Positions 1 through 59,176 of a stretch of 59,176 nt of DNA are shown piece after piece; positions within the stretch are counted from its first letter, which is position 1; each line of letters opens with the position of its first letter. Position numbers and translations under genes: made by a program. Location of the stretch: positions 1 through 59,176 of the IMG/VR virus record IMGVR_UViG_3300007513_002695; one strand, 5' to 3'. The DNA comes from a virus. Taxonomy: Duplodnaviria; Caudoviricetes. The notes beneath the pieces are model-generated. The model saw nothing but the letters and a program-made list of their open reading frames with translations. It had not been told where the DNA came from and did not search any database.

Positions 1-110
1 TAGAAAGATGACTTAGAAAGTGATCATAGGTTTTAAATCCCATCTTTTTAACCCAAGAACTCACTTGAATTCTTCTTCTCTTAGAATAGTATTCCCACGA
101 AATAGACAAT

Positions 111-398
111 TTAACACTCCTTTAAAAATAAATCATTGCTTGTTTCAAGATCGTCTCTAATGATCTCTAACAATATATCTATTTCGCTCTCTGTGTGTGA
201 TCCTAAAAGATAGGACTTTAATAAATGCTCCAGCTCATCGTATGATCTAGGGTGATCAGCCATCGTAGTTATTTCTTGAATTGCGCTTGCACAAAAAATC
301 AAGAGATTTTCAGCCCTCTCTTCAGACCAGTCACAAGCCTCAAGTAATCTAGTTGACTTTCCTAGATCCTTCAAAGAATTAAATAGATAACTAAACAT
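111..398 (-). CDS. hypothetical protein
   Basis: 95-aa ORF directly downstream of 401..673 in the same operon; no recognisable motif. Confidence 0.65.
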   Translation of the reverse strand: MFSYLFNSLKDLGKSTRLLEACDWSEERAENLLIFCASAIQEITTMADHPRSYDELEHLLKSYLLGSHTESEIDILLEIIRDDLETSNDLFLKEC

Positions 399-400
399 TT

Positions 401-673
401 TTAATTAGATAAAATATCGCTTACGCTAGACTGAAACCTCGGATCAGAAGCAATCTGGTCAATTTTTTCCTGATTTGTGTCACAGCTATAGAGGTTACAC
501 ACGTCCTTTGCAAGCTTCCGCATTGCAGAAAGAAACACGTTTCTAGCTGTTGAATGATTCATCTTATATCCAGACGCTGTCATTTCCTCGGCAATTTCTC
601 GATATCCGATTCCAAAATCATCTGATACTGTAGCGTATCCGCCCCTTACTTTATATCCTTTCGGCATTGACAT
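401..673 (-). CDS. helix-turn-helix protein resembling sigma70 region 4.2 (possible partner of the truncated sigma factor)
   Basis: FGIGYREIAEEM...STARNVFLSAMRKL resembles sigma-4 HTH (TLEEIG...RERIRQIE..ALRKL); own SD GGGAGAG upstream of ATG. Confidence 0.6.
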   Translation of the reverse strand: MSMPKGYKVRGGYATVSDDFGIGYREIAEEMTASGYKMNHSTARNVFLSAMRKLAKDVCNLYSCDTNQEKIDQIASDPRFQSSVSDILSN

Positions 674-689
674 AAATTACTCTCCCTAT

Positions 690-1424
690 TTAAACATTAA
701 ACGATTCGTCTTCGAGAAGGTCTTCAACTATTCCAAATCTCAAACGAAGTATCTTTTCTTCTCTTGCACTAAGTTTCTTAATACAATCTCTAATTGCTCC
801 AGCAACTCTCTCTCTATCAATCATCTCCCCTGGGTCAATTGAACTAGAATCTGCAATTGTCTCTGAAAAAAGCCTGCCGCCTGACTCCTCATTAATCGGA
901 GCATCGATTGACAACATCCTTTGCAAAGCAGCTGATTCCTGGCTAGTCTTAATCATAGACTCTGACACACCTAGCAGATCAGCAAGCTCACTACAGGTTG
1001 GTGTTTCTCCAAATTCAGATTCATACTCTTTGGATGTTCTTCTTATTTTGCTAAGCAATCCGCTTGCATGTGCTGGGATTCTCACAGTGTTGGAATGGGT
1101 TGTAAGATACCTGGTCACTGACTGCTTGATCCACCAGCATGCATAAGTAGAAAATTTAAAACCTCGACGCCAGTCAAAGCGATCAACTGCCTTCATCAGC
1201 CCTATATTAGATTCTTGAATTAAATCTGAAAGAGAGGACTTTGAACCTGGCCTGTAATACTTCTTGGCGATACTAATGGCCAACCTGAGATTTGATTCGA
1301 TCATCTGATCTCTGGCTAGAAGGTCTCCCTTTTCTATTCTTTTTGAAAGTTCAACCTCCTGCTCCTTGCTTAGAAGAGAAGTTTTTCCAACTTCAGTAAA
1401 ATAGGAATCAATGGCTGCCGACAT
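690..1424 (-). CDS. sigma70-family RNA polymerase sigma factor (RpoD/RpoS-like), lacking region 4.2
   Basis: Region 1.2 (LLSKEQEVELSKRI), region 2 (NLRLAISIAKKY, DLIQESNIGLMKAVDRFDWRRGFKFSTYACWWIKQ), region 3, region 4.1 (LSAREEKILRLRFGI), then stop. Confidence 0.92.
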   Translation of the reverse strand: MSAAIDSYFTEVGKTSLLSKEQEVELSKRIEKGDLLARDQMIESNLRLAISIAKKYYRPGSKSSLSDLIQESNIGLMKAVDRFDWRRGFKFSTYACWWIKQSVTRYLTTHSNTVRIPAHASGLLSKIRRTSKEYESEFGETPTCSELADLLGVSESMIKTSQESAALQRMLSIDAPINEESGGRLFSETIADSSSIDPGEMIDRERVAGAIRDCIKKLSAREEKILRLRFGIVEDLLEDESFNV

Positions 1425-1498
1425 ATTTTCTCCACATGGTGTGTGTTTTAGTTTGATATATTAAAAATAGACACATTGCATCTACTTTAAAGGGGAAA

Positions 1499-1792
1499 TT
1501 AGAATCTTCTTTGTTTATTTGCAAGATACGCTTTGTGAGCAAGCTTTCTTCTCTTTCTACTTTCAAGCTCTCTATGAATGTAGCACATTTCAATTTCAGC
1601 TGCAAATGCTCGCTTGTTTCGACCTCTCATGTTTTCAATTATTTCTTTCATGGCGTTATAAGATCTTCCCAGCTCATCATCGTGCATATAATTTAGCTTT
1701 TCACGACTGTACTTTCTCATTCTATCTTGCTTCCTTTTAATATTATACATCAAGATTTTTAGTTTTACATGATTTAGTGAGATTATCCTCAC
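1499..1792 (-). CDS. basic hypothetical protein
   Basis: ORF between a promoter-like element and the sigma gene; true start may be a downstream Met. Confidence 0.55.
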   Translation of the reverse strand: MRIISLNHVKLKILMYNIKRKQDRMRKYSREKLNYMHDDELGRSYNAMKEIIENMRGRNKRAFAAEIEMCYIHRELESRKRRKLAHKAYLANKQRRF

Positions 1793-1798
1793 AAATAA

Positions 1799-1826
1799 AG
1801 TATATTACATTTGTTGAAAGTGTACA
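1799..1826 (-). promoter_or_regulatory. early/middle-type promoter TGTACA-N16-TATACT
   Basis: Matches the recurring TG(T/A)A(A/C)A-N16/17-TATAAT pattern seen before several genes. Confidence 0.55.
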
Positions 1827-1954
1827 AGATGTTGTTGTTGATTTTTATCTCTACAAGTCTTTAGAGAGTCTTTAGAGCTTTGGTCATGGTAAATATTAAA
1901 CTATCGGTTCCTATGCAACCAGCAGGGTGTCAGATACCCCTAAGCGCAAAAAAC

Positions 1955-2308
1955 CTAGCCGCTGTTTATTGCATCATACAGTGTCTTAATAATTAAGCCA
2001 ACCATAGACGTAGAAACGACCCACATTAGCTTTTGAAATCCCGACACTTGAGATTTTATTATAGCAAAGTCTTCATTTAAATTTTGAGGATAGTTTGTTT
2101 GAATTTCTTGAAGTCGCTGCTCTAAAAGAGTAATTCTTGTTTCTTGTTTAGCTGTAGCACTTGTTAGAGAGCTCATTGACTTTTCTATCTTTTCAAAACC
2201 TTCCTTTATGATATCAAGCTTTTGTGCAACGCTAGCTGAGGCAATCTTAAGCTCAGTTAAATCATTTGAAAGTTTAGAAATCCACTCTTCAGTCGAACCA
2301 TTTGACAT
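1955..2308 (-). CDS. coiled-coil protein with C-terminal transmembrane helix (XhlA/holin-like architecture)
   Basis: Heptad-rich N-terminus; hydrophobic LMWVVSTSMVGLII near the C-terminus. Confidence 0.55.
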   Translation of the reverse strand: MSNGSTEEWISKLSNDLTELKIASASVAQKLDIIKEGFEKIEKSMSSLTSATAKQETRITLLEQRLQEIQTNYPQNLNEDFAIIKSQVSGFQKLMWVVSTSMVGLIIKTLYDAINSG

Positions 2309-2559
2309 TATTTCACCCTCGCGAACATACCGAATCTATCCTTAACGAGTCGAAAAACGCCGCTTCTTCCGACCCTAGGACTAACTTTAACTTTCATTAA
2401 ATAAGTATTACCAGACTTGATAATCTTCCCGGCGGACTTGATTGCTTTGTTGATCTTTAGCCACAGCAATATTTGAGACATATCCTCATCTGACTGTGTC
2501 AGGATGGTGGCATATTTCCCATTTTCTTTTTTTATTTTTTTTCTACTTTCAAAAATCAC
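2308..2559 (-). CDS. hypothetical protein
   Basis: 83-aa ORF whose stop overlaps the next start. Confidence 0.6.
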   Translation of the reverse strand: MIFESRKKIKKENGKYATILTQSDEDMSQILLWLKINKAIKSAGKIIKSGNTYLMKVKVSPRVGRSGVFRLVKDRFGMFARVK

Positions 2560-2582
2560 AATGCCCTTAGCCTAGTTTTTTA

Positions 2583-2981
2583 TTAAATTACCAAAGGCTT
2601 GCCGTCTAGCGTAAAATCTCGACCGTTTACTGATAGAACTTTTAGAGATACCACACCGGGCAGGGACTTAACTTTTTCTCCGAGAAGTTTAAGGTTTTTT
2701 TCAAGAGAACCTCCGATTGGTAAGAACTTTATATACATGTCAATATAAGATTTACCATGAGCAACTTTGGGTCTCACAACTTTAGATTTTTGTCCAACAA
2801 CAGTTACCCCGTGAAGGGCGCGAATTCTAGTCATTGTGTCAGGCACGTGCGCTTCTTCTTCCATTGCCAGCCTGTATATGGCGTTTAAAACTTCTTTCTC
2901 AAGCCTATACTTGGGATCAGCTTCTATAAGAAGGGAAATAAAGCTTCTCAGGGTGCGTTCAGAAATATGATCAGACATCAT
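2583..2981 (-). CDS. hypothetical protein (N-terminal ISExxLRxxI tag)
   Basis: 132-aa ORF; ATAATTA 5 nt before ATG; begins ISERTLRSFISLLIE. Confidence 0.65.
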   Translation of the reverse strand: MMSDHISERTLRSFISLLIEADPKYRLEKEVLNAIYRLAMEEEAHVPDTMTRIRALHGVTVVGQKSKVVRPKVAHGKSYIDMYIKFLPIGGSLEKNLKLLGEKVKSLPGVVSLKVLSVNGRDFTLDGKPLVI

Positions 2982-2986
2982 AAAGA

Positions 2987-2993
2987 TAATTAT
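2987..2993 (-). promoter_or_regulatory. putative late promoter ATAATTA (leaderless start)
   Basis: ATAnTTA 5 nt before ATG with no SD; same geometry at 30944, 38149 and 51314. Confidence 0.55.
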
Positions 2994-3008
2994 TATGCTG
3001 AATGCAAA

Positions 3009-4827
<1,819 letters not shown>

Positions 4828-4841
4828 TTCAAACTCCTGTC

Positions 4842-5288
4842 TTATATTGCCGAAGAAGAAACTCTCGCCTTTAAGCCTCCTCCAAGATCTACCTCAGCAT
4901 TACTAAAACTTTGAGGTAGTGGAGGCTCCTTGGTGTCAGACGAAATAGCATCTTCATCTATAACACCATTGGCGGGAGAAGTTTCTTGACGTGTTAAATA
5001 ATCAAGCTTTTCACAAGCCACTTTCTTTGAATGGCCAACTATTTCGTCTATCATTCCGGTCGCACGCTCTATCATTTTATCTCGAAGATCATCAACATCC
5101 GTAAAAACTTCAGCGTTTAGATCTCCCAAAGGTGAAACGGTAGATTTTTTATCTGGGAAAACGACATTATAAGAAACAACTTCTTCATCTAGAGTTCTTC
5201 TCACAATTTGTTCTACAATCTTGACCGGGATTACTTTTTTATCCTTTCTAAGAAGTAGAAATATAACTTGACCTACTGTGTACTTCAT
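4842..5288 (-). CDS. hypothetical protein
   Basis: 148-aa ORF; N-terminal SH3/KOW-like beta pattern (YTVGQVIFLL). Confidence 0.65.
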   Translation of the reverse strand: MKYTVGQVIFLLLRKDKKVIPVKIVEQIVRRTLDEEVVSYNVVFPDKKSTVSPLGDLNAEVFTDVDDLRDKMIERATGMIDEIVGHSKKVACEKLDYLTRQETSPANGVIDEDAISSDTKEPPLPQSFSNAEVDLGGGLKARVSSSAI

Positions 5289-5357
5289 CTAATCAAACTT
5301 GGCTTACTCAAGTATCACACAAAAAGCGGGATACGTTAAACTAGCGTGGGCTTAAAC

Positions 5358-5543
5358 TTAACCCTGATGCTTTATAACATCTTCGGTTAAAACCAAAAAA
5401 GTATCTTTGTGTCCCGTTTTCTGTGTATACTCAGTTAAATCGAGATTTTGAAGTGCATCTTTTAAGCGATGCTCTTCTCTATACCCGCCATAGTTTGTAT
5501 AAATTTTAACTAGCCTTTCAATGACTGTGTTATGTAATTTCAA
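5358..5543 (-). CDS. hypothetical protein
   Basis: 61-aa ORF filling the gap on the coding strand. Confidence 0.5.
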   Translation of the reverse strand: MKLHNTVIERLVKIYTNYGGYREEHRLKDALQNLDLTEYTQKTGHKDTFLVLTEDVIKHQG

Positions 5544-5567
5544 TTTTAATCTCGGTTGTTGATTTTT

Positions 5568-6125
5568 TTATCTAAAGCCAACACCTAGTGCGCCCATAGC
5601 GACGCGACCTTTTTTACTACGTGCCGGCTTATTATCACCATACACCCAGGATGAATCACTGTAAACTCTTCCCTCAGATCCAAACATTGACCTAATTTCA
5701 CGTCGGACGGCTTGGCGGACCTTGTTCTCAGCGACAGACTGGCCCCTCTCTTTTCTCATTCTGAGAATCTCTCTCTTGAGCATGGCCTCATCTATCTCAA
5801 CAATCTCATCTTCGCCATCCTCTGTGATTTCAAAAGCATCGAGGGGCGGTGCAATATCAACATCTCCGGGAGTTTCGCCGTCGCCGCCTCTTTCAGAAAG
5901 GCTGCTGAGCCATTCCTCTTCTTCCTCCGGAGACACTTGGCCCCCATCAAGATTAACACCGTCTTGTTCAGAAAGTTGACCTTTTCCATATTGAAGATCT
6001 CTCTCTCCGGCAAGTGCAGAATCTTCATGATAGCTTCTATTTGAAGCTTCATTTAGCATACCGCTTGATTGGTTCCCGGGAGTAACTCCTGCAAGGGCAG
6101 CAAGCCTATCAGCATTAAATCTCAT
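5568..6125 (-). CDS. acidic putative virion/head-associated protein
   Basis: Start moved to ATG 6125 (SD AAGGAG); ATATTTA at 6153..6159; many LNE/LSE/ITE sites plus IDEAMLKREI and AENKVRQAVRREI tags. Confidence 0.6.
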   Translation of the reverse strand: MRFNADRLAALAGVTPGNQSSGMLNEASNRSYHEDSALAGERDLQYGKGQLSEQDGVNLDGGQVSPEEEEEWLSSLSERGGDGETPGDVDIAPPLDAFEITEDGEDEIVEIDEAMLKREILRMRKERGQSVAENKVRQAVRREIRSMFGSEGRVYSDSSWVYGDNKPARSKKGRVAMGALGVGFR

Positions 6126-6179
6126 TATCTTAGTCTCCTTAGTAGACAATATTAAATATACACGTCAACTAGATTTTTC

Positions 6180-6947
6180 CTAAGAGAATTTTTCTAGAAT
6201 TACGCTGTAGTTTCTCGGAGAACTTTTCCAATAATCTATCTTATTCTGAATCTTAGAAAGCGACCTTGTGCTTTTCTGTTTTTCTCTCTTAAGCATCTTT
6301 ATCAGATTACTCTTTTTTCTTTTTGCATTAGGAGAGCACCTGTTTATTCTAGATGATATCTGTGACTCTTTCTCAGCGAATTTTTTCTTAGAATCATCTA
6401 TGTCTGTATGTAACTTTGCCAAATAGATTTCGCTATTATCTCTAACACTTCCCACTAAAATGTTGCATTTCTCCATGCAACTGGATTTAATCATCTGGGA
6501 TCTTCCTCTTGAGCCGTTTGCTGGCGGTCTAAAATTTTCTATAGTTAAGTTTTCAAAATGAAGGACAGCAAATTCTGAAAAACTAGGAGAGGAAATTATA
6601 TAAATGTAATCCAGAGAACCCTTCGCCCGAAGCGTCTCATAGTCTGTTTGTAAACTGATTTGCCCTGACTTGTTTCTTGTTGTAAGCTTGCATTCAAGCT
6701 CCTTTCCGATTGAACCGACAACTATATCAGGTTGGCCTGGGCGACCATCTGATATTACATCAGAATAAACTTTGCCAATCTCTGCAGCAAGAAACTTTTC
6801 TTGAGACTGGGAAAGAATACAATTCCTTCGGCCAGAATTTTCAAGTAGATCCATATCATGTTTAGAAAAGATGTTTCTAATATCCTCATGAAATTTTTGC
6901 ATATTTAAAATGGCACTCTGGGCCATTTCTTTGGTTATATAGCTCAA
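6180..6947 (-). CDS. PD-(D/E)XK nuclease-fold protein with C-terminal coiled coil
   Basis: SQEKFL...QPDIVV...ELECKLT catalytic-like motif. Confidence 0.55.
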   Translation of the reverse strand: MSYITKEMAQSAILNMQKFHEDIRNIFSKHDMDLLENSGRRNCILSQSQEKFLAAEIGKVYSDVISDGRPGQPDIVVGSIGKELECKLTTRNKSGQISLQTDYETLRAKGSLDYIYIISSPSFSEFAVLHFENLTIENFRPPANGSRGRSQMIKSSCMEKCNILVGSVRDNSEIYLAKLHTDIDDSKKKFAEKESQISSRINRCSPNAKRKKSNLIKMLKREKQKSTRSLSKIQNKIDYWKSSPRNYSVILEKFS

Positions 6948-6948
6948 A

Positions 6949-7305
6949 CTAATCCTCCGAAGCTATTCGAGTTCTAACATTTGAAGTAATTTTCTTACCC
7001 TTCTCGGCAGCTGCCGCAAGAGGCTCTAGGTCAAGTGCGTGCCTAACCATATCATATACATCATGTGAAAGCTTTTCTTTAAGGACTGCCATATCAGCAT
7101 ACTGATGAAGATCCCACTGAACAACTGGGACATCTTCTCCCTCAAGTCCGGGCTCTAGCTCTCCTGTCTCTCTGCTCTCAAAAATATAAAGAAGTTTTGG
7201 CATTTCTTCTTCAGGGGGAACCATTACAAATGGAAGCTGTGAAGAGCCACCTTCTGCAACCTCTTCGTACATAATTTCAGGAATCCACCTGCTGGTTGGT
7301 GACAT
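6949..7305 (-). CDS. hypothetical protein
   Basis: 118-aa ORF with SD AAGGAG. Confidence 0.7.
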   Translation of the reverse strand: MSPTSRWIPEIMYEEVAEGGSSQLPFVMVPPEEEMPKLLYIFESRETGELEPGLEGEDVPVVQWDLHQYADMAVLKEKLSHDVYDMVRHALDLEPLAAAAEKGKKITSNVRTRIASED

Positions 7306-7353
7306 AGTTAATTTCTCCTTATATTCTAATTGTTACACAAAAAAAGAAGTTGT

Positions 7354-8247
7354 TTAATTAAAAGAGATTTGTGATGATGCTCTTTGAAATACTACGTCAA
7401 AATTATGAAGAACTGTTGGGTTTGAAGCAAGGCTTGGTCCTGCAGCAAGACCTGAATAATCTTTGAGCTGAGCTAAAATATCTAGAAACACTCTCTTTGA
7501 CTCAGCTTTTACATTGTCTAGTGTATACTGCTCTATATCACGCTGTAGTTGCACCAGCTGTTCTTCAGTCAAATTATTAATTTCAGGAGCCTGTGAAGAA
7601 ACCAGGGCCTCTCTCAAGAGATCTTCTGAGGAAGGTATGTTAATACCCGTAGAGTCATATTCATAAAATATTTCATTAATTGTCTGATTTAATGAACTGA
7701 TATCTGGCTGTCTTGCGATGGTAAGGTAGTCTGAAACAACCTGTTGGGCATCTTCCGAAACTCTTCTAATGAAATCATCTACACTGTCACTGCTAGATTC
7801 CCGATACTCTCTGATTCCTCTTCCGCCCGAAATATTTCTAGTAAATCTTCGACCCTGACCAGAAGAAACATCTTGACTAATCCCGGTTGCTGCTGACCCT
7901 CCAAGAGATCCAATCTTCGTAAATACACGTCCCAGCAGTCCGGTAACTACACCGGCTAAGCTAGACACTAGTCCAAAAAGACCTCCTGTCTCTATTGGGT
8001 TCCCATCAGCGTCGACTCCCCCGCCGAAGAGCGTTCTGTATGCGGGGGTAACAAGAGAGTGGATCAGACCAACGTCATCTAAAGTTTGAGGATTTTCACG
8101 ACCAAAAAGCTTCAGCCCTCCGGGAAATTTAGCACCAGCACCGTCAGGGGCTGTGTAACTATAAAACTCTCTTTCCTTTATCAAATTTTGACTCATTGCA
8201 TACTCTCTAATGAGTGTTATTAACAATGCTTTTTCATTCGAATCCAT
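7354..8247 (-). CDS. hypothetical protein (N-terminal LLxxLIRE tag)
   Basis: Long ORF; start placed at ATG 8247 after AAAGGAGAG; EKALLITLIREY..LIKE. Confidence 0.65.
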   Translation of the reverse strand: MDSNEKALLITLIREYAMSQNLIKEREFYSYTAPDGAGAKFPGGLKLFGRENPQTLDDVGLIHSLVTPAYRTLFGGGVDADGNPIETGGLFGLVSSLAGVVTGLLGRVFTKIGSLGGSAATGISQDVSSGQGRRFTRNISGGRGIREYRESSSDSVDDFIRRVSEDAQQVVSDYLTIARQPDISSLNQTINEIFYEYDSTGINIPSSEDLLREALVSSQAPEINNLTEEQLVQLQRDIEQYTLDNVKAESKRVFLDILAQLKDYSGLAAGPSLASNPTVLHNFDVVFQRASSQISFN

Positions 8248-8518
8248 TAAATCTATCTCTCCTTTCAGCAAGCGATCTTAAGATAAGACCTGTTCCGGTA
8301 ATTTCTTTATAATAATTAATAATATTCTTTTCAAATTTATTTAAATTTTGCTCTTTGGTTTTAGGATCTCTTGTTGAAAAATTCTTTCTTAGCTTGGGCG
8401 GAAGACCTTTCATGACTTCTTTTTTTACTGTAACCCAGTCATCACAGTTGCTAGTATATGTAGAGACAAATCGAACTTCTTCAAAAATTCTTTCTTTATC
8501 TTCTACGCTAATTGTCAC
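8234..8518 (-). CDS. hypothetical protein
   Basis: 94-aa ORF whose start overlaps the stop of the 1427-aa gene. Confidence 0.6.
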   Translation of the reverse strand: MTISVEDKERIFEEVRFVSTYTSNCDDWVTVKKEVMKGLPPKLRKNFSTRDPKTKEQNLNKFEKNIINYYKEITGTGLILRSLAERRDRFNGFE

Positions 8519-11500
8519 TATATTATCTCCCTGATCATTCTTCTTAGCGCTTCAGAGATATTCTCTTCTTCTGACGCCTCCAAAGATTTGACGACCGCCT
8601 TTGGGTCTGGGAAAGAAGATTTCTTAACCATTTTTATAAAATCTTTTCTGTCAGCTTCATTATCCAAATCAATTCCAGAAGTTACCAATTTTTTAAGAGG
8701 ATTCCCAGTTAGCTGGGACCTTATTCCATAATTTCCTCCTCTGAAGTTTCTAAAATAAACGGATCCAAGTGCATCAGGGAAATCAAATATCTTAGTTGAT
8801 CTGTCATTTCCAACGGTTATTTTATAGTCTGGGTGAAGATGAAACAAACCTTTTCCCTTTACTTGAACAAGCCCAGCTTTTTTAAGCATATAGTATTTTC
8901 GAAGAATTTCTGCAGAAACTTTGTAAACTGCTAGAAGGGCACCCTTTATCTCTCTATCTCCGACAGTAATTGGATTATCATTTAGAACAGGTTGAACAAT
9001 GTCCACGTATTCATCTCTAGAAATCTTTCTCAACATGCTCTCTATTTTTGGAGTAGGGCTATTAGCTCGATAGGAATTGATCGCTTTTCTAACTTTTTCA
9101 AGTCTCTTCTTCACCTTCTTTCGAGAGGGATCTGCATTAATTAGATTTGCTATATCTTGATTTTGAGGTTTTGGGTTGGTAGCTAGAAACTCGCCCTTAT
9201 CAAAATCATAGGCAAGTGTAGGCTCACCGGCTTGAGCGTTGGGTAACTTGATCTCAATACCAAGCTTCTCAGGAAGACCCTTTTCGTTGATATCTACCGT
9301 TGGAATATAAATATCAGAGACTGAATTATCTTCTCCGCCGGAAACCGCAGCCCCGGAATCTTCGAGTTGTTTAAGAGAAGCAAGCTCATACTCATACCCA
9401 GCTTTCCGCTGACCACCTGTAACGCCTGCGATTCCAAACAAGATGAGAAGATTTGAATCAACCAAATAATATGCTGTATAAGATCCGCTTGTATTTTTCC
9501 CCTCGAGAGGGGCAAGTTCTCTAACCTGTCCAGCGTGCCCAGGAGAGAGAATATCATAAAGGTTGTTCATCAATAAAGAGAAGTCATGCTTATCTTGTGA
9601 GCCTGACTTTATTCCAAATCTCATTAAACCGAGGGTAGCACTACCCCCAATAGATTTTTCAAAATCTGATCCTAAAAACTCATTAGAAGAAAGTATTTTT
9701 TGAATAACTTTTGTTTTAGCTTTCCAAGTCTTTGCAGAGTTAAACTCGTCTGCTTCAGGCCCAGTCTCCTCCTCCTCCTCCTCTTCAGGAGAGATTAGTG
9801 TATCTTTTCCTATTTCAATATCAACTGAAACATCTTCCTCTTCTTCAAATAGAACAGTCCTTATCATTTTTCTTAAACTGTTTTCTGACACACTCTCTAT
9901 CCTTTTTGATTTAATATACTCCACAGCTTCTTGCGCAGCACTCCTGACTCTCTCTGACTTAGAGCCAAGCCTATTACCAATATAGGTTTCAAATCTATCC
10001 AGAGCCTCTCTGAATTCATCTGCGTTAGATTCTAGCATGTAATCAACAAGTTGATTAAAGGTTCTAACTGTATCCTTTGGAACTGTAATTCCAATCAGCG
10101 GGAGATAATTATCGGGATCAATGATCCTTCCCTCGAGATTCTCTTTACCCCCTATTCTCTCTCTCCAGCCGCCAGGAAAAGCAACCGTGTATTTAATTAC
10201 CTTGTCAGGCGAAGATTCTCTCTCACCTTTTATTTTTGCAAGTAGAGATAGCATCAGCTTATGATACTCTCCTTTTACTTCTCCTTCTCCCCCACCAGAA
10301 AGTTCCCACGCTGTATCTTCAATGCTGCGACTTTTAAATAGATCTACCTGATAATACCTCCCATCAAGATCAATCATGATGGTAGCTGCCTGCCCTCCTG
10401 GTAATTTCATAACCCTTGGGATTCCAGAAACAAGCTCGTCCCTAAGATAAGGTAGACCATTCAATCCGGCAACAAGGGTCGGAAGATCAGGTTCGCTAAC
10501 AACAAGGTCAACATCCCCGATCTCTTTTTTATTTGTTGCAGTGCTTCCGGCAGGTAGATAATCTAGCCCCAAAGGTTGTAAAACATTTCTCTCAACCTCG
10601 CTTGTTATTTTGTCTGCTACCTGTCTCGATATTCTTTCATCTGTAGTTACAGGCGGGCCTGTTGGGCGACCCCTTTCGTCCCTTGGTCGGAAAGCATTTC
10701 CTCCCTCAATAACTAACCTTTCAGATAGTACAGGAAAATATTTATCAATCTTCTCAGCCCTGTTATTATTATGATTAGATCGACTTCTATAGTCTTTAAG
10801 AGACTTTTCAGGATCTAGCTTGTTTCTTTTTGCAAGTCTGCCCATGGCGGGACCACCCATGCTATTGGCAATTCCGTATGCTATGGCGCGCCCCCTGTCA
10901 GTTTGCCAGCGCTTTCCTTTTTCTCCAAACCCTCTAATTTCATCCTCTGCGGGTAGTGCAGTCACATTCAACCAAGCTTTAAGTTGCTTTCCTTGATTTG
11001 CCCGATTGCTGGCAAATCTTTTCATTGACTCTTTCCAGCCAGGAATATTATTATAACAGTGCTTACTCTTGCAATCGATAGACTTTAGCTCGGCTACGGT
11101 CATTCCAGTTTCCCTAACATCATCATCTGTCATTACGTCGTATAATTTAGGCAAGCCATCTGAAGCAAAGTGACCTATTCCGACGGTTCCTCCATCAAGT
11201 GGGAAAACATCATCCCATCTCTTTCCTGATACTAGCGGTGCTTCTCCTCTAATACAATCAGCATCAGGGCACTTTGCAATAACTTTGGCAAGAATCTTCA
11301 ATGCAAGATTTCTATCGAAGCCTGAAACATCTCCGGTAGCTACAACTTCTGGAGAATAGTCGGCATCAGATGAGCTATCAGCCTCTAAGTCAACTGCTTC
11401 ACTTAGGCTTAAAACAGTATGTTGAATTATCTCATTTAGCATCTCTTCAACATCTTCTTCCTGTGGGTCACTTCCCGGAAGAGAAGCCTTTCCGAAACCT

Positions 11501-12801
11501 TCGCGGCCCATGGACTTGCCAAAAAACCCTCTTAGTCTGTTGACAGGAGTAAACAGTCCAGTAAGCTTATATGTCTTGTTGTTGTATGTAAAAACTATCC
11601 CTTCAGTTGCACGCGTAAGTAGATCCTGATTAGATTCCATTCTCGCAAGAGCAACCCGGATGCCTTCGAGTGTCTTCTCGTCAGCAAGAATCTTTCCTTG
11701 ATCAAATGCTGACTGAGCATCTTTTATAAATCCTAGAAGATCTTCATGGTTTCCTGCTGTTAAAGCAAGATCCAGCTTATCAATAATTGTAACCCCGAGC
11801 CTCTGGATAATCTCTTCAAGGGGAATTATTGCTTCTTGCACAATTCTGGCTTTGCTTTTATCTAATGCCCTAAAAGTCTGATACTCTTCGGGAGTTATTT
11901 TCTTTTTTAACTTTAGCGCAATCTTTCCCTTTCCGGTCATAAATCGATCTGCAACGTCTGGAACGAGAGTTTTGGGTATGAAAGAATACTTCTTTTCAAG
12001 AAAGCTCTCAACTCGTGATTTGACATAGTCTCCAACAGTTGCACTCTTTACATCTAGGCCCGCTTCAGAGACAACTCTTTCAAGATCTTTTTCGAGATTT
12101 TCAATCTCTTCATCGTCGATCTCCAGTCCTTTCATTAGCTTTGCAGTTGGAACTTTATCCATAGTAAATGCTTCAGTAGACGCTTTTTTCATCTCTTCTT
12201 CAAATGCTGACAAGGCATCTCTACTGACATCTTCGTCTGTAAGGGGTATGGCTTTGACTGTTCGAAGGGAATCTGTATCATAAAGAATTGTATTGGGATT
12301 CTTAGAGACCATGATCTGCGAAGCTATGACAACCTCCCCATTTCTAAACAATGCATCTTGGTACGGAATAGCTACAGGTTCAAGTGCCTCGTATGCAATG
12401 GCAAATCCATCAGCAATGTTTGATCTGTCACCCACATAAGTAGTCATAATCTCCTCAAGGCTCATCCCGCCGCCCTTGGACTTTGACCTAATTGCTTCAA
12501 GGCGTTTCTCTTTTGCAGACTGACTTTGAAGATCCATTTTCGTAAAAAATCTTAACTGTCCGTCAACAACTGTAAATGCAAGAAATTGCCCATCCATCTT
12601 TTCCTGGACGTTCTCTAGCTTTCCTTCGAGAGCAAGTTTTCCAATTTCTATAATATCTGAAATTGGCATTGAAAGCTCTTCATATAAATTGTAGATATGT
12701 GCCTCTTCTCCCGGAGAAGATGAGGGTGTAGCTTCTTGAGACTCTAGTTTTACCTTATGGTAATATTCTTTAATGACGCTTGGCGGAATAATAATAGCCA
12801 T
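8518..12801 (-). CDS. multidomain polyprotein: KxDG ligase/adenylation-like domain, lysozyme-like domain, Pol-beta-type nucleotidyltransferase, PD-(D/E)XK nuclease-like domain
   Basis: EKMDGQ...TEGIVF..YKLTG; GTVGIGHF; AGST..EIGDVDLVV...QVDLF; GYEYE...SDIYI...GIEIKL; linkers rich in LxE and LRxxIR. Confidence 0.65.
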   Translation of the reverse strand: MAIIIPPSVIKEYYHKVKLESQEATPSSSPGEEAHIYNLYEELSMPISDIIEIGKLALEGKLENVQEKMDGQFLAFTVVDGQLRFFTKMDLQSQSAKEKRLEAIRSKSKGGGMSLEEIMTTYVGDRSNIADGFAIAYEALEPVAIPYQDALFRNGEVVIASQIMVSKNPNTILYDTDSLRTVKAIPLTDEDVSRDALSAFEEEMKKASTEAFTMDKVPTAKLMKGLEIDDEEIENLEKDLERVVSEAGLDVKSATVGDYVKSRVESFLEKKYSFIPKTLVPDVADRFMTGKGKIALKLKKKITPEEYQTFRALDKSKARIVQEAIIPLEEIIQRLGVTIIDKLDLALTAGNHEDLLGFIKDAQSAFDQGKILADEKTLEGIRVALARMESNQDLLTRATEGIVFTYNNKTYKLTGLFTPVNRLRGFFGKSMGREGFGKASLPGSDPQEEDVEEMLNEIIQHTVLSLSEAVDLEADSSSDADYSPEVVATGDVSGFDRNLALKILAKVIAKCPDADCIRGEAPLVSGKRWDDVFPLDGGTVGIGHFASDGLPKLYDVMTDDDVRETGMTVAELKSIDCKSKHCYNNIPGWKESMKRFASNRANQGKQLKAWLNVTALPAEDEIRGFGEKGKRWQTDRGRAIAYGIANSMGGPAMGRLAKRNKLDPEKSLKDYRSRSNHNNNRAEKIDKYFPVLSERLVIEGGNAFRPRDERGRPTGPPVTTDERISRQVADKITSEVERNVLQPLGLDYLPAGSTATNKKEIGDVDLVVSEPDLPTLVAGLNGLPYLRDELVSGIPRVMKLPGGQAATIMIDLDGRYYQVDLFKSRSIEDTAWELSGGGEGEVKGEYHKLMLSLLAKIKGERESSPDKVIKYTVAFPGGWRERIGGKENLEGRIIDPDNYLPLIGITVPKDTVRTFNQLVDYMLESNADEFREALDRFETYIGNRLGSKSERVRSAAQEAVEYIKSKRIESVSENSLRKMIRTVLFEEEEDVSVDIEIGKDTLISPEEEEEEETGPEADEFNSAKTWKAKTKVIQKILSSNEFLGSDFEKSIGGSATLGLMRFGIKSGSQDKHDFSLLMNNLYDILSPGHAGQVRELAPLEGKNTSGSYTAYYLVDSNLLILFGIAGVTGGQRKAGYEYELASLKQLEDSGAAVSGGEDNSVSDIYIPTVDINEKGLPEKLGIEIKLPNAQAGEPTLAYDFDKGEFLATNPKPQNQDIANLINADPSRKKVKKRLEKVRKAINSYRANSPTPKIESMLRKISRDEYVDIVQPVLNDNPITVGDREIKGALLAVYKVSAEILRKYYMLKKAGLVQVKGKGLFHLHPDYKITVGNDRSTKIFDFPDALGSVYFRNFRGGNYGIRSQLTGNPLKKLVTSGIDLDNEADRKDFIKMVKKSSFPDPKAVVKSLEASEEENISEALRRMIREII

Positions 12802-12802
12802 T

Positions 12803-13648
12803 TTATCCTCTTATAATCCCTCTAATGTAGGCTCTAAGATAAACTTCGTCTTGTCTAGAAGGCTGTGTGTCATCTTTAAACCCCAAGAGTATTTGAACAA
12901 TTTGATCTTTTTCATCGCTATTGAGAAACGGCGGGAGGTATCTCTTAGCTTCTTCGGCTGTCTCAATAGAAGATGCTAGATCTCTAACACGAGTACCTCT
13001 AATTGTCTGCCTTGAGACAACCTCGTCGTCCTCAAGATCCTCACCTTTACTAGCATAAAAATCTTTTAGTGCCTCTTGAGCCTCCACCTCGCCTTGCGCC
13101 ATTAGCTGATCAAGCTTCTCAGTGTAGTCATCGGGACTAGTCGGAACAGCACCCCCAAATTGAATTTTACCTATCTGAACATGATCTTTGAACTTTGGGC
13201 TTCTCATGTATGGGCGCATCGAGTTGGCGTCTCCGTAGATTGTTACCTTTTCTATCTCACCGGGATCAGAAACAAAGTCCTCTAGTGTCTTGAAGATCGC
13301 TGTAACGGGTGCACGAATCGATACCAGATTCCCCTGCTCATCTTTTGCCTGACTTTGAATGAGAAATACCTCAACCTCCGGGATTCTCTCTAGAGCAGTT
13401 TTATATATGTTAAAAATACTTTGAGCAACCTGCTCATCATATGTTCGCCCTGAATCGCCGATTCCTCTAAACTTTTGTCCCGACTTTAAGGGCTGGCCCT
13501 TCTTTCCATACCGAGTCGGTTCGAGCTGCTGCATACCATAAAACAGGTACACCTTGTCGTTATCTCTGATAGCATCTGCTAATTTTGCAAAGTGACCTGT
13601 CGTAAAGGGTTTAAACCCGCCACCGTATAGTCCTAGTTTTGTACCCAC
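12803..13648 (-). CDS. HxGH-family (cytidylyltransferase-like) nucleotidyltransferase
   Basis: LYGGGFKPFTTGH and C-terminal TIRGTRVR (ISxTxxR-like); ends EVYLRAYIRGII. Confidence 0.75.
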   Translation of the reverse strand: MGTKLGLYGGGFKPFTTGHFAKLADAIRDNDKVYLFYGMQQLEPTRYGKKGQPLKSGQKFRGIGDSGRTYDEQVAQSIFNIYKTALERIPEVEVFLIQSQAKDEQGNLVSIRAPVTAIFKTLEDFVSDPGEIEKVTIYGDANSMRPYMRSPKFKDHVQIGKIQFGGAVPTSPDDYTEKLDQLMAQGEVEAQEALKDFYASKGEDLEDDEVVSRQTIRGTRVRDLASSIETAEEAKRYLPPFLNSDEKDQIVQILLGFKDDTQPSRQDEVYLRAYIRGIIRG

Positions 13649-13667
13649 AGAAACGGCCTCCTATATC

Positions 13668-13674
13668 TAATTAT
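13668..13674 (-). promoter_or_regulatory. putative late promoter ATAATTA
   Basis: ATAnTTA upstream of SD AGGAGG and the GTG start of 12803..13648. Confidence 0.5.
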
Positions 13675-13701
13675 TCACAAAAAATGCAGGTTTACAGGAA
13701 T

Positions 13702-14001
13702 CTAGCAGTCTATTTCTTTAATAAGGCCCGTGCTTATTCCTCGGTTGTAAGCCTTCTTTCTAAGATGCCGCAAACTCTCCATGCACCGAGTGATTCTATC
13801 CTGCTCTTTTCTATCTGATCTTGACAACTGTTTTCTAATAATCTTTAATTCATTGAGAACCTGATCATAAGATTCTACATGTGCCTGTGAACCGTCTTCG
13901 ACTTCTGATCCCTCGAATGTTAAAAACTTCTTTTTACTTTTCGATGTGGATTCTTTTATGAGCTGAAGAAGGGTTTTGATTTTGTTATCGAAAGTCTTCA
14001 T
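13702..14001 (-). CDS. hypothetical protein
   Basis: 99-aa ORF in a tightly packed operon. Confidence 0.65.
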   Translation of the reverse strand: MKTFDNKIKTLLQLIKESTSKSKKKFLTFEGSEVEDGSQAHVESYDQVLNELKIIRKQLSRSDRKEQDRITRCMESLRHLRKKAYNRGISTGLIKEIDC

Positions 14002-14003
14002 CT

Positions 14004-14222
14004 CTAAAACTCTGTGGGCATGGGTTCATCGACGTACACAGCATCTTCTGTGTTATCAAGTGAAGATCTAAAGCTTTTAAAAACAAATTCTTTAATATCA
14101 TCATCTGTTACCGTTTTATCCTCAGGGATCTTTAGTTGCTCTCTAACTACTTTTAAAAAATCTGACTTATATTCTATCTCTAGAAAATTATCATTAGCAA
14201 TTTGTATTTTTTTCTTTTCCAT
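14004..14222 (-). CDS. hypothetical protein
   Basis: 72-aa ORF with TAATG stop/start overlap. Confidence 0.65.
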   Translation of the reverse strand: MEKKKIQIANDNFLEIEYKSDFLKVVREQLKIPEDKTVTDDDIKEFVFKSFRSSLDNTEDAVYVDEPMPTEF

Positions 14223-14932
14223 TACGCTCTCATAAGATCTAGGACTTTTTGTCTTAATGCTTCTTTCATCTGAGATCCAACCTGAATAGGGGGTCTTGTG
14301 TCTTCTTCACCGGGGGATCTTGACGAAGCCGGAGATTGTCGATCTGAGTTTTGACTAGAAGCCTTCTGGCTTGAAGAATCATCCGGAGACGATTTTTTAG
14401 AATCTCTAGAAACACTAATAGAGGTCGGAGGATCACTCGGATCCTGGGGTGCCTGACCCGTCTTATTCATAATATTTGCTACTGATAAAAAGAATGTATA
14501 CATAAGCTCTCGCTCCTCATCGCTAAGATCACTCATGATATACTGCTCCAAAGGCTCAGCAACCTCACTATCTCGGGTAGAATCTCCGGCTCGAATCTGA
14601 TTAATTATATTTCTAATTGAATAATAGTTAATTTCCTCTTTGCTGCTTTCCGACTCTTCAGGCTCAGCTTGTGGCTGTGGATCGTCCTGGTCGGTTTCAC
14701 CCTGATCAGATCCAGCAGAAGGAGTCGGCTCATCCTCGAACTCATCATCTTCCTCTGCTTCATCAAACCTGCCTTTATCACTTTTAATCTTAGCAGTAAT
14801 CTTTTTCTGATATGCGCTGTCTCCCGAATCACTCTCAAGAAGATGGCGCCTTGAGCTAGCAACACTTTCTTCGGCAAGTATTTTTAAAAACGACTCAAGA
14901 CCCGATGCTGTATCTATTTTAATATCAGTCAC
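14222..14932 (-). CDS. acidic hypothetical protein (C-terminal MKEALRQKV tag)
   Basis: Start placed at GTG 14932, overlapping the TGA of the upstream small ORF; D/E/S-rich. Confidence 0.65.
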   Translation of the reverse strand: MTDIKIDTASGLESFLKILAEESVASSRRHLLESDSGDSAYQKKITAKIKSDKGRFDEAEEDDEFEDEPTPSAGSDQGETDQDDPQPQAEPEESESSKEEINYYSIRNIINQIRAGDSTRDSEVAEPLEQYIMSDLSDEERELMYTFFLSVANIMNKTGQAPQDPSDPPTSISVSRDSKKSSPDDSSSQKASSQNSDRQSPASSRSPGEEDTRPPIQVGSQMKEALRQKVLDLMRA

Positions 14933-15102
14933 TTTTTTCTCCAATCAAATCTTACAGAGTTTTGCCATTTTTCTCTATATCGCTTATTATAAACTCTCTG
15001 TGGAAGCTCTTCTTTTTCATGAACTTTTTCTCTATTTGATTTTTCATTCATTACTTCTCTCTTGACAATATCTTTTACAAATTTATCAAACTTAAATTTC
15101 AT
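14929..15102 (-). CDS. small hypothetical protein (57 aa, not in the ORF track)
   Basis: MKFKFDKFVKDIVKREVMNEK...KWQNSVRFDWRKK*; SD AGAGGG and ATATTTA (15122..15128) upstream; GTGA overlap with next gene. Confidence 0.6.
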   Translation of the reverse strand: MKFKFDKFVKDIVKREVMNEKSNREKVHEKEELPQRVYNKRYREKWQNSVRFDWRKK

Positions 15103-15136
15103 ATTCAAAACCCTCTACTATTAAATATCACTGACT

Positions 15137-15532
15137 TTAGGAAATAGTCAAAGCTACAGTGTGAAAATCCCCGGAAGAAAACTTTACAACAAAACTAGAA
15201 ATTATTTCAACGCCCTTTCGAGAAAATATCTTGTTTTCTCCAAACCTTATATTTAACTCTGAGAAGCGAGAATTTGAAAGTAGAGAGGAAATAAGCTCAT
15301 CTGATGAATTTAAAACTACTATAATTGAATTGTCTGGATTCTTTTCTATTTTAGTTATCCTAGACACATGCTCTTTCTTGGAGTCCTCAAGCAAATGACA
15401 AAAATATTCAGAAACAGATACTCTCTTATCTAGAGAAAAAGACATGGGATCTATAATCCCTGCTATGTCTTCACTTACTATAAATCGTTCTGAATTATTG
15501 AAATCTTTCATCATCAACGCCGTCTGCAGCAT
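15137..15532 (-). CDS. hypothetical protein
   Basis: 131-aa ORF on the coding strand. Confidence 0.6.
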   Translation of the reverse strand: MLQTALMMKDFNNSERFIVSEDIAGIIDPMSFSLDKRVSVSEYFCHLLEDSKKEHVSRITKIEKNPDNSIIVVLNSSDELISSLLSNSRFSELNIRFGENKIFSRKGVEIISSFVVKFSSGDFHTVALTIS

Positions 15533-15908
15533 AATAATAATCTACATCTTCATATACAAGATCTGCATACTCAGCAAGATTTTTATCTAGCTCTGTCACA
15601 GAGTTTAAATCCTGGGTAGTTGATTCTATTTTAACACTAAGGTGATCAATTGTAATAGTTGCATGATGCCTTATTTTCTCCTGATATATAAGCATGTCTG
15701 AAACAAAATCATACATTTTTCTAAAATCATTAAAAATGAAAGTCCTGGCAAGCCTGTCAGGATCTCTCAAGACTTCCCATCTAGAAGAGAGCGGATCAAT
15801 CGGGAGTGACTGAGACTCTTTGATAATTCTAGAAGAAATCCTTTTATCAGAAACGGAACTGACAGAGGCTGCGTTTTTTGCCTCAATGTCGAACTCTATT
15901 AATTTCAC
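15495..15908 (-). CDS. pterin-4-alpha-carbinolamine dehydratase family protein
   Basis: W....LARTFIFNDF....FV......EKIRHHATI......V...TT.D...VTELD..LA pattern of PCD/PhhB. Confidence 0.75.
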   Translation of the reverse strand: MKLIEFDIEAKNAASVSSVSDKRISSRIIKESQSLPIDPLSSRWEVLRDPDRLARTFIFNDFRKMYDFVSDMLIYQEKIRHHATITIDHLSVKIESTTQDLNSVTELDKNLAEYADLVYEDVDYYYAADGVDDERFQ

Positions 15909-15912
15909 TTTA

Positions 15913-17817
15913 TTACTTTCCTTTCTGATTTTCGGATTTTAACTTGGCAATATATCTATCTCTTCTCTTTGGAGCCTTGCTCAGAGCCCTTCCGATCACA
16001 TCAAATATCCTCTTTTGAGACCGGGGTGTGTCTTTCTTAAAGGAGTCATACATTCTAACCTGACCTTTTATAAATTCATCGAAATCTTCTCGGGCATCGA
16101 GCGTTCCAAATACATCGTGATTATCTTCAAAATCTTTTATAATCATCTTCAATCCACCCTTCGCCTTGACATCTTCAGGTACAATGTGATCTTTTGCCAT
16201 AATATCAATAAACTCTTGAATAGCTTCATAGGCAGATCTTGTATCTCTAAATGTGGTGCTATCTACGTCAGTATCTTCAGAAGGAAGACCCACGACAGAT
16301 TGTAATCTCTGATAGCCTTCGAGTCCTGGCTGATATAGTCCAGACGGTCCCAGTAGTTTATCTTCAAGGTCAGATGCTATGGGATCTTCTGCATCAATCC
16401 TGTCTTTTAAAAATATACCTAGATTGTGCATAAAGACGTCGTAGAGCTTTGTTACAACCTCTTCTTCAGCTCTGACTTTTAATGGATCATAAATTAATGG
16501 AATATTTTTCCTTCCCCTCGGCATTCTTCGGAGACCAAAGATCTTTCTTAAAACCTCATTATCCATTCCGCTGGCTTTCAAATCTTCATAGAAGATATTT
16601 CTAACATCACCTACTGACTGACCTGTCTCTTCAGATATTTTTTCTATAAAGGCGCGAATTGCCTCTTGGCTAAAGTTGAGCTTACCCGGCTCATATTCTG
16701 AAGCAAGGGTTTCCTCGCGGATCATTTTTCTTATAGCTTCAACCTCAGCTTTTGACAACCCTTCTTCATCAGACTCAGATTCAACATCTTCTTCAGAAGT
16801 TGATTGAGTCTCTATCTCTTTGATTGCATCTTGCTTAGCATCTTCAATAAACTCAAGCATTTTTTCTACTGTGACGCTATAGGTTCCTAGCTCAGCTATC
16901 TTAAATGTGAATTCATCCTCAGGACTCTTGCCTGAAAGCTGTTTGGAATCTTTGGTTATGTAGACATTAATTCGGTTTTTGAATTTTTCAATATCACCCT
17001 CAGCGGCTTTCATTTCTGTGTCAATCAATATGTTAGAAAACATCTCAGCTGCAAGATCATCGTCAACCTTTTCCTCTTTTCCTAGATAGCCGAGGAGATC
17101 TTCCCTGACCATAGTTATAAAAATTGACTCATTGATATTAAGCTCTGATATTGCCGCTTCAATCGCCCTGGCTATGTCCTCTCTTTCAAATGCCCTGTTC
17201 AAAACATACATAACAGCGGCCTGACTAGCCACAACCTTCATCGGTCGCTTGTCACCGGTTTTAAAATCAAGAACATCTGCCCCGGGTAACTCAACGAGAT
17301 GAAGCTTAGACTTAATTATCATGTCAACTATGTCATCAACTTTTCTTGAAATGTGATATTCCCTGCCTTTCTCATCTGGTAAATCTTCATCAGAAAGATC
17401 TACATCTTCCTCAGAATCAACTTCTTCGGTCCCGTCAGAGCTCTCAGCTAAAGCTTTTAAAAATCCAAGCAGTGCTGATTCAGAAATTCTATTTTTACTA
17501 TCTTGCTTATCAAGAGACATGTCTAGAAGCTTGTGAAGACCTTGATAAAAATATTGAACCTGATCATTGGGAACTTCATCGATAATAGCCCTTGCTGCTG
17601 TGGCAAGACTTGGCTTAGAAGTCGGAGAGTAATCAGGATCTTCAACCGGAGGTTTTTCTGAAGCGAGCTGTGTAGCCATCTCAGGTGTTGGATCTATTGG
17701 AAATTCATCATCCTTCGCAGGAATCTCCGCCATATCACCGGAATGATATGTTCTATTTTCTGATGTTAGCTTTTCTATTAAACCTATCAAAGCTGATTTT
17801 TTGACAACTACGCTCAT
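15913..17817 (-). CDS. large acidic hypothetical protein, probably virion-associated
   Basis: Start moved to ATG 17817 (SD TGGAGG); ATATTTA at 17834..17840; tags KKSALIGLIE, ISESALLGFL, IRKMIREE. Confidence 0.65.
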   Translation of the reverse strand: MSVVVKKSALIGLIEKLTSENRTYHSGDMAEIPAKDDEFPIDPTPEMATQLASEKPPVEDPDYSPTSKPSLATAARAIIDEVPNDQVQYFYQGLHKLLDMSLDKQDSKNRISESALLGFLKALAESSDGTEEVDSEEDVDLSDEDLPDEKGREYHISRKVDDIVDMIIKSKLHLVELPGADVLDFKTGDKRPMKVVASQAAVMYVLNRAFEREDIARAIEAAISELNINESIFITMVREDLLGYLGKEEKVDDDLAAEMFSNILIDTEMKAAEGDIEKFKNRINVYITKDSKQLSGKSPEDEFTFKIAELGTYSVTVEKMLEFIEDAKQDAIKEIETQSTSEEDVESESDEEGLSKAEVEAIRKMIREETLASEYEPGKLNFSQEAIRAFIEKISEETGQSVGDVRNIFYEDLKASGMDNEVLRKIFGLRRMPRGRKNIPLIYDPLKVRAEEEVVTKLYDVFMHNLGIFLKDRIDAEDPIASDLEDKLLGPSGLYQPGLEGYQRLQSVVGLPSEDTDVDSTTFRDTRSAYEAIQEFIDIMAKDHIVPEDVKAKGGLKMIIKDFEDNHDVFGTLDAREDFDEFIKGQVRMYDSFKKDTPRSQKRIFDVIGRALSKAPKRRDRYIAKLKSENQKGK

Positions 17818-17855
17818 CAAGCCCTCCAATCAATAAATATGGTGCTTAGGACAAA

Positions 17856-18353
17856 TTAATTATTTGCTATCTGACCATATGACCATGCTGCACCCATTCC
17901 CAACAAGAGTCCCGAAGCAATCCCGATGACTAACCATAGTTCATTGTTAGGGTTGGCGGATCTTTGAAGCTGTTGATCCAAAAAATCTATGTGATTATCT
18001 TTTAAAGAAGTAACTTGATCATATCTCAAATTCGAAGCATCGAGAGATGAATTGAGATTATCAATATCAAGCTGAAACCTTGCAGATGAAATTTCTAGCT
18101 CCCTGTCTATTCTAACCTGACACGATTCATTTGAAAGTTGAATTTCAGCGAGAAGCTTTGCTGCAGCTTCTGTACTAAAAAGAGTCCCGTCAAAGGGTGC
18201 CGCTTCCCCTTCCAAAATGGAGGTTACAACTTCATTTTCTACAGTATCAGCATGAGCAACGGGAAAAAAGATAAGCGTAAAGCTTATCATAAAAGACATA
18301 GAATAATTTAAAATTTTACTTAACATGAACTTCAAACCCGAGCTCTTTCGCAA
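17856..18353 (-). CDS. exported coiled-coil protein with C-terminal TM (possible spanin-like component)
   Basis: Signal peptide ending AHA, coiled coil, C-terminal LWLVIGIASGLLLGMGAAW. Confidence 0.5.
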   Translation of the reverse strand: MRKSSGLKFMLSKILNYSMSFMISFTLIFFPVAHADTVENEVVTSILEGEAAPFDGTLFSTEAAAKLLAEIQLSNESCQVRIDRELEISSARFQLDIDNLNSSLDASNLRYDQVTSLKDNHIDFLDQQLQRSANPNNELWLVIGIASGLLLGMGAAWSYGQIANN

Positions 18354-18741
18354 GCTCTCTTGTTATTGCATCAGGATCCTCAGAGTTAGAGTCTATAATC
18401 TCCCTAACTCTCTCTCTTTTTCTCTCATCGAGAATCTCTTCCTTCTCTGCATATTTTTCTTCAGCCAGCCTAATAGCTTCATGATATCTCGTGATAGCTT
18501 TGTCTCTCTTTTCTATTTCTTCTGTATGAGACTGTTCTATGGCTTCTATTTGGGATTTATAATTCTCCTTTTTTTCTGATATAACTTTAGAAAGATCTGT
18601 TCGTTTTCTCGTTAAGAGAAAGACAACAGCACTAATGGAAACTACTAGAACTATGTGTCCATTAACTTTTACCCAGGCCCAGAACTTTTTTAAATAAGTG
18701 GGTACCTTTTTCATGAATTCAGAAAGAGCCAGGGTCCACAT
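18316..18741 (-). CDS. N-terminal TM plus coiled-coil protein (i-spanin/Rz-like)
   Basis: IVLVVSISAVVFLL followed by a charged coiled coil; overlaps the next gene; follows a holin-like gene. Confidence 0.5.
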   Translation of the reverse strand: MWTLALSEFMKKVPTYLKKFWAWVKVNGHIVLVVSISAVVFLLTRKRTDLSKVISEKKENYKSQIEAIEQSHTEEIEKRDKAITRYHEAIRLAEEKYAEKEEILDERKRERVREIIDSNSEDPDAITRELAKELGFEVHVK

Positions 18742-18743
18742 TT

Positions 18744-18959
18744 TTATGACCCGTGTCTAAATATTTTCATAGCATCAACAGCAGCCTGAGATCCGATATA
18801 TACTATTGCTATCATCCCCCAGGTCTCAGAATCTAAAAGAGAGTTAGACATAAGGCCTGTGGCAGTCAAAAAAACAAGAAGCTTTCTAGAAATAAGCTTT
18901 TCCATAATCGTATCCAATCTTGAATTTTTTGACTGGATTGCTTTCGGGTGTTCGGACAT
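18744..18959 (-). CDS. putative holin
   Basis: 71 aa, KLISRKLL followed by two hydrophobic segments, YIGSQAAVD; SD AGGAGG. Confidence 0.6.
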   Translation of the reverse strand: MSEHPKAIQSKNSRLDTIMEKLISRKLLVFLTATGLMSNSLLDSETWGMIAIVYIGSQAAVDAMKIFRHGS

Positions 18960-18985
18960 GTTATGCCTCCTATGCTAACATAATG

Positions 18986-19270
18986 TTAATTTATCAAATC
19001 GTCGTCATCTGACGAAGAAGAAAGAAACCTTATGGTAGCTTTTTTCGGGGTGGAAAATTTTCTCAATGCATCAGAGATTGCAAAGCACTCAGCAGCTAGG
19101 TCAGATTGCATTGTTGATAAATATAATATCATTGCCCTTTGATCATCTACTGTCTTAGAAAGAATATTAATTTCTTCTCGCAAAGAATCCAGTGTGCCGG
19201 AAAGCTCTGTGTATTTATCACTCTCATCTTCTGGTTTAAAAGGTAAAAATATATTTCTAAAGATACTCAC
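18986..19270 (-). CDS. hypothetical coiled-coil protein
   Basis: 94-aa ORF with GTGA overlap. Confidence 0.6.
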   Translation of the reverse strand: MSIFRNIFLPFKPEDESDKYTELSGTLDSLREEINILSKTVDDQRAMILYLSTMQSDLAAECFAISDALRKFSTPKKATIRFLSSSSDDDDLIN

Positions 19271-19569
19271 TTATCACCTGCCATTGGGTTTTCATTTTCT
19301 ATTATACTAAAAAGAGACTCGGCGTCATCTTTAGATAAGCTTTTTATAACTTTTTCTCTCTTTTTTCTAGAGAGTTCTTCCATAATCTTTACAACATCAG
19401 GAGACTCAGAGGCTATTTTTTGACCAAATTCTTCAAAAAGCTCCTGCATAGAAAGCTTATGCTTAAAGCAATTTATCCTAACCTGGGCATGGGCATCTCT
19501 GGTCATATTAAAATGAACAGTTTTCTTAGTTTCAAAATCCAGAAGAGTTTTCTTCTTACCAGCCAACAC
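19267..19569 (-). CDS. hypothetical protein, possible ribbon-helix-helix DNA-binding fold
   Basis: KKTVHFNMTRDAHAQVR..C.KHKLSMQELFEE strand-helix-helix pattern. Confidence 0.5.
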   Translation of the reverse strand: MLAGKKKTLLDFETKKTVHFNMTRDAHAQVRINCFKHKLSMQELFEEFGQKIASESPDVVKIMEELSRKKREKVIKSLSKDDAESLFSIIENENPMAGDK

Positions 19570-20180
19570 TAACCTCCCCCTCCGAGTCCGCCTCCTGGGC
19601 CACCCGCACCAACAGCGAGTGGCGGCTCTGGAATCTCAGGAGGTCCATCGAGATTGAAGTCAAATTGATTGTCAAGTATTTCCTTAAATTCATCAATCTC
19701 CTCCTTTTCATAGTTTTCTTCCAAAAATGCTATTGCTCTATTTACTACAACAGTTTTAACATCTAGTAAAACTTCATAATTTTTTGCCAATCTAGCGACC
19801 CTGTTAGTAAACGCATCCATGTCAATATTTGGTTTTTCTCTTTTTTCTACACCCGGATCTTCGGTCTCTGCCGCTTCGGGGGTCTCGTCGTCAGCTGGGG
19901 GTTCGGGATCTGCCTCTTCTTCGTCTTCCCCTTCAGGATCATCTTGCTCAAGTAAAATATGAGACATGGTAAGACTATTTAGGGATTCAGCAAGAGGATC
20001 AGGCTCTTTGAGGGAATAAGATTCAAAATCAATTATCATTGAATCTATTTGATCATCAACAGAATCAACTGCAAGCCTAGTTGCACCTGTATCATTTTCC
20101 AGGCTGTCAATTTGCTCAAGCTCGTCTGAAGCTTCGTTTATTAATTTTCTTAACTCGCTTATCGTTATTTTCCTCGTCAT
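19569..20180 (-). CDS. acidic hypothetical protein (N-terminal ITISELRKLINE tag)
   Basis: 203-aa ORF with SD GAGAGGA; Gly-rich C-terminus. Confidence 0.65.
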   Translation of the reverse strand: MTRKITISELRKLINEASDELEQIDSLENDTGATRLAVDSVDDQIDSMIIDFESYSLKEPDPLAESLNSLTMSHILLEQDDPEGEDEEEADPEPPADDETPEAAETEDPGVEKREKPNIDMDAFTNRVARLAKNYEVLLDVKTVVVNRAIAFLEENYEKEEIDEFKEILDNQFDFNLDGPPEIPEPPLAVGAGGPGGGLGGGG

Positions 20181-20181
20181 T

Positions 20182-20895
20182 TTATCCTCTCATTGCTCCG
20201 TGTATTTTTTCTGCTCGAGAAAACCTGCTGCCAATTACATTCCAATTTAGCTCTTTCATCATAGCATACACATAAGTCTTTCTATCATTTAAATAATCTC
20301 TATAGTAAGAGTGCTCCCATGCATCCATAACAATTACAGGAAAAATTCCAATCATGTGGTTTAAGCTATGCAAGTCAACAACAGTGTTTACATATCTTTG
20401 AAGATACATGTGATATCCTGTTACAACCCAGCCGTTCCGTGCAGAAAGAGAGCATGCTATAAAATCTTTTTGCCAAGCGTCAAAAGATCCAAAGTCTCTT
20501 TCAAGTCGCATGTATGGAATAGAGTCCATTGCTATTTCGCTTCTAAGATCACTAATATTTGCAAAATAAAGCTCATGAAGCCAAAGCGCATTAAGATTAT
20601 AAGACTCATCTATTTTAAGAGATCTAAATGCTGAGTGATTTAAATTTGCCTCTTCTCTGTTGGCGGTATCAAGCTCAGCGCTTACTCTATTAAAAGCATT
20701 AACATAGCTGTCGTAAAGCTCTTTATGAGAAACCTTGTTTTTCTGACTAAGAAACTCTGTCTTTAGATCAAACGGTTTTGTCTGAGCAACATAGTTCTCT
20801 TTTAGAACTTTAGAGTCAGAGTGCCCAGGGTTGCTATCAATCCCCAGAGACTCTCTTATAATGTTTGCTACTTCTAAATTTTTTATATCTGACAT
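20182..20895 (-). CDS. sod: Fe/Mn superoxide dismutase family protein with N-terminal extension
   Basis: SHKELY..YV, LHELYF, FGSFDAWQKDF, GWVV, MDAWEHSYY.DY; four metal ligands present. Confidence 0.88.
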   Translation of the reverse strand: MSDIKNLEVANIIRESLGIDSNPGHSDSKVLKENYVAQTKPFDLKTEFLSQKNKVSHKELYDSYVNAFNRVSAELDTANREEANLNHSAFRSLKIDESYNLNALWLHELYFANISDLRSEIAMDSIPYMRLERDFGSFDAWQKDFIACSLSARNGWVVTGYHMYLQRYVNTVVDLHSLNHMIGIFPVIVMDAWEHSYYRDYLNDRKTYVYAMMKELNWNVIGSRFSRAEKIHGAMRG

Positions 20896-20902
20896 TTTTT
20901 AA

Positions 20903-21178
20903 CTACAACCTATTGTATAATTTTAAATCTGACTCTGGAATTTTGATCACAGTTCCGTCACCTCTCTGACATCTTAGATAAAAATCATTACCAGATTTAA
21001 TTATAGATATCACAGTGTAGACCAGTCCCGACTTGGGTTCCTGTAATTTGAGTCCGGGTGAGAGAATTATCTTTTTTTGACCACCGTCACCAGAAAACAG
21101 CTTGATCTCAGAAACACTTTTATCTTGTATCTCTGATACCATGGCTTCTATATCTTTTCCTGATAAGGTGTCTTTCAC
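20903..21178 (-). CDS. hypothetical protein
   Basis: 91-aa ORF with SD GGAGA; ATAATTA at 21207..21213. Confidence 0.6.
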   Translation of the reverse strand: MKDTLSGKDIEAMVSEIQDKSVSEIKLFSGDGGQKKIILSPGLKLQEPKSGLVYTVISIIKSGNDFYLRCQRGDGTVIKIPESDLKLYNRL

Positions 21179-21243
21179 TCTGTCTCCAAGAATAAGGGCA
21201 TAATACTAATTATTTAAATAAATTTAATTTACAGATAAAGAAA

Positions 21244-21660
21244 TTAGTCAATGCTATGTTGCCTTACTTTGACCCCGGCATCTGATAAAATACCCAGGCC
21301 TGATATATCCCTGTACTCTTCTAAAAATACCACCTCTTTTATGCCAGAGTTGATTATCGATTTTGCGCACATTCTACATGGAGAAAGTGTGACATATAGA
21401 ATCTTATCTTTTGGATTGTTATAATCCATCTTGAGAAGAGCATTAATTTCTGCATGAATAAGCCCAGACTCCCCCGGGAAGTCTGACTCAGGCTCGTTTG
21501 GTCCGCCGGCATAGTTTCCATTATACCCAACTGAAAGAACCTGGGTGTTGTCTGTTGTAACAATTATAACTCCAACCTGGTGCCTCGGATCGCAAGATCT
21601 CCCAGCAATCGTCTTTGCAGTTTTAATCCAGACTGTATCCCAGGTCGGCCTACTGATCAC
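21244..21660 (-). CDS. dCMP deaminase
   Basis: RPTWD, RS.D...QVG, GYNG, HAEINA, SPCRMCAKSIINSGI. Confidence 0.92.
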   Translation of the reverse strand: MISRPTWDTVWIKTAKTIAGRSCDPRHQVGVIIVTTDNTQVLSVGYNGNYAGGPNEPESDFPGESGLIHAEINALLKMDYNNPKDKILYVTLSPCRMCAKSIINSGIKEVVFLEEYRDISGLGILSDAGVKVRQHSID

Positions 21661-22580
21661 TATTTTTTATCTTCAGGTTTGACGGACTGTGTAGTCTCGC
21701 TTTTCTTTCTAGTCTGTCTCTTCTTAGTGACCTTAGCTTTTTCCGGTTTGTCAAACAGGTCTTCAACATGTTTGTTTTTGGGAAGTTGAAAACCAGCTGC
21801 TTTCTTGTGGCCGCCTCCGCCGAATTTCTTTGAAATCTCTGAAACGTCTACAGCTTCGTGAAAAGCTCGGAGGCTTACTTTTGTCTCCTTGGATTCATGA
21901 TCCCAATACCATATCATGGCAAAGTCGCAGTCCGGAGCAAGACGAGCACCGATCTCTGACATCCAGTGAGATGAATTTACAACAAGAACATCTTTGCTAT
22001 CTAGCTTTCTCTTAGAAGCTTTTTCACATACCTTCTTGACAACAGTCTTGCTATATGCTAGAATATAAGAACCCCGCTTGCATGCGTCGTCAAAGACTGA
22101 ATCATCTTCAAACTTTTCAAACTCTTCAAACTCAAATGGCACCATGTCAAATGCTGCACTAAACTCTTTTGAGTATTCAAGCTCCCACTTCCACAAATCT
22201 CTATCTTGAATGTATTTAATAAATTTAGGAGGCTCTTTTCCTGGATGAAAAAATTCCCAAGATAAAATTGCACCAGATTTTGTCATATCAAAATGAGTGT
22301 TAGCAATATCATGTAGCTCGACCATCGCCGACTTATGGTGATCTATTACAAGAAGAGAATTAGAATCTTCAATCATCTGCTTTGTAGTTGCATTTCCAAA
22401 CGAAAAATCCAAGATTACAACGTTTTTTCCTTTGACATTTGGCGGAGGCGTACCGTGCTTGCATGGATGATACTCAGCTCGGTTTCCAAGCAATTTCCAT
22501 GCCGAGTAGGCAGCACCAAAACCATCAGTGCAATCTGCATGATAAATGACGCAGTTTACAGATGTTGGTTCGTTAATCAT
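21660..22580 (-). CDS. DHH/DHHA1 family phosphoesterase
   Basis: YHADCTDG, LDFS, IDHHKS, QDRDLW, SLRA, GGGGHKKAAGF. Confidence 0.9.
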   Translation of the reverse strand: MINEPTSVNCVIYHADCTDGFGAAYSAWKLLGNRAEYHPCKHGTPPPNVKGKNVVILDFSFGNATTKQMIEDSNSLLVIDHHKSAMVELHDIANTHFDMTKSGAILSWEFFHPGKEPPKFIKYIQDRDLWKWELEYSKEFSAAFDMVPFEFEEFEKFEDDSVFDDACKRGSYILAYSKTVVKKVCEKASKRKLDSKDVLVVNSSHWMSEIGARLAPDCDFAMIWYWDHESKETKVSLRAFHEAVDVSEISKKFGGGGHKKAAGFQLPKNKHVEDLFDKPEKAKVTKKRQTRKKSETTQSVKPEDKK

Positions 22581-23148
22581 CTCTTCCTCTTTGATTCATG
22601 AAATCATGGTATTCCCAGCACCGAGGCTCATACAAATCAGAGCCACCTACAGTAATCTCTGCGCCGGAATACTTTCTATGTGTATAGTATGCATCCTTCC
22701 CTGTAACAGTGCACACAGCTGGGCAGATTTCTATTTTAGTCGCCCAGGGCATCATGTCTCTAATTTCTTCAAAAATATTTCCTGTTGCAGAAAGCTGAAG
22801 AGAAGAGACAACAATGGACATTCCCTCTCTAAACAGCTTCAATAATGCGCCTGCAACACCATCTATCATAAATGCTTCATCCACAGCAATAACATCGAAT
22901 GTCTCTCCGGATCCATAAATATATTCTAACATATCTTCTCCAGAGTTTACACCAATTCCTGGAAGTCTTCCTCCTGAATGTGTGGCAATTTCAACATCAG
23001 AATATCTATCATCCATAATAGGTTTAAAAGCTATTATTTTTTTATTTTGATACCTGTATCTGTCAACTGCTGCTAGAAGCCTAGTAGTCTTAGATCCAAA
23101 CATTGGCCCAGTAAAAATAATAAATTCAGGATCTAAAGTAATTTTCAT
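22573..23148 (-). CDS. tdk: thymidine kinase
   Basis: TGPMFGSKTT, KP..DDRY, IATHSG, VDEA, VGG.DLYEPRC; start placed at ATG 23148. Confidence 0.88.
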   Translation of the reverse strand: MKITLDPEFIIFTGPMFGSKTTRLLAAVDRYRYQNKKIIAFKPIMDDRYSDVEIATHSGGRLPGIGVNSGEDMLEYIYGSGETFDVIAVDEAFMIDGVAGALLKLFREGMSIVVSSLQLSATGNIFEEIRDMMPWATKIEICPAVCTVTGKDAYYTHRKYSGAEITVGGSDLYEPRCWEYHDFMNQRGRDD

Positions 23149-23149
23149 C

Positions 23150-23566
23150 CTATGCTCTTCCATAGTCATCTTCTATTCTCTCGGGGAGATCCTGATTATT
23201 GTTTCCTATTTCTATAATCTCACAATCTGTTATGGCTTCAATCCTATACGGACAACAAGACTGAACTAGCAGAGTGTTACCCGACTTCATCCTTTTCACT
23301 TGAATTGGATGGGCAACAGCATCAGATATAGAAAGCTCATTTCCAAAAGTTACTTCTGCTTCTCCGGAAACTAAAAAAAGAACCTCATTTTTTAACTTAT
23401 GATATTTAAAACTAGTCCTATGACCAGCATTTATATAAAGTAGCTTACCATGAACACCGTCAAATCCCGACCAAGATTTCTCACTCCCCCAGGGTTTTTC
23501 TTTTGTGACGGGGGGCCCTTTAGTTATCCAGCTAGATTTTACATGTTTTGAAATTTTATATGACAC
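23150..23566 (-). CDS. cupin-domain protein (mannose-6-phosphate isomerase C-terminal-like)
   Basis: EKPWGSE, KLLYI..GHRTS..YH..KNE.LFLVSG. Confidence 0.75.
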   Translation of the reverse strand: MSYKISKHVKSSWITKGPPVTKEKPWGSEKSWSGFDGVHGKLLYINAGHRTSFKYHKLKNEVLFLVSGEAEVTFGNELSISDAVAHPIQVKRMKSGNTLLVQSCCPYRIEAITDCEIIEIGNNNQDLPERIEDDYGRA

Positions 23567-24603
23567 TAATCATCTCCCGGCATTCTAAGTATGTGCGGAG
23601 TTCCCTCCAAATGACCAGAGGGTGTCTGAGTCCCCCATCTGGCAACAACTGAAATTTCTGATAATTTTCTAGCCCCCATATATGACATTCCGCTTCTTAT
23701 CCCTGATTGGAAATTTCTAATAATATTTCTTACAGGGCCTTTTACTGTAACAGTAGTTTTTACTCCCTCACCAACGGGCAGGTCATTACTATTTCTATTA
23801 TTTCTATCTACCATCGCTGCAGTTGAAGCCATGCCCCGAAAGACCTTATAATCTTTTCCGTTTGTAGTGATAGTTTCACCGGGAGTTTCATCAGTCCCAG
23901 ACAGTAAACTTCCCACCATAATAAAATCTGACCCTGCTGAAAGAGCCTTGACTGCATCCCCAGAGGATCTTATCCCTCCGTCAGCTATGATTTGTACTCC
24001 TAGTGTATCTGCAATTTCACAGCATTCAAGAAGACAAGTAAACATGGGGACACCATGACCAGTAATCACTCTAGTTGAGCAACAAGAGCCTCCACCAATT
24101 CCAACCTTAATACAATCTGCTCCCCACGCAGACAAATCGGCAACAGCGTCAGGTGTAGCAACATTTCCTGCAACTATATAAATGGAATCCCCAAATGTGT
24201 TCCTCATTACCCTGAGAGTATGTCTCATCATAGTGCTATGTCCATGTGCTATATCTACAATAAAATTTCTAGCTCCGGCAGCATACAGGGCACGGGCTCT
24301 TTTTAAATCTATTTCATTTACCCCGACTGAAACGAGACAGTCAGCACCAGAATCAACTACTTCTTTATATTCTTTTACTGCTTGTTCTATTGGGGTAAAT
24401 CTATGTAATGCACCGACAGCACCAGCTTTAAACATCTCAATTGCCATCTTTGGACCCGTAACTGTGTCCATATTAGAAGAAATAACTGGGACATCAAGAT
24501 TGATACTTCCAATCTGCGCTGACGTATCTAGTTCTGACCTAGACAGGCAATCTGTCATTTGCGGAACTAAGAAGACGTCGTTAAACGTATAATAGGTTTT
24601 CAT
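23566..24603 (-). CDS. IMP dehydrogenase / GMP reductase family (no CBS domains)
   Basis: TFNDV.LVP, SSNMDTVT, VDIAHGHS, AGNVAT, KVGIGGGSCCSTR, IADGGI, FRGMAS; start placed at ATG 24603. Confidence 0.92.
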   Translation of the reverse strand: MKTYYTFNDVFLVPQMTDCLSRSELDTSAQIGSINLDVPVISSNMDTVTGPKMAIEMFKAGAVGALHRFTPIEQAVKEYKEVVDSGADCLVSVGVNEIDLKRARALYAAGARNFIVDIAHGHSTMMRHTLRVMRNTFGDSIYIVAGNVATPDAVADLSAWGADCIKVGIGGGSCCSTRVITGHGVPMFTCLLECCEIADTLGVQIIADGGIRSSGDAVKALSAGSDFIMVGSLLSGTDETPGETITTNGKDYKVFRGMASTAAMVDRNNRNSNDLPVGEGVKTTVTVKGPVRNIIRNFQSGIRSGMSYMGARKLSEISVVARWGTQTPSGHLEGTPHILRMPGDD

Positions 24604-24604
24604 G

Positions 24605-25606
24605 CTACGAAAGATCCCACCATTCAACTGTTCTCTCTAGCCCCTCCCAGAGTCTCACCTTAGGATCATACCCAAGTCGATCTCTAGCTGCAGAAATATC
24701 TGCCTGTGTATGCATAACATCGCCTGGCCGCCAAGGTGCATCCACAACCTCAGAGTTTGGAAATTTTTCTTTAAAATAGTCTAATATTTCCCTATTAGAA
24801 GTTCTATCACCGCAGGCAATATTGTAACATTCGCCCCTAAACTTTCCAGAAGCTTCAGCAGCCAAAACATTGGCATCCACAGTGTTATCTACATAGCAAA
24901 GGTCACGTGTCTGTGCCCCGTCTCCATCTGATCTCATTTGAGTTCCTAGTTTAATTGCATTGCACCAGGCAGAAATAGCTGTCGAATAAGGTGAATCTCC
25001 CCTCTGCCCAGGACCGAAAACATTAAAATATCTAAGACAAACAATATCCATATCATATAAATTTGAAAAAACTTTGGCAACATCTTCAATGGCTGATTTT
25101 TGCCAAGCGTAGGGAGACTTTGGATCTTTCGAATAAGTCTCAGAAGTCGGAAGAACGTCAGCGCCGCCGTACACAGAAGAAGAAGAGGCAAAAATAAACC
25201 TATCTATTTTCCCCCTGCAGGCTTCAAGAAGCCTAACAGTTCCAGCAATATTTACATCTGTTGTTACCGAAGGATTTTCAACAGAATATAAAACTCTTGG
25301 AATAGCTGCCTGATGAAAGACAACATTGTATTCTCCGCCCGCTATTCTTTGCAATATTCCCGAATGAGAAAAATCATCTGATATAACAAGCACGTCGTGA
25401 TTGCTTGGTTTTTGATTATTTATTTTTTCAAAATCTCTTAAGAAAGAAGCGTTAGGTAATACTCTAATTTTTAAACCTTCAAGATTTTCCAAATAACCGT
25501 TTGAAAGATTATCTACAACATCTACAGACCACCCCTCAGAAACAAGTCTTTTTGTTAAATTAGAACCTATAAACCCACACCCACCTGTAACTAAACATTT
25601 TTTCAT
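24605..25606 (-). CDS. NAD-dependent nucleotide-sugar epimerase/dehydratase (extended SDR)
   Basis: VTGGCGFIGSNL, FHQAA, ASSSSVYG, SPYAWQK (YxxxK), LRYFNVFGP, GDG.QTRD. Confidence 0.93.
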   Translation of the reverse strand: MKKCLVTGGCGFIGSNLTKRLVSEGWSVDVVDNLSNGYLENLEGLKIRVLPNASFLRDFEKINNQKPSNHDVLVISDDFSHSGILQRIAGGEYNVVFHQAAIPRVLYSVENPSVTTDVNIAGTVRLLEACRGKIDRFIFASSSSVYGGADVLPTSETYSKDPKSPYAWQKSAIEDVAKVFSNLYDMDIVCLRYFNVFGPGQRGDSPYSTAISAWCNAIKLGTQMRSDGDGAQTRDLCYVDNTVDANVLAAEASGKFRGECYNIACGDRTSNREILDYFKEKFPNSEVVDAPWRPGDVMHTQADISAARDRLGYDPKVRLWEGLERTVEWWDLS

Positions 25607-25636
25607 TTTATGTACTCCATTCTAAATAATACTAAA

Positions 25637-26575
25637 TTAGCACACCGGGTTAATATAATTCAAAATATGGGCAGAATTAAAATTAAGCCTAACTTGAACT
25701 GACTCCAGATCTGTCATAACACCCAGCCTATTAAAAATCTGGCTAGATAAATAGTAAATGAAATTTAAATCATTCTCCAATTTTTCCGTTACGTTTGTTG
25801 ATCTCATGACTGCATGAATATCAAGAATTTTATCTCTAGCTGTGGCATGAATCAAGGAGATACAGGAATCATTAGTATAAATAAACCTTCTAGAAGAAGC
25901 AGTCTGAACTAAATTATATTCATTTTTTCCAGATATCTCATCCTCTATCTTTTTCATCATTCCGTAAAATATAGATTCATAGTATTCTCTTTCTGAAGGG
26001 GTTTTTAGAATGGAACTATCTACATTTTCGAAACCTGTATCCTCAAAAAATCGGAGACTTATTCCTGTTGCCTCTCTTCTTGGGCTAGCCCTGGCTAGCA
26101 TAGAGATCTCTTCAGAAATTCTAGATAGAGAAATATTTTCCCTTGACTCAACCAAAGAAATCAAATAGTCTCTTGTTTTCTCGGGACTAGAAAGATAATG
26201 TGAAGGAACTATTCGGACATTTGGCATATCTAACAAGCTTCCACACTCTGCGGAAAAAGCATCATAAACATTTTTTAGGGAATCTATGTCATGAATCTCA
26301 TCACCTCTTTTACTAAACCTCTCCTGAATAATCTTCCACTCTGGGACAAGGATTATAAAGACATTGTTTAAATCGAAAATCTCTCTTTTATAATCTGATC
26401 TTATTCCGGGTAAATCTCTATTATACATTTTAGCGAAAATTCTTCTAGATATTTGGGATCTATCCATTAGATGCCATCTGTATCCTGTTGAATCATGCAC
26501 ATTTTTAATAAGGGTGGTTTTTCCCGAACAATCGGGACCTTCAACAAAAATGTTGTGTGCCGGAAGTTTAATCAT
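25637..26575 (-). CDS. dNMP kinase fused to a thymidylate synthase/dCMP hydroxymethylase-like domain
   Basis: N-terminal VEGPDCSGKTT, MDRS.IS, RGDE; C-terminal DSCISLIH...RDKIL....MRSTNV....NDL...NSAHI. Confidence 0.7.
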   Translation of the reverse strand: MIKLPAHNIFVEGPDCSGKTTLIKNVHDSTGYRWHLMDRSQISRRIFAKMYNRDLPGIRSDYKREIFDLNNVFIILVPEWKIIQERFSKRGDEIHDIDSLKNVYDAFSAECGSLLDMPNVRIVPSHYLSSPEKTRDYLISLVESRENISLSRISEEISMLARASPRREATGISLRFFEDTGFENVDSSILKTPSEREYYESIFYGMMKKIEDEISGKNEYNLVQTASSRRFIYTNDSCISLIHATARDKILDIHAVMRSTNVTEKLENDLNFIYYLSSQIFNRLGVMTDLESVQVRLNFNSAHILNYINPVC

Positions 26576-26607
26576 TAATATATTCTACCTAGTCATATCA
26601 TTTTTTA

Positions 26608-29600
26608 TTAGATGTTTATCTGTCTCATTTTATATGATGAAGTGCTACATCCCCACGATTCTGTAGAGGCAACTTCAGCAAGCCAAATCGTATAGAGCTC
26701 AGGAATAATTTTAAACTTTGTCCACACTCTAAGCCACTTACTTTCTGAGTTATTGTCACAAACTCTCATCTTATAGAAAACTTTTCCATTCTTAGTCTCC
26801 TTTTCATGAATCTCTTGTATGCAAAACCATACCACATCTTTCATTTTTCCAGAAAGTGATGTAATAGGGTCTAGATCAGACTTTCTAATCCTCTCCATAA
26901 TTCTTGGAGGAAATACCAGTGACTCATCAGCTCCGGACATTAATTCAACACTCATCCCTATTTTAGCAGACCTTGACCAGTCCTTTACTGAATCTGTCTC
27001 TACTATTAGACTTGGAACATATTCATTGACATAGCCTTGCTGCTTCATCAATTTTTTATAAGCAGTCTTTGTCATGCCATACATTCCTTTCTTTAGTTGA
27101 TCATAATTTCCAACAATAATATCATATAACTGCCTATGATTAGAAATCTCTTTGCTCTGCATCTCTGACAGGCTTGAAAAAGCCTCTACCTTGCACAAAG
27201 AATCAAAACATGTCTTATTCATCTTAGAAGGTTTCCAGCCCCCTTCTTCGTTAAAAAGAACATCAGATAAGTCCCTATACGGCCTGTTAATCATAATTTC
27301 TTCTACGGCAGCATCACCGACGCCCTTAATTGCTGTAAGGGGAGGAACAAACCCTTCTCGATCTTCACTATACACCCAGACATCGGACGATGCATTGATG
27401 TCAGGTGGGAGAATTGTATATCCTAGTGATTTAATTTCTGATATAACTTTTCCGAATTTATTAGTACCATTCTGAGTCTGAAGGCATGTTGCTAGCCATT
27501 CCTTTTCATAGTAGGAGTGAAGCCATGCAGAGTAATAAGAATCAATGGCGTAAGACACAGCATGAGACTTGTTGAAGCCATACCCAGAAAAGAATTCAAT
27601 TGTCTCATATAGCTTCTCTGCCTTGGCTTGATCCATTCCAGATACCTCGACAGCACCGCTAACAAACTTCTTTCGAAGATCAATTCTCTCCTGAACTTTC
27701 GCTGCATTTGAATCAAGAGACTTCTTAACCAAAGTTTTTCTCATTTTATCAGATGCACCCTTGTCAAAGTTGGCGAGCTTCTGCGCCAAAAGCATGAACT
27801 GCTCCTGGAATGAAATAAATCCATATGTCTCGCTTAGAATCTCCTCAATAACAGGATGATCATATTTAATCGGATTTCCATCCTCAACAGACTTCTTAGC
27901 TCTCACATACTTCCGATGAACACCGGCTGCCAGGGGTCCGGGACGATAAATTGCAGTAATAGTTGCTAGCTCTTCAATGGTTCTAGGTTTAGCAGCCATG
28001 CAAAAATTTCTTGCACCCTGTTGGGTAAACTGAAACACTTGAACAAATCTTCCTCTGTGATAGACATGCTCCCAGACCCTCTGGTCATCCAGGTTGTTAT
28101 ATCTACAATTCATGTTATCATCAAAGAATTTATGAATATCGTCAAATGTAGGTGAAGGATTTCCTTGTTTTCTTAGAATTAGCCTAATACAATCTTCAAC
28201 CATTTTAAGAGTTGTCAGCCCTAAGAAATCAAACTTAAGAAAACCATTTGGCTCAAGGTGTCTAAAATTCATTCCTTCAGACCACGGCGTCTGTAACTCT
28301 CCTCGGACCTTAATCACTGGCATATATTTTTCAAGATCAGGGCAGATTAAAACACCGCCAGCATGTCTTCCAATTGATCTTGACTCCATAAATAGATTTT
28401 GAACATGCTCTCTTACTTTGGGATATTCATCCATGAACTCAACATACTTAGATGAATACCTCATACAATCTTCATGTGTAAGGACATACGTCGATCTTTC
28501 TTCGTGATCTCCCATTGCTTTGTGCATGACATCTTTTTCTAAAGTATTTGTCATCGAATTGACTTCACTAAAGTCAATCCCATAAAACTTTGAAACGTCT
28601 TTAATAAGAGATTTAAGCTTCAGTGTATTAAAGTTAGAAACGGGAACAACGGACTCTTCTCCAAAAAGTTGTCTTGAGGCATCGATTAATACATCCCTGT
28701 CTCCTGCATCAGTATCAATATCAGGCCACCCAGCCTTTGTTCGGTGGAGAAATCTTTCCCACAAGAGGCCGTATTTAATTGGATCTGTAGTCGTAATCCC
28801 CAGGAGATAATTTACCAAAGACCCGGCGCCAGATCCTCGACCTGGTCCGATAATAGTTTCCTTAGACGCAAGATCAAATACCTTTGTCATAGTCAAAAAG
28901 TAATTTTCAAACCCAAGGTATTTAATATCTTCAAGCTCCATTTTAGTTCTTTCAACATATTCTTGTTTTACATGTAGTCCCTCATCTATCAGTGATTGCC
29001 TGACTCTTTTTACAAGTTGATTAAAAGCAGAATTACCAGGTTCATCAAATGTTGGAAGCTTAGCCTCTTCATCAAACCAAACCTCATCACACTGATCCCA
29101 CGCAATATCGTGTGTCCTTTCAATAGCATCGCAAATTAATTGATCTTTACCTTGATAAAAGTCATAATCTGGAACGTGCTTTTTATATTCTTCCCACATT
29201 TGCTCTGCATTCTTGGGATAAAGTTCACACTTTAAATCTTCAAATGCAGGAAGTGAGGGCATGTCATCACCTCTTGCGCCCATTCTCCCGAGCTTTCGAT
29301 AAAGCTCACGAGCTTCCCACATGTCACGACTATAATAATGACTATCAGCAGTTGCAACAAGCGGAATCCCGGTTTTTTCATGCAGTGAGATAAGATGCTT
29401 ATTCGTCTTATGCTGCATCGATAGAGAATTAAACTGAATCTCAAGATTAAAGTTCTTCTCACCAACAGCATCTACGAATCTATCAGACATGTTTTCAAGA
29501 TCTCTAAGGATTTCTACATTAGATTTTCCAAGAGCCTCTCCCCTTGCGATCAAAGAAGCAGGATAGCCCCCGATACACGCTGTGCTTACAATCAATCCTT

Positions 29601-30174
29601 CTCCGTGAAGATTGAGCATATTGTAGTCAATTCTTGGAAACCTATAAAACCCGTCGGTATAAGACTTTTTAACTAGTGTAAAAAGATTCTGCAAGCCCTT
29701 CTGATTCTTGGCAAAAACTACAAGATGATAGCGTCGCTTCCAGTCGTTTTTTTCAAAGTCTGCCTTGGTCTCGTCTTCATCTTCAATTACAAGCCCACCG
29801 GAGATTTCATCCTCAGAATTAATATCTGTAGATTCCCTCGCCTTTTTCTCACTGCGAGCAGCGCGAACTTCTTCTCTATGTTTTTCATAAGAAATCCTCC
29901 ACTCAGAAAGCGAGGGAACAAAATAAAACTCTACACCGTAAAGCTGTCTATATTTTCTACCCTGCTTTTTAAGCTTTTTTGCATATGTATGCGCGTGTGC
30001 AAGACCGTTTCCATTTCCATGATCTGTTAAAGCCCAGGCATCCATCCCGTTGGATAGAACAAAATCAATATGTTGATTCGGATACCCCAAACCATCATAC
30101 GGAGATCCCGTCCCGCAATGTGCGTGCAACCCAACAAATCTTGACGGAATGATTAGCTTCCCATTTTTTGACAT
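26608..30174 (-). CDS. dnaE: DNA polymerase III alpha subunit (DnaE family)
   Basis: PHP (LHAH, ALTDHG, TADSHY), GPGRGSGAGSL, PDIDTD, GRHAGGV, KFDFLGL, YGFNKSHAVSY. Confidence 0.97.
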   Translation of the reverse strand: MSKNGKLIIPSRFVGLHAHCGTGSPYDGLGYPNQHIDFVLSNGMDAWALTDHGNGNGLAHAHTYAKKLKKQGRKYRQLYGVEFYFVPSLSEWRISYEKHREEVRAARSEKKARESTDINSEDEISGGLVIEDEDETKADFEKNDWKRRYHLVVFAKNQKGLQNLFTLVKKSYTDGFYRFPRIDYNMLNLHGEGLIVSTACIGGYPASLIARGEALGKSNVEILRDLENMSDRFVDAVGEKNFNLEIQFNSLSMQHKTNKHLISLHEKTGIPLVATADSHYYSRDMWEARELYRKLGRMGARGDDMPSLPAFEDLKCELYPKNAEQMWEEYKKHVPDYDFYQGKDQLICDAIERTHDIAWDQCDEVWFDEEAKLPTFDEPGNSAFNQLVKRVRQSLIDEGLHVKQEYVERTKMELEDIKYLGFENYFLTMTKVFDLASKETIIGPGRGSGAGSLVNYLLGITTTDPIKYGLLWERFLHRTKAGWPDIDTDAGDRDVLIDASRQLFGEESVVPVSNFNTLKLKSLIKDVSKFYGIDFSEVNSMTNTLEKDVMHKAMGDHEERSTYVLTHEDCMRYSSKYVEFMDEYPKVREHVQNLFMESRSIGRHAGGVLICPDLEKYMPVIKVRGELQTPWSEGMNFRHLEPNGFLKFDFLGLTTLKMVEDCIRLILRKQGNPSPTFDDIHKFFDDNMNCRYNNLDDQRVWEHVYHRGRFVQVFQFTQQGARNFCMAAKPRTIEELATITAIYRPGPLAAGVHRKYVRAKKSVEDGNPIKYDHPVIEEILSETYGFISFQEQFMLLAQKLANFDKGASDKMRKTLVKKSLDSNAAKVQERIDLRKKFVSGAVEVSGMDQAKAEKLYETIEFFSGYGFNKSHAVSYAIDSYYSAWLHSYYEKEWLATCLQTQNGTNKFGKVISEIKSLGYTILPPDINASSDVWVYSEDREGFVPPLTAIKGVGDAAVEEIMINRPYRDLSDVLFNEEGGWKPSKMNKTCFDSLCKVEAFSSLSEMQSKEISNHRQLYDIIVGNYDQLKKGMYGMTKTAYKKLMKQQGYVNEYVPSLIVETDSVKDWSRSAKIGMSVELMSGADESLVFPPRIMERIRKSDLDPITSLSGKMKDVVWFCIQEIHEKETKNGKVFYKMRVCDNNSESKWLRVWTKFKIIPELYTIWLAEVASTESWGCSTSSYKMRQINI

Positions 30175-30193
30175 ATCTTTATCCTCTATGAGA

Positions 30194-30221
30194 ATTATAC
30201 TATATAAAATTCACGTTTACA
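30194..30221 (-). promoter_or_regulatory. promoter TGTAAA-N16-TATAAT for dnaE
   Basis: Perfect -10 with recurring -35 variant; SD AGAGGA follows. Confidence 0.65.
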
Positions 30222-30227
30222 CGAAGA

Positions 30228-30938
30228 TTATATCGTAATATCAGAAGAAGAATGACAATCTTTCTCAGGTACTGGGTCTCCATTTACGACATCAAACGTA
30301 TTGACGGAAAGACCTGGATATTCTTCTGAACAAAGCGTAAGAATTGCCCCTAAGTTTCTCTTAGAGTCATCATAGAAAAATATCTCTCGAGGGGAGTGAT
30401 CCTCAACATATTTTCTTACAATATTGAGCTTATCTTCGGGTTTACCCCCACTATCACCAACCGTGTGAACAGGTATATTTTTTAACCCTTTGCTCTCTAA
30501 AAAGTCAGATATATCTTTTCTATTTTGTTCTCCTGCCCTGGCAGTGACAATTGCAACTACACTAGACTCCGCTTCGCTTGCTTTCCTAATAAGATCAATT
30601 AAAGATTTTATTTCAACTGGATTAAGGACAGATTCAAAATTATCATAGTTAACAACGTCTTTTTCTCTTTGAGGAAAGGGCTTCTGTCTATAAATTTCAA
30701 AAGATTCTGAATCCATTGACTCAGTCTCCCCGACCTCTCCTGTGTCAGGATCGACGAATGTAACCTTCACTACATTATCTGTGTGGGCAAGTGTATCATC
30801 AAAATCAAAAAAATGAAGAGTAATATCGCCAGGGCGATATAAGCCTTCTTCTGAAAAAGGTGACTCAGAAACTAGTCTTATTAGTTCCTCTCTAATAATT
30901 TTCTCAATCAAGCTTCGGGATATTTTTGTTGATGCCAT
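30228..30938 (-). CDS. HAD-superfamily phosphatase with N-terminal tag
   Basis: FFDFDDTL, IVTAR, K, FYDDS..NL; begins KISRSLIEKIIREELIRLVSE. Confidence 0.8.
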   Translation of the reverse strand: MASTKISRSLIEKIIREELIRLVSESPFSEEGLYRPGDITLHFFDFDDTLAHTDNVVKVTFVDPDTGEVGETESMDSESFEIYRQKPFPQREKDVVNYDNFESVLNPVEIKSLIDLIRKASEAESSVVAIVTARAGEQNRKDISDFLESKGLKNIPVHTVGDSGGKPEDKLNIVRKYVEDHSPREIFFYDDSKRNLGAILTLCSEEYPGLSVNTFDVVNGDPVPEKDCHSSSDITI

Positions 30939-30943
30939 AAGGA

Positions 30944-30950
30944 TAATTAT
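30944..30950 (-). promoter_or_regulatory. putative late promoter ATAATTA (leaderless start)
   Basis: 5 nt before ATG 30938, no SD. Confidence 0.55.
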
Positions 30951-30952
30951 TT

Positions 30953-31423
30953 CTATTTTGCGTGTTTATCAGCAATTGAAAACGAAGCCCACGAATTGGG
31001 CTTAATTTTATTTTCGAATCCGGCAGATTCAACATACCCTCTGATCGATTCACTAAAGCTAGACGTAGCAGCATGAGAAGTTGAAGGACTAACATCCAGA
31101 TGAACTTCTATTCCATCTAGACATAAGTCTCTAAACACACCGCCGACTGCTATCGATCTCTGCGTCTCATAAAAAATTCTGTGATATAGGGACCCAAATT
31201 TTTTAGATTTAATTTTATGCCTAGTAAAATAATATTTTCCACCAGACTGCATAGGAGCTCCGTGCAAGCAGATAACAGTTGCAAAAATAAAATTATCACC
31301 TGACCTGTGAGAATCTGTTCCTATAAATATTTTTCCACTCTTTCCGTGATGATGAACAACATCACATATTATATCATCAAATTCCGTAATGCTTCCATTT
31401 CCAGAAAACCACTGAGCGTTCAT
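30953..31423 (-). CDS. RNase H-like YkuK/DUF458 family protein
   Basis: IFIGTDS, FATVI, RIFYE..RS, EVHLDV, IKP.SWAS..IAD; start placed at ATG 31423 after GGGAGG. Confidence 0.8.
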   Translation of the reverse strand: MNAQWFSGNGSITEFDDIICDVVHHHGKSGKIFIGTDSHRSGDNFIFATVICLHGAPMQSGGKYYFTRHKIKSKKFGSLYHRIFYETQRSIAVGGVFRDLCLDGIEVHLDVSPSTSHAATSSFSESIRGYVESAGFENKIKPNSWASFSIADKHAK

Positions 31424-31482
31424 CGAGAAACCTCCCGGCAAGCATACAAATAATTATGTAAAAAAATATTTAAATTTAAAAA

Positions 31483-31932
31483 CTACTCTATTTCCTGATC
31501 ATACGGTTCGAAAATTAAATCTCCCGACTCACACACTCTGTCTAAATAATCTGCAAGCTGAGAAAAAGTAGTGCAAACCTTGACACCGCTTCTTGCTAGC
31601 ATCAGGTTAAACTTTGCACCCTCAGGTAACCCTTGACAAAAATATACGATAGGAACCTCATTTGCATATGCATAGCCAGCCTCCCAAATTGTACCAATAT
31701 CCTTGTCACGAGTATTGACAATAAGGAAATCAGCAGTCTTGATATGATGAAGATTTCCATCAAACGTTGCATCCTGTGTTTCCTTTGGTGCATTCGGGGG
31801 ACAGACAAAGATTCTTCTTGGACTAGCAAGCTCAATCCACTCCCGCGAATCACAAATCTCCTCAAGTGTCGTTAGTTCTTCAGCTTGCGTCGGATTAAAC
31901 CATCCGGATGCAAGGTAAATTTTCTTAGTCAT
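31483..31932 (-). CDS. nucleoside 2-deoxyribosyltransferase / nucleotide N-hydrolase family
   Basis: IYLASGWF, SPR, D.GT.WEAGYAYA...P, FNLML. Confidence 0.85.
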   Translation of the reverse strand: MTKKIYLASGWFNPTQAEELTTLEEICDSREWIELASPRRIFVCPPNAPKETQDATFDGNLHHIKTADFLIVNTRDKDIGTIWEAGYAYANEVPIVYFCQGLPEGAKFNLMLARSGVKVCTTFSQLADYLDRVCESGDLIFEPYDQEIE

Positions 31933-31948
31933 TTTTCACTCCTTTAAA

Positions 31949-32152
31949 TCATTCCTCGTCTACGGGTCTAGACCTTTTATTTCTTGCGTCAGCGATTGCA
32001 CCAGTTTTAAAAGATGGTCGCGGAGCATCTCCCGAGCAATAAGCCAGCTCTTTCTCCAGGCCTGCTACTGAGATACCTTTTTTCTTAAACTTATCTATCT
32101 TATTAATCAACCTTCTCATATGTTGATTTTGTCTTTGAGCTTTTGATCCCAT
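31949..32152 (-). CDS. small basic hypothetical protein
   Basis: 67-aa ORF in operon. Confidence 0.6.
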   Translation of the reverse strand: MGSKAQRQNQHMRRLINKIDKFKKKGISVAGLEKELAYCSGDAPRPSFKTGAIADARNKRSRPVDEE

Positions 32153-32401
32153 TTACTTTTTCCTATTTTTAGATACACGATCTTTTTTTCTTGATTTGTT
32201 TGAAGCGGATTTTTCTTCCAGTGCAGTAATTCGTGAAAGAAGTCGATCTCTTTCTTTCTTGGCACCTTGTCCACTTCCAAGCAAAGCATCTAGATGTTCT
32301 AGCTGTTGTTGGTCAGTTCTCTTATTACGCTCTTCACGTAACTCAGTAGCACGAACCCTTCTAGCTTCTCTTCTGTGCGCCATATTTTTCTTTCCAGCCA
32401 C
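32153..32401 (-). CDS. small basic hypothetical protein
   Basis: 82-aa R/K-rich ORF abutting its neighbours. Confidence 0.6.
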   Translation of the reverse strand: MAGKKNMAHRREARRVRATELREERNKRTDQQQLEHLDALLGSGQGAKKERDRLLSRITALEEKSASNKSRKKDRVSKNRKK

Positions 32402-33376
32402 TTAATCTTCCTTGTATGATAACTCTAGAAGCCTTATCTCATCTAGAGTCTTATTCCAGTATTGTCTAAACTTGGTATTACCATCCTGCTCTTCTTCAGG
32501 CGGATTGATTCCGTTTAAGTCATATCGATGGGCCTGATAGATTGTATCATTGGGGTGATATTCAATATGATTATCACTGTCTGAGTCAGGCCAATAGAGG
32601 TTTGTTCCTGTCCCAGCCCTGACGTTCTTAATATAGTGCCATGCAGGGCTTGCGAGAGTATTTGTTCCAATAACAGCACTGGCCTCTGGAAGAACTTTAA
32701 TAATAGCGTGGGCCATCTTTGCTGCAATTAAGTTATCAACTGTGGGTTGAATTTGCTTATCAGATCTCTGCTTAACAAACCCGATAATATCTTTTAGATT
32801 AAATCGACCGTAATAAAAAGTTGATAGACATTTTGGAAGGATAGTTCTTGCATCCATCATAGAAATCTGCTTGGTATCGACCATGTCTGCGTAAAGCTGC
32901 TTAGCATCCTCAACGTGTCGTCGCCAGCGGCGGTAGAGCTCTGGGCTGTTCTCGACAGCACTTGGGACAAGGCAAGGCTCGTGATGAAGGAATCTATCAC
33001 CAGTGCACTGAGCGGCCCATGAACCTGCACGATGTCGAATGAGATGTGTAACAGTCTGAAGATCTATACCTGCAAACTTAAACGTAAAGCTAAAGATCTC
33101 CATCGGAGTGGGCAATGCCCTAAAGCAAAGGACATCTTCAAGATTCTCACTAAGCTCTGCCTGTGGGACACCTGTTGGATCTGTGACCTCTGGGGTGTCT
33201 GCCCAAGTTGCCTTAACGTATCTCCACGCAACGTCTCTCATTTGCTCAGCTGTGGGATGATCAACAAGCTCAACCTGTAATGCATCGAGATCATTGAGAA
33301 ATTCAGTCGTGGGTTCTTCATCAAACCTAAGGGACATAGGAAGATTAACGGGTTCTAAGTTTTTATTTTGTGGCAA
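32402..33376 (-). CDS. thyX: FAD-dependent thymidylate synthase (ThyX) family, divergent
   Basis: TPME..SFTF...GI....THLIRHRAGSWAAQC, DARTILP, N......F...R. Confidence 0.75.
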   Translation of the reverse strand: MPQNKNLEPVNLPMSLRFDEEPTTEFLNDLDALQVELVDHPTAEQMRDVAWRYVKATWADTPEVTDPTGVPQAELSENLEDVLCFRALPTPMEIFSFTFKFAGIDLQTVTHLIRHRAGSWAAQCTGDRFLHHEPCLVPSAVENSPELYRRWRRHVEDAKQLYADMVDTKQISMMDARTILPKCLSTFYYGRFNLKDIIGFVKQRSDKQIQPTVDNLIAAKMAHAIIKVLPEASAVIGTNTLASPAWHYIKNVRAGTGTNLYWPDSDSDNHIEYHPNDTIYQAHRYDLNGINPPEEEQDGNTKFRQYWNKTLDEIRLLELSYKED

Positions 33377-34319
33377 TTTGAGTCTCCTTAAGATTGCGTA
33401 TTAGATTATAGACCAGTCTTGGATCTTTGTATAGTGTAACTTTTGAAATATTTTTTAATTCTTGGTTATAGCTTTTTACTGGAGAGAGGACTTCAACGCT
33501 GTGCTTGGCATATTCAGAAGCGTGCTTTGCTGAATCATCAATCGCGCAAACAACCCGATCTTCATCATAAAAATCCCTTTGAACAAGCCATCTAAACTTT
33601 TCAGGAGAAAAATCTAGATGGTGAAATTTTACACCGGCTTGTGATATCCAGTGAAAAGTATCATGCAAGCATGTGATATTATCTTTCGGTCTAGCTGTCA
33701 ATATTTGAATCCAAAACCCATCATCATAAAGCTTGTTAATAACATCGATCATCTCTCTATCGGGTCTAATGCTTCTGAGGCCGCCTGCTAGAATGAATTC
33801 TTGAAAAACACCCTCGGGTAAAAGTCCGGCTTCCTTTACTTCTTTTGTACTATAATACTCTGTAGAATTAGGGTCAGTAAAAACCCCCTTCTCATCTCTT
33901 AGCCAATCTGTAAAGTCCTCCCTAAAACAATTCAGAACATCGTCCATGTCAACTATAAGAACAGGCTGACCATTCCAAACGTTCTTTTCCATCTCATATC
34001 GTGTATGAAGATAGAGATCCTTGTTCCAAAAAGCATTTATAAAATCTTCTGTATCAAATCCCCACATATTTAATGTCGCAAGAAGGTACCTGAAAGTATC
34101 CACAGACTTATATAAAATCCTCTCTCTGTCAACCTCTCTCTTGACAAGCCTGTGGTCTTTAAAGTTAACAGAATTTGCAAGGTTTGTAACCTCGGCATGC
34201 AAAGCCAGGGCAAAAGACTTTGTCATCTCTTCACGGTCTTGATCAGAAAGATTCTCATTATTAAAAAATAAAGAAGAAAATTCTTTCTGTCGCTGAAACA
34301 TCTCGTCGATTATAGGCAA
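33363..34319 (-). CDS. degenerate dimeric-dUTPase-like domain fused to HAD 5'(3')-deoxyribonucleotidase
   Basis: N-terminal domain paralogous to 34373..34750; C-terminal IVDMDDVL, ILTARP, T..WI, AIDDS. Confidence 0.75.
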   Translation of the reverse strand: MPIIDEMFQRQKEFSSLFFNNENLSDQDREEMTKSFALALHAEVTNLANSVNFKDHRLVKREVDRERILYKSVDTFRYLLATLNMWGFDTEDFINAFWNKDLYLHTRYEMEKNVWNGQPVLIVDMDDVLNCFREDFTDWLRDEKGVFTDPNSTEYYSTKEVKEAGLLPEGVFQEFILAGGLRSIRPDREMIDVINKLYDDGFWIQILTARPKDNITCLHDTFHWISQAGVKFHHLDFSPEKFRWLVQRDFYDEDRVVCAIDDSAKHASEYAKHSVEVLSPVKSYNQELKNISKVTLYKDPRLVYNLIRNLKETQIATK

Positions 34320-34341
34320 TTTGATCTCCTTTCCATATTAA

Positions 34342-34370
34342 ATTATAAAACATCTTTAAATGATTTTACA
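34342..34370 (-). promoter_or_regulatory. promoter TGTAAA-N17-TATAAT
   Basis: Upstream of 33363..34319; SD AAGGAG follows. Confidence 0.65.
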
Positions 34371-34372
34371 AT

Positions 34373-34750
34373 TTAATATCCTGATCGGACTCTCTCCCTT
34401 ATAACCCTATCTTTCTTTTCATAGGCGTCAAATAATTCTTCAGAAGAAACCCCGACGAGAACTAAAACAGATAAAAAATAATTAAAGGCATCAACTATTT
34501 CCTCTAGAAACTCTTCTCTATTAAACTCTGTTACCTCTGTTAGCCTATGTGGTTTCCAGTTTTTTAGATGCTGCAATGCTTCAAACATTTCCTCAACCCC
34601 TCGGAGCGCCATATCTCTAATATGCTGCTGCGATTCTTTGTCACCCAAATCCACGGGCCACGATGGTCCGATATCTGATTTTTTTTGCTTCAAGGTCTTC
34701 ATAAAGCTCTCCCTCAGGAAGAACATTGAATCAAGCCTGTCTTTACTCAT
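34373..34750 (-). CDS. dimeric (all-alpha) dUTPase/dCTPase
   Basis: EEMFEA (ExxE), WKPH, EEIVD.FNYF (ExxD), Y.KK..VI..R...GY as in T4 gp56 and dUTPase_2 families. Confidence 0.85.
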   Translation of the reverse strand: MSKDRLDSMFFLRESFMKTLKQKKSDIGPSWPVDLGDKESQQHIRDMALRGVEEMFEALQHLKNWKPHRLTEVTEFNREEFLEEIVDAFNYFLSVLVLVGVSSEELFDAYEKKDRVIRERVRSGY

Positions 34751-34973
34751 TTTCCCCGGGCTCTACATTAGCAATTTGATCCTGGAGCTTTTGAAGATTT
34801 GATTCAAATACTTCAAGGTACTCAACTGTTGGATCTAAAGTGTCACTGCCCTCGTCAGAGAGAGTTACTCTCATCAACCTCAGGTTATCAACAACGTCAG
34901 TTCCGGTTAAAATTGCTAGCTGAACTAGCTTGGCTATCTGGCCAATAGTTTCATCAGAAAGTTTATATTGCAT
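34743..34973 (-). CDS. hypothetical protein
   Basis: Start placed at ATG 34973 after SD AGGAG; YKLSDETIGQIAKLVQLAILTGTDVVDNLR. Confidence 0.65.
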   Translation of the reverse strand: MQYKLSDETIGQIAKLVQLAILTGTDVVDNLRLMRVTLSDEGSDTLDPTVEYLEVFESNLQKLQDQIANVEPGENE

Positions 34974-34981
34974 TTTTTCTC

Positions 34982-35785
34982 CTATTTCTGCACTTCTGGG
35001 ACCCAATGAGTAGTCCTACCATCTCTGGTCTTTTCCTTTATAACAGGATTCCCAAGGGGATCTTGCTTTTGATTATACACAATGAATCTCTCTCCGTATT
35101 CGCCAGATTCTCCATTAAATCCCTTATAGGTTCTAATTGTTGCCCCACCCGATGCAAAGCTTTCTTTCATAACAGCATGAATATTTGTTTTTAAGCTGAC
35201 TAGCTCTTCATCTGTAATGGAAGAAATAATCCTGTGGGGTGAAAGCTTTGAAAGATAGAGACATTCAGCTTTTATATAATTTCCTACACCAGCTATAATG
35301 CTCTGATTCATTAAAACTTCGGGAAGTGTTTTTTTCTCATGTCTTCTCATTATCTTTAAAAAATCAGAGTCAGGAAGTGTTGAAGCTAGCATATCAGGTC
35401 CCAGTGATCTAAGCTTTGAAACCAGCTGCTGACTTTCATTTACAAGCTTTATTGTTCCAAAATTTCTCTGATCATTAAAGAATACAGACCCATCGTCTAA
35501 AACGAATTCAATTCTACTATGTTTTTCTCTTTTTTCTGACCAGCTTCCGGTCATTCCTAGCGTATTCCAGATAGACCATTTATTTTTTAGTATAATAAAA
35601 ATAAATTTTCCGTGGACGCCCGGGCCTGCTATTTCGACAGGTAATTGATTGCACAGGTCAGAAAAATTGTCAGGAAGGTTTTTCTGATATCTTCCTCCTA
35701 AGATGTTGATCTGCTTTAACACTCTTAGAGATATCCTTTCTGCAAGAGACTCGCCAATTCTTTTTACTTCAGGCCCTTCTGGCAT
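34982..35785 (-). CDS. mutM: formamidopyrimidine-DNA glycosylase (Fpg/Nei), zincless finger
   Basis: N-terminal MPEGPEV, HGKFI, LGMTG, NDQRNFG, LGPD, LMNQ.IIAGVGNYIKAE, RTTHWVP. Confidence 0.93.
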   Translation of the reverse strand: MPEGPEVKRIGESLAERISLRVLKQINILGGRYQKNLPDNFSDLCNQLPVEIAGPGVHGKFIFIILKNKWSIWNTLGMTGSWSEKREKHSRIEFVLDDGSVFFNDQRNFGTIKLVNESQQLVSKLRSLGPDMLASTLPDSDFLKIMRRHEKKTLPEVLMNQSIIAGVGNYIKAECLYLSKLSPHRIISSITDEELVSLKTNIHAVMKESFASGGATIRTYKGFNGESGEYGERFIVYNQKQDPLGNPVIKEKTRDGRTTHWVPEVQK

Positions 35786-35787
35786 TT

Positions 35788-35839
35788 TTGAACTTTATCT
35801 CCTATGTGTGTATTATATAAAAGGTAAGGTCTTTGTTCA
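35788..35839. promoter_or_regulatory. overlapping divergent promoters
   Basis: Minus strand TGAACA(35834..35839)-N16-TATAAT(35812..35817); plus strand TTGAAC(35788..35793)-N17-TATTAT(35811..35816). Confidence 0.55.
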
Positions 35840-36499
35840 ATGAAGCGTATAATCATATCAGATACGCACATCGGCACCAAGTTCTACAGGGCCGATGAGC
35901 TCCTGTCTTTTCTTGAGTCATCAGAGTGTGACGAGCTTATTTTAGCAGGAGACATTATTGACTTTATTAAAATTCCTGTATTCACCGAGAGATGTCTTCA
36001 GATTATAAGTCGGATTGGTGAATATAAAAGAATTGTCTACGTCGTTGGAAATCACGATGAGGGATTGCTAGGGGTTGTAGGTAAGAAAGTAATGGGAGTT
36101 AAGTTTGTCAAACGTTACGAATTCGAAGAAGGGGGTAGAAAATTTAGAATAGAGCACGGTGATGCATATGATAAGGGAGCAATACACAATAGAATTTTTG
36201 TTAAGTTTCTATCGGTCATTCAAAATATGCTTGAATTCACTTTTAACTTTGATTTCACCACCTGGTGGACAGAAATACAGATCAAAAAGCACAAGCTAAG
36301 AAGTATTATTAACATACTTCGTCATCACCCGAAGATCGACGTTTTTATCATGGGACACACCCACATTCCCGAAGCTGTAATCTGGGTGGACGAAGACCAG
36401 AATATTAAGACATATATCAACGCTGGAGACTGGGTTACACACCAGACATATGTAACTGTCGATGACGGGGTTGCAAGGTTAAGAAAGTTTGAAGATTAA
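35840..36499 (+). CDS. calcineurin-like metallophosphoesterase (LpxH/UDP-2,3-diacylglucosamine hydrolase-like)
   Basis: ISDTHIG, LAGDIID, VGNHD, EHGD.YD, MGHTH.P, YINAGDW. Confidence 0.88.
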   Translation: MKRIIISDTHIGTKFYRADELLSFLESSECDELILAGDIIDFIKIPVFTERCLQIISRIGEYKRIVYVVGNHDEGLLGVVGKKVMGVKFVKRYEFEEGGRKFRIEHGDAYDKGAIHNRIFVKFLSVIQNMLEFTFNFDFTTWWTEIQIKKHKLRSIINILRHHPKIDVFIMGHTHIPEAVIWVDEDQNIKTYINAGDWVTHQTYVTVDDGVARLRKFED

Positions 36500-36834
36500 T
36501 ACTGACAATCACACAGCGTGACTTCTTGTGACTGATAGTTTACAATCACACAGCCTGATTCATTTCCAACAGTTTCGGCACTTTCTCCGTCCAGGGTCAC
36601 TTCATAAATGCAGTTTTCATCTCTGTCAACGATTTCCCAAAATCCGATCCCCCAGATAACATCTTGGTTTTTTTCTATCATGAGAAAATCTGAGGATAGC
36701 AAATAACAATTCTCAAGAGATTGTATCGATGACACTTCAAACCACCTTTCAACGAGATCATCTTCTGTTACGCAGGGATTGATTGGCTGATTAGTGCACC
36801 CGATCAGCATGATCAAAGGTGCAATTCGAATCAT
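36496..36834 (-). CDS. putative lipoprotein
   Basis: Short hydrophobic N-terminus ending LIGC (lipobox-like); Cys-rich mature part. Confidence 0.55.
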   Translation of the reverse strand: MIRIAPLIMLIGCTNQPINPCVTEDDLVERWFEVSSIQSLENCYLLSSDFLMIEKNQDVIWGIGFWEIVDRDENCIYEVTLDGESAETVGNESGCVIVNYQSQEVTLCDCQY

Positions 36835-37286
36835 TTTTGATTTTTCTTAATCCGGACGGGAACCAGTTCATAAGTTCCAAGCAGCCTGTCAATAAAGGGA
36901 TATGCACCGGAGAAATTAGCTGATGGCTTTCCGCGATGGTGGCTTCTGTGATGCCTGCCAGACCTTGTATCGGCTCCCATGTGAGCTGCCCTATGCCTAT
37001 ATGCATAATACGCAAAGAAGCTAGCTAGTCCTATGGCGAAAACAGGTGTCACGAAGAATAGACCAATAGCAAGCGACCATATTAAAAGATTGGCCCACCA
37101 CGGAAAGAAAAATGTACCCGGATCATCAGGTCTTTTATGGTGTCTAATGTGAATGGAGCTCCACTGCCTAAGAAGCGGATACTTTCCCAAAGATCCATGA
37201 AAGATATATCGATGAAAAAAGTAAAACATGTAAGCACCAAAAAAGTGACCTACCCCAAAGAGCAGTAGTGCTGATATTGGCTCCAT
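36831..37286 (-). CDS. sterol desaturase / fatty acid hydroxylase superfamily membrane protein
   Basis: His boxes HRYIFH, HIRHH, HRAAH, HHRSHH; NFSG...DRLLGT; start placed at ATG 37286 after AGGAG. Confidence 0.85.
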   Translation of the reverse strand: MEPISALLLFGVGHFFGAYMFYFFHRYIFHGSLGKYPLLRQWSSIHIRHHKRPDDPGTFFFPWWANLLIWSLAIGLFFVTPVFAIGLASFFAYYAYRHRAAHMGADTRSGRHHRSHHRGKPSANFSGAYPFIDRLLGTYELVPVRIKKNQK

Positions 37287-37342
37287 CGACGACTCCTGCA
37301 AATAAGTATACAGTGCAGAGAGTTTGCTGGTATAATTTTATA

Positions 37343-38143
37343 TTAAAGTTCTTCTCTAATAATCTGGATAAGTCGGGACTCTTTAATTGACATTGACGCG
37401 TCATAGGCATCATTCTTTATGTTTGAAAGTTTTTCAAGACTTCCGTTTCTTCTAAGAACCTTGAAGGCGATATTTCCCGTTGAGTACTGACCCTTTCTAG
37501 TTCTCAACCCTGACTTTCTCATTCTTCTTATCTTTTCCTTCACCTTTTCTGCTAGCTCAATAGTCTCTTCAGGACTAGATTCTAGCTTCTCAAGCTCAGC
37601 AATTTGTCTCATAATCCCAGCTGCTTTCTTCTTGACAGAATCGAAGCTAATCTTTTCACCCTGCTCATCCGGAGGAACTCTAATCCACTCTCCGTTTAAA
37701 ACTGAATATAATCCTGTGGACATATGCTCTTCACCCATGTTCTCAACGTATATCTCAACATCATATCCTTTGGCCTTGATATCGTGTCTAAGATTCCAAA
37801 GTGCAGCAGCAGAGTTAAAGTATCCCTCTACAAGGTCCTGGTCTTCGTCTACTTCTGAAAAATTAACTACGACATGCAGGTCAACATCAGAATATTTTGA
37901 CCAGTTATAGTTTGCCAGTGAGCCGGTTAGTCGTATATCTTCTGGCCGGACATCTATCGAGAGCCCTTCAGCAAAGTCGTCAGCTACAGCCAGAAGAGCT
38001 TCTCGAACGTCAGGTCGCATGGTATTATCAGAATCCCACACTCTTTTTTCCAGCGTGTCATTAAATGAAAATCCATCGACGCTAACATCTTGTGCTGCTA
38101 TTTCTCTTACGAGTTTCCGCAAGAGTCTCTTGGTGCCAGACAT
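37343..38143 (-). CDS. Pol-beta-superfamily nucleotidyltransferase with terminal tags
   Basis: LTGSLANYNWSKYSDVDLHVV, YDVEIY; N-terminal RLLRKLVREI and C-terminal IKESRLIQIIREEL. Confidence 0.82.
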   Translation of the reverse strand: MSGTKRLLRKLVREIAAQDVSVDGFSFNDTLEKRVWDSDNTMRPDVREALLAVADDFAEGLSIDVRPEDIRLTGSLANYNWSKYSDVDLHVVVNFSEVDEDQDLVEGYFNSAAALWNLRHDIKAKGYDVEIYVENMGEEHMSTGLYSVLNGEWIRVPPDEQGEKISFDSVKKKAAGIMRQIAELEKLESSPEETIELAEKVKEKIRRMRKSGLRTRKGQYSTGNIAFKVLRRNGSLEKLSNIKNDAYDASMSIKESRLIQIIREEL

Positions 38144-38148
38144 ATAAA

Positions 38149-38155
38149 TAAATAT
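38149..38155 (-). promoter_or_regulatory. putative late promoter ATATTTA (leaderless start)
   Basis: 5 nt before ATG 38143, no SD. Confidence 0.55.
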
Positions 38156-38157
38156 CT

Positions 38158-38598
38158 CTACATGACCGATCTATCAGAACTATATTTTTCCTTTAAAAAG
38201 TTATGATAATTTATCAGGGCACCGTCTTTTGGCTCAATATCTTGCCACTGGCCCAAGCAGAAGATTCGATAGGCATCAGAAGCATACTTTCCGATCCCAT
38301 AGAGAACTTCTGGTTTATCCTGCCAGCTTTTTAACAGGTAATCATTAGACATCCTGACCAAGGCAACAGAACGTCTTCTAGACAGCCCTATGGGCTGTAT
38401 CATCAATTCTATCTCCATAGGGTTTGCTTGAGATGCAGCATCAGCATCCGGATATTTTGAAAAAAAATCCCACATAAAAGGCTCTGACTGAACCCTCTTT
38501 GTCAAATTACAAAAAATACAAGCAACAAATATCTTCCAGGGATCTTTCCAGAGCTGCTCTTGAATCAATCCGTAGGGTGATTTTGGAGGAATCCACAT
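38158..38598 (-). CDS. MBD4-like HhH-GPD mismatch (T:G/U:G) DNA glycosylase
   Basis: W.PP.SP..LIQE.L..DPWK...ACIF.N.T, F..YP, GIGKYASDAYRIFC...W....PKD..L..Y closely follows the MBD4 glycosylase domain. Confidence 0.88.
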   Translation of the reverse strand: MWIPPKSPYGLIQEQLWKDPWKIFVACIFCNLTKRVQSEPFMWDFFSKYPDADAASQANPMEIELMIQPIGLSRRRSVALVRMSNDYLLKSWQDKPEVLYGIGKYASDAYRIFCLGQWQDIEPKDGALINYHNFLKEKYSSDRSVM

Positions 38599-38604
38599 GA
38601 AAAT

Positions 38605-38632
38605 ATTATAATATCAAATCAAAAGGTTTACA
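38605..38632 (-). promoter_or_regulatory. promoter TGTAAA-N16-TATAAT, leaderless (6 nt to ATG)
   Basis: Directly upstream of the MBD4-like gene; no SD. Confidence 0.6.
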
Positions 38633-38638
38633 CGATTA

Positions 38639-39367
38639 CTATGTCTTTATTCTTTTTCTAGCCCAACTAAGAGATTTTCCTGGACGACCATCTTTTCTAG
38701 ATCTCCTGATAGCTGCTCCCGGAGAAGTCCACCCCTTTTGTTTCACAAAATTTAATACGATCGTCTCTTTTTCTTCTTCAGAGACATGCCACCAAAGCCA
38801 AAAAAGAGTCTCTTTAATAGAGATAGTATCTTTGGAATATTTTTCTGACTCCGCAGAAAGAATTTCCATTATCTCCGAAACATCTGGAATATCGATATTG
38901 AGATCAACAGCAGCCATTAAAACTTTAGAATATTCTTCATTAGAGTATGACTCGACCACTTCTTCATATATCTTTACCAATCTTATCTTTTCTTCTTCAT
39001 CTTCAAGCTTAACTAGCTTATCCGGATGTGTCTTGAAAGTAACTTTTCTATATAGTGCCTTTGCCCAAGGCGGGTGCGATATTTTTTTAGAAGGATTATC
39101 CTCTTCGCTTAAGTCGCAATCATCATCAGGTGGGCTTTGTGAAATTTCTGGTGCATGATTTTCTCCTTGCATGTCCTGAGATTCTGAATTCTTATCTCGG
39201 TACTGTCCGTCGAAATCTTTATCATACACATTGAGATCATACTGGATTTTCTTTACCCTGTTAAAAAATTCAGTCTTTGCTAGGTCGTGGATCTCAACTG
39301 CTTCTTCATACTCTACTTTGAAGAACTTTACTTTATAAATATTCTTTTTTACTTTTAAATCAGACAT
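38639..39367 (-). CDS. J-domain-containing protein
   Basis: KALYRKVTFKTHPDKL...Y (HPD motif in J-domain helix context). Confidence 0.7.
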   Translation of the reverse strand: MSDLKVKKNIYKVKFFKVEYEEAVEIHDLAKTEFFNRVKKIQYDLNVYDKDFDGQYRDKNSESQDMQGENHAPEISQSPPDDDCDLSEEDNPSKKISHPPWAKALYRKVTFKTHPDKLVKLEDEEEKIRLVKIYEEVVESYSNEEYSKVLMAAVDLNIDIPDVSEIMEILSAESEKYSKDTISIKETLFWLWWHVSEEEKETIVLNFVKQKGWTSPGAAIRRSRKDGRPGKSLSWARKRIKT

Positions 39368-39391
39368 ATACCCGAACCACTATCGGGTATA
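39367..39391. repeat. 9-bp hairpin immediately upstream of the J-domain gene start
   Basis: TATACCCGA-accacta-TCGGGTATA. Confidence 0.6.
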
Positions 39392-39395
39392 AATA

Positions 39396-39704
39396 TTACA
39401 GTGTCTTCTGAACAAGCCTAACATAAGAATATGCTTGCTCAAGATACATCTTTTGTTGATAGAGTTTATTTATTAAATTGTCAATTACAAGACCTTGCTC
39501 TTGAATACACCCTATCGATCTAAAGTCTGTGGACTCTCCTCTCTCCTGAAGAGTCTCTGCAGCTGTTTGTAATTTTGCGCTTAGTGTGCCTAGTTGAGAT
39601 CTTAACAAGAGTAGTGTGTGATCAATAGAGGTCCTGGCACTTGAAATTTCTTCAGATAAAGAAAGGTGTGTAATAGTAGAGTGCGTTTTTTCTGACATGC
39701 TCAA
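39396..39704 (-). CDS. hypothetical helical protein
   Basis: 102-aa ORF. Confidence 0.6.
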   Translation of the reverse strand: MSMSEKTHSTITHLSLSEEISSARTSIDHTLLLLRSQLGTLSAKLQTAAETLQERGESTDFRSIGCIQEQGLVIDNLINKLYQQKMYLEQAYSYVRLVQKTL

Positions 39705-39721
39705 TACTATTACACACCTTT
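39662..39721. repeat. perfect 17-bp inverted repeat spanning the start of 39396..39704
   Basis: AAAGGTGTGTAATAGTA (39662..39678) / TACTATTACACACCTTT (39705..39721), 26-nt spacer. Confidence 0.85.
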
Positions 39722-39737
39722 TAAAATGTTTATATTC

Positions 39738-40061
39738 TTATCTGACCCAGTGCCCCGGGACCCAGCGTCGATGTCGACGGTTGCCTTCCCAGTGACCAGG
39801 GATCCACCTTGCATGAGCATGAGGGCTCTGGGGTGGAGGACCCGACACGTGGGATCGATATGATCTACCGTGATGTGGGTGATGCCAGTGACCTGATCGA
39901 AACAGGGTGGCTTCTACCCAGGCCCACTGAACAGTTACAGTAACAGCAGCTGTGGGTACGGGCTTTCGAACTTTCGATCTATGCCTGTGATGTGCATCTG
40001 CACTAGATGGAGCAATAAGAAGCCCAACTACAGCAGAGATTCCAACAATTTTTGATAGCAT
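39738..40061 (-). CDS. secreted His/Arg-rich protein with W-x-P-G-H-W repeats
   Basis: Signal peptide ending ADA; WIPGHW, WVPGHW, SGHW; SD AAGGAGG. Confidence 0.7.
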   Translation of the reverse strand: MLSKIVGISAVVGLLIAPSSADAHHRHRSKVRKPVPTAAVTVTVQWAWVEATLFRSGHWHHPHHGRSYRSHVSGPPPQSPHAHARWIPGHWEGNRRHRRWVPGHWVR

Positions 40062-40096
40062 TGCTACCTCCTTCGGCTATCCAGCCTTGCAATAAA

Positions 40097-40124
40097 ATTA
40101 TACAATAGTTGTTCAAAATGTACA
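40097..40124 (-). promoter_or_regulatory. promoter TGTACA-N16-TATAAT
   Basis: Upstream of 39738..40061. Confidence 0.6.
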
Positions 40125-40140
40125 CATAAAAAAGAATCAC

Positions 40141-40377
40141 TTACTGTGATTTCTTATTTTTAAAAATATACAATAAGTCAAGAATTAATCTTACAGGCCA
40201 GATAAGAGACCAGGCTGCTCTTGCCCTATACTCTTTTACTATGACTTCAACTGCCCTTAATGAATCTCGGGATCTATATTTTTTACCAGCCATAGTGTGT
40301 ATGACTATCTTAGAAAGACTAGAGCAAAGTATAGAAATAAAAACTAAAACATATAAAGTAACAATATTAGAAATCAT
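40141..40377 (-). CDS. small membrane protein
   Basis: Two hydrophobic segments. Confidence 0.55.
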   Translation of the reverse strand: MISNIVTLYVLVFISILCSSLSKIVIHTMAGKKYRSRDSLRAVEVIVKEYRARAAWSLIWPVRLILDLLYIFKNKKSQ

Positions 40378-40380
40378 CCC

Positions 40381-40935
40381 CTATCCTTTTTTTAAAAAAG
40401 CACCTCTAATTAGAGATCTAAGCTCTTTCTCATCTAAATCAGAGAGAGATACCTGCTGCCTGTTTCTTCTTTTACTTTCGTCGACTTTTGGTTTTTTCTG
40501 CTGTCTTGTCGGAGAAAGTCTATATTTTTCTTTTATATCAAGTAGATCAGATTCTGAAGGACCTTTCTTAACAGGTCTTGTCATAAATGTAGCAGAAGCA
40601 GAAACCTTTGGAGAGCGACGCTTGGGAACAACAGCTTCAGCAGTAACCTTCACAGTCTTTTCAAAATTAACTGACAAGCTAAGGGGCTTAAATATTCTAT
40701 CATCTACGATTACCTCTAGGTCAGACTTATAAGTTCCCTCCTTGAGAACCTTATCCATCGAAGGTATAACTACAGTAACCTCACCCTGACTATCAACTGT
40801 CCCGGGAAATGTATAGGACATGTCAGGGCCTTCTATCATTAATCTGCAAGAAGATTCTCCGGGACGAGATCCCTCTACTCTGACCATAAAATTGAGCTCA
40901 TTATCAGAGTCAAGCTCTAAGTCAACTAACTGCAT
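40381..40935 (-). CDS. hypothetical protein (beta-rich N-terminus, C-terminal EKELRSLIR tag)
   Basis: 184-aa ORF. Confidence 0.65.
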   Translation of the reverse strand: MQLVDLELDSDNELNFMVRVEGSRPGESSCRLMIEGPDMSYTFPGTVDSQGEVTVVIPSMDKVLKEGTYKSDLEVIVDDRIFKPLSLSVNFEKTVKVTAEAVVPKRRSPKVSASATFMTRPVKKGPSESDLLDIKEKYRLSPTRQQKKPKVDESKRRNRQQVSLSDLDEKELRSLIRGAFLKKG

Positions 40936-41288
40936 CAGCTATCTCCCTTTTTAACCTTAACGTCAGATATAACTATTCGGTAAGGTGTGCTCTTTATAGA
41001 AGTAGTTGCTATATCGCTGACAGTTACAGTAGACTCATGATCTTCGTAAACCTCTGTTACCAGAAGCTTTGAAGTCGGTGTAATAATTTCTTCACTATTT
41101 ACTGCCAGAAGCATAGCCCGGACCCTGTACATCTCGGGTATAATTTCGGCAATTCTTTTTGCACCGTTTCCGACTCTCCTGATAACCTTCCTGATTACCT
41201 CAATCGTCCGAGCGACCATTCCCCGAAAAATTAAGCTTGACGGTGATGAACCCGACCCGAGGCCCCTCGTTACAGTAAATCCAGGCAC
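40935..41288 (-). CDS. hypothetical protein
   Basis: 117-aa ORF overlapping its neighbours by 1 nt. Confidence 0.6.
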   Translation of the reverse strand: MPGFTVTRGLGSGSSPSSLIFRGMVARTIEVIRKVIRRVGNGAKRIAEIIPEMYRVRAMLLAVNSEEIITPTSKLLVTEVYEDHESTVTVSDIATTSIKSTPYRIVISDVKVKKGDS

Positions 41289-41719
41289 TATACGCTCCCA
41301 GTACCTACTAGCTTTCTCTCAAATAGCTCATCAATTGATGCCACACCATTTCGATCAAATAGCCCAAATCTAGCAATTTCTGTTGAATTATCATCCTGAT
41401 AAAAGATCATTTCCTTTTCAGTTTCATCTACAACCCATCTCCCAGTGTGAATATATCTCGCCATCTTCTGGTCAATCTTTACCTCTTCAGTTGCAAACAC
41501 GGATGAATTACCGCTAACTGACCAGACTATTGATCCGCTAAACTGGGTAGACAAATTTAGCTCTACACCGTAGAGTCCGGTTAAACTGCCGAGCTCATAC
41601 ACTCCCGAGTTTGTTGCACTAACAGTTTCTGTTCCAAGTGTGTCATAAAGAGAATATCGTATACTTCCTGAAATTCCCCCGAGACCTCTTCCTAAATTTG
41701 CCGTTTGTAAAACTTTCAA
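41288..41719 (-). CDS. hypothetical protein, probably structural
   Basis: 143-aa beta-rich ORF; VYELGSLTGLY, GRWVVD, MIFYQDD. Confidence 0.6.
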   Translation of the reverse strand: MKVLQTANLGRGLGGISGSIRYSLYDTLGTETVSATNSGVYELGSLTGLYGVELNLSTQFSGSIVWSVSGNSSVFATEEVKIDQKMARYIHTGRWVVDETEKEMIFYQDDNSTEIARFGLFDRNGVASIDELFERKLVGTGSV

Positions 41720-42228
41720 CTGTCATCACCTAAACTAGAAGCAGCTTCTGGTAATCCCTGAGTATTTCTAATATATTTCAACTTCTCTGGATGCTCACCT
41801 GGACCTCTTCGTTCGATGTTTAGATCATCCCCATTCTCAACTCTCTTTTGAACCCTATCTTCGGCCGCTCTCCTGTTTTTCTCAGCCTGATTTTTATCAT
41901 CTTCGGCATCTAAAGAATTTTTAATATATTTTACAACCTCGTTGGTAACAACTATTTTCCCAAGTGTCTGATCAAAAGAAGATTTTTCATCAACGAACTT
42001 TTTTATCTCAAGTTTCAAAAGTTCACAAATTAAAGACTTGGCTGAAGTCATATCATCATTTTCTTTAGAGATATCTACAATACGATCAATAGAGGATTCT
42101 ATAAGGTCATGTAAGAATCCTATTCTATTATTAATAATTTTTCCCTGTTCTCTTGCAAGCTCGGATACATTCTCCCCAAATCTTTCACAATTTTCCATCA
42201 GAGATACGGCAATAGTATTATCACTCAT
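41716..42228 (-). CDS. hypothetical coiled-coil protein
   Basis: 170-aa ORF with SD AGGAG. Confidence 0.65.
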   Translation of the reverse strand: MSDNTIAVSLMENCERFGENVSELAREQGKIINNRIGFLHDLIESSIDRIVDISKENDDMTSAKSLICELLKLEIKKFVDEKSSFDQTLGKIVVTNEVVKYIKNSLDAEDDKNQAEKNRRAAEDRVQKRVENGDDLNIERRGPGEHPEKLKYIRNTQGLPEAASSLGDDS

Positions 42229-42269
42229 TTCTAAAATAACTCCTATAATAAAATATTACCTTAAATAAT

Positions 42270-42305
42270 AAAAAATCTCCCGGTGAAGTAAATTCACCGG
42301 GAGAT
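42270..42305 (-). terminator. rho-independent terminator after the tail-fibre-like gene
   Basis: 13-bp stem ATCTCCCGGTGAA/TTCACCGGGAGAT, 5-nt loop, followed by a T-run on the minus strand. Confidence 0.85.
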
Positions 42306-42326
42306 AGATTAATCAAAAAGCTTTAA

Positions 42327-45300
42327 TTACATTGGGCTCTTAGTGAAGATAACAATGTCATCTGCCTCAAGTCCGAATGTAAAGCTAACCGTTGTTACTG
42401 CGGAACCCTCACCTCTATAATCAGCTGCGCCGCCGGATGCCATCAGCTGTCCGTTAACGAAAACATCTACCAGGGTGTTATTGCTAGGTCCACCGAAGTC
42501 GAATCCAGCAACATCCAAAGCCGATCCGGATGGAACAGAAGCTGTAATTGTAGTAGTGATCTTAGCTCGAGACGATGAAGAGCCGCTGAGAAGAACGTTA
42601 CCATCATGCATCAACTGATTGTTTATTGCATACAACTTGGAAGCACCAACTGTTGGATTGGTGACAAGATCATCGAACTCAAGGGGTGAATTTATAATCG
42701 AAATAACATCGTTTTTATCACCGCCGATAATCTGAACACCGCCGCCTGGACCGTTTCCGCCATCAATAACAATGGCGTCTACGGCGTCAAGTGCACTTTG
42801 CAACCTAACCCTTCGAGAAGCACCGATATCAATGTCATCCTTAGCATCAGACCCAGAGGCGAAGATATCAATACCGCCATTGAGTGACTCTAGGAAGATA
42901 GAAGAATTTGCGTCCTGAGCAGCCTTGACATAGATTTGACCTCCTGCCTGAGCTGTGATACCGGTGGCACCTCCGAGACCAAGGTGTCCAGAGGAACCCA
43001 AGTCAGTTCTCTGAGAACCAGTTATCTGAATGTAACCGCCTCGGAAAGATCCCGATGCAGTATTACCGGCGTCGATGTCGACACCACTATCGGTATCTTC
43101 ACCCCAGATTCTAACAGCGTAGTCGCCCTTAGCAGAGCCGGTTAGTCCGACTCGATCTGCCTCAATGTCAAGGTATCCTGACTGATTAGCATACATTGCT
43201 GCACCAGCATCTCCGAAGTGCAACTCTTTTCCTGATGCAATTTTAAATGCTGCATCACCGCCGTCAAATCTAGCAACCTCACCGAAAGTTCCGCCTGAAT
43301 TAACCTTGAAGACCAAGTCAGCGTTTGAGACATGAGTTTCAAGGGTGACATCACCTGAGCTGTTTGTTAGAACAAGTGTGTTGAGACCTCCATCTTGGAA
43401 AAAGACGTTTCCTCCGTCTGCATCAAGGAAGATGTCTCCGGCGGCGTCGATTGTCACATCAGTTGCAACGACCGCAAGATCATTTGCCGTAAGTGAGTGA
43501 ATGTATGAGTTTGCATCTCTAAACTGGAGCTTGTCTGTTGTATCAATCGTCAGAGCGTTTGCACTGTGTGTCAACTTAAAGTTTCCGTTATCGAAGTCAA
43601 TCACACCCTCACTTGCAAGGAATAGATCTGACCATCTTTCGTCAATATCACCAAGAGCTGCACCGTCATCGCTGATCGGCTTAAGGTGACCAGTTCTAAG
43701 AGGAACACCTGCAACATGGTTACCCATTGACTGAGATGTCGGAGATGCATTGAATGTTGCAAGCTCAAACTCTGATCCGTCATAACTTAGAGCTGGCAAC
43801 GCGCTGTAGTCAGCAGCCCCTCGAGCAAAGATTATTGCTCTATCGCCGACATTGTTGAAGTTGTCACCAGTAGCAGCAGAACCAGAGATACCTAGACCAA
43901 TGATTGAATCTTGGACGACCAGGTTTGAAGATGAAACTGTTGTTGTTGCACCTACTACGATAAGATCACCAGTAACGGTTAGATTATCACCTACGATTGT
44001 CTCAGATGTTCCGTGGCCAAGTGTAATAGTTGCTCCACTGATACCGCTAGCAATATTGACATCTCGATCATCCTCAACCTCGATAACAGTAGTACCGTCT
44101 TCCTTAATAAGCACACCGGTCTTACCTTCTATGGTAAGAGCACCCGCTGAAGTGGTAAAGCTCGAGGCAGCGGCAGCATCAATAGTCACAGCAGCGCCAG
44201 CATTAATGTCAACTGCACCAGCAGGTGCTGTAAGATCAAGCTCTCCGTCACCACTCTGTAGTGTAACTCCGTTTGCACCAGATAGTGCTAGAGTTCCCCC
44301 TAGAGTCGTAAAGTTAGAGTTACCAACACCATCTAAAGATATAACTCCTGTTCCATCTATATTAATTGCGGCGCCATCTACATCAATTGTTTGACCTGTT
44401 CCGTCAAGCGTAAGTGTTCCACCACGAGAGTTAACTGTAGCTGTAGTTGTACCATCACCAGCACCAAGCTGAATTGTTCTTGTGCCGTTACCACCAATAG
44501 TGATGTTCTGATTAACATCATCAGCACCAATACTAATAGCACCACCTGATGAATCGATTGTGATTGCCCCAGAACCGTCTATATCAATAGCAGCAGCATT
44601 TGCAACTGTTAAGTTACGGTTGTCTGCAATTGCAATGATGGAAGCACCATTCTCTTGAATGTTAACACCAGTCTGACCATCAAGGGTCAAAGCACCAGCA
44701 GAAGTACTGAAGTTTGAAGCAGCACCGGCATCAATGGTGACTGCAGCAGAAGCATTAATATCAACTGCACCTCGTGCAGCAGTTATGTCAACTTCACCAT
44801 CACCAGCAATAACCTGCGCACCATCAGCACCCGAAAGAATTAGAGTTCCGCCGAGAGTTGTCCAGTTAGAGTTACCAACACCATCTAAAGATATAGCGCC
44901 TGTTCCATCTATATTAATTGCGGCGCCATCTATGTCAACTGTTTGACCTGTACCATCGAGCGTGAGCGTTCCACCGCGAGAGTTAACTGTAGTAGTAGAT
45001 GTACCGTCGCCAGCACCAACTTGAATTGCTCTTGTACCGTCGCCACCAATAGTGATGTTTTGGTTGACGTCATCAGCACCAATACTGATTGCACCGCCTG
45101 ATGAATCAATTGTTACTGCACCAGTTGAATTTACATCAAAGATGCTTGTGTCGAATGTTCCCTCTGCTTGGTTAAAGACTTCGGAAGAAGCCTTACCATG
45201 AATTCTTTGAACTGCTGCAGCGAGGGCACCAACAATATCCTGAATATCAGAACCTGTTAGAGCTGCAGCAGTAGTCGGCGTAACGTACTGGACAACTTCG

Positions 45301-45359
45301 CTTTTTATGTCGATAGCTGACCCGGTGACTTGCGCCGATGTTAACTGTGTTCTAGCCAT
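42327..45359 (-). CDS. tail fibre / long beta-structured virion protein
   Basis: 1010 aa G/A/D/T-rich; internal tandem duplication; GDLIVVGATTTVSSSNLVVQDSII and LG...RWSDLFL fibre-type motifs; C-terminal VFVNGQL domain. Confidence 0.75.
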   Translation of the reverse strand: MARTQLTSAQVTGSAIDIKSEVVQYVTPTTAAALTGSDIQDIVGALAAAVQRIHGKASSEVFNQAEGTFDTSIFDVNSTGAVTIDSSGGAISIGADDVNQNITIGGDGTRAIQVGAGDGTSTTTVNSRGGTLTLDGTGQTVDIDGAAINIDGTGAISLDGVGNSNWTTLGGTLILSGADGAQVIAGDGEVDITAARGAVDINASAAVTIDAGAASNFSTSAGALTLDGQTGVNIQENGASIIAIADNRNLTVANAAAIDIDGSGAITIDSSGGAISIGADDVNQNITIGGNGTRTIQLGAGDGTTTATVNSRGGTLTLDGTGQTIDVDGAAINIDGTGVISLDGVGNSNFTTLGGTLALSGANGVTLQSGDGELDLTAPAGAVDINAGAAVTIDAAAASSFTTSAGALTIEGKTGVLIKEDGTTVIEVEDDRDVNIASGISGATITLGHGTSETIVGDNLTVTGDLIVVGATTTVSSSNLVVQDSIIGLGISGSAATGDNFNNVGDRAIIFARGAADYSALPALSYDGSEFELATFNASPTSQSMGNHVAGVPLRTGHLKPISDDGAALGDIDERWSDLFLASEGVIDFDNGNFKLTHSANALTIDTTDKLQFRDANSYIHSLTANDLAVVATDVTIDAAGDIFLDADGGNVFFQDGGLNTLVLTNSSGDVTLETHVSNADLVFKVNSGGTFGEVARFDGGDAAFKIASGKELHFGDAGAAMYANQSGYLDIEADRVGLTGSAKGDYAVRIWGEDTDSGVDIDAGNTASGSFRGGYIQITGSQRTDLGSSGHLGLGGATGITAQAGGQIYVKAAQDANSSIFLESLNGGIDIFASGSDAKDDIDIGASRRVRLQSALDAVDAIVIDGGNGPGGGVQIIGGDKNDVISIINSPLEFDDLVTNPTVGASKLYAINNQLMHDGNVLLSGSSSSRAKITTTITASVPSGSALDVAGFDFGGPSNNTLVDVFVNGQLMASGGAADYRGEGSAVTTVSFTFGLEADDIVIFTKSPM
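44060..45125 (-). repeat. internal tandem duplication (552-nt / 184-aa period) in the fibre gene
   Basis: CCATCTAAAGATATA...ATTAATTGCGGCGCCATCTA at 44329 and 44881; protein TIDSSGGAISIGADDVNQNITIGG twice; boundaries approximate. Confidence 0.8.
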
Positions 45360-45486
45360 TTTTTTATTTCCTATTATTAGAAGATTATTTTAAAAACATA
45401 CTTTAAAATCTTATAATACGCAACTGACCAGACTAATCTTTAACTTCAATAATAACTATATAGAACTAGCTGAAAAAATTTATAAA

Positions 45487-45717
45487 TTACCCCTTGTAAA
45501 GAATCTTCTTTAGTGATCTCAAGTGGTTGTCAAACTTACAAAATTCACTGTTAACAAACTCTAGAGCAAGGGTAAATGCAGTCTCTTCAGGGTCAAAAAA
45601 TATAAATTCAAACTTCCCACCAGAAGATCTTCTTGCATCTTTAAGCTTTAGATCTTTCATCATTAAATAAGCTGCAAGAGGAAGATCAGATGTGGTATAT
45701 AGTTTTTTATCTGTCAT
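45487..45717 (-). CDS. small protein resembling DUF5659-type phage proteins
   Basis: YTTSDLPLAAYL...KFEFIF...LRSLKKILY; family name recalled from memory, not searched. Confidence 0.55.
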   Translation of the reverse strand: MTDKKLYTTSDLPLAAYLMMKDLKLKDARRSSGGKFEFIFFDPEETAFTLALEFVNSEFCKFDNHLRSLKKILYKG

Positions 45718-45759
45718 TTACATCATTCCCATGGCTATAAGTATCATGCACCCGCCAAC

Positions 45760-46749
45760 CTATGAATCTTTATTATAAATTGCCAGGACAAGACTTTCAG
45801 AAGGAGGAGCGGACGCAGTTGTAAAAAATACATTGCTACCAGTGACAGAGTAGTCTTGAAAAGTGTGAATGCCAGTGGGAGTTTGAAGCTGACCGTTAAC
45901 AAATACGGAAACCTCAGAAACTGCAGAAGGAGTATTTGCAAGGGCAAATAGCGTATTTGTTCCATTGGCAACCCCTGTAAGCTTTTCATTAAAAACAAGT
46001 GATTTTGATGATGAGCCCCCGGTAGCAGAAATAGTTACCTGTCCGTTCGAAGCAGAGGTAATAGTGACATTGCTACCTGCTGCAAGATAAGAAGTTCCAT
46101 CAGTGAGTTTTGTTAAAGAGCCAGAAAGGCCTGTTTTAAATTTTCCATCCTCAACATAGCTTCCAACGTATAGAAAAGCATCAACATATCTAGGGTTAGT
46201 AGCATTATCACCTGTACCTGCCGGATCTTGCTGAAAAAATATGCCGTTGAAATAGTCTAAAAACCAATCTCTAGAATCAAGAACTGGAATTTGAGTCTGA
46301 ACGTTGCTAGACGAATGGTAGGGTGTGGCTTCATAGTCGGAGTCAAATGCTGGAGGAATTAGCTGAAGTGCGCCTGTGGTTACGTATATTTGCCTCCTGT
46401 TCAAGAATGGGTCGGTTCCTGCGAGGGGATTTTTTGAATTTGTCTCATAGTCGTCTGGTAGCTGTAAAGCAAATCCATGACGACCAGAATCAGAGTCTGT
46501 TCCTGCAATAAACGAAGCAGAAAGCCTAAGAAACTCTACAACCCCCTGCCCGGAAGAGTTTGATAAAATAAGATACTGAGGGGCTGATCCTGTATGAGAA
46601 GGTATTGATTGTGCAAATACTGTGTCCAGGGCTTGAGAAATTCCCGAAGGTAGCGCTTCATTTGCAACATCTTTGTCATTTGATGTGTGCGCTTTTCCAA
46701 TAAGCTTTTTTATTGATATTAGCGTCTTTGAAGTATCAGACAGTGACAT
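45760..46749 (-). CDS. putative virion structural protein
   Basis: 329 aa; LSGSLTKLTDGTSYLAAGSNVTIT linker; C-terminal NGTNTLFAL...VFVNGQLQ...DYSVTG domain shared with the fibre C-terminus. Confidence 0.65.
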   Translation of the reverse strand: MSLSDTSKTLISIKKLIGKAHTSNDKDVANEALPSGISQALDTVFAQSIPSHTGSAPQYLILSNSSGQGVVEFLRLSASFIAGTDSDSGRHGFALQLPDDYETNSKNPLAGTDPFLNRRQIYVTTGALQLIPPAFDSDYEATPYHSSSNVQTQIPVLDSRDWFLDYFNGIFFQQDPAGTGDNATNPRYVDAFLYVGSYVEDGKFKTGLSGSLTKLTDGTSYLAAGSNVTITSASNGQVTISATGGSSSKSLVFNEKLTGVANGTNTLFALANTPSAVSEVSVFVNGQLQTPTGIHTFQDYSVTGSNVFFTTASAPPSESLVLAIYNKDS

Positions 46750-46758
46750 TTCTACCCC

Positions 46759-48825
46759 TTATGACCAGGACACTGTCATCTGACTAATATAGCCAGTAAA
46801 AGAAGCATCAGCTTCAACACGAATAGCAATGTATTCATCATCAGCTACAAACTGTGTTCCAAACGTAACAGTGTTTGTTGCATTAAGTGAAGAATCAAGG
46901 GAACCCTCTAGACACCCGTCGTTGTCTGACACTTGGCCAGTAGAAAAGGCAGTGGCTAGGTCCATCCACCCAGTAGCCTGTCCTCCTGATGTGGTGGGTA
47001 ATTTTACAAAAACCCTTATTCTCGATGAATTTAGGGAAGTAGTGCTGGAAACGATTGTTCCTGATCCCTGTATTACTAATGAAAATCCTGTTTTTGACCC
47101 TCCACTATTGTTTTGAAAGTATCTATAAAAAGTTCTCTGTCCGCTAGTTATTCCACTATAGTTTGGATTATCTCCATGAGCATTAGAAATACCGGAGAAA
47201 TTTCCACTATTTGCCCCCTGGCTGGGAGAATATAGTCTTTGATTATAGAATAGCAATCCGTCTGAGTAAGCACTAGATCCCGTCATAATTGTGGTGCTAT
47301 TCCACGTATTGCTAGCGTTTGTCACACTATTTTGATCAGTATAGCTACCCGATACTATTCTATAATTTTCTCTTCTAAATGTCTCCCTTAAGACAGTAGA
47401 GCTATTGGAATATCCCCATAATAAAATTCCAGAAATAGACTGAGACCCGCCGCTAGACAGGTTAGACTTTAAAGGATGAGAAACATTGACAGCAGAAGAT
47501 ATAGATCCGTTTAAAAGAGAGCTTGCAGTAATTGTAGCGCTACCCGTTAAGTGAAGGGTCTTGGTCTCATCTTCTCCGCCCCCAATAGAGGGCATTGACT
47601 GCGCTGATATTGAACAGTTACTTGTTGCAAATGTAATGTTGCTAGTTGTATAAACATTTTTATACGCATTTGAAACTCTAGCACGATAATTTGCTGTGCC
47701 TGCCGAATGATACCTAACGCCTGAGAGAGAGACTAGCCCAGACATGGCTAGCGTATCAAACGCAGAGCCTGCAGCAGATAGCGCATTTGAATCACTATCA
47801 TTAACCCATTCAACGTAATTTGTCGTAACATCACTAGACGTGTCACTCATAGTGCTGGCTTTTCTATGAATAACTCTAATATAGTTTAAACCTTCATTCT
47901 GGTCGTTAGCAGCAATAGCGTACGTACCCGACCTATGCATAAAAACATCGAGCTCAGTACCATCTGTAAATCTTGCCTGTGAAGCCGAATGTATTGTAAG
48001 CACACTTCCGCCAGCTGATGACGTTGTAACCGGATGATCATTGATTCCTAAAGAAGCAGAAAGCAAATGATCACCATTTAGCTGAAGAATTACAAAACCA
48101 GTCTTTCCATCCCCAAAGGAATCAGCCCCATAATTGATTCCGTCCGAAGTTACATCATCATTTAAATTTCCGTTGATTACTGTAGACTTATTAAATAATC
48201 CCCTTCTTAAATCATTGGATGAAGCAACAGCAGAGTATGAACCATTCATGTCTACAGCAGACTGGTTTCCAATTGCAGTTACGTTAGTATACCCGCTTAC
48301 AGCATTCGAAGCTCCAAATGAAAGATTTCCAGACTGTCCGGAATCAGCACACCCAATATCATCAAGGTTTGGAGCAGGGCTCGGGGAAAGTGCCTTAAGA
48401 ATTTCATTAAATCTATCTATTGCTGTTCCAACCGGCGTGTTGTTTGTAAGATCAGTAAATAATCCGTCTGCATAAGAACCATCCTCAGCTGGTCCCAAGG
48501 TTCCTGTTCCATATATTGTTCCCGACACGATGAGATGTCCAGTTGCAACTTCGTCTACTTCGACAACTTGTTTTTCGGCATATAGCGTACCAGAAATCAC
48601 AACATCACCGCCAAAGACTGACGTGCCTGCTATTCCCTGATGCTTTGAATCAATTGCACCGCTAACAAATAAAACGGCGTCAGACCCCATGGTAACTCCG
48701 GCACCATCGACGACCCCGGAGCCTGATTTAAAAAGAATGTTGGTAGGCTCAAATCCACCATAAGAGTTTGCAGACTGTATGACACCAATTGAGCCTGATG
48801 CTTCGGTAACTCTAATAGCAGTCAT
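46759..48825 (-). CDS. putative tail/virion structural protein
   Basis: 688 aa S/G/T-rich; FGGDVVISGTL, GTAIDRFNEILKAL. Confidence 0.65.
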   Translation of the reverse strand: MTAIRVTEASGSIGVIQSANSYGGFEPTNILFKSGSGVVDGAGVTMGSDAVLFVSGAIDSKHQGIAGTSVFGGDVVISGTLYAEKQVVEVDEVATGHLIVSGTIYGTGTLGPAEDGSYADGLFTDLTNNTPVGTAIDRFNEILKALSPSPAPNLDDIGCADSGQSGNLSFGASNAVSGYTNVTAIGNQSAVDMNGSYSAVASSNDLRRGLFNKSTVINGNLNDDVTSDGINYGADSFGDGKTGFVILQLNGDHLLSASLGINDHPVTTSSAGGSVLTIHSASQARFTDGTELDVFMHRSGTYAIAANDQNEGLNYIRVIHRKASTMSDTSSDVTTNYVEWVNDSDSNALSAAGSAFDTLAMSGLVSLSGVRYHSAGTANYRARVSNAYKNVYTTSNITFATSNCSISAQSMPSIGGGEDETKTLHLTGSATITASSLLNGSISSAVNVSHPLKSNLSSGGSQSISGILLWGYSNSSTVLRETFRRENYRIVSGSYTDQNSVTNASNTWNSTTIMTGSSAYSDGLLFYNQRLYSPSQGANSGNFSGISNAHGDNPNYSGITSGQRTFYRYFQNNSGGSKTGFSLVIQGSGTIVSSTTSLNSSRIRVFVKLPTTSGGQATGWMDLATAFSTGQVSDNDGCLEGSLDSSLNATNTVTFGTQFVADDEYIAIRVEADASFTGYISQMTVSWS

Positions 48826-49097
48826 GCGAGAGCCTCAACAGCAGCTATAATTCTTTCCATAGTTTTCCTGTCTTCTTCAGAAAGACTCTTTTCAGCAAAA
48901 ACTTTCATATGAGATAGAAATTCTTTTAATGTTACTTCGTCTGATCCTAGTCTAGACAGGGCCTCTATTGACTCGTCAGGGACGATAATGGTACCTGAAG
49001 GAAGTCGATATGCACCCGGAATTTGCCCACTCTTCATCATTCTGAGTGCGGTTCCGTAAGATATCCCTAAAGTATTGGCAAAATTCTTAAGCTTCAC
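48822..49097 (-). CDS. MerR/excisionase-like helix-turn-helix DNA-binding protein
   Basis: MKLKNFANTLGISYGTALRMMKSGQIPGAYRLPSGTIIVP resembles the IS607-resolvase-type N-terminal HTH; no catalytic domain. Confidence 0.7.
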   Translation of the reverse strand: MKLKNFANTLGISYGTALRMMKSGQIPGAYRLPSGTIIVPDESIEALSRLGSDEVTLKEFLSHMKVFAEKSLSEEDRKTMERIIAAVEALA

Positions 49098-49194
49098 AAC
49101 TTATAATTATTTCACGAATTCTCGATTTGATAACGCTTGATATCACATAAAATGAAAAATTTATAACATTTGTAATATCATTTGTAATAATTCA

Positions 49195-50115
49195 TCAACT
49201 TTTTGATCTTTTAACATCTTCTAGAAGAGAAATAAGATCTAAGCCAGCACAATCTATTTTGTTTTTTGTGTAATTATAATGATTTACAAAACCAGAAAAC
49301 TTTCCACTCACAACATCTCCAACAACGCCTGTATCAAGCGATCCATTGGATCGAGTCGGACACACTAGTGGGATTCCCGTTCCAGTGTGAATAGCCTTCC
49401 AAAGGGCCTTAAGTGCTTCAATTTGAACTGAATAAAAATCTAAAAACGGAGACAGTTTTCTACCATGAACCCATCCCGCTTCCTGGATAGGTCTTTCACC
49501 AAATCCGTTTTTTACATACCAGTCTTGATACTTTGTATAGTATGCATTGCTTATTTCGACCCCAATTCCCTTTTTATTTCCAGACACGTTTCCGGCATGC
49601 CAGGCACCGTGCTGCGTATCTAAAAGCTGGTAAATTGTTCCGTCGTTGTCAATACAAAAGTGAACTGAGACTTTTCTCCTGTTTAAAACTTTTGCGCATG
49701 ATTCAGAGCTTAGACAGACATCCCAGTGATTGACGAAAACATTTGGCTTTCGATCTGGTTTTCCAGAATAGTCATAATAAGTTCCGGGTTTCATCTTTAG
49801 TCCCCCGTTCTCATTCCACAAAACTACCCTGGGCCACTCTATCTCTACAAGCTTTGAATTACAAACTATAAAACTATGATCCTTTTCCTTGGGACAAAAA
49901 TTTCTATAAGTCCCGATATCAGACTCCCTCTCTGTCCAGATTCTACGATAAGTAGTGGGGCCACAAAGACCATCAGCTACAAGCCCTCTTTTCTTTTGCC
50001 ACTTTCTAATTTCACCTACAAGATCTTCATCATGATATACTGCACCAAACCAGTCCGGCTCCCAGCCGAGAGAATCTGATGAACTTTTATTGTAGAATAC
50101 TTTATCAACAGTCAT
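49195..50115 (-). CDS. N-acetylmuramoyl-L-alanine amidase (endolysin) with peptidoglycan-binding domain
   Basis: WQKKRGLVADGLCGPTT (PG-binding_1); VNHWD, SVHFCID.DGTIYQ, AWHAG..N...IGVE, H......KIDC (Amidase_2). Confidence 0.88.
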   Translation of the reverse strand: MTVDKVFYNKSSSDSLGWEPDWFGAVYHDEDLVGEIRKWQKKRGLVADGLCGPTTYRRIWTERESDIGTYRNFCPKEKDHSFIVCNSKLVEIEWPRVVLWNENGGLKMKPGTYYDYSGKPDRKPNVFVNHWDVCLSSESCAKVLNRRKVSVHFCIDNDGTIYQLLDTQHGAWHAGNVSGNKKGIGVEISNAYYTKYQDWYVKNGFGERPIQEAGWVHGRKLSPFLDFYSVQIEALKALWKAIHTGTGIPLVCPTRSNGSLDTGVVGDVVSGKFSGFVNHYNYTKNKIDCAGLDLISLLEDVKRSKS

Positions 50116-51308
50116 TTTAACCTCTTTTCAATTAAATACATAGATTTTAACCAGGAGGCAATCTGATCGTTAACAGGGGGGTCATACTCTCCCTCGGGCC
50201 ATCCGCCATGTGAGGTGGGTTTATCAAGATGAAGATTTTTCTTATTTGCCTTCTGATAGGAGTCTTCTGGGTATGAACCCTTCACAGTTTCATATATCCC
50301 TCTGTCAGTCAAAGACATTATTTGATCATACACTTTTTTCATAAGTTTTTGAGAAGCTTGTTTTCCTGGGACGTTTTCAAGATATTCTTTAAACTGATCA
50401 GATAAATCTACAAGCTCGGGAGAAACCTTACCTCTAAGAATATCTAGAGACTTTTCTTTTCCATATTTTTGTAATAGATTTTCAGCAAATTCATGTGCGT
50501 AAGCATCGATCTCTATGTTGGATCTTAAATACTGCGATCTATCTTCTGAACTTGGTATTTCCCCTTCTTTTTCATACTGTGACTTGGCGATTTGTCTAGA
50601 AACCCCCTGATTTCTTCTTCTCTTGTCAATTTGTCTGGCATGAATGTATTCATGTCTCACAATATTTCCAACTATTTTTGATATGGTAGAAATATCAACA
50701 TCCCCAGGATTAAAGTCATCGGAAACTGGAATCATATTGAGATACATTACAAATCTACCTCTGCTACTAACACCCTGGGAGCCACCTACAACTAGTCTAT
50801 TTGGATACAGCCGGTGGTCTGATCCCATAGGAAGCTTGAGCTTGGTATTAAAATCAGGCTCAGCTGACCTAACAGCTATGGTGATCGGAATCCCGGAGGA
50901 CACCAGAAAGTTTTGTATTGCGCTCCCTAGAACTTCAGCAGCAGGGGTCTGATTATGCCATTCTCCTCCGACACTCACCATATCAGCTTCGTCAGGAGTA
51001 TTTTCATGTGTCCAAAATTTTGAATCAGCTATCGCTTTCTCAAGCTTAGAATAGAAAAAATCAGGCAAATGAGATGCTCTCTTGATTTCTTCAGATTCTT
51101 TTATAATTTCTCTGATTAGCAGCCTGATGTTTTTAATTGGTTCAGAGTTTTCATGCATTCCCCTGGCTCTTCTAGCTGCATCCGCCTTTTCCTTGCTAGC
51201 ATGGCAAGATGCCTTCTCCCATTTGCCCGATTTTTTCTTTTGCAAAACATACGATCCTGATTTTCCATCAGACTGCTTGCACTTTTGCTTCTTTACTTTG
51301 TAGGGCAT
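50112..51308 (-). CDS. modular protein with a zincin-like HExxH metallopeptidase domain
   Basis: RHEYIHARQ...YL.S..EIDAYAHE; basic N-terminal module ending MHE, then IRLLIREIIKE tag. Confidence 0.6.
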   Translation of the reverse strand: MPYKVKKQKCKQSDGKSGSYVLQKKKSGKWEKASCHASKEKADAARRARGMHENSEPIKNIRLLIREIIKESEEIKRASHLPDFFYSKLEKAIADSKFWTHENTPDEADMVSVGGEWHNQTPAAEVLGSAIQNFLVSSGIPITIAVRSAEPDFNTKLKLPMGSDHRLYPNRLVVGGSQGVSSRGRFVMYLNMIPVSDDFNPGDVDISTISKIVGNIVRHEYIHARQIDKRRRNQGVSRQIAKSQYEKEGEIPSSEDRSQYLRSNIEIDAYAHEFAENLLQKYGKEKSLDILRGKVSPELVDLSDQFKEYLENVPGKQASQKLMKKVYDQIMSLTDRGIYETVKGSYPEDSYQKANKKNLHLDKPTSHGGWPEGEYDPPVNDQIASWLKSMYLIEKRLK

Positions 51309-51313
51309 GATAT

Positions 51314-51320
51314 TAAATAT
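51314..51320 (-). promoter_or_regulatory. putative late promoter ATATTTA (leaderless start)
   Basis: 5 nt before ATG 51308, no SD. Confidence 0.55.
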
Positions 51321-51321
51321 T

Positions 51322-51924
51322 TCACTCTAGTTCAATATCAACAGATATATCTACATGAATTGATGGGACCCTAAGATGATTCGACAGGCCGTGTCTTTTT
51401 GCTTCATTTGCATTTAAAAACCAGTCAGCGTGTTTCTTTTTATCAACTATCTTTAAAAAGTAGTCGTCTTTCTTTCCGCAGTTTTGAGCCATCATCTTAT
51501 AAACAATAGAATTAAGACGATCAGCTTCAGCTGCTCCAGCTTTAAGCTCTTCGACTTTTCCCATATCCATAGAGCTTACATCATGAATCATCAGGGTCGC
51601 ATCGGGATCCATAAATCTGCGCCCCTGCTCTCCAAAAGAAAATAGAATCGCACCGCATGACATAGCTTTACCTTCCACGATCGTTGCAACCGGAAGCTCT
51701 GCATGTTTTATAGCACTGATCATAGCCATCAGACTATAGACTTGACCACCGTACGAATCAATGACTACTGGGATAACTTTCTGCCCTGTGTTGTGTGCAA
51801 GTGCCATTTGCTCAGAAAACTTCTTTGCAGCTTCTTCATCAAATTTATTTACTCTAATTATAACCGGACTCTTTCTTAGCTCATACTCTTTTAAAAGAGG
51901 CGATACATTAATTTTCCACTTCAT
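51322..51924 (-). CDS. clpP: ClpP-like serine protease
   Basis: IDSYGGQV, GKAMSCGA (Ser), LMIHD (His), DWFL.ANEA...GL. Confidence 0.85.
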   Translation of the reverse strand: MKWKINVSPLLKEYELRKSPVIIRVNKFDEEAAKKFSEQMALAHNTGQKVIPVVIDSYGGQVYSLMAMISAIKHAELPVATIVEGKAMSCGAILFSFGEQGRRFMDPDATLMIHDVSSMDMGKVEELKAGAAEADRLNSIVYKMMAQNCGKKDDYFLKIVDKKKHADWFLNANEAKRHGLSNHLRVPSIHVDISVDIELE

Positions 51925-51936
51925 TTTTTTCCTATT

Positions 51937-54429
51937 TTATCCACACTTTCCGTGACCGCACGATTTGCACATTACACACCCTTCTTGATACACAAGTGAA
52001 TCTTCAGAGTTGCAGTTTTCACAAACTGTTTTTCCAGGAACAGTTCCATCCTTAATATATGTTTTCAATACGCGAGCAATTACTTTAGAAAAAGAAAACA
52101 TATCCATCTCTATATCTTTTTGAAGTTGTTCAACAACATATTGAATAGCTGCCCCATGCCTCAAAGCTAAAGAGATTGTTCTGGTAAACCCTGCATGGTT
52201 CGGATTATCAAATACAGAGACAATATCTTTGATTATGAATTCGTCTCCATTCTTCCCAACCCTAAGATCATATCTTGAGTTTTTAGTCTTGTATGGGTGC
52301 TTAATGATGACACCCTTTTTATATTTCTTAGGAATTTCTATATATTTCTGAAGACCTCCCATGACTTCGTAAGGTCTACCGTGCATTAATCCTACCAGTA
52401 TGGTCCATGCCTCTCCCTTGATGGTTGCATGGTGAATTGAGCATGTAAGTTCATCAGGTCTCTCGGGGGCAGAATGAGTTTGAAAGGTAGTCTTGGGCTT
52501 TTCAGGAACCAGCACTCCGGACCTTGCTCCATCCCTATAGACTGTCACTCCTTTGCATCCAAGCTCCCATCCGGTCATATAGACCTTCTTAACTGTCTCA
52601 GCATCTACATCTGCGGGAAGGTTTGTTGTATTTGATATTGCATGGCATACCCACTTTTGGGCAGCAGCTTGCATCTTCACTTTGGCAACCCAGTCAATTT
52701 CACTCGCTGTTGCACCAGCATATGGACTCATAGCGACAAGCTCCTCGTCTGTAAGCCCGCCGAGCACACCATCGTCTGATTCATCTGTGTATTGCATCCA
52801 TCGATTGAATCCATGATGGTAAACAGTATACTCTTGCCACTTATCACCACTATCGTCTACGAAATCAACTCTCGCATCTTCATCTTGACCTGTCAATTTC
52901 TTTCGACGCGTATAGTGTAGCATGAACGCGGGCTCAATACCTGACGTCGTCTGAGTTAAAACAGAGACAGACCCGGCGGGTGCTGTTGTAGTAAGGGCAA
53001 TATTTCTACGACCATACTTTCTACTCATTTCATATATCTCCGGCGATTCATTCCAGATTCTTTCGAGAAATGGGTGTCCTACTTCTTTATCATGATTGTG
53101 AACTTCAAATGCACCTCTTTCTTTTGCCATATTACAAGAAGAATAATATGAATTTAAAGCAAGTGTTTTATAAAATCTTTCAACTGTTTTAATAGATTTG
53201 TCTGATCCGTATTGAATCCCAAGGGCGGCGAGAGCATCTCCGACAGCAGTCACACCAAGGCCGGTCCGACGGCCACGACGGGCCTGGGTTTCGATATCAA
53301 GCCAGAGATCTTTTTCTATCTTTTTGACAGAATTTGATTCTGGATCACTATCTATTTTTTGAAGAATTTTTTCCACCTGTTCAATCTCAAGATCTACCAT
53401 GTCATCCATAAGACGCTGTGCTTTTCTAACTGTCCGTCCCATTAGATTATAATCAAACTTTGCCTCTTTAGAAAAGGCATTTTTAACAAATGAGAGAAGG
53501 TTTACAACCATAAGTCTACAACTATCATAAGGAGATAAAATAATCTCTCCACATGGATTGGTAGAGGTTGAACCAAATCCCTCCTCTTGATAAATATCAG
53601 AAGGCGTATATTTTTTTGCATTATCCCAGAATAAAAGACCGGGTTCTGCGGAAGAGTGTGCAGACTCAATTATTTCATTCCAGACTGATTGAGCATCTAC
53701 GTAAGATTCAATTGTTGGATTTTCTGTTTCTTCTACAGGGAATCTTAAATGAAAATTTTCTTTATTTTTAACAGCATTTAAAAATTCATCTGTAAGTCTA
53801 ATTGATATATTAGCTCCCGTAACTTTTTTTAAATCTCTCTTGATGTTTATAAATGATCTTATGTCTGGATGATGAACTGAAATTGTGAGCATTAGAGCGC
53901 CTCGTCTTCCGCCCTGGGCAACCTCTCTACATGAATTAGAAAACCTTTCCATAAAAACACTTATTCCATCTGTAGTTTTTGCAGCATTGGAAGTAGCCAG
54001 CCCTCTCGGCCTAATTGAGCTTATATCAAATCCGACTCCTCCTCGTCTTTTTGCAATTTGAACAAGCTCCTGGTCTGTCTTTAAAATTCCTCCGTATGAA
54101 TCACATGGAGAATCTATAACAAAACAGTTTGAAATAGATTGAACCTGATGATCATTCCCAATTCCTGACATCGGGGAGCCCTGGGGAATGATGTACTTAA
54201 AGTCCTTAAATAGGTTATAGATCTCTTCTTCAGACATAGGGTTTGGATATCTTTTCTCTATTCTTGCAAACTCCTTTGCAAGTCTTAGATGCATATCGTC
54301 AGGTGTCTTTTCTTGATACTTGCCAGAAGAAGTAACTAGTGCATACTTTGTAGTAAAAACGTTAGCTGCTAGCTCATCTCCTTCAAAGTAATCAATTGAT
54401 TTCTCTATAACCTTTTCATAATCTTCCAA
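51937..54429 (-). CDS. nrdJ: class II (B12-dependent) ribonucleotide reductase
   Basis: SNCFV, GGVG.D.S.IRP, QGGRRGALM, EPG, TNPCGE, APAGS, TSGIEP, AIS.T.NLP, KGVTVYRDG, C-terminal Cys ribbon; no beta subunit nearby. Confidence 0.93.
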   Translation of the reverse strand: MEDYEKVIEKSIDYFEGDELAANVFTTKYALVTSSGKYQEKTPDDMHLRLAKEFARIEKRYPNPMSEEEIYNLFKDFKYIIPQGSPMSGIGNDHQVQSISNCFVIDSPCDSYGGILKTDQELVQIAKRRGGVGFDISSIRPRGLATSNAAKTTDGISVFMERFSNSCREVAQGGRRGALMLTISVHHPDIRSFINIKRDLKKVTGANISIRLTDEFLNAVKNKENFHLRFPVEETENPTIESYVDAQSVWNEIIESAHSSAEPGLLFWDNAKKYTPSDIYQEEGFGSTSTNPCGEIILSPYDSCRLMVVNLLSFVKNAFSKEAKFDYNLMGRTVRKAQRLMDDMVDLEIEQVEKILQKIDSDPESNSVKKIEKDLWLDIETQARRGRRTGLGVTAVGDALAALGIQYGSDKSIKTVERFYKTLALNSYYSSCNMAKERGAFEVHNHDKEVGHPFLERIWNESPEIYEMSRKYGRRNIALTTTAPAGSVSVLTQTTSGIEPAFMLHYTRRKKLTGQDEDARVDFVDDSGDKWQEYTVYHHGFNRWMQYTDESDDGVLGGLTDEELVAMSPYAGATASEIDWVAKVKMQAAAQKWVCHAISNTTNLPADVDAETVKKVYMTGWELGCKGVTVYRDGARSGVLVPEKPKTTFQTHSAPERPDELTCSIHHATIKGEAWTILVGLMHGRPYEVMGGLQKYIEIPKKYKKGVIIKHPYKTKNSRYDLRVGKNGDEFIIKDIVSVFDNPNHAGFTRTISLALRHGAAIQYVVEQLQKDIEMDMFSFSKVIARVLKTYIKDGTVPGKTVCENCNSEDSLVYQEGCVMCKSCGHGKCG

Positions 54430-54442
54430 CTTTCTATCTCCT

Positions 54443-55828
54443 CTAAGAGTTATTAATTTCTTTCCACTTCGACTTTAACAGGTCCTTCATAGAATTATTA
54501 GACGACTGAATCGCTTCGTTAACAGTCATGTGATCTTCATCTAAAATTTTTATCTTAGACATAGAAGTATCTATCTTTATCGGAAACAGTATTCCATCTT
54601 TTCCTGCCCTATTTTTTGCAATAAAAAGTCGTCCGGAACCCGAGGCTTTTTCCGATGGTTTCCTAGAGACAGATATTACAACATCAGCTACCATTGCCTT
54701 TCCGTAAGCTTCGGACATATTTTCAAGGCCTACCACACTTGCATTTGCTGAATCTCTATTTGCCTGAGAAGCTGTCCATATGGGTATGTTCATATCCATT
54801 GCTAGATTTCTAATCTCCTCGTAGATAAGCTTGAGTTCGTGTCGCATAGTGTCATACTTTCTAGTTGATCTCATAATATCTGCATAATCTATAATGATCA
54901 TGTGAGGGACAAATGCTTTTAAGAGAAGTTTCTCTATGTGGCTTCTTAAAGTTATAATTGAGGCGGATCCTGTCGGGTATGATTTAATTATTAACCTTCC
55001 AAACTCTTCGTCATTGTATTTTTCAATTATTTCATCTTTTCTCTCAATAACTTCATCGCTTGGAATGCTGCAAAGATTAGAATCATATCTCCAACCAACC
55101 GCATTTTCTGAAAGCTCGAACGTATAGTGGACTACGTTTTTTCCTCTCTTGATTGCCTCTGCCCCGAGAGAGACCAGAAAATGACTTTTACCAACCCCGG
55201 TGTTTGCAGTAATTACGCCAATCTCTCCCTTTCCAAGGCCGCCATTCAATATTCCCTTTTTATCGATTTCAGGCAAGCCCGTAGGGCATGCAGCCCTGTT
55301 AACTTTTTCAAATCTGGAAGCCATGTCTTCAAAGAAATCATGTCCTGCAGTATTTGGCATTCCTAATGCACAGGCATTTTTCATCCTGTCTACAACAATA
55401 TCAAACTTCCCTTCGTCAATATCCTGAACAGCTTTCTCCAGTGCCTCTCTGAACGCCTGCCTCTTGCAAAAATCTAATGTCTTTTCTTTGACATACGCAA
55501 GGTCACCTACATCCGGATTTGATCTCACCCTATGGAGAAAATCAATAATCTGATCTCTAAGAACTGCATCTCTATTTTCTCTTAGGGATTCTTTAACTAT
55601 ATTAATTAAAACCGGAAGTGTAGGGAAAGTTTTATATTTTTCGTGATAAGAAAAGTACTTTTCAGTCAAAAACTTTAAATATCCAATTTCAAAAAATCCA
55701 GGCTCCATAATTTCAACCATTTGAAGCGTCCAGTTATTATCAGTTAAAAAAGACTGGAATATTTTTTCCTGAAATGGTTTACCGTATTTCTTGAAGTACT
55801 CAGGATCATGGTGCATGGAATGGTTCAT
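54443..55828 (-). CDS. DnaB-like replicative helicase (T4 gp41-type)
   Basis: ANTGVGKS, TFELSE, IIDYADIM, WTASQANR, KNRAG. Confidence 0.93.
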   Translation of the reverse strand: MNHSMHHDPEYFKKYGKPFQEKIFQSFLTDNNWTLQMVEIMEPGFFEIGYLKFLTEKYFSYHEKYKTFPTLPVLINIVKESLRENRDAVLRDQIIDFLHRVRSNPDVGDLAYVKEKTLDFCKRQAFREALEKAVQDIDEGKFDIVVDRMKNACALGMPNTAGHDFFEDMASRFEKVNRAACPTGLPEIDKKGILNGGLGKGEIGVITANTGVGKSHFLVSLGAEAIKRGKNVVHYTFELSENAVGWRYDSNLCSIPSDEVIERKDEIIEKYNDEEFGRLIIKSYPTGSASIITLRSHIEKLLLKAFVPHMIIIDYADIMRSTRKYDTMRHELKLIYEEIRNLAMDMNIPIWTASQANRDSANASVVGLENMSEAYGKAMVADVVISVSRKPSEKASGSGRLFIAKNRAGKDGILFPIKIDTSMSKIKILDEDHMTVNEAIQSSNNSMKDLLKSKWKEINNS

Positions 55829-55831
55829 TTT

Positions 55832-56779
55832 TTAGCTCCCGATTGAATTAAAAGATAGAAAAAATCTGTCAACATCGAGAGTTTTTATCCCCTCTCTAAT
55901 TAAAGTTCTCATTACAGAGATTTTATCCCTACGGGAGTCAAAAGTATCAATTGTATCGTTTATTCTTTTAATTTGACTATGAGATAAATTTTTAGTATCC
56001 AAGTAGATCAAACGCCAGTTTCTCTCTACTATTTTCCTATTTTTAAGAAGATCTCTGTATATTTTTGGGCTACGCTTGTCACTACTTCTTTCTTGACAAA
56101 TTTTTAAAATTTCCCCTATGTCTGCACTTTCTCTATCTCTGAGAAGGGGGAATCTTTTTGCAATTGTCTTAAATCCCGCCCCTTTGATCCCAGAAATGTT
56201 GTCAGAGCTATCACCGCAGATAGACTTGGCAAGGCAAAAGTTTTCCGGAGATATATTATATTCACATGTTACGTCTGTGTGTGTTATTCTTTTTTTTCTT
56301 GTAGGTGTATATATTTCAATTTTTTCTCCTAAAAGCTGATAAAAATCTTTATCAGAAGATAATATAACTTTCTTTTCTCCTGGGTAGGAGTATCTCGCGA
56401 GATAACCTATGACATCATCTGCTTCACAATCCGGAACATACATTTGACAAATAGGAGTCTTTTTTAATATTTCCACTATAACAGATATCTGATTATCTCT
56501 TCCCTGAACTGTATCTGGTATTTCATCGTCATAATATCTATTTAACTTCTGAGGGCGCCTGTGTGATTTATACTCGGGTAAGATCGCTCGTCTTCTAGGT
56601 GACCCTCCACTCTCCCATATTACAAAAACCTTTTCAGGTGAAAATCTTTCATTCATCAACCTTAGAGAATTTAGAAAACCTACTATTCCTCCTACATGAT
56701 ATCCATGATCACTCATCGCTGGGTTAGCAACAAAATGACGCGTAAAAAGATTTAAAGCGTCTACAAGGAGAATGCTCAA
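55832..56779 (-). CDS. 5'-3' exonuclease / flap endonuclease (T4 RNase H / Pol I N-terminal-like)
   Basis: LVDALNL, YKSHR, EADDVIG, SSDKDFYQL, GDSSDNISGIKGAG.KT. Confidence 0.93.
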   Translation of the reverse strand: MSILLVDALNLFTRHFVANPAMSDHGYHVGGIVGFLNSLRLMNERFSPEKVFVIWESGGSPRRRAILPEYKSHRRPQKLNRYYDDEIPDTVQGRDNQISVIVEILKKTPICQMYVPDCEADDVIGYLARYSYPGEKKVILSSDKDFYQLLGEKIEIYTPTRKKRITHTDVTCEYNISPENFCLAKSICGDSSDNISGIKGAGFKTIAKRFPLLRDRESADIGEILKICQERSSDKRSPKIYRDLLKNRKIVERNWRLIYLDTKNLSHSQIKRINDTIDTFDSRRDKISVMRTLIREGIKTLDVDRFFLSFNSIGS

Positions 56780-56788
56780 CGTAATCTC

Positions 56789-57952
56789 CTATGAGTTAAT
56801 TTGGATATCTAAAGATCGTATTTCTTCAAAAGATTCTGGGTTAATATCTGGATCTTCATTAAAAATCTTAACCATTGTAACTTCAAGAAGATCTTCTATA
56901 TATTTTTTATACTCTGGGTTTGACATAATTTGATTAAACTTCGGCTTATGAAACTTTTTCTCAATTAAAACTTCACCTGTCTTTGTATCTGTAACTGAAA
57001 ATGTTTTCCAAGACCCAGTTCCCGCAACCTCGATCTCTTTTCCGCCAATGACAGCAGGGCCATTTTTTCTTAGCATGTCAAATATCTGCTCATGCTCTTT
57101 GATTCCGACACCGAAGTGGATTTCGAAATCAATCTTCCTAAACGGCGGAGCTACTTTATTCTTAATTGTTTTTGCAGAGACATGAATTCCTATAACATCA
57201 TCCCCATCCTTAATCTGCTGTCCGGCACCGAGCTTAATCCTTGTAGAGGCATGAAATGGAATTGCCTTGCCGCCGGGAGTTGTATCGGGATCACCATACA
57301 TCACTCCAATCTTGGTGCGAATTTGATTAAGAATTACAAACAGCGTATTAGTCTGTCCAATCACACCTGTAATTTTTCTCATGCCCTTTGAAATTGCTCG
57401 AGCCTGAAGGCCTATTGATTCTTTATCATAGTCTCCAAGGAGCTCTGCTTTTGGAGAAGAAGCTGCAACAGAATCCCAGATAATTGTAACCGGTACATCT
57501 TTGTCCATCGCTTTCGCCTTAAGAATGGTGGATTCAGCAATAGAGAGAACCTCTTCTGTACAATGTGTATCAACATAGACAAATCTCTTGCTAATGTCAA
57601 CACCAAGCATACCTAGATTTTCAACCGATGTTGCGTTTTCTGTGTCAATATAGACTACTATACCACCCATAGCCTGGGTTGTTCTTGCAATTTGTGTTGC
57701 TATGTGTGACTTTCCGATTGAAGGTGGCCCGAATATCTCCACTATCCTCCCCTCAGGGAGGCCGCCGCCCCGCCTGTTTGAGCAAATATAGTCTAAAAGC
57801 ATTGACCCTGTGCTAATCCATCTGTTGACGTGTGTTGGTGATTCGTCAACACTCAGATTGTATGCAACCCTTGATCCGTTTTCTTTGTTTAAGGACTTGA
57901 TCAGGTCTACTGTGAAATCATCTGAAGAACTTTTTTTTCTTTCTTTTCTCAA
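56789..57952 (-). CDS. recA: RecA/UvsX recombinase
   Basis: ISTGS..LD, GGLPEGRIVEIFGPPSIGKS, YIDTE, WDSVAA, NQIRTKIGVMYGDP.TTPGGKA, KNKVAPPF. Confidence 0.96.
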   Translation of the reverse strand: MRKERKKSSSDDFTVDLIKSLNKENGSRVAYNLSVDESPTHVNRWISTGSMLLDYICSNRRGGGLPEGRIVEIFGPPSIGKSHIATQIARTTQAMGGIVVYIDTENATSVENLGMLGVDISKRFVYVDTHCTEEVLSIAESTILKAKAMDKDVPVTIIWDSVAASSPKAELLGDYDKESIGLQARAISKGMRKITGVIGQTNTLFVILNQIRTKIGVMYGDPDTTPGGKAIPFHASTRIKLGAGQQIKDGDDVIGIHVSAKTIKNKVAPPFRKIDFEIHFGVGIKEHEQIFDMLRKNGPAVIGGKEIEVAGTGSWKTFSVTDTKTGEVLIEKKFHKPKFNQIMSNPEYKKYIEDLLEVTMVKIFNEDPDINPESFEEIRSLDIQINS

Positions 57953-57971
57953 TGTAACCCTCTGTTATTTT

Positions 57972-58000
57972 AACTTACACTAAAATTATACTCTTGTTCA
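57972..58000 (-). promoter_or_regulatory. possible promoter TGAACA-N17-TAAGTT for recA
   Basis: Recurring -35 variant just downstream of the terminator; weak -10. Confidence 0.4.
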
Positions 58001-58011
58001 ATAGATCTGTG

Positions 58012-58040
58012 AAACAAAATCGGGAGGCAAAGCCTCCCGA
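58012..58040 (-). terminator. rho-independent terminator after the SSB gene
   Basis: TCGGGAGGC-ttt-GCCTCCCGA followed by TTTTGTTT on the minus strand. Confidence 0.85.
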
Positions 58041-58062
58041 CACAATCTAAAAAATCAATTAG

Positions 58063-58845
58063 CTATTCATCTATTAGATCGGCAAATGCATCATCAAGAG
58101 ATTTATACTTTTGTCCTTCTTGCGCAGAAGAGCTTCCCTGAGTCTTGGGTGCACTACTAGAGGGCGCACTATTCGACTCGCCCTGGTCAAAAGATCCGTT
58201 GATCCAATCATTCACGATCTTTGAAAGCTCATCATATGACTTACATTCATACATTGCAGAGACATCAGGGATATTTTCTACCCATTCATTCGTCTTGTCA
58301 GAAGAAGTCGACAAGGGGGTTTGTCTACCTCTGGGGAGGACTTCAGTTGTTGTCCACTTCTTTCCAGGTTGCTTTGAGCAGCTAACCTTAATGTCTCTTC
58401 CTGTAGCAGGATCAGTAATATCACCGTAATCTTCATCAAGCATGATGTTCAGCAAAGACTGGTACACCATCTTTCCAAATCCCCAGATCTGAACACCCTT
58501 GTCTTCTTCTCCTCGGACAATTACAGGTGCATAGGTTCGCATCTTAGGGTAGAGCTTCTTGGCAAGCTCATAAGATTCCTTGGTCCCTTCATCCCTTAGC
58601 GTGTTAATAAGCTCTTGAATAGGATCTGGGTTATTAAATTGGTACGGTGCCAAGAGACCCGGATTGTTTCCAATATTGTAATAAAACCAAAGCTCCTTAA
58701 AAGGTTGCCCGTCGTTATCAGAGAACGATAGTAGGCGGACAGTATAGTCTTCGCCCTCCTTAGGTCTCCAGTTTTTTGTTTGTCTGCGGTTATTTCCGCT
58801 AAGTTGGTTTAGCTTGCGACGAATCGCTTCAAAGTCAACTGCCAT
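58063..58845 (-). CDS. single-stranded DNA-binding protein (T4 gp32-like)
   Basis: W.P....VRLL, DPIQE, G.QIWGFGK.VY, DITDP..GRDI, SYDEL; acidic tail LDDAFADLIDE. Confidence 0.85.
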   Translation of the reverse strand: MAVDFEAIRRKLNQLSGNNRRQTKNWRPKEGEDYTVRLLSFSDNDGQPFKELWFYYNIGNNPGLLAPYQFNNPDPIQELINTLRDEGTKESYELAKKLYPKMRTYAPVIVRGEEDKGVQIWGFGKMVYQSLLNIMLDEDYGDITDPATGRDIKVSCSKQPGKKWTTTEVLPRGRQTPLSTSSDKTNEWVENIPDVSAMYECKSYDELSKIVNDWINGSFDQGESNSAPSSSAPKTQGSSSAQEGQKYKSLDDAFADLIDE

Positions 58846-58921
58846 TTTTAACTCCTTAATATTTAATGGTTATTGATTAAATTGTCAAATGATAATGATT
58901 AATTTCCATGATGACTATAGA

Positions 58922-58950
58922 ATATTAACCTTTAAATTTCTAAATGTTCA
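58922..58950 (-). promoter_or_regulatory. promoter TGAACA-N17-TAATAT for the SSB gene
   Basis: Recurring -35 variant upstream of an AT-rich leader. Confidence 0.5.
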
Positions 58951-58958
58951 AAATTAAT

Positions 58959-59174
58959 TTATATTTTTCCGCCAAAAGATTTTTCAGCTGCATCAATCGC
59001 CCTTTTCCTGGCAGCTGACCCACTAGATGCTTTTCCGTCCGGACCTGTTCCCATAGGTGTCACAACACCTGGAACCCCTCCTGCAGAATATTCATCAATA
59101 AAATCTTCATCCTCCTCTGTAACACTAGATGGTCCTGAATCTAGTTCGTCAAGGGTGGCGTCTAAGTTTTTTTT
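58959..59174 (-). CDS. 3' part of a hypothetical gene cut by the window edge
   Basis: ...EEDEDFIDEYSAGGVPGVVTPMG...EKSFGGKI*; open to the window end. Confidence 0.55.
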   Translation of the reverse strand, partial: KKNLDATLDELDSGPSSVTEEDEDFIDEYSAGGVPGVVTPMGTGPDGKASSGSAARKRAIDAAEKSFGGKI

Positions 59175-59176
59175 TT

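Follow-up and report, generated by a model that had tools for sequence, protein, structure and literature searches.

Two adjoining genes of an uncultured T4-related phage encode what appears, from folds and invariant catalytic residues, to be a modular set of enzymes for the repair of nucleic-acid ends. The genes are located on a stretch of 59,176 nucleotides (here denoted the window). The downstream gene encodes a chain of four domains: an RNA-ligase-type adenylyltransferase (A), a lysozyme-like insert (B), a minimal polymerase X-like nucleotidyltransferase (C) and a domain with a PD-(D/E)XK motif (D). The upstream gene encodes an NMNAT-like nucleotidyltransferase. At the start or end of modules we noticed amphipathic helices of ~14 residues with hydrophobic-x-Glu on both sides, here denoted tags. 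On the sequences at hand we tentatively favour, at slightly below an even chance, the reading that the chain is capsid-loaded cargo that would be cut into separate enzymes for trimming, filling and sealing, together with a wall-directed module.

A preliminary description of this DNA had reported the 1427-aa reading frame and, 1 nt away, the nucleotidyltransferase gene. Our ORF reading confirmed both frames and the 1-nt spacer, and every motif quoted in that description was found in the 1427-aa protein. The motifs stand above chance: catalytic residues are invariant over 35-40 aligned homologues, and tag counts exceed those of shuffled sequences. The interpretation given there was essentially right in its four domain calls, whereas its late operon and second-messenger interference found no support, as discussed below.

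Features of the two-gene locus and other tagged genes in the window (slashes follow the flanking Glu of tags and joints)
Feature	Coordinates	Strand	Basis or remark
Promoter-like element TGTAAAC, ~17 nt, AATAAT	13655..13696	-	starts 48 nt ahead of the NTase GTG
281-aa HIGH-superfamily (NMNAT-like) nucleotidyltransferase (NTase) gene	12803..13648	-	GTG start
(T/H)xGH motif GGFKPFTTGH, NTase aa 10-19	13592..13621	-	conservation, 13 sequences
Second NTase signature RGTRVR, aa 217-222	12983..13000	-	conservation
NTase C-terminal tag VYLRAYIRGIIRG	12806..12844	-	orthologues in L002 and L005 end alike
1427-aa multi-enzyme ORF, A-B-C-D	8518..12801	-	ATG start
Domain A, aa 1-445, RNA-ligase-type adenylyltransferase	11467..12801	-	invariant residues and fold search
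Ligase motif I EKMDGQ, aa 67-72	12586..12603	-	K68, predicted AMP-accepting lysine
Ligase motifs IV and V, EGIVF...KTYKLTG, aa 400-415	11557..11604	-	conservation
Tag 1, aa 455-468, LNE/IIQHTVLSLSE/, end of A	11398..11439	-	homologue comparison
Domain B, aa 469-691, lysozyme-superfamily, GH46/VgrG3-like insert	10729..11397	-	model, folded core ~497-691
Short joint LSE/RLVIE/, aa 692-699, directly before GGNAF	10705..10728	-	homologue comparison
Domain C, aa 700-970, minimal family-X polymerase-like nucleotidyltransferase	9892..10704	-	fold and profile
C catalytic segment GS...DxD, G752 to D765	10507..10548	-	conservation
C third carboxylate D820, within QVDLF aa 818-822	10342..10344	-	conservation
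Tag 2, aa 971-986, VSE/NSLRKMIRTVLFE/, then acidic run	9844..9891	-	junction-tag comparison
Domain D, aa ~1020-1410, three sub-domains, middle one PD-(D/E)XK-like	8572..9744	-	motif
PD-(D/E)XK motif E1139...D1163...E1183-x-K1185	9244..9399	-	conservation
C-terminal tag, aa 1415-1427, ISE/ALRRMIRE/II	8521..8559	-	homologue comparison
5'-3' exonuclease bearing a tag	55832..56779		tag scan
HAD phosphatase bearing a tag	30228..30938		tag scan
Second Pol-beta NTase bearing a tag	37343..38143		tag scan

Domain A had been called a ligase- or capping-type adenylation domain, and this could be narrowed to an RNA-ligase-type fold. Scored on the model of a homologue, P0003, 73% identical to the window's protein, A matched the RNA ligases 5cot (Z 7.5, 181 aligned) and 1s68 (Z 7.4, 177 aligned), Trl1-LIG (Z 6.9, 197 aligned) and T4 Rnl1 (Z 6.5); among the 50 matches listed in a wide fold search, every ligase is an RNA ligase. 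The folds of C and D were likewise read from P0003 (72-73% identity for the three domains) and not from the window's own chain. An alignment of 40 sequences showed that E67, K68, D70, G71 and Q72 of motif I, as well as E400, G401, V403, K412, L413, T414 and G415 of motifs IV and V, are invariant. The domain carries an all-helical insert of ~200 aa and no OB domain, and Pfam RNA_ligase was matched, below the cut-off, in 5 of 35 homologues. Fold and invariant catalytic residues together suggest that A is an RNA-ligase-type sealing enzyme.

Domain C, previously taken for a Pol-beta nucleotidyltransferase, is better described as a minimal family-X polymerase. It starts at VIE/GGNAF (aa 697-704), with GS at aa 752-753 and DVD at 763-765; across 35 sequences no substitution was seen at G752, D763, D765, Q818 or D820, and this GS/DxD/D segment aligns with that of ASFV Pol X. 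The fold search returned Tth PolX (Z 11.0), Pol beta (Z 10.8) and ASFV Pol X (Z 9.3, 161 of 176 residues aligned), the family-X polymerases scoring Z 8.9-11.0 versus at most 7.6 for other NTase families. Pol lambda was matched by Foldseek (E 1.1e-5, 212 columns, 20% identity) and by the C profile (E 5e-4). From its fold and catalytic residues, C probably serves as a minimal polymerase X in adding nucleotides or filling them in.

The PD-(D/E)XK-like motif assigned to domain D comprises GYEYE (aa 1135-1139), SDIYI (1162-1166) and IEIKL (1182-1186). The pattern GYxYE..SD..GIE[IV]K was found in all 18 D-bearing homologues, and the secondary structure of D includes the helix and the strands that such a motif calls for; the fold itself was not confirmed by any of the structural matches listed. 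An Atlas match to R.HinP1I (0.85) is a lead only. The invariant motif points to a PD-(D/E)XK nuclease that would trim ends.

The lysozyme-like segment, domain B, with motifs GTVGIGHF (aa 538-545) and ANSMG (645-649), does have a lysozyme-superfamily fold. Its structure model (pLDDT 84) is closest to GH46 chitosanases (Z 13.1, 12.4 and 12.4; best 7c6d_A, 178 aligned), followed by the Vibrio cholerae VgrG3 wall hydrolase (4noo_C, Z 9.3, 163 aligned) and the P22 and T4 lysozymes (Z 6.5-7.5; P22 lysozyme 7.5). Although B shares its overall fold with GH46, VgrG3 and GH24 lysozymes, it is inserted within a multi-enzyme chain, has no sequence match in Pfam or among PDB sequences, and shows in the family alignment no conserved Glu after the first helix, the usual catalytic place. 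The conserved polar residues are D531, D536, H544, Q606, N646, S647 and R681. Among 48 family members scanned, M23, M15 or phage-lysozyme domains were found above the Pfam cut-off in 5, Hydrolase_2 below it in 1 and DUF2272 in 2. B occurs in only 2 of 67 homologues, the window's protein and P0002, is absent from all 25 related loci examined, and is placed exactly between two hydrophobic-x-Glu joints. It appears to be restricted to this lineage, and the lysozyme fold and the family partners suggest a wall-directed module.

The upstream enzyme had been introduced as an HxGH nucleotidyltransferase; it is indeed NMNAT-like, and the letters of the motif are TTGH (aa 16-19). Its profile matched the NMN adenylyltransferase NadM (2qjt, E 1.1e-5), and the named Atlas clusters closest to it are viral and belong to PF01467. 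Residues G10, G11, F12, K13, P14, F15, G18 and H19 are invariant in 13 sequences. In the second signature, which we take to be an ISxTxxR-type motif, G218 and R222 never vary, and T219 is kept in at least 90% of the sequences. The enzyme is fused to the large protein in 10 of 67 homologues, and its C-terminal helix corresponds to the NTase-to-A joint of the fused relatives (P0042, position 260). We assign no substrate to this adenylyltransferase, which may serve to activate a phosphate or to provide a dinucleotide cofactor.

The tags connect these modules. Both proteins had been described as ending in a tag: the upstream protein closes with YLRAYIRGIIRG, and in the large protein LRRMIRE starts at aa 1419, 2-3 residues short of the C-terminus. 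P0002, P0003, P0004, P0026 and P0039 share this C-terminal tag of the large protein. Tag 1 leads directly into GGNAF in P0003, whereas in the window B is inserted after it; hydrophobic-x-Glu directly precedes GGNAF in 39/39 homologues examined, and E699 of the short joint is invariant. LRKMIR of tag 2 begins at aa 976. Comparison of 32 distinct junction tags showed R at +1 and I at +4 in 30 each, and L/I/F at +8 and E at +10 in all 32. A double-flanked tag was found in 39 of 52 homologues (mean 0.69, maximum 3, in 200 shuffles), a count that owes part of its size to inheritance, since the homologues are mutually related. Across the 75 window ORFs the tag pattern has 19 matches, compared with 4.6 in shuffles, and 8 of the 19 lie within 25 aa of a terminus (1.3 expected; reached in 0 of 300 shuffles). 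Tag-like helices are enriched at protein termini in the window and four related loci, including those of a SOD-like protein and small acidic proteins, and orthologues keep them at their N- or C-termini.

The preliminary description had proposed a search for stand-alone or shuffled domains in related phages. Related loci encode the modules as one gene (N-A-C-D, N being the NMNAT-like enzyme), two genes (N and A-C-D) or three genes (N, A-C and D) with gaps of 1-2 nt, and in the loci compared the breaks between genes always fall at tags. Where there are three genes, a tag closes the A-C protein and another opens the D protein; P0135, consisting of A-C only, ends with a tag, and the stand-alone D proteins P0130, P0132 and P0134 begin with tags. 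The C-terminal modules differ among homologues: P0050 has a match to Pkinase and P0040 one to an ART family, both below the Pfam cut-off.

The two-box pattern of the promoter-like element recurs 34-55 nt upstream of three other starts, including that of the Pol III alpha gene (at 30221). The neighbours of the operon encode SOD-like, GroEL, sigma factor and unknown proteins, none of them a head protein or otherwise recognisable as structural. With an element of the class found before the Pol III alpha gene, and no head genes next to the operon, late expression is not indicated.

The hydrophobic-x-Glu of the tags matches the specificity of the T4 head protease gp21, which cuts after L/I-x-E (PMC9026906). 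A Peptidase_S77 (gp21-type) gene is present on the contig of the related locus L004 (E 1.3e-26), and small proteins adjoining it have tag-like termini. The one relative that has been isolated, Microcystis phage Mel-JY01, has a 55%-identical gp21-type protease and a T4-like capsid gene; in that phage the terminase gene is preceded, at 2.6 kb and on the same strand, by the NTase-A fusion gene. As a point against processing, the protease was found in only 1 of 6 related viral records, all six 16-38% complete, and was not found in the window, itself 20% complete.

The splitting of genes at tags, the hydrophobic-x-Glu flanks and the gp21-type protease in relatives give tangible though indirect support to the packaged-and-cut reading, which the preliminary description had already proposed. 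The tag helices would act like T4 capsid-targeting sequences and bring the chain inside the prohead core. There, a head protease of the T4 gp21 type would cut after the Glu residues and free the enzymes, which would enter the host along with the DNA and, ahead of phage gene expression, repair broken phage DNA or host-cut RNA, while B may act on the cell wall. The tag sequence, hydrophobic-R-x-x-I-R...L-x-E, presumably differs from the T4 capsid-targeting sequence. In T4, unrelated proteins are loaded by means of N-terminal capsid-targeting sequences, and one enzyme, Alt, loses residues from both of its ends (PMC9026906). Like the tags, the peptides of IPI-III and Alt are described as short, terminal, amphipathic and ending in L/I-x-E on unrelated proteins (PMC9026906, PMC3012670). 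Unlike them, tags also stand inside the chain, at every domain joint and flanked on both sides, and the putative cargo consists of nucleic-acid enzymes. In the model, the tag after C prolongs a long helix predicted with confidence and would be a poor protease substrate unless unfolded. As regards the wall-directed part, the rarity of B and its lack of a conserved Glu at the catalytic place weigh against it.

A rather unlikely but serious alternative is that the same enzymes are cytoplasmic, neither packaged nor cut, with the tags as short docking peptides that gather ligase, polymerase X, nuclease, HAD phosphatase, 5'-3' exonuclease and NTases on a shared hub or on one another, in the way that PIP boxes bring clients to PCNA. 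Tags on the 5'-3' exonuclease, the HAD phosphatase and the second Pol-beta NTase fit this view, as do the promoter class shared with a DNA polymerase gene and the non-structural neighbours. In addition, each free-standing module retains its own tag, as a docking peptide would require, and the hydrophobic spacing suits a coiled-coil-like contact. However, the invariant Glu at +10 after L/I/F at +8 (32/32), followed by an acidic run, fits a gp21 site better than it fits docking, as does a second hydrophobic-x-Glu upstream of the tag. Tag-like helices on the SOD-like and small acidic proteins also speak against docking, a wall-directed lysozyme-fold module would be useless in a cytoplasmic repair complex, and no hub protein was identified. 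Two observations run counter to the packaged-and-cut reading: the tagged 5'-3' exonuclease and HAD phosphatase would more usually be cytoplasmic replication or repair proteins, and Glu at -3 with Arg at +1 is also a plain helix salt-bridge pattern.

It is improbable, in our view, that the chain stays uncut through packaging and injection, as a polyvalent protein (Iyer et al. 2017), with the tags as loading signals or flexible joints. Polyvalent proteins, as described in PMC5512222, resemble this chain in carrying many unrelated catalytic domains per polypeptide (lysozyme, Pol-beta NTase, kinase, ART), in variable terminal modules, as among our homologues, and in predicted delivery with the DNA; some, e.g. 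the N4 virion RNA polymerase, are packaged unprocessed. In contrast, no MuF, portal or zincin peptidase domain was found by Pfam in the window's protein and its homologues, both flanks of the tags keep a protease-type motif, and processing by a head protease at linear motifs is proposed here. Covalent linkage is not needed, since the modules work as separate gene products in relatives. In the accessible part of that survey, no core of ligase, polymerase X and nuclease is described, and 2H phosphoesterase domains are stated never to have been seen associating with RNA ligases (PMC5512222).

That the NTases instead make or destroy NAD+ or cyclic or linear oligonucleotide signals and so blunt host defence, akin to the second-messenger interference first suggested, for which we found no specific support, is very improbable: the best solved relatives of the upstream enzyme are NMN adenylyltransferases, weaker C matches include CD-NTases (Z ~6-6.5) and phage NAD+ salvage is known (PMC9503650), but C matches polymerase X clearly better, and no NadV-type partner occurs among the 34 window ORFs scanned. 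Polynucleotide substrates are indicated by the ligase-type domain with its invariant lysine and by the PD-(D/E)XK nuclease.

ASFV Pol X with its ligase, in base-excision-type repair, and bacterial LigD offer a comparison for trimming, filling and sealing. As with ASFV Pol X, a small palm-plus-thumb polymerase X goes together with a sealing enzyme and a nuclease that processes ends; unlike in ASFV or LigD, the ligase is of RNA-ligase type without OB domain, module order and fusion differ, and the set belongs to a phage and bears tags. Pairs of RNA ligase and RlaP (PF10127) also couple an RNA-ligase-type enzyme to a Pol-beta-superfamily NTase, which is described as restoring 3'-end nucleotides before sealing (PMC7824862, PMC12776372). 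Unlike RlaP, C does not belong to PF10127 (no match with E of at most 0.1 in 35 homologues) and is structurally nearest to DNA polymerase X, and here A and C are fused and accompanied by a nuclease and a HIGH NTase.

The window is a fragment of a large phage; it is 59 kb long, 20% complete by CheckV estimate, and has almost all its genes on the minus strand, among them those for Pol III alpha, a DnaB-type helicase, RecA/UvsX, a gp32-like SSB, RNR, ThyX, GroEL, a sigma-70 factor, a SOD-like protein, a ClpP-like protease and an amidase. The large protein studied here and the nucleotidyltransferase encoded just before it are listed in the table together with the other features discussed. All the motifs quoted in the preliminary description were found at about the coordinates it gave, confirming both the gene pair and the motif observation. 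The large protein gave nothing significant against Pfam and PHROGs, and a single-sequence search of the PDB sequences returned only ASFV Pol X (E 0.13). Its sole match in the phage collection was Microcystis phage Mel-JY01, an isolated relative, which encodes a 639-aa fusion of the nucleotidyltransferase and domain A.

Positions of the gene pair, promoter-like elements and further features in the window and in related loci (L numbers)
Feature	Position	Strand	Remark
Large protein, domains A-B-C-D	8518..12801	-	1427 aa
Upstream nucleotidyltransferase	12803..13648	-	281 aa; gene ends 1 nt upstream of the large ORF
Promoter-like elements	13655..13696, 21190..21233, 30180..30221, 38600..38632	-	one before Pol III alpha
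Phage-encoded sigma-70-type factor	690..1424
Very acidic protein	14222..14944	-	240 aa
Protein with GapR-like domain	15913..17829	-	638 aa
Three small ORFs	17856..18959	-
SOD-like protein	20182..20895	-	Pfam Sod_Fe_C
SOD-like protein, L003	172..867
SOD-like protein, L004	203..898
HAD-type phosphatase	30228..30938	-
Second Pol-beta-type nucleotidyltransferase	37343..38143	-	Pfam NTP_transf_2, E 2e-4
Gene beside the ClpP-type gene	50112..51308	-	398 aa
ClpP-type protease	51322..51924	-	Pfam E 3.7e-27
5'-3' exonuclease	55832..56779	-
Extra gene, L015	2081..2974		297 aa; directly upstream of the nucleotidyltransferase gene

A search of 5.8 billion proteins returned 67 homologues, and BLASTP of the query was used to divide the protein into domains. 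All 67 contain domain A (aa 1 to about 445), about 50 contain domain C (aa 700 to about 970) and about 30 contain domain D (aa about 1020-1410), other sequence standing in its place elsewhere. Domain B (aa about 469-691) is confined to two entries, that of the window itself and that of a single 77%-identical relative. Ten matches are extended at the N-terminus by about 270 aa, which align to the upstream nucleotidyltransferase, and 15 distant ones stop exactly at the end of A; most of the A-ending distant matches scanned carry an N-terminal Pfam CTP_transf_like domain above cut-off (6 of 18, then 3 more).

The preliminary description had proposed a search for the same domains as stand-alone or shuffled genes in related phages, and they do occur divided in different ways. 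In 25 fetched loci (some of them one contig from two collections, and six ending at contig ends) the order nucleotidyltransferase, A, C, D never changes and the gaps measure 1-2 nt, and the set is encoded by one gene (L003/L011, L004/L010, L013, L016, L027, L028), by two (L002, L005/L012, L014, L017, L018, L024-L026, L029) or, in L015 only, by three. Since the same set is found as separate genes, the modules work without covalent linkage. The free ends of these separate proteins bear the tag, an amphipathic helix of about 14 residues flanked by hydrophobic-x-Glu. The L015 nucleotidyltransferase ends in LRAFIKATIRG and the A-C protein in SETLREFIQAVIIG, and the D protein begins with MMQSLLLETFIKELLENLE and ends in SEALALLIREYCHDLK. 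Further stand-alone D proteins start with tags, and one A-C protein ends in a tag. A search of viral contigs with the homologue P0128, whose own contig lies in metagenome data, matched only fused relatives.

The folds of A, C and D were read from the model (mean pLDDT 77.9) of P0003, a 1200-aa homologue that corresponds to the query minus B and is 72-73% identical to it. Domain A is predicted to be an RNA-ligase-type adenylyltransferase. In enzymes of this kind the lysine of motif I (KxDG) is the AMP acceptor, and motifs III, IIIa, IV and V follow in fixed order. Residues E67, K68, D70, G71 and Q72 of motif I are invariant in 40 sequences, and the other motifs, F152..G155-E (NGEVV; NGE 154-156), N170/I172/Y174, E400-G401-x-V403 and K412-L-T-G, vary little or not at all and stand in the expected order. 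For residues 29-455 of P0003, RNA ligases are the only counterparts among the matches listed, with moderate Z values: 7.5 for 5cot (NgrRnl, 181 residues aligned), 7.4 for 1s68 (T4 Rnl2, 177), 7.3 for 2hvq, 6.9 for Trl1-LIG (197), 6.9 for REL1, 6.6 for MthRnl and 6.5 for T4 Rnl1. Between motifs IIIa and IV lies a helical insert of about 200 aa, and the domain is not followed by an OB domain. Pfam RNA_ligase (PF09414) had no match in the window protein at E <=1 and matched 5 of 35 homologues below cut-off (best E 3e-4); two profile searches (A1, A2) returned nothing for domains A and D.

Domain C is predicted by the same model to be a minimal family-X polymerase-like domain with a palm and thumb fold. 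G752-S, D763-x-D765 and D820 are invariant in 35 sequences and align to the catalytic residues of ASFV Pol X, 161 of whose 176 residues align with the domain. Foldseek with the P0003 model matched Pol lambda (E 1.1e-5 over 212 columns), and a wide structure search gave ten family-X chains at Z 8.9-11.0, against at most 7.6 for other nucleotidyltransferase families. The domain C profile also matched Pol lambda chains (E 5e-4), and Pfam DNA_pol_B_palm was detected below its gathering score in 3 of 35 homologues (best E 0.01), the window protein not being among them. The aligned ranges begin at about residue 97-150 of Pol beta; ASFV Pol X lacks the 8-kDa and helix-hairpin-helix DNA-binding domains. 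RlaP (PF10127) was found neither in the window protein nor, at E <=0.1, in any of the 35 homologues, and we rejected it as the identity of domain C on that ground.

Domain B was folded alone (pLDDT 84); a joint alignment of A and B homologues was set aside, as B homologues were misplaced in it. HMMER, run in full over 1.84 billion representatives, recovered 58 other proteins of the B family. The model predicts a two-lobed fold of the lysozyme superfamily, GH46/VgrG3-like: Z values were 13.1, 12.4 and 12.4 for GH46 chitosanases, 9.5 for a GH80 chitosanase, 9.3 for the V. cholerae wall hydrolase VgrG3 and 6.5-7.5 for P22 and T4 lysozymes, values of a size that mostly helical models can reach by arrangement alone. 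Chitosanases, lysozymes (T4 lysozyme fusion constructs included) and lytic transglycosylases make up most of the matches listed. The best Foldseek match had E 0.057 and probability 0.99, the BFVD matches were weak (best E 0.079) and included phage endolysin, chitosanase, pesticin and VgrG-like entries, and the B profile had no match among PDB sequences. Among 48 B-family proteins scanned, five have M23, M15 or phage-lysozyme partner domains above cut-off (M23 in three, one of them also with M15_3; M15_4/VanY in one; Phage_lysozyme in one), Hydrolase_2 appeared below cut-off in one, and DUF2272 was present in two. The catalytic Glu of GH46 and GH24 enzymes sits after the first helix, and no acidic residue is conserved there across 41 B sequences. 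In this set position 531 is acidic in 34 sequences, D536 is Asp in 36 and position 665 (E665) is acidic in 30, and the conserved polar residues are D531, D536, H544, Q606, N646, S647 and R681. As no Glu is conserved at the expected catalytic place, B may bind the wall without hydrolysing it.

Of the four folds named in the preliminary description, those of A, B and C are backed by predicted structures and the assignments are sound; the nuclease call for D comes from a motif, since no structural counterpart is found among the 50 listed structure matches, which A and C fill, or in the Foldseek list, which family-X polymerases fill. The missing match is not evidence of a new fold. All 18 D-bearing homologues carry GYxYE..SD..GIE[IV]K, which in the P0003 model falls on a helix (905-916) and two strands (931-939, 945-951), and the middle part of D is a putative PD-(D/E)XK nuclease, a class with an alpha-beta-beta-beta-alpha-beta core. 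The Atlas gave R.HinP1I (0.85), to be taken as a lead only. Homologues P0033-P0052 have other C-terminal modules in place of D; the Pfam matches, below cut-off, are to a protein kinase (P0050) and an ADP-ribosyltransferase family (P0040). A GLLxVRVxxxIEP motif is the shared ending of several of these homologues.

The upstream product had been described as an HxGH nucleotidyltransferase. Its motif reads TxGH (GGFKPFTTGH, with G18 and H19 invariant). With a second motif of the ISxTxxR type, RGTRVR (G218 and R222 invariant), and a match of the family profile to the NadM NMN adenylyltransferase 2qjt (E 1.1e-5), it is a member of the HIGH superfamily, predicted to be NMNAT-like. In 6 of the 18 relatives scanned PF01467 exceeded its cut-off, and phrog_3462 (E 0.0019) was the sole family match of the window protein itself. 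Its nearest named Atlas clusters are viral and cytidylyltransferase-like; tblastn against the phage collection gave no match.

The distribution of the tags was examined by pattern counts. Among 148 ORFs there are five occurrences of the pattern L[RK]xx[IVLM]R, and the two genes studied here account for three. A looser pattern gave 19 hits in 75 window ORFs versus 4.6 in shuffles, and 8 versus 1.3 expected within 25 residues of a terminus, a number reached in 0 of 300 shuffles; four related loci show the excess as well. At the junction between C and the downstream sequence, 32 distinct tags have E at -3 (25), R at +1 (30), I at +4 (30), R or K at +5 (28), and L/I/F at +8 and E at +10 (all 32), followed by an acidic run. 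The full double-flanked tag is present in 39 of 52 homologues, each time at a domain joint (shuffles: mean 0.69, maximum 3); these counts are not independent, the homologues being kin, but the surrounding linkers vary freely. Hydrophobic-x-Glu directly precedes the invariant GGNAF that starts domain C in 39 of 39 sequences, and B is inserted exactly between LNE/IIQHTVLSLSE/, the tag ending A, and LSE/RLVIE/GGNAF (slashes mark putative cuts after Glu). We rejected the notion that the tags are mere flexible linkers, because free-standing modules keep them at free ends.

Neighbouring genes have similar features. Orthologues of the SOD-like protein and of ORFs 19569, 14222, 13702 and 7354, among others, have tag-like N- or C-terminal helices. 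The conserved tag-like N-terminus of the SOD-like protein is NIIRESLG for the window copy; relatives have NLRDNIRESL. The HAD-type phosphatase (FDFDDTL, DxDxT; PHROG 'polynucleotide kinase' family) carries the N-terminal tag SLIE/KIIREELIRLVSE/ and may heal ends in partnership with the ligase. The 5'-3' exonuclease has MRTLIRE 19 residues from its C-terminus. The second Pol-beta-type nucleotidyltransferase opens with LLRKLVREI as its tag and then DVSVD, a sequence that also follows tag 2 of the large protein; compared with domain D, it shares only the tag and DVSVD (E 0.24).

A precedent for such tags is found in T4, for which two papers (PMC9026906, PMC3012670) describe that gp21 cleaves after L/I-x-E, that unrelated proteins enter the prohead core via ten-residue N-terminal capsid-targeting sequences, and that the Alt enzyme loses peptides at both termini. 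Sites of the L/I-x-E type are present at the ends of tags in the family studied here. The related contig L004 has a gene for a gp21-type protease (Peptidase_S77, E 1.3e-26) between portal-like and capsid-like genes, and small proteins beside it have tag-like termini. In Mel-JY01 the protease is 55% identical and a T4-like capsid gene is present; the fusion gene is on the strand of the terminase gene, 2.6 kb upstream of it. Peptidase_S77 was detected in one of six related records, all of them fragments 16-38% complete, and was not found in the window, a fragment 20% complete. Of the mechanisms considered, capsid loading followed by cleavage at the tags has the best support, and we give it slightly less than even credence.

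Some observations speak against packaging: the confinement of B to one small lineage, the tags on the 5'-3' exonuclease and the HAD phosphatase, which would suit docking peptides that gather repair enzymes in the cytoplasm, and a promoter-like element in common with the replication gene for Pol III alpha. This element consists of TGTAAA(C/T), about 16-18 nt and a TATAAT-like box, and stands 34-55 nt upstream of four start codons; before the nucleotidyltransferase gene (TGTAAAC, spacing about 17 nt) it lies 48 nt upstream of the start codon. As the Pol III alpha gene has it too, the operon looks co-regulated with replication genes. A phage-encoded sigma-70-type factor is present in the window. 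We judge docking in the cytoplasm rather unlikely and rank it behind capsid loading and cutting.

If loading and cutting take place, the address label would consist of hydrophobic-x-Glu, an amphipathic Arg-rich helix and L-x-Glu, set at the N-terminus, at the C-terminus or between domains. It would bring the ligase, polymerase X, nuclease and adenylyltransferase into the capsid of marine T4-related phages, in the window lineage also the non-canonical lysozyme-fold module, and perhaps the phosphatase, the SOD-like protein and others. The head protease would then cleave the loaded kit into pieces, and these, arriving with the genome, might repair damage from sunlight or nucleases while no phage gene can yet be read. 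The enzymology is likely a modular one of trimming, filling and sealing. The complete scheme, in which a portable tag loads the kit, the head protease cuts it and the injected genome brings its repair crew, is offered as a possibility and held more doubtfully than loading and cutting.

Polyvalent proteins are the closest published concept; in the available text of PMC5512222 they combine, as here, several unrelated catalytic domains in one phage polypeptide. They have MuF, portal or zincin peptidase anchors, whereas our protein and 35 homologues gave no such Pfam match, and that text does not mention the core of ligase, polymerase X and nuclease seen here. RlaP systems (PMC7824862, PMC12776372) pair an RNA ligase with a Pol-beta nucleotidyltransferase; domain C is not RlaP. 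None of the publications listed by a literature search concerns this protein family. If capsid loading is true, the T4 capsid-targeting and gp21 scheme, so far known for a few small internal proteins and Alt, would extend to internal, double-flanked joints that free separate enzymes, and the tag would be a compact cargo-loading signal. Abundant uncultured ocean phages may then carry a nucleic-acid repair kit inside the virion, which would bear on phage survival of DNA damage outside the host and of host nucleases at entry. Whatever the packaging, fold and invariant residues define three uncharacterised families, predicted as an RNA-ligase-type enzyme bearing a large insert of helices, a minimal polymerase X of phages and a GH46-like, wall-associated domain that lacks the customary catalytic Glu. 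The coupling of a HIGH nucleotidyltransferase to a ligase is conserved and is unexplained enzymology.

Other genes of the window share some of these traits. The composition of the very acidic, Ser/Pro-rich protein is like that of a scaffold or an internal head protein; FLKILAEESV is conserved at its N-terminus, and its C-terminus is tag-like. The 638-aa protein, in which Pfam finds a GapR-like domain for DNA binding (E 3.7e-5), contains AIRKMIRE internally and is kept in all four related loci. The three small ORFs have hydrophobic, membrane-like stretches, are conserved in related loci and sit in the middle of the cluster of tagged proteins. The ClpP-type protease, weighed as a candidate for the enzyme that would cut at the tags but not retained as such, belongs to the PHROG 'head maturation protease', and its gene lies between the RNR gene and the 398-aa gene, whose product has IRLLIREII at residue 61.

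Follow-up and report, generated by a model that had tools for sequence, protein, structure and literature searches.

A kinase-like domain fused to a minimal thymidylate synthase fold in marine T4-like jumbo phages: a candidate enzyme of deoxycytidylate modification

Can an enzyme that has kept only the core of the thymidylate synthase (TS) fold take part in modifying cytosine nucleotides for phage DNA? The question is raised by an open reading frame at 25637..26575 on the minus strand of the window, a 59,176-nucleotide stretch of DNA from an uncultured marine giant phage of the T4-like marine jumbo phages (IMG/VR record IMGVR_UViG_3300007513_002695); all features of the window given below with coordinates lie on the same, minus strand. 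To our knowledge, all pre-replicative pyrimidine modifications begin with a full-length TS homologue. In phage T4, the gp56 dCTPase makes the monophosphate, gp42 modifies it, and the dNMP kinase gp1 rebuilds the phosphates. The initial annotation read the gene as a dNMP kinase fused to a minimal dCMP-hydroxymethylase-like domain and as a sign of a modified-cytosine genome.

The gene has an ATG start and encodes a protein of 312 amino acids (P0001), whose reading frame and motif codon positions were confirmed by translation. Homologues numbered 132 at E ≤ 1e-3 among 686 candidates, and the length was 295–317 amino acids in all but 5 of the 120 homologues listed. The AF2 model of the whole protein showed a pLDDT of 93.2 and a pTM of 0.89. 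NCBIfam contained no family for the 312-amino-acid protein, BFVD held no viral protein matching both of its domains (best TMq 0.38), and a literature search at the level of titles and abstracts returned no description of such a fusion or of a truncated TS family. Parts of the stretch were present as contigs in seven marine or seawater DNA runs.

The N-terminal domain (residues 1–147; 26135..26575) had been annotated as a P-loop kinase, and profile and structure comparisons bore this out. It matched YorR of Bacillus subtilis SPbeta (2axp/3kb2) with an E-value of 6.2e-8 in a profile search and phrog_761 ‘thymidylate kinase’ with 1.2e-9. Structural comparison by VIA with 3kb2 gave a Z of 13.7 (rmsd 2.8, 141 residues aligned, over residues 7–153), and deoxyadenosine, dTMP and GMP kinases scored Z 11–13.6. 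The P-loop GPDCSGKTT (G13–T21; 26513..26539) contains the invariant residues G13, D15, G18 and K19, and D38-R39 are invariant in the DRS motif (residues 38–40; 26456..26464), which we take to be the acceptor-nucleotide site of dNK/TMK-type kinases. The LID-like RFSKRGD (26300..26320), with R86, R90, G91 and D92 invariant, aligned with RLRVRGDE of YorR, the P-loop, DR(S) and RxxxRGD being common to YorR and the dNK/TMK-type kinases. In all 36 sequences compared, K19, D38, R39, R86 and R90 were invariant. With the P-loop, DR acceptor motif, Arg-rich LID and kinase fold of a dNMP/deoxynucleoside kinase all found, the domain is, judged from its sequence and model, a complete kinase. YorR differs in being a stand-alone protein of 173 amino acids with no fused TS-fold domain; it belongs to a prophage whose polymerase is, like that of the phage analyzed here, of DnaE type. 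RB69 gp45 was considered as an orthologue of the kinase domain and rejected, as the alignment covered the P-loop only (probability 82%, 23 columns); the fused kinase is not close to that protein.

Residues 148–312 (25640..26134) were assigned by VIA, Foldseek and hhalign to a minimal TS fold, termed here mini-TS. The model (residues 148–310) scored a VIA Z of 12.1 against the CMP hydroxymethylase MilA (5b6e; 143 residues aligned, rmsd 3.5), 11.9 against the phage HY126 dCMP hydroxylase AfhB (9iqu; 144 aligned) and 11.1 against Lactobacillus casei TS, the highest value being that of MilA, with all three tied within 1. The top Foldseek matches in the PDB were AfhB 9iqu (E 3.4e-7), 9iqc and the T4 dCMP hydroxymethylase (dCH), and the Atlas assignment was to the TS/dCMP-HMase cluster (0.93). 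A 36-member family profile retrieved T4 dCH 1b49 at E 0.001, pairing C238 with C148, R258-S259 with R168-S169, D269 with D179 and H303 with H216. In hhalign, comparison with Escherichia coli ThyA, T4 gp42 and RB69 gp48 together gave a probability of 95.2% (E 2.9e-8); taken singly, the C-domain profile matched T4 gp42 (93.8%, E 1.7e-7) and RB69 gp48 (90.9%, E 1.1e-6) better than EcThyA (56.5%, E 1.1e-4). The likeness to T4 gp42 (PDB 1b49/1b5d/6a9a), which the initial annotation had pointed out, was hence reproduced, gp42 being the best sequence match. A TS-family profile run over the window matched the P0001 gene alone (E 2.3e-5); PF00303 Thymidylat_synt, with a curated gathering cut-off of 24.3 bits, had no match to P0001 at E ≤ 0.1 and none in the window. 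On these profile and model comparisons with TS, gp42 and MilA, the C-terminal domain is a member of the TS/dCMP hydroxymethylase superfamily at the level of fold.

The catalytic nucleophile and the nucleotide-binding set of the TS fold were found to be retained. The C-terminal motifs quoted in the initial annotation (DSCIS...RSTN...D...NSAHI) occur at residues 236–304, with the Cys, the RS pair and the Asp 11 residues after the Arg in place, as had been claimed. C238 (25862..25864) aligned with the catalytic Cys of EcTS (C146) and T4 gp42 (C148). R258-S259-T260-N261 (25793..25804) corresponded in hhalign to R166-S167-C168-D169 of EcTS, N261 being the D169N state, and D269 (25769..25771), 11 residues after R258, aligned with EcTS N177 and T4 gp42 D179, the cytosine-specifying position. 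R229-R230 (25886..25891) matched, again in hhalign, R126-R127 of EcTS, the phosphate clamp given to the partner subunit. S301-A302-H303 (25667..25675) fell in the EcTS region of H207, the pairing with T206 being uncertain, and this SAH motif is common to RB69 gp48. The motif EREYY, with E195 and Y198/Y199 (25979..25993), is proposed from motif reading by eye as the counterpart of EcTS E58-x-x-W61. E195, R229, C238, R247, R258, S259, D269 and H303 were identical in all 80 relatives, R230 in 79 of them, and C238 and E195 were also invariant in 17/17 stand-alone mini-TS proteins. T4 gp42 shares with the mini-TS the fold, the catalytic Cys and the RR and RS clamps; the ‘IRD’ strand Arg and the His preceding the last strand also align, and so does Asp at the N177 position. 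The core beta-sheet fold, Cys nucleophile and Arg clamps are common to ThyA of E. coli and L. casei, as is a sheet-mediated dimer, predicted for P0001; the mini-TS differs from ThyA in its Asp in place of Asn177, in the weaker profile similarity and in the lack of folate-binding elements. MilA also has Asp at the N177 position (PMC13326640), in common with D269 of the mini-TS; MilA is unlike it in its 318 amino acids, its ribonucleotide substrate and its part in antibiotic synthesis.

The elements that contact folate presented a different picture. Asp169, Gly173, the Trp80/Trp83 segment and the C-terminal tail are conserved folate contacts of the folate-dependent enzymes, some of these roles being described in PMC13326640. 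The 59–125 segment of ThyA carries folate-stacking Trp residues. None of these contacts is retained in P0001. The mini-TS has ∼165 amino acids against 246 in T4 gp42 and 264 in EcThyA, so that ∼100 residues are missing with respect to ThyA; the initial annotation had rightly noted the loss of much of the N-terminal folate-binding part, and the loss proved to be spread over four places, the largest being the C-terminal tail. Only 9 residues follow H303, compared with 57 in EcThyA, and the segment from the E195 helix to R229 has 34 residues against 68. No Trp occurs between E195 and R229 in the P0001 sequence, the placing of the Trp segment being our own motif alignment, and no counterpart of EcTS Y94 was found in the mini-TS. 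The replacement of the Asp of RSxD and of the Gly, reported in the initial annotation, is true of P0001 (N261 and K265). Among the 80 relatives, position 261 is Asn in 36, Asp in 36 and Glu in 8, and at position 265 (EcTS G173) Gly is absent from the eight commonest residues, which account for all 80. Compared with T4 gp42, the mini-TS is variable at the D169 equivalent, has another residue for G173, lacks Y218 and is shortened at the C-terminus. Since ∼100 residues are missing and the folate-contact position drifts between Asn, Asp and Glu, the second reactant is unlikely to be classically bound methylene-tetrahydrofolate. The mini-TS probably does not use folate in the classical manner, and the non-folate chemistry put forward in the initial annotation appears plausible.

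P0001 is predicted to form a TS-like, sheet-mediated homodimer. The homodimer prediction scored 0.88, the best of three controls reaching 0.00, and among proteins of solved structure that mark was attained by 20 of 30 that are pairs of one chain and 1 of 23 that are single chains. Contact agreement between runs was at least 86%, and partner pLDDT at least 89. The predicted interface is the TS beta-sheet (residues 229–259 and 294–303), with R229 touching R258' and S301' of the other copy, and the kinase domain also contributes to it. As TS dimers are among the solved structures, the high score may reflect likeness to known TS dimers.

The gene order given in the initial annotation, dnaE, P0001, epimerase, a GMP-reductase-like gene, cupin and thymidine kinase, was found as described. 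The gene for a DnaE-type DNA polymerase III alpha (26608..30174) lies directly upstream and that for an NAD-dependent sugar epimerase/dehydratase (24605..25606; PF01370, E 8.8e-48; TviC/GalE-like in NCBIfam, below cut-offs) directly downstream. Spacers of 32 and 30 nt separate these genes from that of P0001, and the minus strand showed no terminator-like site between them. Among 80 related loci of T4-like marine jumbo phages in IMG/VR, a DnaE homologue is present in 80/80, and the fusion adjoins it as a core gene in 79/80. Genes for a dCMP deaminase (21244–21660; 58/80 loci), a DHH phosphoesterase (21660–22580; 52/80) and thymidine kinase (22573–23169; 65/80) form a same-strand nucleotide module at 21244..23169, and profile searches placed a dUTPase_2::NT5C fusion at 33363–34319 and a dUTPase_2 NTP pyrophosphatase at 34373–34750. 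The separate ThyX of the initial annotation is indeed present as a gene at 32402–33376 (Pfam E 1.2e-16), though in a divergent form that scores 37.6 bits in NCBIfam against a cut-off of 87.9. ThyX-like, dUTPase_2 and NT5C activities also flank stand-alone mini-TS genes in the loci L099, L100 and L102. PF00303 had no match in the window and five jumbo-phage records (0/6), and a broader TS profile found one match each in the window and in 4/5 of these records, at or near the fused-gene locus; the matches lay within open frames of 303–327 amino acids, coordinate overlap having been checked for the window and the complete relative G003. The fusion is hence the only TS-fold gene found by these profiles in the jumbo-phage lineage.

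Three further genes were considered as parts of the system and set aside. The epimerase occurs in 60/80 jumbo-phage loci and the cupin in 19/80, and no NAD-dependent epimerase or cupin Pfam match was listed among the scanned ORFs of the loci L099, L100, L102, L103, L104 and L105 outside that lineage; the context on which the initial annotation drew is therefore not tied to the gene across the wider family. A pterin-4a-carbinolamine dehydratase gene was found in the window and in 5/5 jumbo records and in 0/5 records of other mini-TS phages (one of them complete), and was regarded as a lineage trait. No glycosyltransferase, which the initial annotation had suggested searching for, and no flavin reductase were found in the window. 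The sugar cluster of G003 appears to be of polysaccharide type (GT2, GT4, GT6, GT11 and GDP-mannose dehydratase) and lies far from the fusion gene.

Beyond the jumbo phages, a search with the C-domain profile retrieved 425 representative clusters at E ≤ 0.001, which included stand-alone mini-TS proteins, and no Pfam or NCBIfam model matched the mini-TS proteins scanned. A tblastn search of 50,697 phage records with five members (the window protein, P0249, P0256 and the mini-TS proteins of L105 and L100) gave no C-domain match; the sole match, to the kinase half, came from Pelagibacter phage HTVC119P (E 3e-4). In this search, no cultured phage carried the mini-TS. Kinase and mini-TS are also fused in other lineages (P0228, P0231, P0233 and P0238), are adjacent and overlapping genes in L102, and lie in the same cluster in L103, L104 and L108; L099 instead has a kinase of this kind joined to a dUTPase_2 NTP pyrophosphatase, and the window has a dUTPase_2 joined to NT5C. 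All three activities of the T4 scheme (gp42, gp1 and gp56) thus occur around mini-TS genes in shifting fusions, although the kinase family is other than that of gp1, the TS-fold part is minimal and an NT5C 5'-nucleotidase is in the set. Upstream of the stand-alone mini-TS in L099, L100 and L102, a protein of 307–332 amino acids was observed with an N-terminal GxGxxG-like motif by eye; 5 homologues were found, the AF2 model was poor (pLDDT 46.3), and its PDB and Pfam profile matches were insignificant.

In a further group of loci (group B) from T4-like PolB phages, the mini-TS gene lies directly after a gp42-type dCH gene in 4/4 loci with upstream sequence, with start/stop overlaps of 4 nt in L105 and 1 nt in L108. 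It adjoins a gene for the alpha-glucosyltransferase AGT (E 1.6e-56) or RB69-like gp51 and gp52:53 genes, and these sugar-activation genes together with the alpha-glucosyltransferase mark the loci as cytosine-hypermodification clusters. The modified-cytosine link of the initial annotation is supported, since relatives of the mini-TS lie inside such clusters, while its glycosyltransferase and epimerase/cupin parts were not borne out in the window and the wider family. Full-length dCMP hydroxymethylases occur alongside the mini-TS in L103, L104, L105 and L108, and TS-like genes also in L099 and L102. Being encoded beside a full-length gp42-type enzyme, the mini-TS is not the primary C5-modifying enzyme in those phages, and the family is not simply a minimal hydroxymethylase; of that earlier proposal, the TS fold, the nucleophile and the nucleotide-binding set stood. 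In the jumbo phages, the mini-TS may serve a second step or something else.

Taken together, the case appears evenly balanced that P0001 is a homodimeric bifunctional enzyme of the phage deoxypyrimidine pathway, which carries out a dCMP-type modification and then phosphorylates the product for DNA. The mini-TS would bind a dCMP-type mononucleotide, with R258/S259 and the partner residues R229'/R230' holding the phosphate and H303 the 3'-OH; D269 and the E195 network would hold the cytosine. Addition of C238 to C6 would make C5, or a group already on C5, reactive. The fused YorR-like kinase would phosphorylate the product to the diphosphate, and host NDP kinase followed by the phage DnaE polymerase would bring the modified nucleotide into DNA. 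The data suggest that the phage DNA may contain an unusual base. Against this reading stands the negative result for a flavin reductase and a DNA glycosyltransferase in the window, and dCMP deaminase, thymidine kinase and ThyX-type genes could also be carried by a phage with ordinary DNA.

The likeliest single chemistry for P0001 would be an O2/flavin-type 5-hydroxylation of dCMP, although taken by itself it has less than an even chance. It is favored on account of N261, the non-Gly residue at position 173, the SAH motif and the short C-terminus, as in RB69 gp48 and HY126 AfhB. D169N together with N177D has been published as the signature of 5-hydroxy-dCMP synthases (Lee et al., 2026; PMC13326640), and P0001 carries both (N261 and D269). 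The SAH motif, non-Gly residue at 173 and short C-terminus of RB69 gp48 follow from PMC13326640 and the alignment made here, and in the clusters of DLP3, RB69 and RL38JI the TS homologue has a YorR- or TMK-like kinase as a neighbour (PMC13326640). The flavin-dependent 5-hydroxy-dCMP synthases AfhB (9iqu/9iqc; the best Foldseek match of the mini-TS), RB69 gp48 and DLP3 gp80 are nevertheless unlike it in their 217–238 amino acids (∼70 more residues) and in keeping a Y94-G95 motif, and their ‘diagnostic’ Asn alternates with Asp and Glu across the mini-TS family, being present in just 36/80 relatives. P0002, 74% identical to the window protein, has Asp at position 261 where the latter has Asn; as such near relatives are unlikely to differ in product, the D169N signature may not transfer to this family. 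The acidic residue looked for at the EcTS L143 position is N235 in P0001 if placed three residues before the Cys (Asp in 34/80 and Glu in 3/80 relatives), and D236 lies two residues before it (Asp in 46 and Glu in 14 of 80), the register being uncertain in the shortened loop.

A different, unlikely course is that the substrate of the mini-TS is a nucleotide modified beforehand, for instance 5-hydroxymethyl-dCMP. Attack of the Cys on C6 would expel the hydroxyl to give an exocyclic methylene, which would be captured by a new nucleophile before the kinase phosphorylates the product. The position directly behind the gp42-type dCH gene in the four group-B loci, with its overlaps in L105 and L108, is consistent with such a second step, and the open, cofactor-poor active site that may be deduced from the deletions would suit a small second reactant. 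For the jumbo phages this reading calls for a separate enzyme to carry out the first step, such as the divergent ThyX-like protein, whose gene accompanies the mini-TS in the window, G003 (which also has a separate canonical ThyX) and L102. On the other hand, we know of no ThyX homologue that hydroxymethylates dCMP, and no other TS-fold gene was found in the jumbo records. A stand-alone mini-TS is encoded by the complete phage G005 (81 kb), but PF00303 has no match in that phage and the 9.6-kb neighbourhood scanned shows no ThyX-like gene; moreover, no enzyme that might supply the nucleophile is conserved beside the gene.

It is rather improbable that the mini-TS merely binds dCMP or modified dCMP in a regulatory, non-catalytic role, be it as a specificity or allosteric module of the kinase, a partner or regulator of a full-length TS, or a poison subunit for host ThyA. 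The loss of cofactor-binding parts with retention of nucleotide-binding residues would fit such a role, as would the constant coupling to a kinase, and the retained dimerizing sheet makes hetero-dimers with a full-length homologue conceivable. C238 and E195 are not required for binding alone, yet both are invariant in the 80 relatives and the 17 stand-alone proteins; moreover, a strong homodimer is predicted, and the jumbo phages have no full-length TS partner.

Still more doubtful is a classical folate-dependent dCMP hydroxymethylase (or methylase) in miniature, making 5-hydroxymethyl-dCMP from CH2-THF with a gp1-like kinase fused to it, which was the base case of the initial annotation. The best match to T4 gp42, the conserved Cys, Glu, Asp and Arg clamps, the Asp at position 261 in 36/80 relatives and the place of the fusion as sole TS-fold gene in the jumbo lineage speak for it. 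These are set against the missing folate elements: the ∼100 lost residues include the C-terminal tail and half of the 59–125 segment, where no Trp remains, the D169 equivalent is not conserved and G173 is replaced. PF00303 does not match at E ≤ 0.1, and elsewhere the mini-TS coexists with true gp42 orthologues. A cofactor-free, Cys-dependent cytosine-nucleotide chemistry without a new DNA base, such as hydrolytic deamination by way of a 5,6-dihydro adduct or loss of a C5 group for nucleotide salvage or destruction, is scarcely credible. In its favor, a nucleophile, an Asp able to protonate N3 and a Glu/water network lie in the exposed site, C6 adducts of cytosine are prone to deamination (as in C5-methyltransferases without SAM), and genes for NT5C nucleotidases and NTP pyrophosphatases are often found nearby. 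Against it, the same module already contains a zinc dCMP deaminase in 58/80 loci, and the kinase fusion argues for a product destined for the triphosphate.

Whichever reading applies, the TS fold has here been cut to a nucleotide-binding and nucleophile core coupled to a kinase, in a family of 425 representative clusters. It is the sole TS-fold gene found in a cosmopolitan marine jumbo-phage lineage and an unexplained extra gene beside gp42 in clusters of the hydroxymethylcytosine (hmC) type. Which restriction, CRISPR and other defences are effective against a phage is governed by the modified bases of its DNA, and such modifications are also a source of enzymes for biotechnology. We tentatively propose, as a minority possibility, that the mini-TS shed its folate site and took up a new chemistry on cytosine mononucleotides, either a cofactor-light oxidation or substitution or the conversion of 5-hydroxymethyl-dCMP to a new 5-substituted dCMP through an exocyclic methylene. 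This would place an undescribed cytosine derivative in the DNA of marine T4-like jumbo phages that replicate with DnaE and an extra step in the hmC pathways of some T4-like phages. If active, the mini-TS would point either to a modified cytosine that is new or to a further step in pathways already known, and would indicate the extent to which the TS scaffold tolerates reduction.

The fused gene (25637-26575, minus strand, 312 aa) starts 32 nt past the gene of a 1188-aa DnaE-type polymerase and is separated by 30 nt from a downstream NAD-dependent sugar epimerase gene, all three lying on one strand, along which no terminator-like site separates them. Translation of the ORF returned the sequence strings quoted in the initial annotation at their positions. 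The window is the entire IMG/VR virus record (CheckV completeness 20%), and its other genes code for sigma-70, GroEL, SOD and ClpP; RNR, DnaB, FEN, RecA and a gp32-like protein; dCMP deaminase, TK, DHH phosphoesterase and a GMP-reductase-like protein; nucleoside deoxyribosyltransferase, a ThyX-like protein and Fpg; and two dUTPase_2-type NTP pyrophosphatases, one fused to an NT5C nucleotidase. The complete relative G003 (284 kb) harbors capsid, portal, sheath and baseplate genes of the T4 type; hence, the lineage is an uncultured T4-like marine jumbo myovirus replicating with DnaE, whose nearest cultured counterpart is <32% identical. G003 also encodes a PrkA-DUF444-SpoVR trio, PEPCK, adenylosuccinate synthetase and peptide deformylase, along with a large sugar cluster (L090:5310 to L091:10016; L092:6866-11321) containing GT1/GT4 (one match being "GT4 in conflict systems"), GT2, GT6, GT11, GDP-mannose dehydratase, epimerases, radical SAM, carbamoyltransferase and transaldolase.

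When 5.8 billion proteins were searched with the window protein, 686 candidates emerged, of which 132 were homologues at E ≤ 0.001; among the 120 homologues listed, nearly all were ∼300 aa long with a query coverage of 96-100%. The AlphaFold2 model built from an alignment of 36 homologues (pLDDT 93.2, pTM 0.89) comprised an N-terminal P-loop kinase (residues 1-147) and a C-terminal domain with the thymidylate synthase (TS) fold (residues 148-312, mini-TS). The family profile matched the SPbeta kinase YorR (E 6.2e-8), and VIA-align superposed the kinase domain on YorR with Z 13.7 (rmsd 2.8, 141 residues) and on deoxyadenosine, dTMP and GMP kinases with Z 11-13.6. The P-loop, DR(S) motif and RxxxRGD lid were invariant in the alignment of 36.

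The TS fold expected from the initial reading was borne out by structure and profile comparisons. The top Foldseek matches in the PDB were the HY126 dCMP hydroxylase AfhB (9iqu, E 3.4e-7), its FAD/dCMP complex 9iqc and T4 dCMP hydroxymethylase (gp42), with ThyA and MilA ranking after them, and the VIA Z scores of MilA (12.1), AfhB (11.9) and L. casei TS (11.1) were tied, 143-144 of ∼163 residues being aligned. The whole-family profile matched T4 gp42 with E 0.001, and the C-domain profile alone matched gp42 (E 0.0013) and AfhB (E ∼0.01). Hhalign against E. coli ThyA (EcTS), T4 gp42 and RB69 gp48 jointly gave 95.2% (E 2.9e-8), and against the single sequences 56.5, 93.8 and 90.9%, respectively. 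A profile of eight TS homologues run over the window had the fused gene as its sole match (E 2.3e-5), and the ESM Atlas feature search also pointed to the TS/dCMP-hydroxymethylase family (0.93). No model covering the mini-TS was found in Pfam, NCBIfam or PHROGs, apart from a weak match to phrog_35203 (function not annotated).

In the hhalign alignment, S228-R229-R230, C238, R258-S259, N261, K265, D269 and H303 corresponded to EcTS S125-R126-R127, C146, R166-S167, D169, G173, N177 and H207, respectively; E195-x-x-Y198 may correspond to E58-x-x-W61, an equivalence taken from our own reading of the motif and not from a tool alignment. Among 80 sequences (79 loci and the window), E195, R229, C238, R247, R258, S259, D269 and H303 were identical in all, position 261 was N in 36, D in 36 and E in 8, and position 265 was Gly in none. 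Compared with EcThyA, the mini-TS has ∼10 residues fewer ahead of E58 and lacks 34 of the 68 residues between E58 and R126, 11 of the 19 between R127 and C146 and 48 of the 57 past H207. The folate of TS is held by W80/W83 and the C-terminal tail; no Trp remains in the mini-TS segment matching E58-R126. C146, N177, L143 and D169 of TS are discussed in PMC13326640; like the flavin/O2-dependent 5-hydroxy-dCMP synthases described there, the window protein has D169N and SAH, ends in a short C-terminus and lacks Gly at 173. Across the mini-TS family, however, Asn at the D169-equivalent is not fixed.

Two full-length copies were predicted to pair with a score of 0.88 (best of three controls 0.00), a mark reached by 20 of 30 solved one-chain pairs and 1 of 23 solved single chains; contact agreement between runs was at least 86% and partner pLDDT at least 89. 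The predicted interface consisted of the TS sheet (229-259, 294-303) and part of the kinase domain (31-65), with R229 contacting R258 and S301 of the other copy, as TS architecture demands. As TS dimers are among the solved structures, the prediction suggests likeness to TS dimers and is not proof.

IMG/VR contained 103 relatives, and 80 loci were kept, in which genes within 10 kb were compared with the window's ORFs by BLAST. DnaE was present in all 80 and the fused gene was called as an ORF in 79; the loci with the other genes numbered TK (65), epimerase (60), dCMP deaminase (58), SOD (57), DHH (52), ThyX-like (28), GMP-reductase-like (22) and cupin (19) genes; in more distant members, TK directly follows the fused gene without the epimerase in between. 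In the window, epimerase and TK flank a CBS-less IMPDH/GMP-reductase-like gene (23566-24627, minus strand) and a small cupin (23150-23566, minus strand; phrog "cysteine dioxygenase," E 1e-15), and the Fe/Mn superoxide dismutase (20182-20895, minus strand), unusual among replication genes, lies inside the same-strand nucleotide module. In several relatives DnaE was called as two ORFs with a ∼60-340-aa ORF inserted between, and others had large ORFs (∼700-1025 aa) between DnaE and the fusion (L045, L047, L049, L052, L069, L074, L076 and L080, around 10 kb); inteins or homing elements are the probable explanation.

PF00303 had no match in the window or five long jumbo records. It also overlooked a divergent TS-like gene in the stand-alone locus L099, and the search was therefore redone with a broader TS profile, which gave one match each in the window and four of the five records and none in the long record G001. 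The match falls within the fused gene in the window and G003, where coordinate overlap was checked, and in the other three records the open frame of the match is 303-317 aa long. Judged by these searches, the jumbo lineage has no detectable TS-fold gene besides the fusion. A pterin-4a-carbinolamine dehydratase gene (window 15495-15908, minus strand) was present in all five long records, making it lineage core, and in none of five records of other mini-TS phages; a Pfam scan of G003 revealed no pterin-dependent hydroxylase.

A literature search found no description of a kinase::mini-TS fusion or a truncated TS family, and tblastn of cultured phage records gave no match to the mini-TS domain. 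The C-domain profile matched 425 of 1.84 billion representatives at E ≤ 0.001 (172 at E ≤ 1e-10), the best 150 of which include stand-alone proteins of 165-220 aa sharing the invariant E, Y, R, C, S, R, RS, D and H, and fusions to more distant kinases (P0228, P0231, P0233, P0238). Nine stand-alone loci were recovered (L099-L102, L103-L105, L108-L109), and neighbours were examined in seven; L101 repeats L100, and L109, of just 1.2 kb, is too short to judge. In all four group B loci (L103, L104, L105, L108), the mini-TS lies directly 3' of a clear gp42 orthologue (RSND, Gly173, Asp177; PF00303 E 1e-20 to 1e-22), the two genes overlapping by 4 nt in L105 and 1 nt in L108. In addition, the clusters encode a TMK-like kinase and one of two sets: a DNA alpha-glucosyltransferase (AGT, E 1.6e-56) together with a C5-methyltransferase-like gene, or gp51 and gp52:53 genes of the RB69 type (nucleotidyltransferase + APH). 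The C5-cytosine methyltransferase-like genes (L103:11156-11638, L104:8908-10203, L105:3728-4966) adjoin AGT or sugar genes in these clusters of T4-like phages and would be odd if hmC fully replaces cytosine.

In group A, L102 has the order TS-like (RSID, Asp177), ThyX-like, unknown 332 aa, TMK-like kinase and mini-TS, the last two overlapping; L099 has TS-like (RSLN, Asp177), unknown 307 aa, mini-TS, NT5C and kinase::dUTPase_2; and L100 has dCMP deaminase, unknown 317 aa, mini-TS, NT5C and dUTPase_2, its complete 81-kb genome having no PF00303 match. The conserved 307-332-aa protein just upstream of these stand-alone mini-TS regions (L099:4997-5920, L100:4881-5834, L102:3746-4744) had by eye a GxGxxG-like beta-alpha-beta at its N-terminus, no family match and a poor AF2 model (pLDDT 46).

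The separate ThyX of the initial annotation is present as a ThyX-like gene (32402-33376, minus strand, 324 aa; Pfam E 1.2e-16) but is divergent, scoring 37.6 bits against an NCBIfam thyX cut-off of 87.9. G003 has a gene of this type as well as a canonical ThyX (E 5.4e-51) (L085:6689-7657, L097:973-1737), and a similar 326-aa protein adjoins the TS-like gene in L102 (L102:2788-3768). The divergent protein may have a role other than dTMP synthesis. A dUTPase_2::NT5C fusion (33363-34319, minus strand; also in G003) and a second dUTPase_2-type pyrophosphatase (34373-34750, minus strand) could be the putative dCTPase/dUTPase of the pathway, and L099 carries a YorR-like kinase::dUTPase_2 fusion (7146-8126). 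Since fusions shift among kinase::mini-TS, kinase::dUTPase_2 and dUTPase_2::NT5C, the four activities are placed in one deoxynucleotide pool-engineering pathway.

The nucleophile, acid, Arg clamps and Asp are invariant across hundreds of divergent sequences, which argues for a functional active site that would take a cytosine 2'-deoxy-mononucleotide. It is quite plausible, though far from assured, that the fusion works as a bifunctional synthase/kinase, making a modified dCMP by non-classical chemistry and phosphorylating it, with 5-hydroxylation the most likely single guess. There is some chance that it is a second-step enzyme working on already modified dCMP. A binding or regulatory role of the mini-TS appears improbable. 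A classical folate enzyme is unlikelier still; T4 gp42 scored highest among the single sequences in hhalign, but ∼100 residues and Gly173 have been lost and the D169-equivalent drifts freely, which speaks against folate being bound in the classical way. Other Cys chemistry is very improbable. That the mini-TS is constantly coupled to a kinase speaks for a product that would be rebuilt towards the triphosphate. The initial proposal of a minimal dCMP hydroxymethylase is supported for the link with modified cytosine and not for a merely small hydroxymethylase, as gp42 is already adjacent in the hypermodification clusters. In other phages the mini-TS occurs beside gp42, AGT and arabinosylation-type genes, which links the family with cytosine hypermodification, and from sequence we infer that the DNA of this phage may itself contain modified cytosine.
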